Assembly: GCF_006345805.1 (NCBI RefSeq)
Contig: NC_043001.1
Location: 93,744,001-93,808,000 of the forward strand
Source: Octopus sinensis
Lineage: Eukaryota
Reading direction: 5' to 3'
DNA: 64,000 bases
This document shows positions 1 through 64,000 of this stretch, piece after piece. Numbering within the stretch: position 1 is the first letter of the stretch; the number at the start of each line of letters is the position of its first letter. The notes below the pieces were generated by a model, which made no database searches, was not told the origin of the DNA, and saw only the letters and a list, made by a program, of their open reading frames with translations. The position numbers and the translations under genes are program-made.

Positions 1-811
1 AACACACGCGTATTTATATGAATTTATTTATTTATCTACAAGTGTGTATATATATTTGAGTTTGTATGTATGTATATGTGTTTGTATTTATATATCTGTG
101 TGTGTGTGTGTGTGTGCGCGCTTCATATTCGGGTAGGAAATTGCAGTTTCTTATATATTTTGTTTCAAATAACAAGTTTCTTAAATAATTCTTCCTTTAA
201 CAAGCGTAATTATGTCAATGTCTTTCTTAACAGTTAATTAATGATAGTTCTTAAACGTTTTCAGTGTGGTAAATCTGATAATTACACTTGCAATTAGCAT
301 CCTTTGTTTTAATGGGAGAAATTCTACAACTTGCTAGGTGGCCATTTTAGCTCTAACTCACCACCGGGCCGATGTCTTTGTATCATACAACGGAAATATA
401 TTATTATATGCAACCAACATGTATTTCTTGTACTAATATTTCTCTCAGTTCCATGGCAAGTTGATTCCCATCGGTTGCCACGATTTCACGCTTGGTTGCA
501 CACAGGTATTACAACGAGAATATCCTCCACTCCTGACTACATAAGCACTAAAGATGAAACCGTTTAGTAGATACAAGCCTAAACCAAATTGCTATGAACA
601 CTTTCATTTCCTTTATATCATTATTTCTATCGTTTATTATTTTATAGCCTCTCATGTTTCCAATGCAATATTTGACAATGTCAGTAATGTTTATTAAGTG
701 AAATAGAATTATATTTCACTAAGAAACCATTACCTCGAATAGTGGTGAGTTATTGGTTTAATTGCTGAAGTTACTTTCTGATAATGTCCGCTATATTGCA
801 GTAATGCAAGC

Positions 812-1189
812 TTATGCAGCACTCAGCTGAAGGCAAATGTTTGTGAAGAGGTCTTAGTCGATGGTGATTATACTAGCTGTGAAGAGAAATATTGATGCTG
901 GAAATATGATGGCGAGGATGATGAGCAGTTCAGTTGATGTGGAGTACAATGTGAACCAGTATGGTGTTTCTTAGCATAATAATGATACATATAATGAACA
1001 TGGCAAACATGAAGACCCTACTGCTACTGATAGTAATGTGAAATTGTAATACTCAAGCATTAGGCGCAAGTAAAGCTGGACTAATTGAACAACTGTCGAG
1101 AGAGGCAGGGATAGAAGAGAGCAATAATGTGATTGCGCGTTAGAGAATGTATTGTGTGTTTAAGTTTGCTTTAACAATTCTCTCTATAC

Positions 1190-1229
<40 letters not shown>

Positions 1230-1587
1230 TATATATTATATATATATATATGTATATGCATATGATATAAGTATGTGTGTATATATGCTGTGTGTTCGTG
1301 TGTAAGAATGTATGCTTTTATTTGCGTGTATGTGTATGTATACGTCTATATGCGAGTAGAACCTGGAAACGGACTGTAGAATATAATTGGTAGGTACATA
1401 TTAATGAAGTTATCAAATTCTATATCGATTGAACCAGATAATTTGAGAGCGAGAAGTGCAGAATGAAAATAGAGCGTTGTAGAGAGAAATAGAGAAAAAA
1501 AAAAACAAAAAAAAAACAAAGGGAAGTGATGGACAATAATTTAAGGGAAAGGTAAAGAAATAAAATGAAAACAAGAGAAATGCTGAA

Positions 1588-1626
<39 letters not shown>

Positions 1627-3281
1627 GTGTGTGTGGTGTGTGTGTGTGTGTGTGTGTGTGTCTGTGTCTGTGTATGTATATAGACATATTGAAATAGAGA
1701 GAGAGAGTGAGGAAGCAACGAAAGAGGTATTGAGGAACGAGAGGTTGGAATTAAAGTGAAAGAAACACTGGGGAAGGAAATAAATGGGTCAAAGATATTG
1801 AAAGTTGTGTAGATTGGGGAGGGTGGACAGTCTATATCAGTGCAAAGGATTATGTGGAGGAAAAGGTGGAGAGAAACAGAATGAAGAAGAGTTAGGAAGA
1901 AATAGAAACAAGAATGACAGTAAACGAGGAGGTAAATATGTACAGGAGTAAGAATTATCCTCCATGTGATTCAGAAATAAGAATCATGGAGAAGTAGAAA
2001 GAAATAACCCTCGTTAATAAAAACACCGAACTACATACTAGAATTAACAAGGAATATATAAAAGGAAAGAAAACCAAATGGAAAAGTAATTTGTTGGGTG
2101 AACACTGTCGAAGTAAAGAATAAATCAGAAAAATAAGGTTACGTAGTGAACTTTCAGATTGTGAAATAGAAACTTTGGTTTATTGATGTGCTTGATGCTT
2201 GAGAATAGAAACATATGAATATGCACTTATGTTTTCAATTGTTTACTAGACAGAAAGAAGCAATTTAGTCGAGGGAAGTTTATAATTTGTGAACACCAAA
2301 ACGGCATCATATATACTATTTATAAGGAGACCAAATGTAATAGAGAAAAGTACAAGTTAGTTAGGTGTACAGTTGTTTAATATGAAGGGAATGTTCTTTT
2401 TATTTCGCTACTTCGTCAAGAAATAGAAATATAAAGACACTCATACTAAGCAGATTTATATCTACTTTCCCCCTAACACTGTATATAGTACAAAGCTTTA
2501 AAATCTGTTATATATCTCAGCTCAGGTAGCCTACGTCTGTCCGTCTGATTACCTCTCTCTCTCTCTCTCTACATATGTGTATAAGTCCGGTGCCTGTATG
2601 TGTGGGTGTGTGTCTGTCTTTGTGTGTGTGTGAGGGAGAGAGTGTGTGGGTGTGAGTGTCTGTATGCGTATATAAATAGCACAGATAAAAAAGTTAGGTG
2701 GGAGTATAGATGTTTGGTCCATTTGTATACAGCTGTTTTCATAATCCCTTTTAGTTACATAATAGATATTACATCAATATTCAACCTACATAAAATATGC
2801 GTNNNNNNNNNNNNNNNNNNNNNNNNNNNNNNNNNNNNNNNNNNNNNNNNNNNNNNNNNNNNNNNNNNNNNNNNNNNNNNNNNNNNNNNNNNNNNNNNNN
2901 NNTTATGCAGCACTCAGCTGAAGGCAAATGTTTTGTGAAGAGGTCTTAGTCGATGGTGATTATACTAGCTGTGAAGAGAAATATTGATGCTGGAAATATG
3001 ATGGCGAGGATGATGAGCAGTTCAGTTGATGTGGAGTACAATGTGAACCAGTATGGTGTTTCTTAGCATAATAATGATACATATAATGAACATGGCAAAC
3101 ATGAAGACCCTACTGCTACTGATAGTAATGTGAAATTGTAATACTCAAGCATTAGGCGCAAGTAAAGCTGGACTAATTGAACAACTGTCGAGAGAGGCAG
3201 GGATAGAAGAGAGCAATAATGTGATTGCGCGTTAGAGAATGTATTGTGTGTTTAAGTTTGCTTTAACAATTCTCTCTATAC

Positions 3282-3321
<40 letters not shown>

Positions 3322-3679
3322 TATATATTATATATATATATATGTATATGCATATGATATAAGTATGTGTGTATATATGCTGTGTGTTCGTGTGTAAGAA
3401 TGTATGCTTTTATTTTGCGTGTATGTGTATGTATACGTCTATATGCGAGTAGAACCTGGAACGGACTGTAGAATATAATTGGTAGGTACATATTAATGAA
3501 GTTATCAAATTCTATATCGATTGAACAGATAATTTGAGAGCGAGAAGTGCAGAATGAAAATAGAGCGTTGTAGAGAGAAATAGAGAAAAAAAACAACACA
3601 AAAAAAAACAAAGGGAAGTGATGGACAATAATTTAAGGGAAAGGTAAAGAAATAAAATGAAAACAAGAGAAATGCTGAA

Positions 3680-3718
<39 letters not shown>

Positions 3719-4878
3719 GTGTGTGTGGTGTGTGTGTGTGTGTGTGTGTGTGTCTGTGTCTGTGTATGTATATAGACATATTGAAATAGAGAGAGAGAGT
3801 GAGGAAGCAACGAAAGAGGTATTGAGGAACGAGAGGTTGGAATTAAAGTGAAAGAAACACTGGGGAAGGAAATAAATGGGTCAAAGATATTGAAAGTTGT
3901 GTAGATTGGGGAGGGTGGACAGTCTATATCAGTGCAAAGGATTATGTGGAGGAAAAGGTGGAGAGAAACAGAATGAAGAAGAGTTAGGAAGAAATAGAAA
4001 CAAGAATGACAGTAAACGAGGAGGTAAATATGTACAGGAGTAAGAATTATCCTCCATGTGATTCAGAAATAAGAATCATGGAGAAGTAGAAAGAAATAAC
4101 CCTCGTTAATAAAAACACCGAACTACATACTAGAATTAACAAGGAATATATAAAAGGAAAGAAAACCAAAGGAAAAGTAATTTGTTGGGTGAACACTGTC
4201 GAAGTAAGAATAAATCAGAAAAATAAGGTACGTAGTGAACTTTCAGATGTGAAATAGAAACTTTGGGTATTGATGTGCTTGATGCTTGAGAATATAAACA
4301 TATGATATGCACTTATGTTTTCATTGTATTGACTAGACAGAAAGAAGCAATTTAGTCGAGGGAAGTTTATAATTTGTGAACACCAAAACGGCATATATAC
4401 TATTATAAGGAGACCAATGTAATAGAGAAAAGTACAGTTAGTTAGGTGTACAGTTGTTAATATGAAGGGAATGTTCTTTTTATTTCGCTACTTCGTCAAG
4501 AAATAGAAATATAAAGACACTCTACTAAGCAGTTATATCTACTTTCCCCCTAACACTGTATATAGTACAAAGCTTTAAAATCTGTTATATATCTCAGCTC
4601 AGGTTAGCCTACGTCTGTCCGTCTGATTACCTCTCTCCTCTCTCTCTACATAGTGTATAAGTCCGGTGCCTGTAGTGTGGGTGTGTTTGTCTGTCTTTGT
4701 GTGTGTGTGAGGGAGAGAGTGTGTGGGTGTGAGTGTCTGTATGCGTATATAAATAGCACAGATAAAAAAGTTAGGTGGGAGTATAGATGTTTGGTCCATT
4801 TGTATACAGCTGTTTCATAATCCTTTTAGTTACATAATAGATATTACATCAATATTCACACCTACATAAAATATGCGT
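812..4878. repeat. ~2 kb direct duplication (812-2802 and 2903-4878) flanking a 100-N scaffold gap; probable assembly overlap artefact
   Basis: Sequence after the gap restarts at ttatgcagcactcagctg (812) and runs to cataaaatatgcgt. Copy 2 differs mainly by 1-nt deletions. Confidence 0.9.
2803..2902. other. Assembly gap (100 N)
   Basis: Run of 100 N. Confidence 1.
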
Positions 4879-4914
4879 ATAAATAATTATGGATCTGTAC
4901 CCTCAAGAGAGAGA

Positions 4915-4949
<35 letters not shown>

Positions 4950-5316
4950 CGAAAGAGAGACAGAGACAGAGAGGGTGAGTGATTGAGAGATGAGTGAGAT
5001 TGAGACAGAGTAATGCATCAATATTATAATTGGAAATGAAATTGCTATAGGTTCTGGGAACCACCAAGTGTATATTTATATTTCAGTTCCTCTTGCATTG
5101 CATAAAATGTCCCTTACTTATTTCTGTGTTGAAAGTTGTCAGCTTATTTCATACTCCTCGAATATCAAGAAATTAGAGTTTGCACATTAGACAGAGATAT
5201 ACAAATCTGTCGATCAAATTGAATAAATCCCCCAAAAAAAGAACAGTGTCGAGGTTCAATTTGCAAAGAATTATAACAATAAAAATACATACATGTCAAC
5301 ATAGATGCATGCAACA

Positions 5317-5351
<35 letters not shown>

Positions 5352-5507
5352 ATAGATGTGTGCGCGTGTGTATACTTTAATTATAAAAGGAAAAAGAAAA
5401 TAGAGTCTGCATTGCACTCGTCCCCTATTTTTCAGTAAAGAACATTATCTTGCCAATCGAACGCTCTAGAAGATGTTTACACACGCACGCAAACACGCGC
5501 ACACACA

Positions 5508-5560
<53 letters not shown>

Positions 5561-6539
5561 TGCTCAAGCACAGACATAAACTCACATACATATATGTGTG
5601 TATATAGAAATGTACGTATGTATATTTATCAGATATCACCACTTTCTGTTCATATTTGCCTGTGGTAATTGTCTTCTATGTTCACATGCTTTCATCTTTA
5701 TTTTAGCAGCTTTTAGTTCCCATTTTATCGTTTTCCTTTCACGAATTTTCATTCATCTTTCATTATTTTTCATTTGTGTAGTCACATCCGTTTTCTTCTT
5801 TTATATTCCCTGCATTTTACAATCATCTCTCCCTATTGATACTTACGTTTACTTTTATTTTACATTTGTGTCTTATCATCTCTCCACTGATATTATCTTA
5901 CTACATATTCCATTCTTTCTTATTTGAATTTTGTCATTACAACTTTCTAGCAATTTACATTTTTTTTTCTAACTTACTACGAACTTAACTTTTTCGTTCT
6001 GTTTGTTTCTTCGTAGTCTTCTATTTTCTCTTATAGCATTTTTCTTTTATCACCATGTTTGTATTCTTCATTTATTTACCCTCTTATCCTATATTTTTCT
6101 TTCCCTTCACATCTTTTTATTTGGTCTCGTGTTATTATTTACTTATATTTTGATCTATATTTATTTTAACATTTCCTTGTCGATTCTTTATTTTTTTCTA
6201 CAACGTCGTTCCGACTTCCTTTATATCATTATTTCTATCGTCTATTATTTCTTTTGCAATCTATTTAATGCTTTCCTCTCTTTTCTCTCTTACTTTTCTC
6301 ATACACACCCATATATCTTTCAGAACTACACGTTCATACACAAACACACACCTCTTTCGCAATCACTCTATTCCATTTGGTCTTTCCATCTGTATTTCGT
6401 CATATCGATCCGCCTAAGAATCTTTTTACGACTATCGACGTTAAAGAAGATCTGCACAAAAATATACTTAAAAAAAGCATAAAACGAAAATAGTTATGCC
6501 ACCATATTCTCTCTCATTTTCCACACATATCGCGCAATT

Positions 6540-6592
<53 letters not shown>

Positions 6593-6719
6593 CATACACA
6601 CGCATACATATATAAATATATAGATATATAATATAATAATATAATATACATACATAATATATTACTATATTATATATACACACATAATAATACATACATA
6701 TTATATATATATATATAGG

Positions 6720-6777
<58 letters not shown>

Positions 6778-6823
6778 TGTATATATATATATAATAACGT
6801 ATATATTATATGTATATATATAT

Positions 6824-6870
<47 letters not shown>

Positions 6871-6900
6871 ATATGTATATATATACATATACATATGTAG

Positions 6901-6945
<45 letters not shown>

Positions 6946-6990
6946 TATATCTATTTAATATATACATATGTATATCTATCTATGTATATA
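6540..6990. repeat. Compound (CA)n/(TA)n microsatellite
   Basis: Direct inspection. Confidence 0.95.
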
Positions 6991-7734
6991 TAGGGAAAGA
7001 GAGAGAGGCGGGGAATTTAGATATACAAATGCACTTATTCACAGACACACTCACACACAATTTGCATAGTTTCTTAATTTGGCAGACACTTCAATCGCTG
7101 TCAATTGGAGTTCGAAATGATTTCGTCATTTTTTGACACTATTGTCCCTTTAGCGGCGCACTGCGGAATTGAGGATAAGAGGATACGTTCCAATTATTTC
7201 GGCTCATACTGTATCACACATTTTTCCCTCTGTAATCCACATAGCAATCGCACCAAAGCAACGGTAGCTAGCTGCAACTGTAACCACTTCAATCATGTGG
7301 CAGTTCTTTTGTAGTTCTACTCGTTGTTGGCATTTGTTCCTTCCCTTCAGCTTGTCTGTTTTCCTTCTTTATGTCAATATTATATCCATGTATATTTTTT
7401 GAGTCTATGCACACGGCATATTTTTCATATTGATAGTGAAATATATGGATATTTACAAAAAAGTTTCCCAACCAATCATGAAGTTTTAAAAGCAAAGCTA
7501 CAAGTGAAATGAAAAAAGTAAGAAATACAGACATCTTTTTTCTTTTTTTTTTACGGATATCAGTAAATAGAAACGGACAAGTGTAAATGCTTAGAAACAA
7601 AGCATACAACATCAAATAAAATGGAAATAGCATTAGAAGACTTTTTTGAAGTACTGAACGTCAGACAGTATTGAACAATAACATTAGTAGCTTCATTAGA
7701 CGCCTGACACTTCTACTCCTCCTAACACAAAATG

Positions 7735-8060
7735 ATCATCATCATCATCATCATTTCCATTTCACGTCTCAGAGCTCTTGATTTCATTTAATTCTGTAAG
7801 AGCGGGCAACTACCTGTTGTCAAGGATCTCTTTGACAGGGTCCTTTTTCCACGATACTTAACATCGAAGTAACAATTTTGAAATTCCTCGCTATTCCCCA
7901 CTGAAGCATTATTTTTCTGAGCATGTTCTACTCACGTGTCAATCCCAATTTCTCCAATAAATGTCTCAAATCTGGTCGGTAATAATGCCGGTCGCCCTAC
8001 AACTACTGGGATGATAGTTAATTTCTTCACTGCCCACATTCGTGCAATCTCATCATCGCT
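7735..8060 (-). mobile_element. 3' end of an R4/Dong-clade (RLE-type) non-LTR retrotransposon, decayed, with a (GAT)n tail
   Basis: Minus strand translates DEIARMWAVKKLTIIPVVVG...FIGEIGID..VEHAQK, resembling the C-terminus of R4/Dong ORFs. Trinucleotide tail at 7735-7754. Confidence 0.7.
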
Positions 8061-8489
8061 GGTGCTTCTCAATCATTTCCACTCCGTTGTCCCACATTTG
8101 TACATCCCTAGGTATGTGTGTGTGTGTTGCATGCATCTATGTATGCATGTATGTATTTTTATTGTTATAATTCTTTGCAAATTCAACCTCGACATTGTTC
8201 TTTTTTGTCGGATTTATTCAATTTCAATTATTCAATTTGATCGAAAGATTTGTATAATCCTGGTTCCCGTCATCATTTTGTCAACTACGTCAATGTCTAA
8301 TCTCTGAGTATTAGTCACTGGATCACAATGGGATCGATCAGGCATCGGAAAAGGATTCTGGATTATTTTTCCCTTTTTTTTCTACTTAATTTTTGAGAGC
8401 GTTCGGGTTCATTTTTAGTATTCTCATTTGTGAGAGCAGTCAGGTTTATTTCAGATATTCACATTTTAAAAAATCCTCTCTGGCTAATC

Positions 8490-8640
8490 GTTGAGAGCAC
8501 GTTCGTGTTGCCTTTTCAGAGGTTTCTGCTTTCAGAGGTTTTTGCTCAATAAACACTCACAACGCCCGGTCTGGGAATCGAAATCGCGAGCCTACGACCG
8601 CGAGGAGTCCGCTGCCGTAACCACTGGGCCATTGCGCCTT
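8490..8640 (-). mobile_element. 5' part of a tRNA-derived SINE (family C, same as 33154)
   Basis: Minus strand reads ggcgcaatggcccagtggttacggcagcgg...ttcgattcccagaccgggcg (A/B-box-like) and matches the head at 33154. Confidence 0.75.
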
Positions 8641-8689
8641 CACACACACACACACACACACACCACACACCACGATATAATATTATATT

Positions 8690-8905
8690 CCTCTTTCTCC
8701 CTCCCTCTTCCCTTTCCCTCTGCTCCCTCACTCCTCTCTCCCCTTCTCTCCTCCCCCCTCCCCTCTTTCCTCCTTCACCCCTCTCCCCTTCTTCTCCCCC
8801 ATCGTCTCCTCTTCCCCTTCTCCTCCCTCTTCTTCCCCTCCCCTTCTCTCCCCCTCTTCTCCCCTCCCTTCTCTCCCCCCTCTTCTCCCCTCCCCTCTTC
8901 TCCTC
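8690..8905. repeat. Polypyrimidine (C/T) low-complexity tract
   Basis: About 215 nt of almost exclusively C/T. Confidence 0.9.
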
Positions 8906-8974
8906 ATACACAACATGACTTTACACATCACATCACATATGATGTGCCATACTATTACACACACCAACTAATAC

Positions 8975-9267
8975 ATACTAATACGTACTAGTACCCTAAT
9001 ACTTACACCAACCCTACATACACACGTCCAGACCCCCGCATACGCACTTATACTCTCTCTCACACACACACACAACCTTATACATACCAATACGTACTAA
9101 TACATACTAATACATAATACATACACCACCCCATACATACGCACGTCCAGACCAATCTTACGCACTAATACTCTCTCATACACACACACACCACACACAC
9201 ACACCGTATACATACTAATACATACACCAACCCTATACATACACACACCAGACCCTCCCACGCACTT
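8975..9267. repeat. Degenerate minisatellite, about 3 units of ~110-120 bp
   Basis: tactaatac...tacacc(a)accc..catac..ac(g)tccagacc..cgcact recurs three times. Confidence 0.7.
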
Positions 9268-9329
9268 TTAGCTGGCAATCAACCCTTTTATCAACCCTAT
9301 TATCTCCCTTATTTCGCTCTCGCGTCTCA

Positions 9330-9568
9330 TGTTTGATATTGACCTCTGGCCGAAATCAGATCGCCATGTTGATTCGTTAGCTACTGCACGCATTTTTTTC
9401 TCTCATTCTTTTGCTGTGTTTTTCTCTCTCTGTGTATCTTTCTGTTGAAGAGCGTAGGCTCAAACGTAAGACTGTTTTATTTATATTTCCTGAGCGCCAT
9501 ACTAATACACAATTGTTCGTTTGTCTTCCACCTGCCTTCGTCTTTTGTTTATTTTCATAAAGCTTCCG

Positions 9569-9570
<2 letters not shown>
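9330..9570 (+). mobile_element. Short Penelope-terminus-like element with a degenerate hammerhead (core CTGTTGA 9442-9448), ending in (TA)n
   Basis: tcttt CTGTTGA a gagc gtag gctc AAAC GTA agac (G12 deleted). Homologous to the copies at 29445 and 60211. Confidence 0.6.
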
Positions 9571-9602
<32 letters not shown>

Positions 9603-9692
9603 GCACATACACATACTACAATTGTTATGTTCGTCTATTATTTTTAGCTTCTTGTCCGTTTGATAGTTAAGTCCCACGGAATATATATATAT

Positions 9693-9742
<50 letters not shown>

Positions 9743-10772
9743 ATATGTGGTGTGTGTGTGTGTGTGTGTGTATGTGTGTGTGTGTATGTGTGTGTGTACT
9801 ATATTGCGATTGCATTAATAGGCCACAAACCAAAGCGAGATGATGTGTGAAATATTTCAATCATATGCATGCATTTTAAAGAGAGATACTAGGGTTATTT
9901 GAACTCTGAAGTCAGGTGTATAGGGTTACATATATCAAGGCATGACACCGGTTCTTCATTTTCCGTTCCTCTCACACCAATGTTGTACAACTAATATAAG
10001 TTCACTGCCAATAGCAGTCTCAATAAATATCCAATACATGGCTCTACGCTCCACTTTTATTATTCTGAACTTGCTACAACTGAAAATGTGTTTATTTATT
10101 TAGTTGTTTTTCTTCTTCCATGATTTTTCATTACTTGTCATGACGAATTGAATGCCATTGATCTTCACTTTGGGTCCTTTCTTCAAATATCTCAATTTAT
10201 TCGATTGTTTGATGTTGCTGTTGTTATTACTATTGGTATTTGTTTTTGCAATAGTTTATAGTTTTTCTTTTGTTTCATTCTGTTGATATTTTGTAGTAGT
10301 GAAGCGATGCATGTAATGTTATGGCTATTGTATTTCAGATGTCTTTAACTGCAGAGGTTTTGTGCTTAGAACGATGTCGTTTCTATCCTTTGACATGGTA
10401 TCTTGACTAGGTCTTTATATTGATGATTTTTAATGTTCAACTACATGAATAAGACAACCACATGCAAACATCGACCAGAAATATCATTCCATTTATTTTC
10501 TTATTTTAACATTTTTTTGTCAATCTTTTGTTGTAAGATTTATAACTTAGAATTTGTAACTTTATTTTTGCTTTTCCTTTGTTGAGTGAGAATTAACTAT
10601 GAATTTGATCAATTCTAACGATTACAAAGTTCTTTGCCTAATGCAATACTGTGGCTTACTTTGATGTCGATGTTGGTGGTATTGTGGCTGACAGAAGTGA
10701 TATGATGTCAGTTCCTATATTTTTAGCTTCGCTGCATTTAATTTCATAGCTGTAGCTCTGTTCTGTTATATG

Positions 10773-10902
10773 TTACTGTACATTCCGAGAAGATGCATTT
10801 GCGGTTGGCCAACGTCGTTGTGATTTCTGTTGACGATGATGAAACGCTTGATCTAGGTAGTGTTTAGACTGTAGTAGTGTTGCATTTAGTGGTGATGGAA
10901 CA
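10773..10902 (-). CDS. Speculative terminal coding exon (42 aa, VPSPLNATLLQSKHYLDQAFHHRQQKSQRRWPTANASSRNVQ*)
   Basis: Lies in unique sequence with the acceptor ttttctatcacgattag, one open frame to TAA, and AATAAA motifs further downstream. No homology recognised. Confidence 0.2.
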
Positions 10903-11471
10903 CTAATCGTGATAGAAAAATATCGTTTGAAATGAAGAGGATCATATAATGAAGAACACCAATCTAAATGGAAGTAAATATTACTCTAATAAATAAAACT
11001 AGAAACGTTGTTTTCTGAGAACAATAACTGAAACGACTTTCAACTAAGAAATCTTACTGTAATTTCGGTTGACTTGTCTTCTGTGGCATTTTCTTTCTTG
11101 AATACGCACTGTCATATATGCGGAAGCCTTTACGTTCTCACGAAATATTGTTTAACTAACATCCTCCGCTCTTTAAATGCAAAAAGAAGTAAAATCTAGA
11201 TAATGAAATCCTCGATATTCAAAATAATAGCGATTTTTTCCGGATCAAATGCATTTACGTATCTCAACAAATTGATGGATCATTGGATAAAGAAGAACAA
11301 CAAGAACATAATCGAACGCGTTTTATTTAACTGATATTACTTCACAATATTATCTGTGACTCCCTACTTGCCCATCATCCTTTCCCTTATATATACGTAC
11401 ATAAAAACATATGTGCGTGTGTGTATTATATATAATATATATATAATATATATATATATTATATATATATA

Positions 11472-11515
<44 letters not shown>

Positions 11516-11576
11516 ATTAGATAGATAGTTATAGGTATACGTATATGATGTCACATAAATACGCATGTATGTGACA

Positions 11577-11616
<40 letters not shown>

Positions 11617-12740
11617 CTATATGGCATTATTTTTCTTTCCCTTTCTGAAAAAAAATTCTGTTTTTATATACCTCGCTTCATGCATTGAAAAAAATTCTCT
11701 ATTTCACTTGTTTTTATTTGATTTTCACTTTCTTTCACACACTCTCTCTCTGTCTCTGTCTCTCTTTCTCTCTCCCTCTTCTGATCTCTGATTTTCCCTA
11801 ACTAATGATTCGTCTCAATGTGTTGTTCAGCCTCTCTTCTATATAACAAATTCCTCTCCACTCTTATTTTATCTCTTACTCGATTCATGCACTATTATTC
11901 CTCACCCTCCTCTTTCTCTCTCTACCTCACACTCTCATATATTATGATTTCCCTCGCATATTTCTATAAGTATTTCCTCTTGGATACTCCTTTACTGTTT
12001 ATCATGTTACCTTTGCCTTCTGTTTGCATTCTTTCTATTTTCCATGCAATTTTCATCAACATACTTCTAGAAACTCTTCCCAATTTTTCAAATACGCTGC
12101 AATATCTCTTTCTCATTTCTTTTCTCCAAACATCTAACAAATACCAACTTATCCCTATTTACTCCTGCCTGTGTATTTATCTTCTTTTACTCACACACCA
12201 TTAGACCAATTTCAAATTATTGATAGAACAAAGTTTGAAGAAATGTACAGAAATTATTCCCAAAGATAAAACACAAACAGAAACACACGCAGGAACGTAC
12301 ATAAATATTTATTTAGATATTTTTGCCAATGATTATAGACGTACTGATGTGAGAGGGGCAAGGTGGTGGTGGTGCTGTATTGTAGCTAAAACATAAAACA
12401 TTTTCCTATAATTGGAATCTAAGAAATACGGTGAAAATATTCTTTTGATAATAACCCATAAATATTTTTCTTTGATTATTGTATATTGTTAGGAACCGAT
12501 ATATCAGTAAACAATTCCATCATTGAACGTTTTAAAATCCAGATTTCAGTGAATGGCAAAGATATCAATAGCAAAAATACATAGATAAATATATAAATAA
12601 ATAACATAAACATTGGATTTGAAAGGAACCGCGTTTCAAGCATTTCTTTCGAGTTCTGAAAATTTTAACATCTATCTACACACCCACCTTGCGTGCATGC
12701 ATGTACGACTGTATTCATATATATTAATATATAATATATA

Positions 12741-12804
<64 letters not shown>

Positions 12805-13372
12805 CTATATATATATATAGTATGAATGTATGAATGCTTGCAAATATATATATATGTATATATATTTGCAAGCATTCATATATTCATACTATATATATTT
12901 AGATACATATATGTATATACGTATATATTTGTATTTATATATATATGTGTGTGTATGTATGCATGTTTGTATGTGTTTAGTCACGAGCAAGCGTGTATCT
13001 GTATGCGTATCTGCCGTGAGAGATGTAATTACACTTTCAAATCAACATTTATATTCATCATTTGCTCCGACGTGTCCTGCTTCACAATTTTCAATTTCAT
13101 TTTTGATACACTCACAAATATTAATTTTCCTTCGATATATTACCTTAATTAAGAAAAGTGTTCAATGGAGAATACAGCAAGCCATCATTCACCACACAAA
13201 CTTACACATACAAGCATAAATGTACACAGATGCATACATACATACACACACAACACACAACACACATATATATATAATATATATTATATATATAATATAT
13301 ATACTTATAATATATACACACACACACGTATATATATATACGCACATGCATACACACACATACATATATACT

Positions 13373-13408
<36 letters not shown>

Positions 13409-14404
13409 GAGCTGTGTCGATTCAGAGATTGTATGACTATACAGGAACCTCTCTATAAACTCGGCTAGAAATCCATATAGTAACCCGATATAACTGACAT
13501 CAGCCCTAGTGTTCAATTGGTACTTACTTTATCGACCTTCTATGCTCGATAAAGGTCAAGTCAACTAAGGAGGTCATAAAATCCTCTTCTTTGCAACTAT
13601 TAATTATGTTTCAAGTGATCAATGTCATCGTCAGAAAAAAAAACGCGATTTGAAGAATTGGATGACGTGACAAAGAATATGGAGTGTACTGGAACAAAGA
13701 CCGCGAGAGCTATATCTTTAGTCACAGCTAATCCTCAATACAAGAAAAGCTAGGACCTTGATTTCTTTTACAACACAAAGATTTTCAGGTTTCTTTTAAG
13801 AATAGGTTTCTTTTAACAATAATCAAAATGAATTCCAATGAAAGAAAAAATTGTAATTTAACCTCAGAAAAGGAAATTAAAAAATAAAATGCTTTTTGTG
13901 TTGTAAATTCATAATTTTACACTATATATACATTGGTGATGTGTGGAAAATTCCTAGACACTGTACCCCCCCCACACCAATAAAATTGAATCTAACTTCT
14001 TTTATAGACAAGAAGTTGTAAGAATACAGTTCAATTTAAACAGATTGTAATCAGAATTTCAACGTAAATTATATTGATTTGCAATCTACTTGAGATCCTT
14101 ATCATATTCCGTTGAAGTAGGCGAACTATGTTTAATTAGCATGAATATTTATTCCTTGAAACCATACTACCGTTATCATTGGTCTGAACACAATGCTTTG
14201 AAATGAACACATATATTAATTTATACGAATACGCATATATATATACATACATACATACATACAATATATGTATATATGTATATATCTATATCTATAGTTA
14301 TCTAACTCTCCATTATGAATAATATCAGAGGCAGTAACGACAGTTTTCTCGCTTTCGCTAACCTGAAACGTTTTAACAACAGTGATAATAACATTATTAT
14401 TATT

Positions 14405-14545
14405 ATTGTTGTCAGAATCATCAGCACGCCGGGCATATTACTTAGCAGCATTTCATTCGTCTACGTTCAGAATTCAAATTCTGTCGAGGATAGCTTGACT
14501 TCTTACCCTTTCAGAATTGATAAAATAAGAACAAGTTGAGCACTG
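14405..14545 (+). mobile_element. tRNA-derived SINE family A, diverged
   Basis: cagaatc..agcacgccgggc...gttcagaattcaaattc..gataaaataag matches the other family A copies. Confidence 0.75.
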
Positions 14546-14547
14546 TT

Positions 14548-15050
14548 ATTATTATTATTACTATTGAGTGAGAGAGCAGTGCATGCCATCAAAGTGACAC
14601 TGGGGTAAAATCTACGAAGCCCAGTATATCCATCATGACTACCCGTCTGATAAGGGTACACCAGGCACATGCATCACAACCATATGTGCGCGACATAGTG
14701 ATCTCATATCAAGATAAACAGCGCATGACCTTGCAGGTGGGGCCCAGTTAGAATTTTCTTCTGGTCGAGTAACCCATACCGCTCTAAAGGTCCCTGAATA
14801 AGGGTTGTTTAAGGATGTTCAACGAAACACCCATGTTTCTAGAGGTGAATTATTCAAACCCCAAAGAATCCCATTCAACACATGGCTATAATGCTCCCCC
14901 ACTACTTCTGCTCGTGATAAGAGATGTACATATCGTCAGCCACTCAGGGACATGCTCAACTGGTTAAGGTCAAACAACTGAGAAGCAAATCTGTGGTATT
15001 GAGCAGAATATTTGCTGTAGCCCATATTTTATAGCAAGACAAAACAAGAT
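14548..15050 (-). mobile_element. Unclassified ~500 bp retroposon-like repeat with a (TAA)n tail on the minus strand
   Basis: More GC-rich block bounded by a (TTA)n run at 14548-14560, resembling a LINE 3' UTR or SINE. No ORF. Confidence 0.5.
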
Positions 15051-15279
15051 AAGAAGCCACGCGAGCCACTGCCTGGTAGTGCATCAGGGCATTTATCATC
15101 ATCATCATCATTATTATTATTATTTTACGAGGCGTGAAATTTTAGGCGTTGTAGTTAATAGATTACATGAACTCAAGTGTCGGTACCCAATTTTATTGAC
15201 ACCGAAAGCATAAAAGACAACATCAACTTTGATGGAAGTTGAAAGAATAGCAGAATGAATGGATTCGAGATTGAAACAA

Positions 15280-15500
15280 TACGTATAACAGTAAGTACTT
15301 TGGGAATGAGTGAAAAAGATGCAAGCGAGTATATAACCAAACCACGTAACTTAGTTATGCTTATCATATTTATAGAAAATATTAGTTACAGACAATTCTC
15401 AATCTAGAAACATTTCAATATAATAGAAAATACAAAATCAAAACAAAAGACTGTACTTATCCAAGGCGCTCATTGTTACGCTCAGTTGTGTAATGAAATC
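15280..15500 (+). mobile_element. Old R4/Dong-like 3' ORF remnant
   Basis: Fragments TVSTLGM and QKTVLIQGAH resemble the R4 C-terminal motifs VGALG and QKxxLLGTAH. Confidence 0.4.
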
Positions 15501-16449
15501 ACGCAATGAAATTATGACTACTGAGAAATAGTAACAATAAAACCATTAAGAACAACAATGGCAAACAACTGGAATGTTGCAGATTAACCATACTGAACAG
15601 AGTTATTTGTAGGGAAAATGCATCCAGAAAAATCTCTGGAAACACAACTGGAGGTTAAAGAAGGTAATAAAAAGTAATTCAATGAAGTTAGCAAAATAGA
15701 AATAATTATAAGTTTTTGTTTTTAGACAAGTATAACAAAAATCGTAACTCATGTGTTTGACAAAGATACAGAGACTACAAAAGTAGATCAGAGAAAACTT
15801 AAATATATTTAGAAGTATTTGAGCTACGGAGCATATAAGAAATAGAAACAATATTCACAAATGAAGTAGGAGATCAAGAGAGAATCCTCTATGCAAAATT
15901 GAAGAAAATAAAACAATAGCTATTAATGCTCTTATTATTTAAGTAATATATTATCGCTACAGTAAACTAAACTTCTCTAAACTCGATATTGAGTTATTAA
16001 TAATAGATTGTAAAGCAATGAACTAAAGACTATATTCGTAGGAAAGAAGAATATAATCTACTACTCTCTAAGATTATAAATTCTACTATTGTAATTCTTC
16101 TACTTTATAGTATTATTATGAAGAATAAATCTACTGCGGGATTATAAAAATTTACTAGTAGAAAGAAAAAAACACAAATTGTCACAAATATGGAGAAAAC
16201 GAGAAGAACACAAGCAAGCAGACTTTGATTCGGGGACTACCTATGTGTTATATTAATATATATATATATATATATATGCAGAAAAAGAGAGAGAGAGAAA
16301 CAAACAGAGAGAGGGAGAGAGGGTGGAGAGAAGGTGGCTGGTAGAGTGGGAGAGAGAAATTGATGAACGAACGTTCACAAACGCATATATTTACGAGTCA
16401 GAGGTCAAAGGTCACCCAATGTTTCTGCGATTATCATATTTTAAGTCAC

Positions 16450-16975
16450 ATGGTGTCGTATCAAAATGTCGTTGAAGGTAACAATGTCACTATTCTCTGG
16501 AATTTTCCAGTCAACACCTAGAGAACTATCCCGGCTAATCGACCAGACATAATCATTGAAGACAGGGAAGAGAATATTTGTTGACTAGTAGATGTAAGTG
16601 TCCGCATTAATATCATTGAAGGGTTTCGACAAATTAAGTAAACGTAAATACCTGGAAATTGAAATGCAAAAGATGTGGCATCTGAAAGCAAGAACTGTAC
16701 CTGTTATTGTGAGTGTTTTAGGTATGATAAAATGGGATGTTAGAAACATTTAGATAACATCCTAGGAGAAACATATAATTGGTGCACTTAGAAGTATCAC
16801 CACTCATCTACCAACATAGCTAAAAAAGATCGGTACAAGTGTGAATGTAGAATACCTAAAAAGATCGGTATTGTCTAGATCTGCAAGAATTCTTTGCAGA
16901 TATTTTAAAGCATGACCAATAAGCACGTGTCACCTTAGTCTCATGGTTGTGAACAGCTTTCCATTATACCTAGTA
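16450..16975 (+). mobile_element. R4/Dong-clade non-LTR retrotransposon 3' fragment (restriction-like endonuclease domain), followed by (TAA)n
   Basis: Translates VTILWNFPVNT*RTIPANRPDIIIEDREENIC*LVDVSV / FDKLSK..LEIEMQKMWHLKARTVPVIVSVLGMIK, a PD-(D/E)xK RLE signature. (TAA)n follows at 16975-17050. Confidence 0.85.
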
Positions 16976-16980
16976 AAATA

Positions 16981-17054
<74 letters not shown>

Positions 17055-17944
17055 TAATAATAATAATATAATAATAATACTATATAATAATAATAATATG
17101 AACATAATAAAATAATAACAAAATAAAAAATATTATAATTAATAAAATAATAATATAATAATAATAATACACATAATATAAATATATTAATATATATAAC
17201 TATATTTCGCAGCAAAAGCCCTTCAAAAAAATTAAATATCAAAAAACAAAATAGATAAATAACTAAAACATAAAATAAAAACACGAATGATTTAAACTTA
17301 TAATATTAAAAACTTAACGAAATACACATATGAATGTACTCATGATGCTCATAAATGTATCTACATGATTTTGTGGTTGTTATAGTGGCAAATTTATATT
17401 CCAATTCTTTGGGAAATGTTTTCTTTTGCTAATGTCGCAATTAACACCAATTAACTTTTAAAGATAACTACATTAAGGTTAATAGCAATAAGTTGACAAT
17501 TGTTATTTTGCAAAAATTATTTATCAATAAATAAAATCTTTATTTTTTATATGCTAATTGTCTACATCAACATGGCGTCAGTATTCTACATCTAATGGCT
17601 ACTTCTAAATCTAGAAGTGTAATAATAAAGGTGTGAGTGTTTGTGTAATACTTTCTCTTTCTACGCCGAATAATTATTTGAAATTAATGTATGCATGTCT
17701 TACTATTACATGTGTATATAGTGATTTCATAATTATATTTTAATGCAGATAGATTATAAAGAGAGTGATTCTGCATTTCCTGCAGATGCATACATACACA
17801 TTTAGTGATATAAGTAGATATCACATGCGGCGGTGTAATGGATGGCCTCTGGATCGTTAGTTCAGTTTTTACGTTTCTGATATTAAATTTGTGGCCATGT
17901 TGTCCAAAGCGTTCAGTGGTTTATGAATATCATAACAATCTAGT

Positions 17945-18373
17945 TTTCTACTCTAGGCATAAGGCTCGAAAGTTTGGGGGAGGGATTAGTCGATTTGATC
18001 TACCCCAGTACCCAACTGGTACTTAATTTATTGACTCCGAAAGGATGAAAGGCAAAGTCATCCACGGTGGAATTTGAAATCAGAACGTAAAAGCAGACGA
18101 AATACCGCTAACCATTTCGCCCGGCGGGCTAACGTTTCTTATTTCGTTATTGCCCACAAGGAGCTAATCATACAGGGGACAAACAAAGAGAGACAAAGTG
18201 ATTAAGTCGATTATATCGACCCCAGTGCGTAACTAGTACTTAATTTATCGACTCCGAAAGGATGAATGACAAAGTCGACCTCGGCGGAATTTGAACTCAG
18301 AACGTAGCGGCAGACGAAGTACCGCTAAGCATTTCGCCCGGCGTGTTAACGATTCTGCCAGCTCGTCGCCTTT
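17945..18373 (-). mobile_element. Two tandem tRNA-derived SINEs, family A (17945-18140, 18148-18373)
   Basis: Minus strand reads ggcgacgagctggcagaatcgttaacacgccgggcgaaatgc...gttctgagttcaaattccgccgaggtcgac. Confidence 0.9.
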
Positions 18374-18620
18374 GAACCACGCTATTTTGGGATCAAGGTG
18401 AGTTGCTGCATAGAAACGCAAACGAAAGTTACTGGTAAAACATCTTTCACGTCAAACTTCACTCGGCGTAATGTGAACGTAAGTTGGAATGAAATATGTT
18501 TGATAAAATATCTCTTCGTTCGAAGCTTAACTAGACAAATCGACACTGAGAAGAAAAGAAAAAGACCAACGATATATTGTGAAAAACTGCGTCTTAGCAG
18601 AGCTCAAGACGTATGCAAAA

Positions 18621-18670
<50 letters not shown>

Positions 18671-19049
18671 GAGGATAACAGTTCCTCTTGATTTATACAG
18701 CGTTCTATGGGTTATATATGTATATGTCCATGAATGTATTTGGAATTGTTTCACCGGGCTAAAACCCTGGAGTACCCGTCCTAATTGTGATTATTTTATC
18801 ATATTTATGTATACTATATAATAAAACAAGATTTATCGATTGCCACCCAAGGAGAATTATGGGTGATATGTCATCAATAAATTAAAACTCCCATAATATC
18901 AACACCATCGTCATCATCATCATCATTGGCTTGTGTACTACTTTATCTCTGGCTGGTAATATTGATATTAATAAAAATAATCGTATGCATAAAAAAAAAA
19001 TGCTTACAGTGGAAGATATTAAAATATGTCTATAAAAATAGGAAGAATA

Positions 19050-19251
19050 TCAATAATAATATCAATAAAAATGATGATGATGATGATAGTGCTGATCACA
19101 ATTATTATTATTATTATCATCATTATTATTACTATTATTATTATTATTATTATTATTATCATCATTATTATTATTCTTATTATTATTATCATTATTATTC
19201 TTATTATCATTATTATCATTACTGTTCTTATTATCATTATTATTCTTATTA

Positions 19252-19296
<45 letters not shown>

Positions 19297-19330
19297 TATT
19301 TTATTATCATCATTATTATTATTATTAAGA
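19050..19330. repeat. (ATT)n/(ATC)n microsatellite
   Basis: Direct inspection; explains the poly-Y and poly-I ORFs. Confidence 0.95.
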
Positions 19331-19942
19331 TTGTCCTTATTGTGTTCAAAAGCAGAAGAAAGAAGAACGGATACAATAAAAGAAAGGACGAGGTAAAAAA
19401 AAAAAAACCACACCACACTGCAGGTTATGCGCCGGTATTGAAACAAACCTAAATGTTGGACAACTGAACTATTTCTATCCAACCGATTTTATTTATAGTC
19501 TCTGAACAAATACTTAGACCGAGATACACAGATACGACGCAGACATAACATTGAGAGATGGAGAGTATAGGAAGCAGAATGCAGGAGTGGAGAGACAGAG
19601 ATTCTGTTTCCTTTTTAAAGTAGCGATGAAAGTATGTGAGTATGTGTGTATATATGTATGTATGTATGTATGTATGAATGTATGTATGTATCTATATCTA
19701 TATATATATATATATATGTGTGTGTGTACATAGGTATATATATATGTGTGTGTTTATTTGTGTATGTGGGTATATGTATATATGTGTTTGTATGGTAGTG
19801 TATATATATGTATGTGTGTATATGTATATGTGTATGTTTGTGTATATATATATACATATATCTTTATATAGTATATATCTATACCATACATATGTATCTA
19901 TCTATCTATCTATCTATCCATCTATATATATATGAATGGATA

Positions 19943-19993
<51 letters not shown>

Positions 19994-20039
19994 ATACATG
20001 TGTGCATGCGTTTATTTTTGGTACAGCTTTTATCTTTTA

Positions 20040-20240
20040 CCGTCTTCTTGTTTCAGTCATTTCATTGCTGCCATACTAGGGCACCGCCTTGAAAGGTTTT
20101 AGTCGAACAAATCGACCCTAGGATTTTTTGTTTTTTAAGCCAGGTGCTTAGTCTATCTGCCCCTTCTGCCGAACTGCTATATTTCGGGGACGTAAATACA
20201 CTAACACCGGTAGTCAAGTGGTGGTGTGAGACAAACATAG
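20040..20240 (-). mobile_element. 3' half of SINE family B
   Basis: Matches the 3' half of the copies at 22055, 40025 and 57858, including the ggcggtgcccyagyatggc tail. Confidence 0.75.
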
Positions 20241-20251
20241 ACATAAAACAC

Positions 20252-20772
20252 ACGCCGGATATCATAATATGGTGTGAAAGAGAGAAAGTGGGTAATCTAG
20301 TCAAGTTAATGGTTCCTCATGAAGATAACATGGACGCCGCTCGTGCTCGAAAGATTGATCATTATGTAAACCTCCTCGAGGAATGTGAAGACGCAGGCTG
20401 AAAAGCGGAGCATTTTCCAGTCGAAGTCGTATATAGAGGATTCATTGAACATAGTGTGATGTGATTGTTGTTAACATTAGGCTTACTCATCGTAAAGAAA
20501 ATGGCACCATGAGTGATATCCAAACGACAGTGGAAACGAGTAGCCACTGGATTACATTAAAAAGAGACGATGAGCGATGGCTAGATGCATATTGAGCAAT
20601 ATCTGATAACCAATTGATCTAGGGAACGGGGCCTCATTTTAGTGAGGGCACAATGTTGCTTTCAGGAGGTCGGCTTCGAAACGCACTCTCTCCTGATGAA
20701 ACCATGCAGTCAATGGTTGCCGGTATGCGGAGTTTTCGCGTGGTAGTACTTGCACGTGCAAGTAGTTCGCAA
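20252..20772 (+). mobile_element. HERO-like (RLE-type) non-LTR retrotransposon 3' fragment with a structured 3' UTR, ending at (TA)n
   Basis: Translates TPDIIIWCEREKVGNLVKLMVPHEDNMDAARARKIDHYVNLLEECEDAG*KAEHFPVEVVYRGF...ETSSHWITLKRDDERW, resembling the HERO motif RPDIVLW..ELTVPWE..RK..Y..L..EC..GW....PVEVGCRGF..W.W.KR. Confidence 0.8.
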
Positions 20773-21038
20773 TATATATATATATATATATATACCTTTT
20801 CATATGATTTTATACGTTGATGTGCACTTATGGGTATACGTTAGTTTATATGTAGATATGCATGTATGTACTTCTATATATATATGCATCCAAATATATG
20901 TATATCTTCAGAGAAAGATATATTGATAGACAAACAGACACGCACACAGATAGATAAATAGATAGGTAGAGAGAAAACAGACAAGCAAACAACAGATAGA
21001 TAGATAGATTTAGATAGATAGATAAACAAATATAGGCA

Positions 21039-21091
<53 letters not shown>

Positions 21092-21511
21092 TATATAATA
21101 TATGATCGTTCCATGGTTTTGCTTCAACTGTTAATTCTAACAGAAAATGGACCGTCTCCACTCCAGAAGTAACACATTTTATTATAGATGCAAACTATTT
21201 AATTTATCTACGGTTCTTAATTATGTGTGTGCGCATGCCAACATCTCATTGGCTGTACCAATCTTGTACAGCTATATAAACTTTTATAGCTATGGATGAA
21301 CATTTGTAACTTACAAACCCTAAATTTCTAGAGTTTTATATATGGTTCTACTTCTTTTCAAAGCTTTCACTTTTAATCACCTACTTGACGGGATCATTTA
21401 TGATTTAGAATATTTGTGCACGAGTAACTGATTATAAATCGAAATTACTAGCCAGTTTGAGTATGCGATCTCATTATACATATACACGCGCACGCAACCA
21501 CGAACACGCAC

Positions 21512-21554
<43 letters not shown>

Positions 21555-22054
21555 ATATACACACACATATACGCTTCTATATAATTATTTCTTTCTTACA
21601 CTCTGTATATCTGAAGGTGTGTGTTTTTGACTGTTTGTGTGAGTGAGTGCGCACATGCATTCGTATTACTTTTAATCACATCTTTAACGTTAACGACTAC
21701 TGTAGAACTAATTGCTATTATTTTCTCGAACCCTATCCATATTGCTGGGCAACTGTAGCTATATTTTGTACAAATTTTGACAATAGCATTCGAATAGTTT
21801 TCTTCAAATTATGATTTTGTACAGTTCTGTACATCTGTGAACATTTCTAGCTCAATACTTACCACTGCCCCTTATGCCAATTCCATGAGAAGACTATTGA
21901 CCAGAAAATTCGTATCAGGTTTGTGCTCGCTTTCAAGAAACAGCATTGAAAATGACAACTAGATTAATTTATCTATATTGGTCTCTCACCTAATGCATAG
22001 CCTCCAGTCGTTGTTTTATGGTAAAAGTGATGTACAATTTTATTGGGTCGGTAT

Positions 22055-22293
22055 TCTTTTACTTGCTTCAGCCATTTGACTGTGTCCATGCTGGAGCACC
22101 GTCTTTAGTCGAGAAAATCGACTCTAGGACTTATTCTTTGTAAGCGTAGTACTTATCCTATCGGTCTCTTTTGCCGAACCACTAAGTTACGGGGACGTTA
22201 ACACACCAGCATCGGTGGTCAAGCGATGGTGCGGGTCACAAACGCAGACACACAAAGACAGAAACACACACACATACACAAACACGCGTGCAC

Positions 22294-22335
<42 letters not shown>

Positions 22336-22500
22336 TGTGTGTGTATGACGATCTTCTTTCAGTTTCCGTCTACTAAATCCACTAACAAGACTTTAGTCGG
22401 CCCGAGGCTATAGTAAAAGACACTTGCCCAAATTTCCACGCGGTGACACTGAACCCGGAACCATGTGGCTGGGATGCAAGCTACTTACCACACTACTGCC
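22055..22500 (-). mobile_element. Full-length tRNA-derived SINE family B with an internal (CA)/(TA) tract
   Basis: Head gtggtaagtagcttgc..ggttccgggttcagtg; body gggcaagtgtctt..ctatagcctcgggccga; tail gctccagcatgg. Confidence 0.9.
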
Positions 22501-23064
22501 CCAAGGTTGGTATCTCAGAATTAGAGAGTAATAAAACCTGTGCCACAGCATTTCAATTCGTATTTCTCATACATTTACGTATGGCCATTTCATCAATGGA
22601 TACATGCAATTTGCGACATTCAAATACTGATTGAATCGGTTTTATGTTTTTAATTCCTTTAGCGTAGAGAAGGTAAACATCTATATTTATATGTAAATGT
22701 TTGCTGATTTTTATACTTTCATGTTCCAGCATCAAGGCAACATATCCCACACTATGTAGTAGCACAATTCAACATCCGTTTCAATAATGTTAATGCTATA
22801 TTTTTTTGTGCAGATCGAATAAATTATCAAAATTGTGGATACATAATTCATTATCTGTATCACCCAGATACCTGTGTTTCTTATTTTCTACGTACATATT
22901 CACAAACGAAGGTACACACACGCACACACACACACAAACTAAATATAGACACACATAGAGGTATACGCGTGCGCAAATAAAGACACATACAATAAGAATA
23001 CAAAATACAAAATGGCTGATCGTTAGTAAGGAGAGACACACAAATAAGAAAGAAGAAACCAAAG

Positions 23065-23108
23065 GGCCACTGATGAGGTCACAGAAGTGTGACGAAAGGA
23101 CTCTGGCC
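23065..23108 (+). ncRNA. Putative intact minimal type I hammerhead ribozyme
   Basis: ggcca CTGATGA g gtcaca gaag tgtgac GAAA ggac TC tggcc: 5-bp stem I, 6-bp stem II, full core, CUC cleavage triplet. Confidence 0.75.
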
Positions 23109-24629
23109 GAAATAAGATAAGATTAATGTAAAAAATTAAATAAAGCTGAAGCAATTAACACAAATATATAGTGCGTGTGTTTTTATTGGCTAAACTGGAA
23201 CATGACCATTCCTAAATACGACAATATAGATATTTATATAATATATGTATATATATACATGCCACAGAGAATCTCAAAACTAGACAACACCCTATTGTGT
23301 ACTATCAAGAACGCCAAACAATACCAAAGCAAGCTATTTCCGGAGGCTATAAATTAACAGACACATACCACTTTACACGAATGAAAGACAACGGTGATTA
23401 ACGAGAATAAGACGAAAGGAATTCCTAATCGAGCGTAACATACGTGCGTTCCTATCAGCAGCTGCCCGAAGTAATTTGTGTGAGCGGGTTTGGTTGAGTG
23501 TTTTTCTAATAATATAGATATCTATGTAGATATACATACACATATGCATGGACGCACGCAAATATCCGTAGAGCATACGCAAATAAATTTTAGAGGAATT
23601 TAGATTGCGCACGCATAATTACAAACCTCTGCAATTGTTTGTGCGTCATTATCAGTTGTAAATTGTTGAATGTTACAAAAAATATGCTAATATTGCATTA
23701 ATATGATTCGCGTATAGCCGAATATAAGCGCTTCGTTATACTATATTTAGTATTCTTAGTGTATACGCTTATATGCGTAATTCCATGCATATGTGTATAT
23801 TGTTAAATTTAAAAAAAAACCTAGTTAAATTAAAAAAAACATTTTTGATTATCTACCTTATACTGCAAAACTCCCTGATTACCTTCCCCTGTCTGGAACT
23901 CTCATACTTCCCATCATAGCGTAGAGATGACACAATATCATTAAAGAAATAAGCTTTACAGGCAACTGAATAACTCTCTTTCTCTCTGTATTCCGTCCTT
24001 CTTCACCCCACCTCTCCCTCTCTCATCTTATCTATACATCTGTCCACCTATCCACCTCTCATTTTATACACGATCAATTTGAACCAACAAGTAAATACGT
24101 AAAACTCAAACACGTATGTCAATAGGTAGGCGTAAGTACGACTCTGAATCTCATATGTTGCTGTGTTTTCGCTCACAATTGTGGTAATTCTAATGAAGAA
24201 TATACCAAAGATCATTACTAAGCTACACATTTTGTGTTTTCTCTGGTTATGCGTACATTTTTATGGATTGCATTATGCCAATGTAAAATATTGTACTTGA
24301 AAAGAGTTTAAAGTTAATTATATCTATAAAATGTCTGTGGAAATCAATATGGTTTTGTATACATGTGTAGATATTTATTTCTTTTTACGATGCTTGTTTT
24401 CTTTTTAATCAAAATGTAATCAATCGAGCATTCTAATTATTATCAATCGTCTACCAGGTCATAAATGTTTATACACTATATATTAATCGTTTATTTTTTA
24501 GTATGCATAGGGAGGAATATATAAGAAAATATCAATTAAACTTCCATTTATTTACATATACGCACGGGTCAGAATGGAGAACAGAAGGTAATTTGAAACC
24601 CACCAAATGTAAATTTACAGGATATCTAT

Positions 24630-25247
24630 AGGTACAGACGTGGCCAAGAAGCTTGCTTAGCAGCAATAAGGTTTCGGATTCAGCCTAATTGCTTGGCACC
24701 ATGGGCAAGTGTCTTATATTGTAGCCTCAGGCCAATCAAAGTATAGTGAGTGGATTTGCTACACTGAAACTGGAAGAACCCCGTGGTATATATACATACA
24801 TACAAAGCAATTAAGCTGATGAGTACGGGACACTTTTATCTGCTGCAATTTTTGCAACTTGTAATAAAGCCTGTCTTTGTATGAAACAATTGTACTAAAA
24901 ACTAATCCATTCTTGTTGCTTCTTTCTCGTTTATACATACATACATACATATATATATATATAGATATATATATATATATATAGATATATATATATATAT
25001 ATTATATATATATATGTATATATATATATGTACATATATATATATATGTGTGGTGTGGTGTGTGTGAGCGTGCGTATGTGTCGTTGTGTCAGTTTGGTCC
25101 CCACCATCGCTTGGCAACCACTGTTAGCTTCTTATGTTCCCTCGGCAAAGGACTTCGACAGAAAAAGTTCCAGGCTTTACAATAAAAAAGGAAATAATAA
25201 TAATAATAATAATATTAATAATAATAGTAATAATATTAATAATTATG

Positions 25248-25300
<53 letters not shown>

Positions 25301-25415
25301 CAGAAGAAGAAGAAGAAGACGAAAAAGAATAATAATAATTCAGTTCGATTCATTTCACTAAAACGTCTTCAAGGCGATTCCCAAGCATGGCCACAGTATA
25401 AAGACTAAAACGAAT
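24630..25415 (+). mobile_element. Diverged SINE family B, expanded by internal microsatellites
   Basis: Head and body 24630-24790, middle 25085-25190, tail ~25370-25410. Confidence 0.65.
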
Positions 25416-25584
25416 AACAGATAAAAATAGAGATCATAGACCTTTCGCGAGGGAGATTTAAACAGATGTAACTAAAACCTGTTGCTCTCTTCGTATACAT
25501 GCTTTCGCTTTGCATGAACAATAATTTTAAAGCGATGATTAAATAATTTATGAAAATGGAACTTAATGCACACGTGTATATATG

Positions 25585-25648
<64 letters not shown>

Positions 25649-25874
25649 CTTTATTTTAAGCAGCAGAAAATTCAACAAAACCTGTTACTCTGAGTTTCCC
25701 GTTACCGTTCATCAGACAGTTTTTGCTAGAAAAACTGTCTGATGAACGGCAACGAGAAACTCAGAGTAACAGATTTTGTTGAATTTTCTGCTGCTTAAAA
25801 TAAAGCATATTACTCTACCACTGGTATTTGAGTACTCTTTTTTCCACCTTGTTTAACATTTATGTGTTTACTCT

Positions 25875-25876
<2 letters not shown>
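25649..25876. mobile_element. Head-to-head inverted repeat (76-bp arms 25649-25724 and 25730-25805, loop gctag) with a hammerhead motif in each arm
   Basis: Plus arm reads ctgt CTGATGA acggcaacga GAAA ctcagag TA acag. The right arm extends to (TA)n at ~25877. Confidence 0.8.
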
Positions 25877-25912
<36 letters not shown>

Positions 25913-26137
25913 TGTGTATATATGTACACAATATTGCTCGCTGCATTTAAGGAGTATGTAACCTTTATTTCGTTTTTTTCCTTCGCAGAGAAATTCAGTT
26001 GTAGTTATGGAGTTTTCCCATCATAATTACCTACATTCTTACTCAAAAGTACCTTTTACTTATATTTTACTGATATTCACGGGATATTACATTATTCCTA
26101 ATAGTATAGTCGAATATGACAGCAATTCTAAATATAA

Positions 26138-26464
26138 ATGAGAGCTCAAAATCTCTCGTTGGATCGTCATCCAACCAAAATGCAAATATTTGGGAAACTA
26201 CCACCTGTGTCATCTCTTGTGAAAGGTAGGAGAGTCCAGTTTGCTGGACATTGTTGTAGGACTGAAAACGAGGCAATTTCTACTCTTCTCCTCTGGAAAC
26301 CATCTACTCGCGATACCAGAGGGAGTACGCTCTCCTACCCTGATGTAATCCCCAGGGATACAGGCATCCAGCAACAGGACCTACGCAATGCTATGATGGA
26401 CCGTGAAGTCTGGCGGAGCATGGTAAATTCCATTGTCTCGACCACGGTCGAACAATGATGATGA
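26138..26464 (+). mobile_element. 5'-truncated RTE-clade LINE 3' end with a (TGA)n tail
   Basis: ORF RAQNLSLDRHPTKMQIFGKLPPVSSLVKGRRVQFAGHCCR...DLRNAMMDREVWRSMV is a typical RTE C-terminus (RRxxFAGH; AxDRxxWR). Confidence 0.85.
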
Positions 26465-26914
26465 GGATATATAAATGTGTGTAGATACCCATGTACTTCT
26501 ATAATTTTGCGCGTGTTTACATGTGTCCTAACGTTCAGGAACTGCGAACAGACTGCTAATATATTTTGTAGGGAAACTTTGTTTCAATCGCAATAAAGCT
26601 TCAATATGTACCGAACCCATCAAAGTGAGACCAGTATACCAAAACATCTCCACATACACTGTTTGGAGTTTGAATATAATCACTCATTGTGTATGATATA
26701 AACAATTTTCTGCTAATACTTGCTCTTTTGACATCAATGTTAATCAACATAGCAATATTAACACTAATTACTTCTTAATTCTCGGATGTAACTGAAATTT
26801 TAATTACCTGGTATATAAGCAATCATAACATCAACGAATAATATTCAGTTTTGAATATATCATTAATGGAATTATATGTGATTCTTTGCAAAGTTTTTGA
26901 TTTAACATCAGCTA

Positions 26915-27170
26915 CTACCAACGTATGCATTCTTTCACATTAAAGGTTACAGAAAATTCTACCCTATTTTCAGAATTCAGTTGAAGATTTAGAGACATTG
27001 GAATAAATCGTGTCTGACGACCTAAGACTGTATGGTGAACAATTGAAGAATGAGAATACCACACACCTCTTACCTTGCTTCTAGACCCTTTAAGTTTAGA
27101 ATTTATAGAAATATTTTTATGGCTGTATGTTTGCCAAATGCGATGTGCAATGGCAACATCTGGGGCACTA
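26915..27170 (-). mobile_element. Possible highly decayed RTE-like RT remnant
   Basis: IW..KNISINSKLK.. weakly resembles RTE W....IS..TKLKVY. Confidence 0.3.
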
Positions 27171-27281
27171 CTATACAATTAAAATCATGAAGCATTATTT
27201 CATAGAATTATCTCAGAGGTAATATTTATTCTCATTTATCTGTGGGTGTTCAGTTAGAACTAACTACACTGCAGAACTTAC

Positions 27282-27341
27282 CATCAGAGAAAGTTCCATA
27301 TAGGTAACTGATGCAAAATGCCTGTTTCATTATATTGCTAC
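27282..27341 (-). CDS. Candidate 60-nt symmetric (phase 1-1) exon, xSNIMKQAFCISYLYGTFSDx
   Basis: Acceptor atttctcttctag, donor ATG|GTAAGT, one open frame. Confidence 0.3.
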
Positions 27342-28674
27342 CTAGAAGAGAAATCCTCAAGGCCTCAGGCCCAAGATCACCAGATCACGTGTGACCTAGT
27401 CTTGTAAATAATGGACACCCGACCGTTAGTGATATCAGCGTCATATCCCCGCCAACAGTATATAGAATAACAATGCCAGAACAGGCACTGGTGTTGCGAT
27501 TTATCAGTGAGCTTATCGGATATGATTGTTAGTATTGGATGCGATTGTTTGTATTTTATCCAAATCAAACGCAGCTTACTCGGACGAAATATGTATTTGT
27601 CCACTATGTATTTCTCTGTTAACAGAGGCTTTTTATGACATTATTTGGAAGAAAAAGAGTGGCGTTTTAAAATCCTCAGATTATTTCTACACGAGACATT
27701 TTTGCTTTCAGTCCAAAACTCTCCGGATAAGCACAGCATTAATTTCTGTCTTTCTTAAAGATCTAAAGTTTTCAGATGTCAGTCGCCTGTACTTTAAGGT
27801 TGCTAAAAGATCCCCTAGGAACAGAAATTGTTTTCGGGCAATATAGAACTATTCTCTTTGTGGCGAGCAATTTTCTTTTTCATTTTGCGAATAGTTGACT
27901 ACTTCATGACGAATATGAACATAATTGTTAATGCTTACATGAACATTCTTACTGCATATCAATAAAAACAAGCTTGACAAAACTGTTTAAGTTGCTGTTA
28001 GTGTTGTATAACGAGAGCTTTCTACTTCAACTGTAAAAGAATATTCTGATACATTCAACACAAACAAAAACATGAGAAGTATTCTCCTTGATATTTTGTT
28101 ATAAAGAACACTTCAAAAATATCCTTATCACTAATTTTCTACGCGAAAAATTTGAAAAATTTCTACCTTACGCTAGACGTTTGCTTTTATTGATAAAAAA
28201 TTAAAATTTTGAAGATTTTAAAGTTTTACTTTCTTCAAAGAACACAATATGCAACTATATAAAATGTGATAATATTTCCAAAGTGACGCTATTCAGAATG
28301 CGAAGATCGTTTGTTGCACTGCATATACCTAAAATTGAACACGTACAATAGACGAACCACTAAAAAAGGAACAAAGTAATGTTTAGGATTTTATTTTACT
28401 CAGTAGTTTAGATATATAAAGAAATATTAACACACACATATATACAAGCACGCGCACGCGACCACACACACACACTGATACAATTGTATATATACACATA
28501 AACACGTACATATACATAAACACTCAAGTGTGTGTATATATATATACACACACACATAATGCATATATGTATCCGTATGTATATAAATATATATGCGTGT
28601 ATATTAGAATTGCTGGGGGTGGGGAGAAAACACAGACACTCAAACATACACACGCACAACACCCATATATATAT

Positions 28675-28965
28675 TTCCGTCTACCTAATCCATTCACAAG
28701 GCTTTAATCGGCCGAGGCTATAGTAGTAGAAGACACCTGCCCAAGGTGCCATGCAATGGGACTCAACCTGGAACAATGTGGCTGGTAAGCAAGCTACTTT
28801 ATTTCAAAATTTTGCCATAGAGGCCCAAGATATAAGGAGTAGCTTGCGGGTTGGACAAAAACATCGATAAGGTGAGTGATCAAAAGGATGATATTGATGG
28901 GAGAACACAAAAGACGCCCTCCGAACTGCTGCTTCTCAAGCTTACCATACAGCCACTCCTGCACC
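28675..28965 (-). mobile_element. SINE family B 5' half, interrupted by a ~140 bp insert (28799-28939)
   Basis: The head is split between aagctact and aagcttaccatacagccactcctgcacct. Confidence 0.75.
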
Positions 28966-29409
28966 TGTACTAGTTGATGAACTGTTGACTCGCTTGTATA
29001 TGTTTTAAAACTGATGATTTAAGATTTGAGTAAAGTATTACATATTCTTATGAATGCTGTTTATACGACAGTGTTTACATCATATTAAAGATTCTTAATG
29101 AAGCAATTATTGCAGTTCCATTATAACAGTAATGAAACAATTATAGCTACTTTGATTAAGCTTTATTTAGTTTTTATGCCACATTTAAGGTTCCATTTAT
29201 CTCTGGATACTATTGCCGTTTCTGATTATCAATTAATAATGAGCTTCCCTCCATCAATGCTTTCCGAGCTATGACAAAAGATCACTTCAGTGTCAGAGGT
29301 GTGCCTTTCTATCTAGCCATATACTAAGGCTGGCTTCCTCCACTTTGGTATGATTGACTCCTAAATGGAACCCCTTCATACATACATACATAATACCTAC
29401 ATATATACT

Positions 29410-29567
29410 TTATTTTCTCTCCTTGTTTCTTTCTCTGTTCCTTTCTGTGGAAGAGCGTAGACTCGAAACGTTAAAGAATTTTTCACTTCCCGGGCGTCAT
29501 ACTAATACATCTGTTGTCTACGCTACCTGTCTTCGTCTTCTATATATTTTTGTGAATTCCGCCCCTG
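29410..29567 (+). mobile_element. Short Penelope-terminus-like element with a variant hammerhead (CTGTGGA 29445-29451), ending in (TA)n
   Basis: cttt CTGTGGA a gagc gtag actc GAAAC GTT aaag. Confidence 0.65.
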
Positions 29568-30018
29568 TATATATATATATATATATATATAAAACAAATT
29601 CGAACACATATACCGCGTTTTAGGCGTAAGGGAATATATTCTCAATGCACCTGGTGTTCAAAATACCCGAAAGAAAGTCAAAAGCAAACGAGGCAACTCA
29701 CATCAGGTCCCATTCCGTTAGGGATATCGATGTTTCGCCATTGCTGCAAACTATATCGCCGAATATATCTCTAAGCCTAATGTTTTAAAAACCATCTGCT
29801 GGCATGTCCCAACGTTTCTTGCCACGGAAAAATATTCAAATACATATTACAAGCAGCTTGAGATATATAAAACACTGCTGACCCACGAACTAACAACGCA
29901 CATACCTTGTGTAAGTATGTTCGAGTTGCATTTATTTCATATTGAATATTTATTCATTTAGATTTATTCACTTATATTCATCAGAAGGATAGGTGGCATA
30001 CTTTCAAAGTTTAGTCTG

Positions 30019-30055
<37 letters not shown>

Positions 30056-30446
30056 CAATACATCTAATTAAATCAACATAGTTTGCATACATATGTAGAT
30101 TTCAATTAGTTTTCGGTTTAATTAATGCAATCATTTTCTGGTAATTACTTCAATCATCTATATGTAAAATGGTGCCCAAATATTTACTTTTGTATTTTAA
30201 TTATGTATATATTTCTAACGTCAATGCATGAATAAATAAATAATGAATTAAAGAGAGATATAATAATATAAACACGCGTGCGCGTGGTGTTACATGAGTT
30301 GCATAAACTCACGTGAACGGTGGATAATAACAGAGAATTTGGTGTATTTTGTACTTAGGCTATGTAAATGAAACGTGTATATATATGTGTGTGTGTTTTG
30401 TGCGATTTTCTATAAAAAGAAGAATTTTGTTGATATTGTTATTATT

Positions 30447-30570
30447 GGCGGCGAGCTGGCAGAATCTTTAACTTTACATTTCATCAATTTGTCATCGATA
30501 AAATAAGTATCATTTGAAGACTGGGGTTGGTGCTGTTGACTACGTCACTCCCTTCAAATTTCTTGTTTTC
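30447..30570 (+). mobile_element. Internally deleted SINE family A
   Basis: ggcggcgagctggcagaatc joined directly to ..tcgataaaataagta..gactggggt. Confidence 0.65.
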
Positions 30571-32316
30571 TGCTAAAAATTTAAACCAGTATTATATTTG
30601 ACCTTCGTAGTGGAAGACGTCGTTGTTGTCCTGTCGTAGAGACACCGTTTATTCTATCATTATAAATCTTAAATTTCTTAATTTCTAAAAGTAACTATAA
30701 TTACCTAGAGATAAGCTGCCCTCGTTATTTAGGATAGACAAAATACTTATGTATCAAACTTTTAATATTGTGATTGCACACGTTGATATTCACGTTCATG
30801 GTAACCATCAAATATATACACGTTGCACGACTTTTAGCAGAATAATAGTAAAAACTACCCACAAAATAAAATGCATAATTGGATGTACAAAGAATAGAAA
30901 AAAATGAATTTTGTGAACAATCAACAAATAGGATTATCCCTACGCTCGACATTTAAATAGCGATAGTAGTATCAACGACTTCTGTTGCGTTTATCATCAT
31001 GGCTGTCTTCAGAGAAATAAGCACTGTACCCCGTTCATATAATAGGTGTGTCAAAGCGAAACTCCACACAAGTTACGAACAGAAATTTTAGAGTGATGAG
31101 AAGACTGGCTATAAAAATGACGATAAGGGACATTGCAAACGATGTAGATACATCACTAGCCATTATTTTCTCATTGAAATATGGCTAAGAAATGAAAGCA
31201 GGGTGAGAAATGTGACGGTTGATCATGGGGCGACAAAAGGGATTTGCAAGTTATAGTGACCTCAGAGGTCACGGAGTTTTACCGAAATTATGGCTAGTAA
31301 AAACACTGTGAGAAAAATTATTACAAATTATTTACAAGGCCGAAATCCTAGTTTCTATATTTGTCCTAGTAACATTCACCTCGTTGCCAGATACTGAGAA
31401 CTGCGATGATGAGGATGAACAATAGAAAAAGAAAGCGAAACGACTGATCTTTTGGAAAATTTCTAAACAGGTCTCCAGTTGAGGTTAATTTGCAGTCCTA
31501 CCCGTACCAGTCACAGAGTTACGGAGTCTCTAACAACAACTCCACTTTGGTGTATCACTTCTCTCTTTCATCAAACAACAAAAGAATAAGTATATATATA
31601 TGTATATATCCTGCACGTGTACAATATCTTCCTTGTTGTATATTTGTCTGCATCGCTAAGATTTTCATATTTCCTATTAAGGTTTTATACGCACTTGCTT
31701 TATGCTGCTCCTGGTTGTGATACGATGCAAAGCAAGGTCAAAGTTTTCACTATTCTTTCCCGCTTTACACTTTTTCTCTGTAATATCTACGAGGAGGTTT
31801 TCAGGCCATCATCATGGCATGACATTTTTAATCGCACTCTGAGCTTAGTTATTTTAGTTCTTTTTTTTTTGTTTTTGTCGCATCACAATCTGTATTTCTC
31901 TGTTTATGTTAGAAAATATTTTTTTGTTGTTGCTGTTGATTTTATGCATTCATTTAAGTTTGGACTTCAAATTTGTTATTCAGTCTAAAGTCAACTTCGG
32001 CTTTCATTTCTTTGTTCGAGGTCGAAATTAGCTGTCAAGAATCTATGGATTTTATTGACTATGTTTTTTTACAGACTTAAGCCTACAAATACCAATGTAT
32101 GAAATCATCAATATATTTATGGAGATGATCGATTAACAGACAGTGTAAAGTGCCTTCATGATATCCTCAATATTTGGTTTTATTCTTTATCTTTCTGCAT
32201 TCAAAATCTGTGATCGTTGGTTTTGCTTTCCATTTCCATCGAAGCTGTAATAGGTATCTCTTCAAATGTAAACCCTTTTGTTAAGGTCCGTAAATACTAC
32301 GGGTGTTGCTGTTGTG

Positions 32317-32349
<33 letters not shown>

Positions 32350-32350
<1 letters not shown>

Positions 32351-32558
32351 GCGAGCTGTCAGTATCGATAGCACGCCGAGAATAATGCTTAGCGACATTT
32401 CGTCCCACCTGACATTTTGAGTTCAAATTCAGCCGAGGTCGAATTTGCTTTTCATCCTTTCAAGGTCGATAAAATAAGTAGCAATTGAACACAGGGCCGA
32501 TGAAATTAGCACATCACCTCCCCAAAAACCACTACCCTTGTGGCAAAGTTTGAAACCA
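32350..32558 (+). mobile_element. SINE family A after (TTA)n
   Basis: gcgagctgtcag..agcacgccg..gagttcaaattcagccgaggtcg. Confidence 0.85.
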
Positions 32559-33153
32559 TTATCATTATTATCACCATCATTATTATTATTATGATCAGGA
32601 TGGATGATAACCACTATACAAATGCAGATGAACTGGCTTCAACCTCACCAGACTCAATGCTATTATTCGATGTTCCATGTTCGATATGATGATTACTAGC
32701 CTTATATCGGGAATCGTTTAAATCGTTTAAACTTTAACCATCGTTGTAAATTTATGGTAGCGTGCATAGTTTTACAATATCTTATAAATAATACTGTTTT
32801 GATAAATGACTGGTGTTAGTAGTACACAAGACACATTGGCTTAAAGAATATATTTACATGACAAGTTGACCTTTTTTTCTCTTCAATTTCAGTCAATAAA
32901 TAAATAATATCCATATTCAAGCAAACCTTTGAAGTATTTTACCAGAAATGTCTGACCTTCTGACGAAGTATGCAATTATGTATTTTTGAAGAGTTGAGCC
33001 ACAGCAAAGTTCCGTTTTAGACTCATTATTCCGATAACCTTACAAGTATCTTCAGTGCGAGTCAGCCTTCAAAAGCTCTACAATGGTCAATTGGCTTGCT
33101 AGATATTGTAGTGAAATCATTTTAGATTTAAATTTTATCATATAAAAGGCGGT

Positions 33154-33457
33154 GGAGGCACATGTCCTAGTGGTTAGAGCAAGCGGATTCGCGGTCGAGG
33201 GATCGGAAGTTCGAATCTCGGACCTGGCGATGTGTGTGTTTATGAGCGAAACACCTAAGCTCCACGCGACTGCGGCAGAAGGTAATAGCGAACTTCTGCA
33301 GACTCTTTCGCCGCAACTTTCTCTCACTCTTTCTTCCTGCATCTTGCAACTCACCTGCGACGGACTGGCGTCCCGTCCAGGTGGGGAACCTCTACGCCAA
33401 GGAAACCGGGAAACCGGCCCTTATGGGCCAGGCATGGCTTGAGAAGGAACAAACAAC
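33154..33457 (+). mobile_element. Full-length tRNA-derived SINE family C with a V-domain-like segment
   Basis: A-box tcctagtggttagagc, B-box gttcgaatc; tgcgacggactggcgtcccgtccagg (33356-33381) resembles the V-SINE central domain. Confidence 0.75.
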
Positions 33458-34749
33458 ATATATAAAGGCAGCCGCAATGTATGTATAATATCAATAGTAC
33501 ACATTGCCTAAAATAGTACGTAATGTTTATAAGCTGAAGGACTATTTTTCATAGTCTACACTATTAGGAGTGGTCTGGGAGTAAAGTATAAGTAGATCAG
33601 TAATATATTTTGATACTTTACTATAGGTCCTTATTTATATGAGACTAAGTGACGTTTCTCGACGAGACATTTTCCTGATATCATATGGATAGTGTGTTGG
33701 CAAAAATCTACACAATGGAACACATTTTCAGTCAAAGAAGTATCTGTTTTCCACTTAACAACTTTGACAACAAGCAAACACTCGAGTAGGAGCTTCAGAA
33801 GAAGAGCAATATTTAACAGAAAATGAATAAAATGGAAAGAGAAGAAACACAGGACAGGCGAAGAGAGAAAATTAAATAATTTCTATATAATGAAACTCTA
33901 AGCACTTGAAGAAATATTTAACTAGCAAAGAAAAGCGATACTGACAAGTAAGAAATATAAAATGAAATAAAATTAAAGACATGTATTGAGATTTCCGCAT
34001 TAGCACAAACCGAAATTGAACCGAACGAAACACAAGGCTGTTTCCTACTTTTTATGCTGTTAGAACTGGAGTATTTGAAAGCGATTCTTTGATAATTAGA
34101 TTGCATCAACTACAAAGGACATAATATAAAGACACCGGTTATTTAATGAGACGTTGCTCGCCTCGAAGGCGCCGTATAATAGCAGTTATTGTAGTTAAAT
34201 AAACCGAATAAATGCTCTTCAAATTGATATTATTAATGTTTCTGTGGTGATATAGCATGTTGCAAGAGATAAATTCACGAAACGGTTTCGATTCACATTT
34301 AAACAAAAAAGTTGCAAATATGATCATAATTTAATTTTCAGCCACATTAACACAAGCAACAATACCTCTTAAATAAACCATTGCAATAAGCTCATCTATG
34401 CTTACACATGACGCGTAAAAATAAATGGAATCAATGTCGGTTTGAACACTGTGTGTTCCAATCGGTGATCAAATTAGATGTATATTTATAAAATTATAGT
34501 GTAAAGGGATGAATACTCCGCAGAGACTTGAATCACACGATGCTCTTTCAGTAATTTCTTTTTCCATCTACCCAAATTCACTCACGAAGCTTGCGTTGAC
34601 AGAATGAGTTACTGTCATGGGCATATTACTCATCTTCTCGTCTCCAACACCAGAGAAAATATCATTATACGTGCTAATGAATGGATGTGTTTGTAATCAA
34701 TCAGAATTAATTTGTGTTAATCTACACAACAGCAACAACAAAAATAATA

Positions 34750-35050
34750 TTGTTCAATATTTTAGAGATGAGGAATTATGTACAACATTTACATTGGACG
34801 GTAGGTGTCCTCAGCTTGTTTGTTACCACAGCATTTTGGCTGATTTGCTCTCCAGCCTTCATCAGGTATCCTGGTGGAATTTCGAACCCAAACCTCGTTT
34901 GCCTACTGTTCTCATTCTTAAGGTAGTTTTTACTGATGTTATTCCTAAGGTAGTTTTACTGATGTTATTAGTATTTATTGAAGTCACTGACGAGGATTGA
35001 ACCCGGAATCCTGGGGTTAGCAGCCCGCGCTTTTAACCACTATGTTATAC
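34750..35050 (-). mobile_element. tRNA-headed SINE (family D) carrying a degenerate hammerhead motif
   Basis: Head tagtggttaaaagcgcgggctgctaaccccaggattccgggttcaatcc, then CTGATGA a ggctg gagagcaaat cagcc AAAA tgct gtgg (34865-34826). Confidence 0.7.
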
Positions 35051-35189
35051 GGTCAATGGCAATTATAGAGTGAACGAAAAAAATTATCATTTCAACTTTT
35101 GATAAAAGGCCAGCAATTTCGTAGTTGCCCCACCTTACACCTCATCACACTCGTTTTTACACCTTCTAGGCATCGGTCGTCCATACACA

Positions 35190-35331
35190 CTCGAACCAAA
35201 TGCACTCACAAGGCTTTGGTCGACCCAAGGCTATAGTAGAAGAACCTCCCCAAGGTGCCACGCAGTGGGAATGAAGCCGGAACCATGTGGTTGGTAAGCA
35301 ATCTACTTACCACATAACCATTCCTGCGCTT
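35190..35331 (-). mobile_element. SINE family B 5' half
   Basis: Matches the head and body of the copy at 40025. Confidence 0.85.
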
Positions 35332-35750
35332 ATATTGTATGCATACATTTGAAAACCTAGTATCTGCGATGCAATATTTTATAGGAAACAATACAAGAAC
35401 AAAATACTTCACACTCGAAAGCAGTTAATATTAATATGGTTTATTATAACTAAATAGCGAGATACTCTAGCACGTATCTTATAGAGAATCTCAAAAACGA
35501 ATGAACATCATATTAATCAATGTAATTAGATCGACCGTGGTTATTTAAAGATTTCGTGCTTATAATGAATGCAGCTTGCACGCTTAACCTTTTGTAAGAG
35601 AAAATGTCACAAATGTAAATGACAACACTCTGTTCAGAAATAGTAGGCAAAAGGTGAAATAACCAGAAACAATGTAACATTCATATGTTGCAAATGGTTA
35701 ATATATGTGGGTGTTGAATGTATATAATGGATTGTTACATTGAATAACAG

Positions 35751-35825
35751 GTGGGGATTCAGTAAGGAAGGAGAACTGTGACATTTACGTGAGACATAGT
35801 CCAGTGGGAATGAAATCTGATCGAA
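35751..35825 (+). CDS. Speculative 75-nt exon (xGDSVRKENCDIYVRHSPVGMKSDRx)
   Basis: aacag acceptor with a weak pyrimidine tract, GTGAGT donor, one open frame. Confidence 0.2.
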
Positions 35826-36773
35826 GTGAGTGCTTACTGCAATACATTCATTTAATGGTTGAAGTGTCTTTCCGTTAGCCTCACCAAAAGAGCATTAGGA
35901 TAGCCTGATATTTCCATTACATGTTATATTCAGTTATTGTGTGATAGTGATGGTGAATGTCGGACTAGATTATATCTATCTATAGAGCACGTCAACTGCG
36001 ATACGGCTTATATATATTTTATGTCACATTCACTGAACGATAGAGTCATTGATTACACATTTAACAAAGGATCAATAAAAGAGTTTAATGTATTTTCTGT
36101 TGCGAGAATTGCAAGCGAAAGTCTCTGAAACATGAGTGGGGCAAATACATCGAAATATATTTGTGCAGCGTTGCCTCGCCGAGGATTATATACACACGTA
36201 TTCACAAACGCCTTCACACACATGTATATACACATAAACTCTCACACTGCATACTTCCGCAGTTCTACTCTAAAAGTGTTGGTCAACTTGCGGTCATTGT
36301 TCTATAGCTGAAACCACATGCTTAAAGTGTTTTGCAAGGTATTTGGACCCAGAATTCTACGGCTCAGATTCCAAATTTGTTAACCATTCATGTTTCCTTT
36401 CCAATTGCAAGCGTTTAACATTATAAAGAGAAACATTGAGAATGAAGACATTCTATTCTATAGTAAAAATGTTTGTAGATACACATTCAATTGCCGTAGA
36501 TATTTTAAAATATGTATGTCTCATAGCGTTAGGACGTCTGTAGTTAGGATCGGCCCTTATAATATTAAAAGATCTAACTTTGCCAACTAACTGAAATGTC
36601 ATATAATAGTTACGAATGCACTATGAACTATAATAGCTTCGAAACACTTGTTCAACTTTATAGTTTTCAGTTAATGTTATATAAAGACAAATTATACGCA
36701 GAGCCGTGAAAAAAGTTCAGGTATATATATATATATATATATGCATGTATGTATATATGAATTAGGTACTTAC

Positions 36774-36846
36774 CATATCATGCGTATTTTAGAAATAGGA
36801 CGAAACAGTGAAGACACTTACCTGAAAAAGAATAAAAGAAAAAAAT
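36774..36846 (-). other. Candidate recursive splice site (ratchet point) with a 48-nt cryptic RS-exon (36821-36774)
   Basis: Minus strand reads tttttttcttttattctttttCAG|GTAAGT...gatatg|GTAAGT. The exon has stop codons in all three frames. Confidence 0.6.
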
Positions 36847-37589
36847 AATGAATAAATTTTAAGAACAAAACATTTCGAAATATTAAAGCATAAATGAACT
36901 AAAAAAGAATAAAATATAAAATTTACTAAACACCATTGGTATAAATGGTTAAATAATTTTATCGACTGCTATTGCATACTTTTAATAAGTTAAACGATAA
37001 ATTAAGGGGGCGGTCGAAGCTGAATACTGAAGCTTTTACCAACATCTTTCTTCTTTGTTTGTCACATGTGACAGTAACTGTATTCTTATAGATGAAATTA
37101 CTGTTGAAAAGAATAACAGCTTATCAAAATGATGAAAACAATAATATTAGGGCTGATAAAAATCAATCATAGAAAGACCAACATCGATGACGGCGATCCG
37201 ATTAGTAGAAAAATTATATGAATGTAATGTGACAATTATGATGATGATGATGGCGGTGGTGGTGGTGGTGATGATGATGATAATGATTATGATGATGCCG
37301 ACCACGACGATGGCGATTATAGTTTTGGCTAATTTTTGCTTAAGGACAGTGATTTGACAGGAATGGGGAAAGACGATTGCAATGAACCCATTATTGGATT
37401 GCTACTTTGTTTTATCGACCCCTAAAAGGAAGGAAATAAATGTTCATCTTGGCGGTATTTTGTACTCGGGTTGTAAAAAGCCGGCAGAAATGCACTAAAC
37501 ATTTTGTTCGACGCGCTGTCGATTCTGACAAGTCGTTGCCAAACCAAAAACAGCATTGGTTTCAAATTTTTGCAGAGGGCCAGCATGTT

Positions 37590-37768
37590 CAGGAGAGAGG
37601 AGCGGGGCCTAGTCCGATACATTGACCCTACAACTCAACTGGTGCTTATTTTATCAACCTCGAAATGCAAAGTCGACCTCAGTTTAATTTGAACTTAGAA
37701 CATAAAGACGACTGTAATGCTGTTAAACATGCTCCCAGTGTGTTAACGATCCTACCAGTTCGCCAAAT
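37590..37768 (-). mobile_element. Diverged SINE family A
   Basis: aaagtcgacctc..aatttgaactt..ttaacgat..ccagttcgcc. Confidence 0.7.
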
Positions 37769-38094
37769 AATAAAAATAGAAATAATGACGTTCGATATAC
37801 GTTCGATACGATCCAGAACTGTTTGATTTAAAAAAAAAAGGAAAATAATCGTTACTTCTAGTGCTGTGTTTCTTCTCCATGACTCAAATAGTTCTAATAT
37901 ATTTACGTACATAACATTATCACGCAGAATTATTCAACTTAGCTTCAATATAAATGAAGTGTGCAACAGCAAGACTATCACCATTATTACTCAGCATCAT
38001 ATTTTAGATAAAATAAAAAGAACTTGTATCATACTCTACAGAGAAACGATAGCCAAAATGCATTACTCCTCGCTCTATTCTACCTCTGCTACAC

Positions 38095-38190
38095 ACGGTC
38101 TGGCAGCATTTCGCTCGTCATTACGTTCTATGTTCAAATTCAGACGAGGTCGATTTTGCATTTCGGGGGTTGATAAAATAAGCACCTACA
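38095..38190 (+). mobile_element. SINE family A fragment
   Basis: gcatttcg..tacgttctatgttcaaattc..gaggtcg..gataaaataag. Confidence 0.65.
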
Positions 38191-38419
38191 TATATATAAC
38201 ATGCATACATACTTATATACTTTTAACATTACTGTTTTCAGTCCAAGGATGAGGCCATCTTGGGGCATGTGTTTCTATCTCTCAATTTCTTAGAGTATCT
38301 GTCTATTTCTCTCTATCTCTCTCTTTAGCTTTCGCCCTATCTGTGTCTCTCACCAATACAACACACGAGCGCACACATGCATATATATTCATAGAGAGAT
38401 GCATGCATTCTTGTTTCTT

Positions 38420-38826
38420 TACTGCCCACAATGGGCTACATACAGAGGAGACAAACAGTGACAGACAAACGGATTAAGTCGATTACATCGACCCCAGTGC
38501 GTAAGTGGTACTTACTTAATCGACCCCGAAAAAATGAAAGACTAAGTCGACCTCGGCGGAATTTAAACTCAGAACGTAGCGGCCGACAAAATACCTATTT
38601 CTTTACTACCCACAAGGGGATAAACATAGAGTAGACAAACAAGTACAGACAAAGGAATTAAGTCGACTATATTGACCCAAGTGCGTAACTGGTATTTATT
38701 TAATCGACCCCCGGATGATGAAAGGCAAAGTTGACGTCGGCGGAATTTGAACTCAGAACGTAGCGGCAGACGAAACACCGCTCAGCATTTCGCCCGGCGT
38801 GCTAACTATTCTGCCAGTTCGCCGCC
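38420..38826 (-). mobile_element. Two tandem SINE family A copies
   Basis: Repeated gattaagtcga..ccccagtgcg..ggcggaatttgaactcagaacgtagcgg, ending at ctgccagttcgccgcc. Confidence 0.9.
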
Positions 38827-39309
38827 TGTCTTCGGGGTTGCAACAATGTGTACATGTGGTGTATGGAAGTTTTGCTGCCTGTGCTCGCAACATTCACACG
38901 CGTTGTGGGCTAACGACTGCCTGAATGAAACAGCATTCATAAATGTGATTATTCTGGAGGAATATACGCGTGATTCTGCGCCTGTGTAAGTATAGATGGT
39001 AATAAACTGACAGGAAATGGGAGATAGATTGATAGATAGAGTACTGTATGAGAGAAAGAGACAGAAGCTGTCAAAATAGTGTCAGTGGATGTGTAGATAT
39101 GTAGCAAGAAAATGCAGTAAGAGAATGTTTATTGTTTGTTTGAAAGGGAAACAGCAATCAGTTGGTGATTTTCTCAACACAATTACTAAAATACGACATG
39201 AATAAAACAGATAAACAACAATGCAGTGGTGGTGGTGGGGAAGGTAAGAGGAAACCAAGAGAAAATAGAAACACCAATAATGATGTCTCTGAAAATAACC
39301 TAAAGAAAA

Positions 39310-39324
39310 CATCGTTATCATCGC

Positions 39325-39366
<42 letters not shown>

Positions 39367-39720
39367 CATCGTCATTATCATCATCAGCAGCATCACTGCC
39401 ATCAACATCATTAGCAGCATGTGTGTGGGAGGAGGCGGTGGTAATATACGAACGTCGATGACGATGGCGGAGATGATGGTGACGCTGAGGATGATGATGA
39501 TGATGATGACGACGACGGTGATGCGACGAAGAAGACGACGACGAAGAGGACGATGACAACGACGATGATCCTGATGATAAGGATGATGAGGATGGTGGTG
39601 GTCATGTATGCAGGTGATGCTTATTTCACATCAGAATACAACTAATTACATTTCCTTGGTAACGACATGACAAAAAAAAAAGGCGGCAACAACGATGGCG
39701 ATGAAGGTGATGATAACGAA
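39310..39720. repeat. (CAT)n/(GAT)n/(GAC)n compound trinucleotide repeat
   Basis: Direct inspection. Confidence 0.9.
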
Positions 39721-40024
39721 GGAGAGAGAGAGGGGCAGAATTTTATCCTGTGCTAGTGGCAACATGCACCTGAACAACCGACCAACAAAAATAAGAACAA
39801 GAACAGCAACAACAACTACTACAGCCACAGCAATAACAACAAGAATGTCTAAGTTAAAATGTATATCACCCTCAACTAATTGTAGCTTGGGTTATGAATT
39901 CTAAATGGAAAGTTGTTTGTAAGCAGTCAATAGCAGAATGACTGACGAACCTTCGAATGAGTTAATAGATTTAGTATTAGTAAAGCGTTCGTTAGTTATA
40001 TTTTGTGTAATGATGTACAAGAAC

Positions 40025-40435
40025 AGGCGTAGGAGTGGCTGCGTGGTAAGTAGCTTGCTTACCAGCCACATGGTTCCGAGTTCAGTCCCACTGCGTGGCA
40101 CCTTAGGCAAGTGTCTTCTACTATAGCCTCCGGCCGACCAAGGCCTTGTGACTGGATATGGTAGATGGAAACTGAAAGAAGCCCGTCGTATACATGTATA
40201 TATATATATATGTGTGTGTGTGTCTGTATGTTTGTGTGTCTATGCCTGTCCCCCGAACATCGCTTGACAACCGATGCTGTCGTGTTTACATCCCTGCAAC
40301 TTAGCGGTCCGGCAAGAGAGACTGATAGATTTAAGTACTAGTCTTACAAAAAATAAGTCCTGGGGTCGATTTGCACGACTAAAGGCGGTGCTCCAGCATG
40401 GCAACAGTCACATGACTGAAACAAGTAAAAAGAAT
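40025..40435 (+). mobile_element. Full-length SINE family B
   Basis: aggcgtaggagtggctgcgtggtaagtagcttgc..ggttccgagttcagtcc..; tail ggcggtgctccagcatggcaacagtc..gactgaaacaag. Confidence 0.92.
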
Positions 40436-40744
40436 CATAGAGTAAAAGATTACCCAACATACGGTCCGTGCAAAAAAGAGCGATATGCTTGTCATAAATT
40501 TTCCAGGAATTTTTTTCATCCCAGATTACATACGCAAATTCACAGGTAAAATATGTATTTGAAATAAATATATAAATAAATAAATTCATGAATGGATGTT
40601 GTTTTCCCAGCGATAATGCTCTTCTCTGTGCACGAGTCGTTCCGGTTAACACGATTTTTTCCACTTCCTGTAGGGATGTAAGCCTGGTATCATTTTCAAA
40701 TAGGTTTCAGTACCTTTTTTTAAAATCATTTCTAGAGTATTATC

Positions 40745-40798
<54 letters not shown>

Positions 40799-40800
<2 letters not shown>

Positions 40801-40887
40801 CTACCGAGCGCAGCTCTGTGTGCCTTGGGTATGTGCTGTGATTTGTTGTGATGCTCTGATGGTTATTGTATGGAAAGTGTTCTGCGT
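40799..40887 (-). mobile_element. ~90 bp 3' stub of an R4/Dong-like element embedded in (TAA)n on both sides
   Basis: Minus strand reads (L)RRTLSIQ* plus a short 3' UTR and (TAA)n. Confidence 0.65.
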
Positions 40888-40907
40888 ATTATTATTATTA
40901 TTATTAC

Positions 40908-40961
<54 letters not shown>

Positions 40962-40962
<1 letters not shown>

Positions 40963-41200
40963 ATCAGGAGGAGCGACACAAATTTGAATATGGCATACAT
41001 TGGATATTATTAAGTTGATGAGATGATACTATAATCATGGATGACATGAACCAAGGAAACATTGAAGTAGAGAATTGACAGCAGGTAATCAAATTTTAGG
41101 TGAAGTGACATTAGGAGAGGAATCATCCGGTGTGACAGTGTATCCTCATTGATCGGTGTATCCTCAGTGATCATTGACCATTGTGACAGTGTATCCAAGT
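40962..41200 (+). mobile_element. R4/Dong-clade reverse transcriptase remnant
   Basis: Fragments NLNMAYIGYY / ELTAGNQILGEV / IRRGIIRCDSVSSL resemble NLxMAWIDY..GEVxIRRGIFQGDSLSPL. Confidence 0.7.
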
Positions 41201-42317
41201 TGTTCATTTTAAAGAAGGCTTTCAATAGCTATTGAATGCGTCCTTTAAAAGAGTCAAGAATAGTCTGATGTGAACAATAATTGAAAACAATGAATACAAA
41301 AATATATTGGGAAAATATGGTAATAATCACAGAAAATTTACCATAATAGTTTCTAAAAGAAAAGAAACTAGAACACAGACAGAATGATGGTTACTGTAGG
41401 ACAGGATAAATGCCATTCCAAATGAAGCCACAAAAAACAAGCCATAAGCTTGGATACATTAGCAGCTGCACAATATATGGAGATCGAGAATAAACAATTA
41501 ACAAATTGACATTTGCAACCCTGTTTTTACAGTATATGACATTAATACACTGGGACTTAGGCCAGTATAGGGAAAGGACAGGAAAAGAGAGGTGCTATAC
41601 TATACACTACTAAAAAAGATCTTTGGTGGCGATAGAAACGGTGATACTGGTGATGAAGTTTGTAATGATTATGATACTGATGATAAAACGAGTATAATAA
41701 CGGCATAAAATGTATTGATGCGAAGATGAGGTATTATTAAAAGGAAGCATTTTGATTCATCATACAAATTTTCTCTATAACAAATGTCAAAAAATTTAAA
41801 ATCAACATTATTTCAAACAGCCCTAGTTCAGTCATCAACAAGAGATAAGGATGGCCCCAATCCTTGTGTAATGGATAACGTTGTAGCTCTAGCTCGTGAT
41901 GAATATGCGAGCGATAAGGAAGTTTGATATATTAAAAAAGAAAGATTATGATATTGAAGAGAAAGCTATATCAACTAAATGATATTGTAGTAATAAATTA
42001 TTGCGTACGCTGTAAGGCATTTTTTGTTATATGGTTGCAACAATTTTATATTCTGGATGCAACTGTAGCAAATGTTGGTGTTTTCATAATGGATTATACG
42101 CATACAGAAAAGGTGTGTAGACACGGACAAAACGGCGATACACATTTATAGATATTTACATTCACAAAAGCTAACATACACACACACACAGATACGCACA
42201 ACACATTCACTCAGTCGTACACGCGTACATATATAAGTATATGTAAATATATTACTATAAATACATATATATATATATATTAGATATATATATATATATA
42301 TATAATATATATATATA

Positions 42318-42379
42318 AATGGCGGTGCCCCAGCATGGCCACAGCTCGTGAGCTGAAACTAGATAAAATAAAAGTAAAA

Positions 42380-42380
<1 letters not shown>
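42318..42380 (+). mobile_element. 3' tail stub of a CR1-like LINE or SINE inside (TA)n
   Basis: ggcggtgccccagcatggccacagctc..gctgaaactagataaaat, the same motif as at 61633. Confidence 0.65.
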
Positions 42381-42422
<42 letters not shown>

Positions 42423-42424
<2 letters not shown>

Positions 42425-42467
42425 GGATATATGTATGTATGTATATATATATAATATATGGATATAT

Positions 42468-42514
<47 letters not shown>

Positions 42515-42571
42515 GGATATATGTATGTATGTATATATATATATATATATATGGATATATGAATGTATATG

Positions 42572-42605
<34 letters not shown>

Positions 42606-42638
42606 ATATGGATATATGTATGTGTATATATATATATA

Positions 42639-42677
<39 letters not shown>

Positions 42678-42688
42678 ATATATGAATG

Positions 42689-42743
<55 letters not shown>

Positions 42744-42760
42744 ATATATGTATATATACA
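42423..42760. repeat. Higher-order (TA)n minisatellite with a repeated atggatatatg unit
   Basis: atggatatatg(t/a) recurs about 7 times within (TA)n. Confidence 0.8.
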
Positions 42761-43314
42761 TACACTCAGTTATATAAATATATACAAGAAGGATTTTTTC
42801 ATATTGACTCATAACAGTTGATCCACGTTGTCCCTTTAATGGCGCTGGCACAAGTGGTAAAAGCGTTCAGCCTTTCGTCTTTTGACAAACCATCAAAGGA
42901 AACCTTCATATTTATCACCATCCAGCGGTTAAAAACCCTCTCGCTTAACTTGGTCAGTCATCTTTTTTCTGCAAGTCTTCTCACTATATTTTTCTTTGAA
43001 GTATTTAATAGCTTCGGCAGCAGAAGAATCAATATGATACCTTTATCGTGTGTATATATAAAACACAAACAAACAAACACACACACACGCACACACAAGG
43101 AAACGTATGCAGATGTTTATATATATATATATGTATGGATATGTGTGTGTGTGTGCGTATGTAGATGTGTGTATAGTTTTATACATGCATGAAAAATGAT
43201 GATTCCTTAAAAAATCTTGAGATTCTAAAAAAGACATGAAGTACATGCTAGTTTCATCACGTAAAAAAATCGCGATTAATCATGTTGAAATCATACTCTA
43301 ATAACATAATGTGT

Positions 43315-43895
<581 letters not shown>

Positions 43896-44269
43896 ATATT
43901 AACTTTGAGGATTGAATAGAATCAGTGAAGAGAAGAAATTTACCGATGGTAAAAAAAAGTCAGGCAGTCGATAAACATCATCATGGACTACGCAAGATAA
44001 ATAAATAAACTCAAATAATTCAAGTTACACCCTATTATTTTATATATTGTGCTTTTGTATCGATAATTTAGCGCTGTCATATCAATAATGTTTTAACACG
44101 AGTATCATTTTAAAATATTTTGCGTTGTTACTATATCATAATTATTCATGGTAAACAATTTGTTTTCCCACCACATTTTTTATGTAGTCGATCACAATCC
44201 ATTTTCAAAAGTAGTTTTTACTTCTTTCATCGTCATTCTATTTTCAATAATTATCTATATATATACATA

Positions 44270-44310
44270 TGTGTGTGTGTGTGTGCGTGCGTGTGTGTAT
44301 GTATATATTC

Positions 44311-44357
<47 letters not shown>

Positions 44358-44850
44358 GTATATGTATATATATATATATATGTATATATAGATATATTAT
44401 GTATATTATGTATATACATATATATATATATATATATATGTATCTAAATATATATATTATGTATTACATATATATATATGTATATATATATTATACATAT
44501 TATATATGTATATATATGTATATATATATGTACATACATATGTGTATATGTATATACATATATAATATATATGTATATACATATATATATGTATATTTAT
44601 ATATGCATATATATATATATAACATATGTATATACATATATATATATACATATGTATATACATATATATATATACATACATATATATATATACATATATA
44701 TATACATATATACATACATATATATATACACATATATATATACATATATATATACATATGTATATGTATATATATGTATATACATATATATATATACGCA
44801 CACTCACACCCACACACACATATATATATGTATATACATGTAGATATTAT
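44270..44850. repeat. Long degenerate (TA)n/(TACA)n microsatellite
   Basis: Direct inspection. Confidence 0.95.
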
Positions 44851-45513
44851 ATATGTGTCTATAGGTATGATACCTTTTTAATAATTTAGAAATTCATGAT
44901 TCATCATGATATTTATCTTACTTTATCACACATTATTTTTGAGATTTTTAAGATATTATTTCCATATATCTTTTTCTTCATCAGCTAATCGGTTTTTCAT
45001 CATCACCTTCTACGATTTATCATCGAATTCAAGATATTTCCGAACAACGTGTGCCCAGCTAATTCTATTACACCACATACTCTTCTAATATTCATCTTGC
45101 TATCAATCATGTTTTATACCGTTTATAGTTAATTCGCATTACGCCCACCCGTGGGTCACCACTCTTTCATGTCCTTCTCCCTTACTATTTTTCATTGCGT
45201 ATCTCTCTTGTTTTCAATGTCACTTATAAATTTCCTTTGTTTTTCCTTTACTTGATATGTCCTCCAGTCTTCATGAGAAGTGTATTGTACCCTAAGTATG
45301 TTTCTCCAAGTACATGTTCGTTACATTCTCTTAATCAATGAAAAATTCACTGAAGTGAGGCGTTCTAAAATTTCTATCCTCACCTGTTCTATAATGTCAC
45401 GAAATACCTATTTTTCTTTTTACTTCCATATTTATACTCTATATCCGTACTCTGTCGATATATATATATAGGTCGGGTCCATATACATTCCTACATACAT
45501 ATATATATATATA

Positions 45514-45728
45514 GTTAATCCAAACATAAAAACACAAAGAGAAAACACAACAACGCGAGGACGTGGAATAAGTTTAGTATTACTGGACGCTCAGGAAAGA
45601 AAGAAAGAAGGGGGTTTAACGTTTCGAGCAGAGCTCTTCGTCAGAAACATATGAAACGAAAAGATCCAAAGAAGGGAAGACAGAGGAGAAAAAATCGCCA
45701 ACGGTACACACGTGGTCACATTTTGAAT
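45514..45728 (-). mobile_element. Short Penelope-terminus-like element with a canonical-core minimal hammerhead (45614-45648), flanked by (TA)n
   Basis: Minus strand reads gttt CTGACGA a gagc tct gctc GAAAC GTT aaac. Confidence 0.75.
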
Positions 45729-45761
45729 GCAATTTATATATATATATATATATATGTGTGT

Positions 45762-45798
<37 letters not shown>

Positions 45799-46457
45799 TC
45801 GGCTATGTAGTACCGTGATATTACTAATCTTTGAAATTTATACGCGCCGAAACTACACTGATCCTCATTTCTATGGCTGGCGAACGGTGTCTTTCTCCGT
45901 TAATTGCTTTCATATATCAGTTTCATTTCACTATTAAGAGAACATATATGTTACATGCGCCTATGTAGAGGGCTATGTGTGAGTAAGTATGTGCTTGCTA
46001 AATATGTAAATAGAAAAGCGTTAACGTATAAATATGAATTAGATATATATTCTATTCAATTTTATATTTATCTTGTGGTTATACGTATGTTTATATTTTT
46101 GAGATATATTTCGTAAATACTTTTTTTCTTTTCAGGCGATTGAGACAAAACCAATTCATAAATTTGTTGCGTTGTTTTATATTGACATTAATCTTTTACT
46201 AACAAAATAAAGAAAAAAATATTTACGGAAATGATTATATACAAACTGAAAAATACGTGATTTTCACTTCACACACGACCATTCAAGGCTCATCATCATA
46301 TTCATATATTTCCCTGCACTTTTTGTAGATCAAATAACCCCCCACACACACACACACACGTACATGCACTTACAAACGTATGTAAATATGAATATATGCC
46401 TGCAATAATAAATCTCTGAGTGAGGTATAAACAGTAGCTGCACGACATTGTGAAGTA

Positions 46458-46647
46458 TATTTGCAAAGGGAAGCCATCCTTCCCATTTCCAACCTGACAT
46501 GGTACACACGGACCCGAGTTTCTGGATATATTGACCCGTCATCAGCATTAAATAATCCTCGTCTCACATGCTGATGACGGATCAATACCCAGAAACTCGG
46601 GTCCGTGTCAGGTTGGAGATGAGAAAGATGGCTTCACTTTGCAAATA
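46458..46647. mobile_element. Head-to-head inverted repeat (arms 46458-46548 and 46568-46647) with a hammerhead in each arm
   Basis: Plus arm reads acatg CTGATGA cggatcaataccca GAAA ctcggg TC cgtgt. Confidence 0.8.
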
Positions 46648-48153
46648 CTGATAGGGTACAGAAAGTGTGTCAATAACCCGCTGGAGGAGGTGTTCTCCTG
46701 GGGCTACAAGCTACAGTAGCATCCACACTTAAGGGTTAGCCACATTTAAGTAGCAAATATTCTTCACGAATATATGCCTGATTATCTACGTGTATAATTC
46801 GGTAGGAAATAGCAATTAGGTAAGTAGTCCTCCTATGTAACTGTTATGCTGCACTCTACTTGCTGTTGCATATAAATACACATATATACAGACAGAAAGA
46901 CGAGATGTATACATACACACACACACACACACATATATATGAGAGAGAGAAAGAGAGATACATAAGTGTTTGAGGTTGCGTTTCTTGTGTGTGTGCGTTA
47001 TTCTTTAAGTTCTTTGTTTCTATTGAATAAATCGGATTACACCAATTAAGTACAGTCTGCTAATTTACTGAAAATGGAGCAGCAGAAATACTCTTGTCAA
47101 TTCTATTCAGACACTAGACAGGTTTCAAAAAATAAGAAAAATTAAAAGACATGTAGCAAAAAAACGCATGCTTTTGTCTTTACTATTCTCAGACATCTGC
47201 TCGCATCGTAATGTGTTGGAACAAAAGGAATAATATAATGATAAATAGTTAGACAAGTAATGCGTGTTAATAAAATTATACGAAAAACTAATATATAAAT
47301 CTAAACTTAAAATAGTTAAATATTACATGCAAACATGTATTCCTACATGTAAGCACACGTATCTACTTGTGTACTATCGTGTGCGTGCACATACATATAG
47401 GTGTGTGTGTGTGTCTGTGTGTGTGTGCTTGCGTGCTCTTTTGTGTATATGAATATGTGTATTGAACTGAGAATAGTTCCAGTACATATCAAGGCTGTAA
47501 ATGTAATTGGAAACGAAAGAAGAAACAAACACTTTTTTCTCTAAAAATAATCTCTTTTATTCGTTTCTAGATTGTATCATTGATCTTATTCAGGCAAATT
47601 TCTCAGTATTTTCCCTAAACTAATGTATCAATATTCCATATACTTAACACTATCGTAGTGAAGTGCCACGGAGGGGAATGACACCACTTAGTGCTTAACC
47701 ATTCAGTAACAGATCTTTTCATTTGTCATACACTAGACGTTAAAATGTTTGTATTAATGCGCTCATGTCGAAGTGGAAGATACGACTTTAAATTTGTTTT
47801 ATGCCTCGCTGTCTGTAATTAAATAAAGATTATATCAAGTTTTTGTGCACGTATACTGTTGGATACACTGATTTACCTGATAACATTTTACTAGTTTCTT
47901 CCTATTTCCTGCTACGTTGTTAGCGCATGAATCAGCAATAATTCATCAATTTACTTACCCAAACAATGGCTGCCAATATCATGAGGTTTTATTGATTCGT
48001 AGAGTATTATATTGTTGTCAAGCATTCAGTAAAATATGCGGTGAACGACTTAGCTTCTGTGAAATAATAGATGATTCTAAAATATTAATGTTCGGCAACT
48101 TTTATTGCATGAAAATATGCTTGGTTATGTTGCATTATATATACATATATATA

Positions 48154-48309
48154 TGTTGCCGCAAACGACGAAAGATGGAATAATTTGTGCTTAGATCTAA
48201 ACTGAAAAGCGTTACGCAGATATCAGTGAAATTCACCTGATATCCACTAAATGTTATTCAGTGGAGATCTAAGCACAAATTATCTGACTTCTTGCGGCTT
48301 GTTGCAACA
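48154..48309. mobile_element. MITE-like fold-back element (156 bp), TA-flanked
   Basis: Perfect 19-bp inverted repeat ataatttgtgcttagatct (48180-48198 and 48265-48283), plus outer tgttgc/gcaaca and gccgcaa/ttgcggc. Confidence 0.6.
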
Positions 48310-48450
48310 TATATAACGCATTGGTACCAAAAAAAGCTACGCACACATGCACAAGAACATAAACTCTCACCTTTAATCTTTCTTACATGTACACCCTAGG
48401 CACACACATATTAGCATGCGATCGTTTGAGTGCGTATGCGTATGTGCGTG

Positions 48451-48481
<31 letters not shown>

Positions 48482-50012
48482 TATATGAATTTATGTATAT
48501 GCAGAAGAGAGTAGGGAGAAAGACAGGGAGAAAGAGAAAGAAAGTGAGAGGGAGTGAGAGAAATGGGTACAAGGAGCGAGAAAGAGAAGAGGGTGAAATA
48601 AAAGAGAAGGCTAAATTGCGGCGGATATAAACGTGCAGATACATTGGTTCTTACATGCATGGCTGATTATTTCAGTTACTTTTCTGTTAGTCATTCCAAG
48701 CATGACTACGATAATAAGAATGAACGAATAAACTTTGCCTGGGTATGAAGTTCCTCAAGCATTTTATTGCGACAGAACATTCAATATGAAGGAATATTGT
48801 ATGCATATAAATACATGCATACATACAAGCATACATGCATGAATACACATATATACAATATACATATATGCGTATGTTTGTGTGTGTGTATGCACGTATG
48901 TATTATGTGTGTGTTTGTAAGTTTGTGTGTGCGTATGCATGTGTGTGTACATGTATTTAATTTCTTGTTCTGCTTGCATTTGATTGTATTCGTATATGTA
49001 AATTTGGAACTCACCTATCTAAAATCTCAAAGCTGATATTTGCAAAAGAGAATTCCTTGCCCACGGTAACATATCTTAATAAAACTAAATATCACCTGAC
49101 AAAAACACCAATCTTTTTATAGTCATGAATACTTTGCACTAAAGAATTGTCACTTTTTCCTACGTGAATTCTCTGGCTGTCAATCACCATATCTAGACGC
49201 TGTTGACGAGTGTTACCCTCCGGCTCAATACATCATATTAGTTAAACAGCATGTGGTATTCAAACAGACTTTGTAAAGTTAGATCCCCTTAGGTTGAATG
49301 GCATTTTAATATCCATAAGGTATTGTTGCTTATCCAAATAGCTTCAGTTAGTACCAGAAGAGAAGACATCGACACTTAATACATAGACAGTATCACCACC
49401 ACAACCACAAACACAACCATCACCAACGGCCACAATATTGATAAGAAATAAGTAAGAAATAAGCTGTACTATTGTCCGTTATAAATCGTTCAGTATTAAA
49501 GCAACGGTAAAAAATAAGATAAATGTATTCAAAGAAATGTTTTTTTTCAAGTAAAAAGGCCAGTTTTTTTTTCTGATGTTACATTACAGTCCATTGAATC
49601 AGACCGAATATAGAATAAGAACGGATTTTATTGACATTTGGGCGATGACAAGTAAAGTCGACTCCAGTCTGAAAGTATTTAATTATAGAGCTTCAAATAT
49701 ATCAGAGCCGTTGCGATTCCTGCCCGCTCCTACACAAATACGGTAATTTCACGTGGACAACGAATAGAAAAAAAGCGGTGGGGGTGGAGAAATGGTATAG
49801 ACAATAGAACAAAAAAAGCATTTCGGTGCAATCAACACTGACAGATCGTTAGTCATTATTTTATCTCCTCTAGTATGGATCAAAGATAAACTAAATGATT
49901 TGAAGGAAAATAGAATAAATCAGTTATAAATTTTCAGTCGTATACAGGGGCAGTGGGCAAAGACAAAAGATGTAGGTTTTTATCAAAATATTTTGCAATC
50001 CATTGTTTACAG

Positions 50013-50066
50013 ATCTCTTCCCAATGTTCGTAGAAGACTGGTGTTCACTAGACATCTAAGCTTTCG
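50013..50066 (+). CDS. Speculative 54-nt exon (xSLPNVRRRLVFTRHLSFx)
   Basis: tgtttacag acceptor, TCG|GTGAGC donor, one open frame. Confidence 0.22.
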
Positions 50067-50693
50067 GTGAGCATACAAGAACGGTGACCAATGAAACCTG
50101 AGGTACAGGGCAAAGGGCAAACAGCAGAGTTTGAATTTGTCTGGCAGTAAAGTATTATCGATAGTTGAATGTCCTTCTCCGGAGAAGTCTAAGTCGAATA
50201 TGACGAAATAAAGCATGTAAAAACGAATATGCACAAACATTCTTGTCTATCAAGAAGCACAACAACCAAAATACATATGTTTACGCATATAGAAATAGTT
50301 TACAATCTTACCTCAAAGAGAAGTTATATGTGCTTCGAAATGCACTGAAATAGAATACACACACATACACACATGCAGGCACACACACTCACACACACAT
50401 GCTCTTTCTCTTAAACAAACACACAAAAAGAAACACTCACACATGTGTATTTATATATACTCTATTTTGGGATCACGTAGCACATACAGGTTCTTTCTTC
50501 AGTTAAGCTGGAAAATCATATTTATATATGTATATATAATTTTAACTCAAACTGAAGGATTATTGAATGTCGGGTGTTAGAGAAGGTTAATTAAACTTTT
50601 ACAAGATTAAGTATGAGAGTAACATTGAAGCTTCGAAGTGTCGCTTTATTCGCATTCGTCATTTATATGTGTCTGCATATGTGTGCATATACA

Positions 50694-50909
50694 TAGTTAA
50701 TTCAAACATGAAAGCACAAAAAAAACACAACAACGCGAGGACGTGGAACAAATATAGTATTATTGGACGCTCAGGAAAGAAGGAAAAAAGGAGGGTTTAA
50801 CGTTTCGAGTGGAGCTCTTCGTCGGAAACATAGGAGAAGTAAAGATTCAGAGAAGGGAAGGCAGAGGAAAAAAATTCGCCAACGGTACACACGCGGTCAC
50901 ATTTTGAAT
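50694..50909 (-). mobile_element. Second copy of the 45514 element; hammerhead core mutated (CCGACGA)
   Basis: Collinear homology with 45514-45728; gttt CCGACGA a gagc tcc actc GAAAC GTT aaac. Confidence 0.8.
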
Positions 50910-51149
50910 ATATGTATATATATCTTTTAACTTCTTGTTTTGTCGACTCAGCAAATCAATTTGAAAACTTAGCATGTTTAATCGAAAGAACATAACAATA
51001 ATTGTTTCCACCAAACTTGCCTTTGATGATTGAAAGAACATTCAGACAGTGAATATTCATAAAAAACCAGGCTCGGAAACGAGCACCTCGGAATATACGG
51101 ATTCGGAGACTTTATGTTGTAGTGTGTGTGTGTGTGTTTATATATATAT

Positions 51150-51218
<69 letters not shown>

Positions 51219-51929
51219 GCACACACTCACACATGTATATGTGTATATATGTATACGCATATATACGTATATCTATATAATGTGCGTATGTGTGTGCGCG
51301 TGTGCCTGTGCAGATAGAAAGACATGTTTTTCGCATGTAAATGCGTCAATATACGAAAGCAGCATTCTTGTCTTTTTTACAAATCAACATACACACACAC
51401 ACACACAATCATGATAAAAAAAGATACAGATTTTATTTTTTATTATAGCAGATATGTAGTTAAATAAACACACATAGATTCAGGGAAGGAAACAAGTTCA
51501 TATTCACATACACTAACATCACATTTGGTATGCATACAAGCAGACAGCTGCCATGAAATTATCAGGTATAGGACGCCATTTGGTTGACGTCCATTGTTAG
51601 CTCAGCACTCCAAATAACAAAAGCATATCGTAGGGGAGAATTGATCAAAAATCAATTGCTCAGATTCAATGCTACCAGCCAAATTACTTAAGCCTCACTG
51701 CATGTCTACAGATAGTGCACATCCTTACTGCTATTTCAGTCTACTTGTAATATGAAAAAAAAAAAAAAACATTTTACGAATATTCGCGCGCGTGCATACA
51801 CATGCGTTTGTGTATACATAAAACTACACACTCATAGAAAAGGACAGTGTATGAGTACAGATGTATGTATATGTATGATGTATGTAGTATGTACGTAAAC
51901 ACACACAGATATATGTATATATGTATAAT

Positions 51930-51964
<35 letters not shown>

Positions 51965-52036
51965 TTGTGTGTATGTATATACAGAAAAGCTATAAAGCGT
52001 TTGGGATTCGTCTCGGATATATGTATACATACATAC

Positions 52037-52072
<36 letters not shown>

Positions 52073-52705
52073 ATACATATATATATACATATATATATAC
52101 ATACATATATATATACATATATATATACATACATATATACATACATATATATACAAAACATATATACACTACATATATATATATACATATATATATACAT
52201 AATATATATATATATACATATATATTATATATATATATATATACATACAATTAACATACATATATATTATATATACATTTAAATATACACATATATATAT
52301 ATTGGATTCATTTGCGATATAAATATATATATATATATATGTATATATATGTATGTCTGTGTGTGTGTGTGTGTGTGCATAGAAAAGTCGCATATGCACA
52401 CATAAAAATATTAGCCATATAAATGGTTCCACGGTTCCATATGTGCATCTGAGTAGCTTCTGCGTGTATTGTATTCTTTATTCTTTGTAAGTAGGCTACA
52501 TATTGCGTTTTCACTTTTCAGTGTCGTACAGGGAGCTGAGTTGGCAGTTTAAAGCGCCATTAAGTGACGAGTTCTAAAGGTACTAGCATACAAATATATA
52601 GAAATATTTGTGCACGTAGTCGCAGCTGCATCTATACATTTGCAGATACGTATATTTGAGTATACATACACAAGTACACACACACACACACACATAGATA
52701 GGTAG

Positions 52706-52739
<34 letters not shown>

Positions 52740-52741
52740 GT

Positions 52742-52827
<86 letters not shown>

Positions 52828-53354
52828 TGTACTGATGATCACGTACAAAAACCATATGAGTGCATAGCCGTATGTACTGATCCACTCCTGGTAATCTGTT
52901 TGAATGGAATACTTGACAGGAAAGAGAGGGAAACATATATTGAAGATATGATATGATGGTGAATTCTGAAAAACAGGCAAAGCTCATTCAAAATCCTATC
53001 ATAAGTGTTCCTTTGAATAGATTATATGATAAAAGTAGGCCACAAGGAGGCCAGGAGAAGAAAGGTGATGAATGTCAAGGGATGTATTAAGCAACATGAG
53101 CGGTAAATATTGGAAGCATTGACAGATAATACTCTCTGGTTTAACAGATGAATGGGAAATGAAAGAGTTACTACACTAATTGAATTTGACATTCGATGAA
53201 TTGGTGGATATATATATATATATATAAGAATAAACACATACATACATACATGCATGTATGGATGCATGCATTCATGCATACAAACATGCGTTCCTGCATC
53301 TTTTTTTAAGAGAGTAAAAGCCCGGAAGTGACCTGAGAAAAGGGAAGAATAATC

Positions 53355-53546
53355 TTTTCTACTCTAGGCACAAGGCCAGGACCTTTGGGGGATGGGGACC
53401 AGTCTGTTAGATCGACTCCAGTACGCAACTGGTACTTAATTTATCGACCCTAAAGGATGAAAGGCAAAGTTGACCTCGGCGGAATTTGAACTCAGAACGT
53501 AGAGACAGACGAAATACCGCTAAGCATTTCGTCCGGCGTGCTAATG
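53355..53546 (-). mobile_element. SINE family A
   Basis: ggcggaatttgaactcagaacgtag..gaaataccgctaagcatttcg. Confidence 0.88.
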
Positions 53547-53670
53547 AGAGAGAGAGAGGGGGTGAGAGGGATACCCTTGGCTTGGCTTCAGGGTGAAGGT
53601 TTGATATGGGACACCTAATCACCACAGTAGAAGCTGGATGAGGAGGTAGACCCATCAGGAATAGTTAACA

Positions 53671-53850
53671 TATAATATCAAATGGAAAATATTGGAGAGG
53701 GCTAGGCTGTATATAAGAGGGAAAAATAGATGTGCTGTTTGCCTTACTGAAAAACTACAGCTATTGCATGGTTGAAATCCAATAATTTATACCTGAATAT
53801 GAATGATGAGATCACCAGAGAATACTTGTGTAGCAAGTCCCACCTATGTG
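53671..53850 (+). mobile_element. Penelope-like GIY-YIG endonuclease C-terminal remnant
   Basis: YNIKWKILERARLYIRGKNRCAVCLTEKLQLL..LNMNDEI matches the PLE motif YxIKWxIL..A..Y......C.LCL.EK..I....LN...EI. Confidence 0.65.
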
Positions 53851-54329
53851 CAGAAAAAAAATGTACTAGAATAACCACAGAATTTCTAACGCTCAACCAA
53901 TGCGTTCCTACCTTAATCAGCTAGATAAATTAATTCTAGGCAGAGTTATGCACATCATCCTGTATCCATAACAATCTACAAATGATATGCAACAATTGTA
54001 AGAGACAAGACTGACACTAGTACAAATCATTCAAACTAACTGAACAAGAACATACAGAAAGAAGCATAGGACAACTGACCCACCCACCGACCACACAACT
54101 TCTATAAACCACCTTACTTTAATACGAAATTTTCCCCTAAACTGAACAAGAATTGATCAATTGATTCCTGTTGAATCATGTGATTTAAAGTTACCATCAA
54201 CATCACAGCACATACCCATAAGAAACGTAGACATTCAATAATTTCCAATAAATATAGATTATGATACATAAGGTACTCGTAAGTGTACCGTTAGACTATA
54301 GTGGGGTCACATTTTGGCAGAAGGCTAGC

Positions 54330-54513
54330 AACGTCATGGGGGCAGGGGTTAGTCTGTCACATCAACCCAGTGCGCATGTGTTACTTACTTTATCGAATCG
54401 GCGAGAATAAAAAGTAAAGTCGACCTCGGATAAATTTGAACTCAGAATGTGAAAGTGGACGAATTGCCGCTATGCATTTTGCCCAGCGTGCTAACGATTA
54501 TGCCAGCTCGACG
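54330..54513 (-). mobile_element. Diverged SINE family A
   Basis: aaagtcgacctcgg..aatttgaactcagaa..gcgtgctaacgatt.tgccagctcg. Confidence 0.8.
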
Positions 54514-54620
54514 ACTTTCCGTTACACTATATTAATAGCATTCAGTTCTGTTGACATTACAGCGCGTTCCCCTTTCACTTACGACTCTACGAAAACATTC
54601 GATACAACTCATATATGTGT

Positions 54621-54682
<62 letters not shown>

Positions 54683-54770
54683 TCGTCATGAGACATTGAG
54701 AGAAGTAGGGAGAGATATAAGATCACGATTGAAAAAAAACGTAATATGGAAGATAAGTAAATATATACAT

Positions 54771-54835
<65 letters not shown>

Positions 54836-56284
54836 GTGTATGTATGTGTGCACACCTGCATATGTAGACATATTATTGTTTAGCCGCACATGTATGTCTA
54901 TATTTTACTGATTTGAGGAATTAGCAAAAATGAAAGAAAATCTACTGCAGTGAAAGAAAGTACTATTATACAACGACCACCAAGGAAAATAATAGAAAAG
55001 TGCTACAATGTCATAATCATAAGAAAAGAAACCAGAATACAGCAAAAAGATGACTGAAAGACATGATGGGTGAGATGCGGAGGGCGAGAAAGGATGCGAT
55101 ACAGTGAGAACCAAAGTGAAAATGAGCGAGAGAGGTGACTAAAAAGCCAGAAGATTTGAAGGAGCTAGTCAATAATGGACAAGAAATGAATTAAAATATA
55201 CAAAAAAAAAGACAGCGTGATAAAAATACATTACGAAAATCATATTAAACTACTATTCTATAGAAGAATTTAAGAGGTATTTTATGTTATCACGGTCGAT
55301 GCCCAGTTTATTATTTAGCTTTAAATATCGTGGATATAAAGGAATAAATATTCGTTTTGAAAAGATAAAAAAAATCGGAATTTTAGATGAGAGTAGTTTA
55401 CTTACAATGCAAACTTCGGTGAGGTTTACGCTTTATAATATTTTATTTATAGGTTTATTTCCCATTACTGATCTTTTTATGGTGAAAGTTGGTCCGTAAT
55501 ACTAAATCTAACATCCCACACGAACATTGCTTCACAAATTCATGCTATATCACCTATATTATAACTATGGTGAAATATATATTTCGTGGCATATATTTCA
55601 ATGGAAATTATCAATTCTTGCTACTGTAATGCAGCTGATTCTGAATTCTGAGGCAATTCCAATTTGTATATCTTATACAATATTTATATACAGTCATAAA
55701 CATAGGTTTGTAAAGAATCAACCATATTCCATCAAGGATAAGCCAGATTCACAGTTCAAACATTATGCAAGCTTAACATTTTTCTTATCTTCTAATACTT
55801 TCGTTTTATTCAAAGAACCCTGCCTTCGTCTAACTGCTGACAGCGCTATTGAGATTATTATTAACTAGCAAACATTAAGATCTTACGAAAACATTGCAGT
55901 CCATTAATCGCCAGCTGTGTCAACACACTTCCCATCCACATAAACTATTATTCGTTCAGATTTCGACCAACGTAGGCTACAATATTGACATATGATCACG
56001 TTATCTCTAACTTAGATGATCGCTCTTCGCAGTGGTAGCAAACACCCACCAAACTATAGGCAGCTAAATCCCATGCACATATAGCTAATTGCGAGAGCAA
56101 TATACTCATATTCTTTAGGTACAGTTTGCAGAAAATCACTTATCGAATGCACAGTATAGATCAATATGTTCTCTATCAATCACCATGTATACACATACAG
56201 ACACGCACGCACGCGTGCACACTCGAACGCGTACATTACTTTATATGCATACGTATATATATATATGATATATATATATATATA

Positions 56285-56341
<57 letters not shown>

Positions 56342-57857
56342 TGTGTGTGTGTGTGTGTGTATCTCTATGTGTATGTGTGTGTATATATGGTGTATACAGT
56401 GATGTACAATGTATTATTGTCCAATCCCAGCAGATGATAAACAAAAACTAATCAGGTTTCTTTACTCACCTTTTAATGTGTTTGCATGTTGCGATACATT
56501 GAATTAGAATATTACATGCTAAGGTCTGTTTACCTTTAATCATATATTTTCTTTTTGTCTTTTTATTTATTTTTGATTCTTATCTTTCACTTTCTGTTTT
56601 GTGAATTATTGCCTATCATTCCTACCACTACAACTGCTCCCTTATATTTTTTTGAAATAGAGTTTGTTTGGCTCTCATATCTTTATTATTTATGATTCCT
56701 TTGTAATGAAGTCTATTCTTTTCTATCAGGAAATATATATTAAGAAAATCTTTCACAAACCTAGATAAACAAAAGTTTATTGACTGAACGTGATTAAGAA
56801 GCGAATAACTTCCCACTAAATAATTTAGCAAATGGATGATATCAATAAATGAACAAAATACAGCAACTTATGCCGAAGCAACGAGAAATTATATTTAAAG
56901 ATTATATTTGCCTGCCAAATCATTGGCACTCTGAATATTCTTAATAAGAGTGCACTTAGGTTCTCACATACCATTTAAGACTTAATATTCCTGAACAAGG
57001 TTGAAACTATGCATGATATATGAGTAGCATAAAACACACAGGAACGTAGGCAATGCATTAATTTCTGAGTTCAAATCTGCAGCTGTCGAAATTATCATTC
57101 AACAAGAAGTGATCAATAAATTAAGGAGAACTCAATCGAATCTAACCTCTCCTTTCTAAATTGGTAGACTGATCGATCGTACAAAATGAATGGATGTACC
57201 GACGTTTTGTTATCAGTAGTAAAATCAAGTATACACAAAGATTAATTTTAAGGGTTTCCATGTAGTTTTATTTGTGAATAACCAGATGTTTTGTGATTAC
57301 ATAGCAGCCTGTTACTTAGTGAGTCTGAATATAAAACCTTGCAATTTGCTTCAGGTGTATACAAAAACAAAACAATTCCAATTCTAAAATAAATAATCAA
57401 TAATTCTGAGAGAAAGTGTATAAACATTCGAAGGAAGGTAAGTGACAGGATTAAAAGCATCAAGCTGGAAAGGAATGGCAGAATAAACTATATTTTCAAT
57501 TTCATCATAGGTTTCATCTTTAATAGAAAAATAACAAAGGGCGTACATTTAAAATATAATGTAATACTGGGCAATATACACCCATTGCAGTGCGTCTAGT
57601 ATGTCAGCCGTTCGTGGTTTGAATTTCGATAACAAGGCATAAAGGATAGGACGGTTTCAAAGTTGACAGATATTTCAGGTTGTTACAATACATGCAACTT
57701 CTCAGATAGACGCTGTTGGCAAAAATAATGGGGAAGTAAAGACAGTCGTATCAAGAATGTGGCATGTTAATCTGAGGAACCTCCAGAAGATGCAGAACAA
57801 AGAAGTTATATTCCTGCCGCTCTCCTCGCATATATATATATATATATATATATACAC

Positions 57858-58070
57858 TCTTTAATCTTTTACTCGTTTCAGTAATTTGACTGTGGCCATG
57901 CTGGAGCACCGCTTCTAGTCGATCAAGCAAATAGACCCTGGGACATATTCTTTGTAAGCATATTACTTATTCTATCGATCTCTTTTGCCGAACCGCTATG
58001 TTACGGGGGCGTAAACACGCCAGCATCGGCTATCAAGCGATGTTTTTGGGACAAACACAGACACACACAT

Positions 58071-58102
<32 letters not shown>

Positions 58103-58285
58103 GCATATATTTACATATATACGACAGGCTTCTTTCAGTTTCCGTCTACCAAATCCACTCACAAGACTTTGGTCGGCCCGAGGCTATAGTAGAAGACACT
58201 TGCCCAAGGTGACACGCAGTGGAACCGAACCCGGAACCATGTGGATGGTAAGGAAGCAACTTACCACACAGCCACTCCTACGCTT
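57858..58285 (-). mobile_element. Full-length SINE family B
   Basis: Collinear with the copies at 22055 and 40025. Confidence 0.92.
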
Positions 58286-58294
58286 ATACACATA

Positions 58295-58367
<73 letters not shown>

Positions 58368-58918
58368 ATGCTTTTACACGTTTCTGTTATATGGATACAT
58401 ATATATATATATATAAGTTTAAAGCTTGTTTCGAATAATTGTCTCAAAATATCTTTATTGTATAAAAGATATCTGCATTCGTGACAGCTGATGCGAAGTT
58501 TGAACTGGTTGCTCCATACTGTAAGAAAAAAAAAAAAATTCTGTTTGTGTTGGCCTGATCTAAACTGCTCAGCCGACTACATTAATAATATTAGGTCACG
58601 AATATTTCTTGGAAGTTTATTTCAATCACAATATCCAAAGAATTTGTTTCAGTTATATTTCTTGATTCGTTTTACCTTTTGCATTCTGTCAGATTTAATG
58701 GACACAGACTCATACAGATGCACGAATACATCCCCCACGCACATACACACACACATGATATTATTAATATATACGAGTATGCGTATTTCTTATGTACATA
58801 TATGTGTGTATGAGTATGTATACTTCCAGGAATAAATACTTCTATATAAATATACATGAGTACTTTTTATTGCTGGTGTGATATGTATTTATATATAATA
58901 TATATAATATATGCATAT

Positions 58919-58971
<53 letters not shown>

Positions 58972-59412
58972 TTGGTTTGTGTTGTGTATATATATTTATA
59001 TGTTTATTTATTTATATCTGTGTATAATATACACATACATAAATGAATATATATATATATTATATATATATATATATATAATATATATATATAATATATA
59101 TATATATATATAATATATCTATATATATTATATATATAATACATACATACATATATCTTCAAAAGCTTATCCTTCAAAAGATAACTGTTGCCGAACGAAA
59201 TGAGCGAAATATCAAACGCATAGGACAAAAGAAAAACCGTAGCCATTAGATAAGAAAATTCACAGGAACGTTTACATATATTTGCTGTTAAGTTTACACA
59301 TATAAACACAGAGAAATAAACATATACATATATATGTACATACACATATACACGAAAAAATATCGTGCATAATACGAACACATTTTTTGTGATATCTAGT
59401 GCGTATGTAAGA

Positions 59413-59444
<32 letters not shown>

Positions 59445-59905
59445 CAAAACTTCTGTAGAGCAGTAAAATGTTCCATTTTCGTGAGGTGGAAGCATTTGGC
59501 TTGAATCATTCAACATCAGCAAGTATAGATTATAGAAAATACAATCATAGCCACACACGATTTGTTATCCAGAAATTTACATACACTGACAGACTGTGGT
59601 ATCAAGACAAAAATTTGATGCAGAAATACGTACATGTAGGCATACAAACATTAAAAAGAATACATCGTAATATCAAGTCTGAATATAAATGCATCCGAAT
59701 ATATTGACACATTCTAACACATATATAAACACTGGTAGCTGTCTGTGATATTATCTTCTCTCTCTCACTCTCTCTGTCTCCCGCTTTCTCTCACTTTTTT
59801 CATTTCCTCTCTCATTTTCGAATGAGAGAAAAAGAGAGAGGTGTAGAGAAAGAGACAGACAGACATAGGCATAAGGTATATCATTTATATATATATATAT
59901 GAATA

Positions 59906-59939
<34 letters not shown>

Positions 59940-60093
59940 TACAAAATATCCATTTAAACCTGTTACCATACTTATGCTAATTCTCAGTATCCTTCTTCCA
60001 ATGACACACGGTGTTACTCCTGAGAGTGACAGAAATATTGTAAATATGTAAGTACACACATACACACACACACACACAATATATATATATACA

Positions 60094-60235
60094 TAGTTGA
60101 AATTTGTAGAAAAAACAAAAGGCAAAGACAAGTGTATGGACAACAAACTAGTGTAATAGTTTGACGCTTGAGACAAATAGAAAAGTCTATATGTTTCAAG
60201 CCTACGCTCTTCACCAGAAAGAATAAAAGTAATTA
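60094..60235 (-). mobile_element. Third copy of the 9330/29410 element (core CTGGTGA 60217-60211), ending in (TA)n
   Basis: Minus strand reads tcttt CTGGTGA a gagc gtag gctt GAAAC ATA tagac. Confidence 0.6.
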
Positions 60236-60409
60236 AACAGAGAGAGAAACAAAAAGAACTTGTAATTTTAAGCGGTCCAATGCATATATACACTTATGTA
60301 TACGCATGTAGGTAAACACATATATACGTACAATTAGAAATGTCCGTTTATACAAAAATACATACATATATATATATATTGTATATGCTCATCCTTTTAT
60401 CTATATACA

Positions 60410-61680
60410 AGTAAACAGCTGCCTTACAAATTGTAAGCTTCAGGACACACTCAAGAAGGGAATAATATGCCATATGCTTAAAAGGGGGAAGCAGAGCATA
60501 TGCTATAAGCGATAGGCTTATCAGTCTGTCCTCACACATCAGCAAAATCATGGAACGAATATTCTGAAGGGAGAAGCTACCTGACACTGTTCTTGCAGTA
60601 TTACGACTAGGTGCTAAAATAACTGCTCAACGACTCAAATGGTATGATATGTCATAATCTGCGTAATCCTAACATAATTAGAAAACTCTGAAAATAGCCA
60701 CATGACTTTCTAAATGATAGAAATTAGGTAGTGGTGGCCAACGGGGTCATCACGAGGAAAGACTAAGAATGAGTTGGGCCGCAGTTATTCATAATGGCTC
60801 TCTAAGACATGTCCTCATCTGCTGCATTAGCTTTCCTTGCTAGCTGTACAGATGATACCGAAGTCACTCAGAGTATACGTTGTGCATCTGCAACGCGAGA
60901 TAGACTCAATATACTGGTGGGCTGAAAAAAAATAACATGCTGCTTAACGCTGGAAAATTCCAAGTCCTGCGCTAGGAACATACGAAAGTTACTAAAAAGC
61001 AGACAGAATACACTGGCTCAGGAGGGATTGCAATCCCTGAATCATTTTCAGTGCGTGACCTGGGCATTGACATGAATAATGCATTTTTCCAGGTGCATAT
61101 TACTAAGCTGGCAATAAAATTAAGACGCTTAGTCGGATGCATCCTTGGAACTTTCAAAACGAGAAAAACACGAAGCCATGGGAACTCGCAGCGATCCAGC
61201 TAAGCCACACAAAGTAGATCGGCTCAATGCCACCTATTTACCGGGAAAGACTAAAAAGTTAAGACTCTGCTCTACAGAACGAAGGCGTGAAAGATACGTA
61301 TTAGAACACGTCTGGAATATCCTAGAAAAACTTGTACCAAACTTTGGAAATGTCAGTTACACTAACAGCATAGCGGAGCGCCACTACATAGTAACAACAT
61401 TTCCAGCATTGCTCTAGGGATGCAGAGTTACATGCGGCAAGAACTAGTGCCTCAAGGGCCCACAATTTTTCAATATTCTTCCACAAAGCCCGTGAGGCCG
61501 GCATGGTGTGGATGCAGGCGTTTTCAAAACAAGTCTGAAGGCAAGAATCACAGATGAGAGCCACGACGTCAAATTCTTTCATTTACCAAATGCCATATAT
61601 CAGAGGATAGTGACAGTGTAGCAAAGCAAAAAGTGGTGCCCCAGCATGGCCGCAGACCTCGGACGGATGCTAAAAACAAA
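60410..61680 (+). mobile_element. Decayed CR1-like LINE: RT domain to 3' end
   Basis: Fragments KGGSRA..DRLISLSSHISKIMERI; DFLNDRN*VVVANG; VGPQLFIMAL*D..ASCTDDTEV (YADD-like); NNMLLNAGKFQVL; SVRDLGIDM; tail gtggtgccccagcatggcc. Confidence 0.85.
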
Positions 61681-62164
61681 TTCGCGCTTGCTTGCACACA
61701 CACACACACACATACACTAACACACAGACACATTCCGTGGTACATAAAGTTTCAAAGCACGATAGCTGACGATAAGTAGGTTATAATTAGAAATTTTAAG
61801 TACCACAAAATTCGAATCAAAGAGTTCAGATCCATGCATGTAACTCCCATATATGTGCATATTCCTATATATGTGAAAGATAGGCAGATAGATAGACAGA
61901 CAAATACAAGGGTATATATCTTATAATTTTTAAATTATCTCGGTCACAGGCCTCGGCTATGGCATATCACATTCAAGTGTTTAGTCGGTACAAAGATCTC
62001 AGTACGTGTTCAAACAATCGTTTTCACCTAAGTGCCATATTAATATATATATGTGTGTGTATGTGTGTGTGTGTGTGGATACGCATACATATTTACTCTC
62101 ACACACACATATATGTATATATACATGTATGGAGGCGTGTATGTACCTGCATATATATATATAT

Positions 62165-62500
62165 ATAAAATATTATTAGAGACAAAACCACTATTTTGCA
62201 AAACAACAAACAGGAAAGACTTAATCAATACATAAAATTTTAATAAATAGTCAAAAAAACCGCCACTACAATTGTTACTTGTCTTGATCGACAATCTTCA
62301 GGTGGACTTCCAATAAGTCAGTTTCAAATTATGAAGTAATTTGAAACTGACTTATTGGAAGTCCACCTGAAGATTGTCGATCAAGACAAGTAACAATTGT
62401 AGTGGCGGTTTTTTTGACTATTTATTAAAATTTTATGTATTGATTAAGTCTTCCTTGTTTGTTTTGCAAAATAGTGGTTTTGTCTCTAATAATATTTTAT
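62165..62500. mobile_element. Near-perfect ~165-bp-arm palindrome (loop tgaag 62332-62336) with a hammerhead motif in each arm
   Basis: Plus arm reads ccac CTGAAGA ttgtc gatcaa gacaa GTAA caattg TA gtgg; A13 is changed to T in both arms. Confidence 0.85.
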
Positions 62501-62578
62501 AATATTTTACTATAAAATTGGATTTAATCCTAAATCTGATTTTTTCCCTGTAAATTTGGATTTATTCCCTAATATTTA

Positions 62579-62617
<39 letters not shown>

Positions 62618-63446
62618 GGATAGATGGATATACACACACATATGTGTATGTGTGCGTGGGCATCTGTATGTATTCCTTCGTTTTTCTTATAGCTTATATA
62701 CATTTTAGGTTTACGATTACGCTCGTTTTTACAGAGTTCTTCGTACAGAGGTACGTGCTTTTTTTTCTTCTCCATGATGCCTCACTTGTCCTGTAAGGCT
62801 CTAAGTTTCCTCTCTATTTATTGCAAACAACTTGAAATGATTCAAAGACCTATTGTAGTCAAATAATCTAAACATACATATATATATATGTGTGTGTGTG
62901 GAGAGAGAGGAAGAGAGCGAGAAAATGATCTCTATATGTATGTATATATTTTTATAAATATATGCAAAAGATCACTCCGACTAAAATCTATTCACAAAAA
63001 CTGCAAACACACATGTACGTATATTCTTTGTTTCATCTATAAATAATGCTCAAATACACATATAAATAATAATCAGGGGAAAACCTTTCCACTAAGATAA
63101 GCAAATATATAAGATTTTCGTACGCAAAAATATAAAGCATTCTCTGTCTTATACACGTGCGAGTGACTTGGCGAATGCGTGTACGAGCGTGACTGTGTGA
63201 GCGTGTGTGAGCGTGTGTGTGTGTGTGTGTGTGTGTGTGCATGTTTTCGTGTATGTGTATGTGGATGTATACTCTTATACTATTTACATCAGCACATATG
63301 TAGATATTTACATCTGGGATTTCTATTTCCCGTCTGTAATGAAGCTTTTTGCATTGTTTTATCTTTGACTTCTCTATATCTTGGCTTAAATATCACGTTG
63401 TGTGTGTATGTGTACACACACACACATACATACACACACGTATATA

Positions 63447-63541
<95 letters not shown>

Positions 63542-64000
63542 GAAAGAGACAGATAGATAGATATATAGGTGACATATATGTAAATATATATATGTATGTA
63601 TGTATATTTATCTATTTATCTATCTATCTATGTATATTCATATACACATATATAGTGTATTTTCCTTCCTGATTTACTGTATTTTGACTGTTCATTCTAC
63701 ATTATTGTCTGTGTACTATTGCCTTACTAATATTTACAATCTCACTCACAGGCTCACACACACTTGTATGTAAATGAGGAGGCCTCGAAAGCATCCACGG
63801 AGAGGGAGAGAGGGAGAGAGAGAGAGGGGAGAGGGAGAGGTGTGAGAGAGAAATTTATACCAAAGTTTATACAGAACCGTATGAAACTCTACGCTAGCGT
63901 GTTCTATGTTCAACCGCGTACTACATATGAAAACACTCCACTACGATTGAACAAATTTTAATGAACATACTGTCTCTTTCTCTCTCTCTCTCTCTCTCTC

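What the first reader, a model, noticed from the sequence alone, without database searches (positions are those of the whole stretch)
36768..36846. Candidate recursive splice site with a 48-nt all-frame poison RS-exon (minus strand)
Seen in sequence: a 22-nt near-pure pyrimidine tract, then CAG immediately followed by a perfect GTAAGT donor. Exactly 48 nt downstream is a second donor, ATG|GTAAGT. The intervening exon has stops in all three frames (g TAA; ..ttc TAA; ..gca TGA). Established: Drosophila ratchet points and vertebrate RS sites have this juxtaposed 3'ss-5'ss form, followed by a short cryptic, often PTC-containing exon that provides exon definition. Inference: the window lies in a very long intron of a minus-strand gene that is removed stepwise. 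I am not aware of recursive splicing being characterised in cephalopods, which have long introns and large neuronal genes.
Basis: partly seen in the sequence, partly recalled or inferred. Interest (0 to 1): 0.8.

Follow-up and report, generated by a model that had tools for sequence, protein, structure and literature searches.

The report
Candidate recursive splice site, unverified
On the minus strand there is a near-perfect "acceptor fused to donor" splice signal followed 48 bases later by a second perfect donor, which chance rarely produces and which matches known recursive splice sites, but no tool here could show that the region is transcribed, lies in an intron, or is conserved.

Summary
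On the minus strand, a 21-nt pyrimidine tract with one A is followed by CAG|GTAAGT. After a 48-nt segment with stops in all three frames comes ATG|GTAAGT.

The 9-mer CAGGTAAGT alone is not significant: 25 of 100 shuffles contain one. The composite is significant:
- The AG is the best-scoring acceptor of 6393 in the window, and its GT ranks third of 7398 donors.
- As a combined acceptor-donor site it scores 0.93; the next best of 325 AGGT sites scores 0.75.
- No site reached 0.93 in 4000 simulated windows.
- A conservative empirical estimate for the whole arrangement is about 1.3e-4 per window.

The site lies in unique DNA, not in a repeat. The anatomy matches Drosophila ratchet points and vertebrate recursive sites with a cryptic ~50-nt exon.

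Three things remain untested:
- **Host gene:** no exon was found anywhere in the window, so a long intron and intergenic DNA are both possible. Strand asymmetry only weakly favours the minus strand as sense.
- **Conservation:** no related locus could be retrieved.
- **Taxon:** cephalopod origin could not be verified.

Verdict: a good sequence-only candidate, about 0.5 likely to be a functional recursive-type splice element. It would be a new member of a known kind.

The parts
36849..36853 (-). Candidate branch-point adenosines, at -28 (36849, context TTCAT) and -32 (36853, context TTTAT) from the acceptor AG
   Evidence: Read. Both fit yUnAy. There is no AG for 77 nt upstream of the acceptor. 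This is inference only: such matches are common in AT-rich DNA.
36825..36845 (-). Polypyrimidine tract, 21 nt, 20 pyrimidines and one A
   Evidence: 19/20 Y at -22..-3. It is part of the top-ranked acceptor of 6393 AG sites in the window.
36822..36824 (-). 3' splice site CAG (the recursive acceptor)
   Evidence: Acceptor PWM score 16.6 bits, rank 1 of 6393.
36816..36821 (-). GTAAGT directly after the AG: the 5' splice site that would be regenerated after the first splicing step
   Evidence: Donor PWM rank 3 of 7398. Combined acceptor-donor normalised score 0.931, against 0.752 for the next best of 325 AGGT sites.
36774..36821 (-). 48-nt putative cryptic recursive-splicing exon, with stop codons in all three frames
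   Evidence: Unique sequence, with no copy elsewhere in the window and no similarity to the local SINEs.
36768..36773 (-). Downstream 5' splice site, ATG|GTAAGT, which could define the 48-nt exon
   Evidence: Donor PWM 9.8 bits, rank 39 of 7398. The probability of a GTAAGT 25-120 nt downstream by chance is 0.026.

Best explanation
The site is a functional recursive-type splice element on the minus strand: a ratchet point, or 'zero-length exon', with a cryptic 48-nt exon.

Proposed mechanism (all steps inferred, none shown):
1. U2AF/U2 recognise the long pyrimidine tract and CAG at 36845-36822. Candidate branch points lie at -28 and -32.
2. U1 binds the donor at 36773-36768. Together these define the 48-nt segment as an exon.
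3. An upstream exon, beyond coordinate 64000, is spliced to 36821, removing the first part of a very long intron.
4. The junction regenerates a 5' splice site (exon end + GTAAGT at 36821-36816). This is then spliced to the next acceptor downstream, beyond coordinate 1, discarding the 48 nt.
5. If the 36773 donor is used instead, the 48 nt is included and introduces a stop in whichever frame is being read, so the transcript would be a target for nonsense-mediated decay.
For: - **Anatomy:** it has the published architecture, (y)nNCAG|GTAAGT plus a cryptic exon of about 50 nt and a downstream donor (PMC8605326; PMC2773006). This was read directly.
- **Outlier status:** the acceptor ranks 1 of 6393 and the donor 3 of 7398, at the same junction. 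The combined site scores 0.931, against 0.752 for the next best. No site reached 0.93 in 4000 Markov-simulated windows. The simulated background at >=0.80 is 0.155 per window, which agrees with the published antisense-strand background of about 0.1 per 100 kb per strand.
- **Whole composite:** about 1.3e-4 per window.
- **Origin:** unique sequence, not derived from a transposable element.
- **AG-free zone:** 77 nt upstream of the acceptor.
- **Setting:** no exon anywhere in 64 kb, as expected inside a very long intron.
- **Strand:** a weak excess of T-runs (21:7, p=0.013; 19:7, p=0.029 once the duplicated segment is counted once), of Y-tracts (72:41) and of T over A on the minus strand.
- **Published base rates:** in every invertebrate tested, such sites are 4-22 times commoner on the sense strand of introns >50 kb than on the antisense strand. 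In those species, a strong motif in a sense-strand long intron is usually real.
Against: - There is no evidence of any transcript, gene or strand. The window may be intergenic, or the site may be antisense to a gene.
- There are no conservation data.
- The taxon is unverified. No mollusc was in the published enrichment survey. In vertebrates, whose long introns are rich in SINEs and LINEs like this window, such motifs are barely enriched (1.0-1.5 times), and real sites are very rare (19-20 in mouse brain).
- About 5-10 equally good composites are expected by chance per 2.7-Gb genome (my extrapolation). The number of windows scanned before this one was flagged is unknown.
- The downstream donor is as strong as the regenerated one, which in flies favours exon inclusion rather than clean recursion.
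- It is the only such site in 64 kb. Fly long introns average about 2.2 per 100 kb.
Confidence: 0.5

Rival explanations
1. It is a chance match. An AT-rich, T-tract-rich non-coding region happens to place CAG|GTAAGT after a T-run, with another GTAAGT nearby, and nothing is spliced there.
For: - The 9-mer core alone occurs in 25% of shuffles.
- GTAAGT is common, with 36 copies in the window.
- The local GC content is 25%.
- 16% of 48-mers have stops in all three frames.
- No gene, transcript or conservation evidence was obtainable.
- An expectation of about 1.3e-4 per window still means several such sites per large genome. The feature definitions were also chosen after the site was seen.
Against: Three independent strong features coincide: the rank-1 acceptor, a rank-3 donor at the same junction, and a perfect donor 48 nt downstream on the same strand. 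None of 4000 simulated windows reached its score.
Confidence: 0.3
2. It is an ordinary expressed exon: a 48-nt non-coding (5'UTR or lncRNA) or regulated poison cassette exon with strong splice sites, whose first six bases happen to be GTAAGT. It would be included in stable RNA rather than serving to subdivide an intron.
For: - A strong acceptor and a strong donor 48 nt apart are what exon definition needs.
- The downstream donor is as strong as the regenerated one. In flies and mice this goes with inclusion, giving 'expressed RS-exons' or 'RS-like cryptic exons'.
- Stops in all frames fit a non-coding or poison exon.
Against: A perfect GTAAGT at the first six exon bases is expected in only about 3e-4 of exons (window-wide hexamer frequency). 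The segment is AT-rich (35% GC by my own count) and shows no sign of coding or conserved content. No other exon of such a transcript is visible in the window.
Confidence: 0.15
3. It is an intronic U1 snRNP binding cluster: two perfect 5' splice site sequences 48 nt apart, acting in suppression of premature polyadenylation or as a decoy, without splicing at the AG.
For: Two GGTAAGT 7-mers lie on one strand within 54 nt. Only 11 such 7-mers exist in the window.
Against: This does not explain the exceptional pyrimidine tract and AG abutting the first donor. No discrete sites of this kind are known to be required.
Confidence: 0.05

Closest known systems
Drosophila intronic ratchet points (RP-sites; Hatton 1998, Burnette 2005, Duff 2015, Joseph and Lai 2018/2021)
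   Same: Both have the consensus (y)nNCAG|GTAAGT, an unusually long pyrimidine tract, a short cryptic exon of about 50 nt with a downstream donor, poorly coding exon content with stops, and a setting without nearby exons.
   Different: Fly ratchet points are defined by junction reads, sawtooth coverage and deep conservation; none of these is available here. In flies the ratchet-point donor is usually the stronger of the two, whereas here the two are about equal. Fly long introns lack SINEs and LINEs, and this window is full of them.
Vertebrate recursive splice sites with RS-exons (Sibley 2015; Blazquez 2018; mouse brain survey PMC8797253)
   Same: Both show an AGGTAAGT core complementary to U1, a pyrimidine-rich 20 nt upstream, exon definition through a downstream 5' splice site, and a stop-containing RS-exon. 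The genomic setting is also similar: very long, repeat-rich non-coding DNA.
   Different: Vertebrate sites are few (19-20 in mouse brain) and lie in the first or second intron of genes longer than 294 kb. They are highly conserved. Gene identity and conservation are unknown here.
'Zero-length exon' / pseudo-exon of rat tropomyosin (Grellscheid and Smith 2006, as summarised in PMC2773006)
   Same: In both, a 5' splice site directly follows a 3' splice site inside an intron, and inclusion of the associated pseudo-exon would lead to nonsense-mediated decay.
   Different: According to its authors, that case probably does not serve to subdivide a long intron. Which of the two roles applies here cannot be told.
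Poison / decoy exons
   Same: Both are short exon-like units with strong splice sites and premature stops in every frame.
   Different: Poison exons are defined by regulated inclusion and are often ultraconserved, and they need no donor at their 5' end. Neither inclusion nor conservation could be tested here.

Membership tests
Intronic recursive splice site (ratchet point with cryptic RS-exon) | [quoted passage not shown] | tested here: met
   Normalised combined score 0.931, the only site >=0.8 among 325 AGGT sites. Acceptor rank 1 and donor rank 3.
Intronic recursive splice site (ratchet point with cryptic RS-exon) | A downstream 5' splice site that defines a short (about 50 nt) RS-exon | tested here: met
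   ATG|GTAAGT lies 48 nt downstream. The chance probability is 0.026.
Intronic recursive splice site (ratchet point with cryptic RS-exon) | Lies in a long intron (tens of kb) of a gene transcribed from the same strand | tested here: inconclusive
   No exon was found on either strand in 64 kb, which fits an intron of more than 64 kb or intergenic DNA. Weak asymmetry favours the minus strand as sense. No annotation was available.
Intronic recursive splice site (ratchet point with cryptic RS-exon) | Splicing intermediates: junction reads from the upstream exon to the site, sawtooth coverage in nascent RNA, lariat reads | not testable with these tools
   No RNA-seq or transcript resource for this genome is reachable.
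Intronic recursive splice site (ratchet point with cryptic RS-exon) | Evolutionary conservation of the AG|GT core while the RS-exon body diverges | not testable with these tools
   All attempts to reach the same locus elsewhere failed: exact look-up of 10 nearby ORFs, homology search with the 130-aa ORF 1.8 kb away, and an exact 29-mer scan of JGI metagenome contigs.
Intronic recursive splice site (ratchet point with cryptic RS-exon) | The regenerated 5' splice site outcompetes the RS-exon donor, so that the exon is skipped | tested here: inconclusive
   Both donors are GTAAGT. The strength of the regenerated site depends on the unknown upstream exon end. The downstream site has G at -1 and A at +7.
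Poison cassette exon | A premature stop on inclusion | tested here: met
   Stops in all three frames, though 16% of random 48-mers show this.
Poison cassette exon | Regulated inclusion in mature mRNA, stabilised when NMD is blocked | not testable with these tools
   No expression data are available.

The most novel reading that the evidence does not exclude
If the window is from a cephalopod, which is unverified, this would be a first sequence-level example of fly-type ratchet-point splicing with a cryptic poison exon in a lophotrochozoan. The genome's long introns are repeat-rich like those of vertebrates. That would suggest recursive splicing is an ancestral bilaterian way of handling very long introns, rather than an insect speciality that appears only sporadically in vertebrates.
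Probability: 0.4. Interest if true: 0.55.

Novelty: new member of a known kind. Interest (0 to 1): 0.4.

Why it matters
Recursive splicing has been characterised in flies and vertebrates. Motif enrichment alone has inferred it in other insects and in sea urchin (PMC2773006). A full-text search found no paper that studies recursive splicing in cephalopods.

Animals with very large neuronal genes and long introns are where the mechanism should matter most. A validated site would give a concrete locus for testing several things: whether such genomes use ratchet points, whether cryptic poison exons are a liability there, and whether the mechanism is ancestral.

On its own, however, one motif without expression data is only a lead.

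Tried and rejected
1. **Repeat origin.** Self-BLAST of the region and of the whole window found no second copy. Local alignment to the two SINE families matched only the neighbouring microsatellite. A shared 10-mer (AAGTGTCTTC) with SINE family B is coincidence.
2. **U1 snRNA pseudogene in antisense.** Rejected by reading the sequence: ACTTACCTG is followed by AAAAAG, not the U1 body. The Rfam gathering scan of the window found nothing, and there are no tRNAs.
3. **Host-gene exons.** I tried six-frame ORFs, amino-acid composition ranking, a PWM-based exon scan and Pfam on the ten best ORFs. Nothing was convincing.
4. **Promoter or CpG island upstream.** CpG observed/expected is about 0.86 over the whole window and mostly 0.8-1.3 in 1-kb windows, with no island.
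5. **Conservation through ORF look-ups.** The exact look-up of 10 ORFs found none in the collection. The 130-aa ORF at 34608-34997 had no homologues.
6. **Exact 29-mer in JGI metagenome contigs.** 0 hits.
7. **Taxon identification.**
   - The LINE-tail ORF at 26138-26455 hits only unnamed ENA metagenome contigs, best 87%.
   - Among representatives it has 4245 relatives. Of the ten hits whose clusters I looked up, the only named ones are Branchiostoma belcheri proteins at about 50% identity.
   - The ORF at 20093-20398 had no hits.
   - SINE sequence strings were not found in the paper library.
8. **SINE orientation as a strand indicator.** Family A is mostly minus-sense and family B is balanced, so it is uninformative.

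Full report
**Observation.** Reading the minus strand confirms the finding base for base.
- The T-rich pyrimidine tract is 36845-36825, 21 nt with one A at 36833.
- CAG is 36824-36822 and GTAAGT is 36821-36816.
- The 48-nt segment is 36821-36774.
- ATG|GTAAGT follows, with its GTAAGT at 36773-36768.
- The three reading frames of the 48-mer each contain a stop.
- No AG occurs for 77 nt upstream of the acceptor.
- Adenosines at -28 (TTCAT) and -32 (TTTAT) fit a loose branch-point consensus. This is my reading, and it means little in AT-rich DNA.

**Is it more than chance?** The core 9-mer is not. It occurs once, and 25 of 100 dinucleotide shuffles contain at least one. 'Stops in all frames' is also weak evidence, because 16% of random 48-mers in the window show it.

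The combination is another matter.
- Of eight AGGTRAGT sites in the window, only this one has a pyrimidine tract, 19/20.
- With simple splice-site weight matrices, the AG is the best acceptor of 6393 in the window and its GT is the third-best donor of 7398. The second donor ranks 39th.
- As a combined acceptor-donor site, in the style of Burnette and Shepard, it scores 0.931. The next best of 325 AGGT sites scores 0.752.
- I simulated 4000 window-equivalents from a 4th-order Markov model trained on the window. Sites scoring >=0.80 occurred 0.155 times per window. This closely matches the published antisense-strand background of about 0.1 per 100 kb per strand (PMC2773006). Sites scoring >=0.90 occurred 5e-4 times per window, and none reached 0.93.
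- A more conservative estimate uses the real frequency of pyrimidine-tract acceptors and local composition. It gives 0.005 per window for the junction and 0.026 for a second GTAAGT 25-120 nt downstream, so about 1.3e-4 for the whole arrangement.

Extrapolated to a 2.7-Gb genome, that still allows 5-10 chance instances. This figure is my own inference. I do not know how many windows were read before this one was flagged.

**Surroundings.** The site lies in unique sequence, with no other copy in the window and no similarity to the local SINEs beyond an adjacent microsatellite. The window is 33% GC and full of (TA)n, (CA)n and trinucleotide repeats. It carries two SINE families with tRNA-like heads and a LINE tail ORF.

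I found no convincing protein-coding exon on either strand. The searches covered long ORFs, composition ranking, Pfam on the ten best ORFs and a splice-site-bounded exon scan. There are no Rfam families, no tRNAs and no CpG island. The 64 kb is therefore either the inside of an intron longer than the window or intergenic DNA.

The only hint about strand is compositional. Runs of eight or more T are three times commoner on the minus strand than on the plus strand (21:7, p=0.013). The ratio is 19:7 (p=0.029) once a duplicated segment is counted once. Pyrimidine tracts are 72:41, and T exceeds A on the minus strand by about 2%. An excess of T and of acceptor-like motifs on the sense strand of long introns is reported for many animals (Table 4 of PMC2773006). 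This points weakly to the minus strand as the sense strand. SINE orientation is uninformative.

**What could not be tested.**
- *Conservation and transcription.* Ten ORFs from the window, including ones next to the site, are absent from the protein collection. The 130-aa ORF 1.8 kb away has no homologues. An exact 29-mer from the site is absent from JGI metagenome contigs.
- *Taxon.* The LINE tail matches only unnamed ENA metagenome contigs, up to 87% identity. Among ten of the more distant relatives that I looked up, the only named ones are amphioxus proteins at about 50%. A second transposon-like ORF had no hits. My own recollection that the two SINE families resemble octopus SINEs is memory only.

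**Mechanism.** The anatomy is that of a ratchet point with a cryptic RS-exon. [quoted passage not shown]

I therefore propose exon definition across the 48 nt, then splicing of an upstream exon to 36821, then use of the regenerated GTAAGT to remove the 48 nt and the rest of the intron. Use of the 36773 donor instead would include a stop-containing exon and trigger decay of the transcript. Every step is inferred. Because both donors are perfect hexamers, I cannot predict which one wins.

**How likely is it?** Published base rates frame the answer. In introns >50 kb, such motifs are 4-22 times commoner on the sense than on the antisense strand in four insects and a sea urchin. In eight vertebrates the ratio is only 1.0-1.5, and real sites in mouse brain number about 20. 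No mollusc has been examined, and no paper in the library addresses recursive splicing in cephalopods.

If the source genome behaves like the invertebrates and the site is in a sense-strand intron, it is very probably real. If it behaves like vertebrates, or the window is intergenic, it is probably chance. Weighing this against the very low chance probability of the full composite and the complete lack of direct evidence, I put the probabilities as follows:
- functional recursive-type element: 0.5
- pure chance: 0.3
- ordinary expressed non-coding or poison exon that happens to start with GTAAGT: 0.15
- U1-binding or decoy role without use of the AG: 0.05

**Novelty.** If real, this is a new member of a known kind, and of interest mainly for the lineage. 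It is a lead worth one look at an annotation and a total-RNA data set, not a discovery yet.

Noticed in passing
window 812-2800 and 2903-4876, N run 2803-2902: A 2-kb segment is repeated in tandem at 98.2% identity directly across a 100-N assembly gap. It looks like an unmerged overlap or haplotype at a scaffold join rather than a biological duplication.
   Followed up: partly
window 17981-18371, 37440-37800, 38408-38827, 53355-53547, 54366-54518 (minus-sense); 14410-14545, 32352-32487 (plus-sense): SINE family A has a tRNA-like head (box A/B-like motifs) and often occurs as tandem dimers, for example the 184-nt period at 38414-38779. One copy lies about 600 nt upstream of the candidate site on the same strand.
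   Followed up: partly
window 22052-22493, 28674-28799, 35195-35334, 57800-58350 (minus-sense); 24651-24793, 40027-40430, 43310-43491 (plus-sense): SINE family B also has a tRNA-like head and is regularly flanked by (CA)n/(TA)n microsatellites. Its sense strand carries GGTAAG-type donor-like motifs, which account for several of the strong 'donors'.
   Followed up: partly
window 26138-26455 (+): This is the C-terminal tail of a LINE ORF2-like protein. It has 4245 relatives among protein representatives. The closest (up to 87%) are found only in unnamed ENA metagenome assemblies, which must contain host DNA of a related animal.
   Followed up: yes
whole window: There is strand asymmetry in homopolymers and tracts. 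On the plus strand, A8+ runs number 21 against 7 T8+ runs. Purine tracts number 72 against 41 pyrimidine tracts. The AT skew is +0.023 after masking simple repeats. This is compatible with transcription of the minus strand but is not proof.
   Followed up: partly
whole window: CpG observed/expected is about 0.86 overall and close to 1 in most 1-kb windows. There is no sign of germline CpG depletion and no CpG island.
   Followed up: no
window 39326-39594, 40738-40964, 42229-42762, 43459-43664: Long trinucleotide arrays, (ATC)n/(GAT)n and (TAT)n, and dinucleotide (AT)n arrays of up to about 380 nt lie within 3-7 kb of the site.
   Followed up: no
window 20093-20398 (+) and 7935-8072 (-): These short ORFs remind me of retroelement proteins (the motifs '...LMVPHEDNMDAARARK...' and '...IIPVVVG...'), from memory only. 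Pfam found nothing for either ORF, and the homology search, run only on 20093-20398, found nothing.
   Followed up: partly
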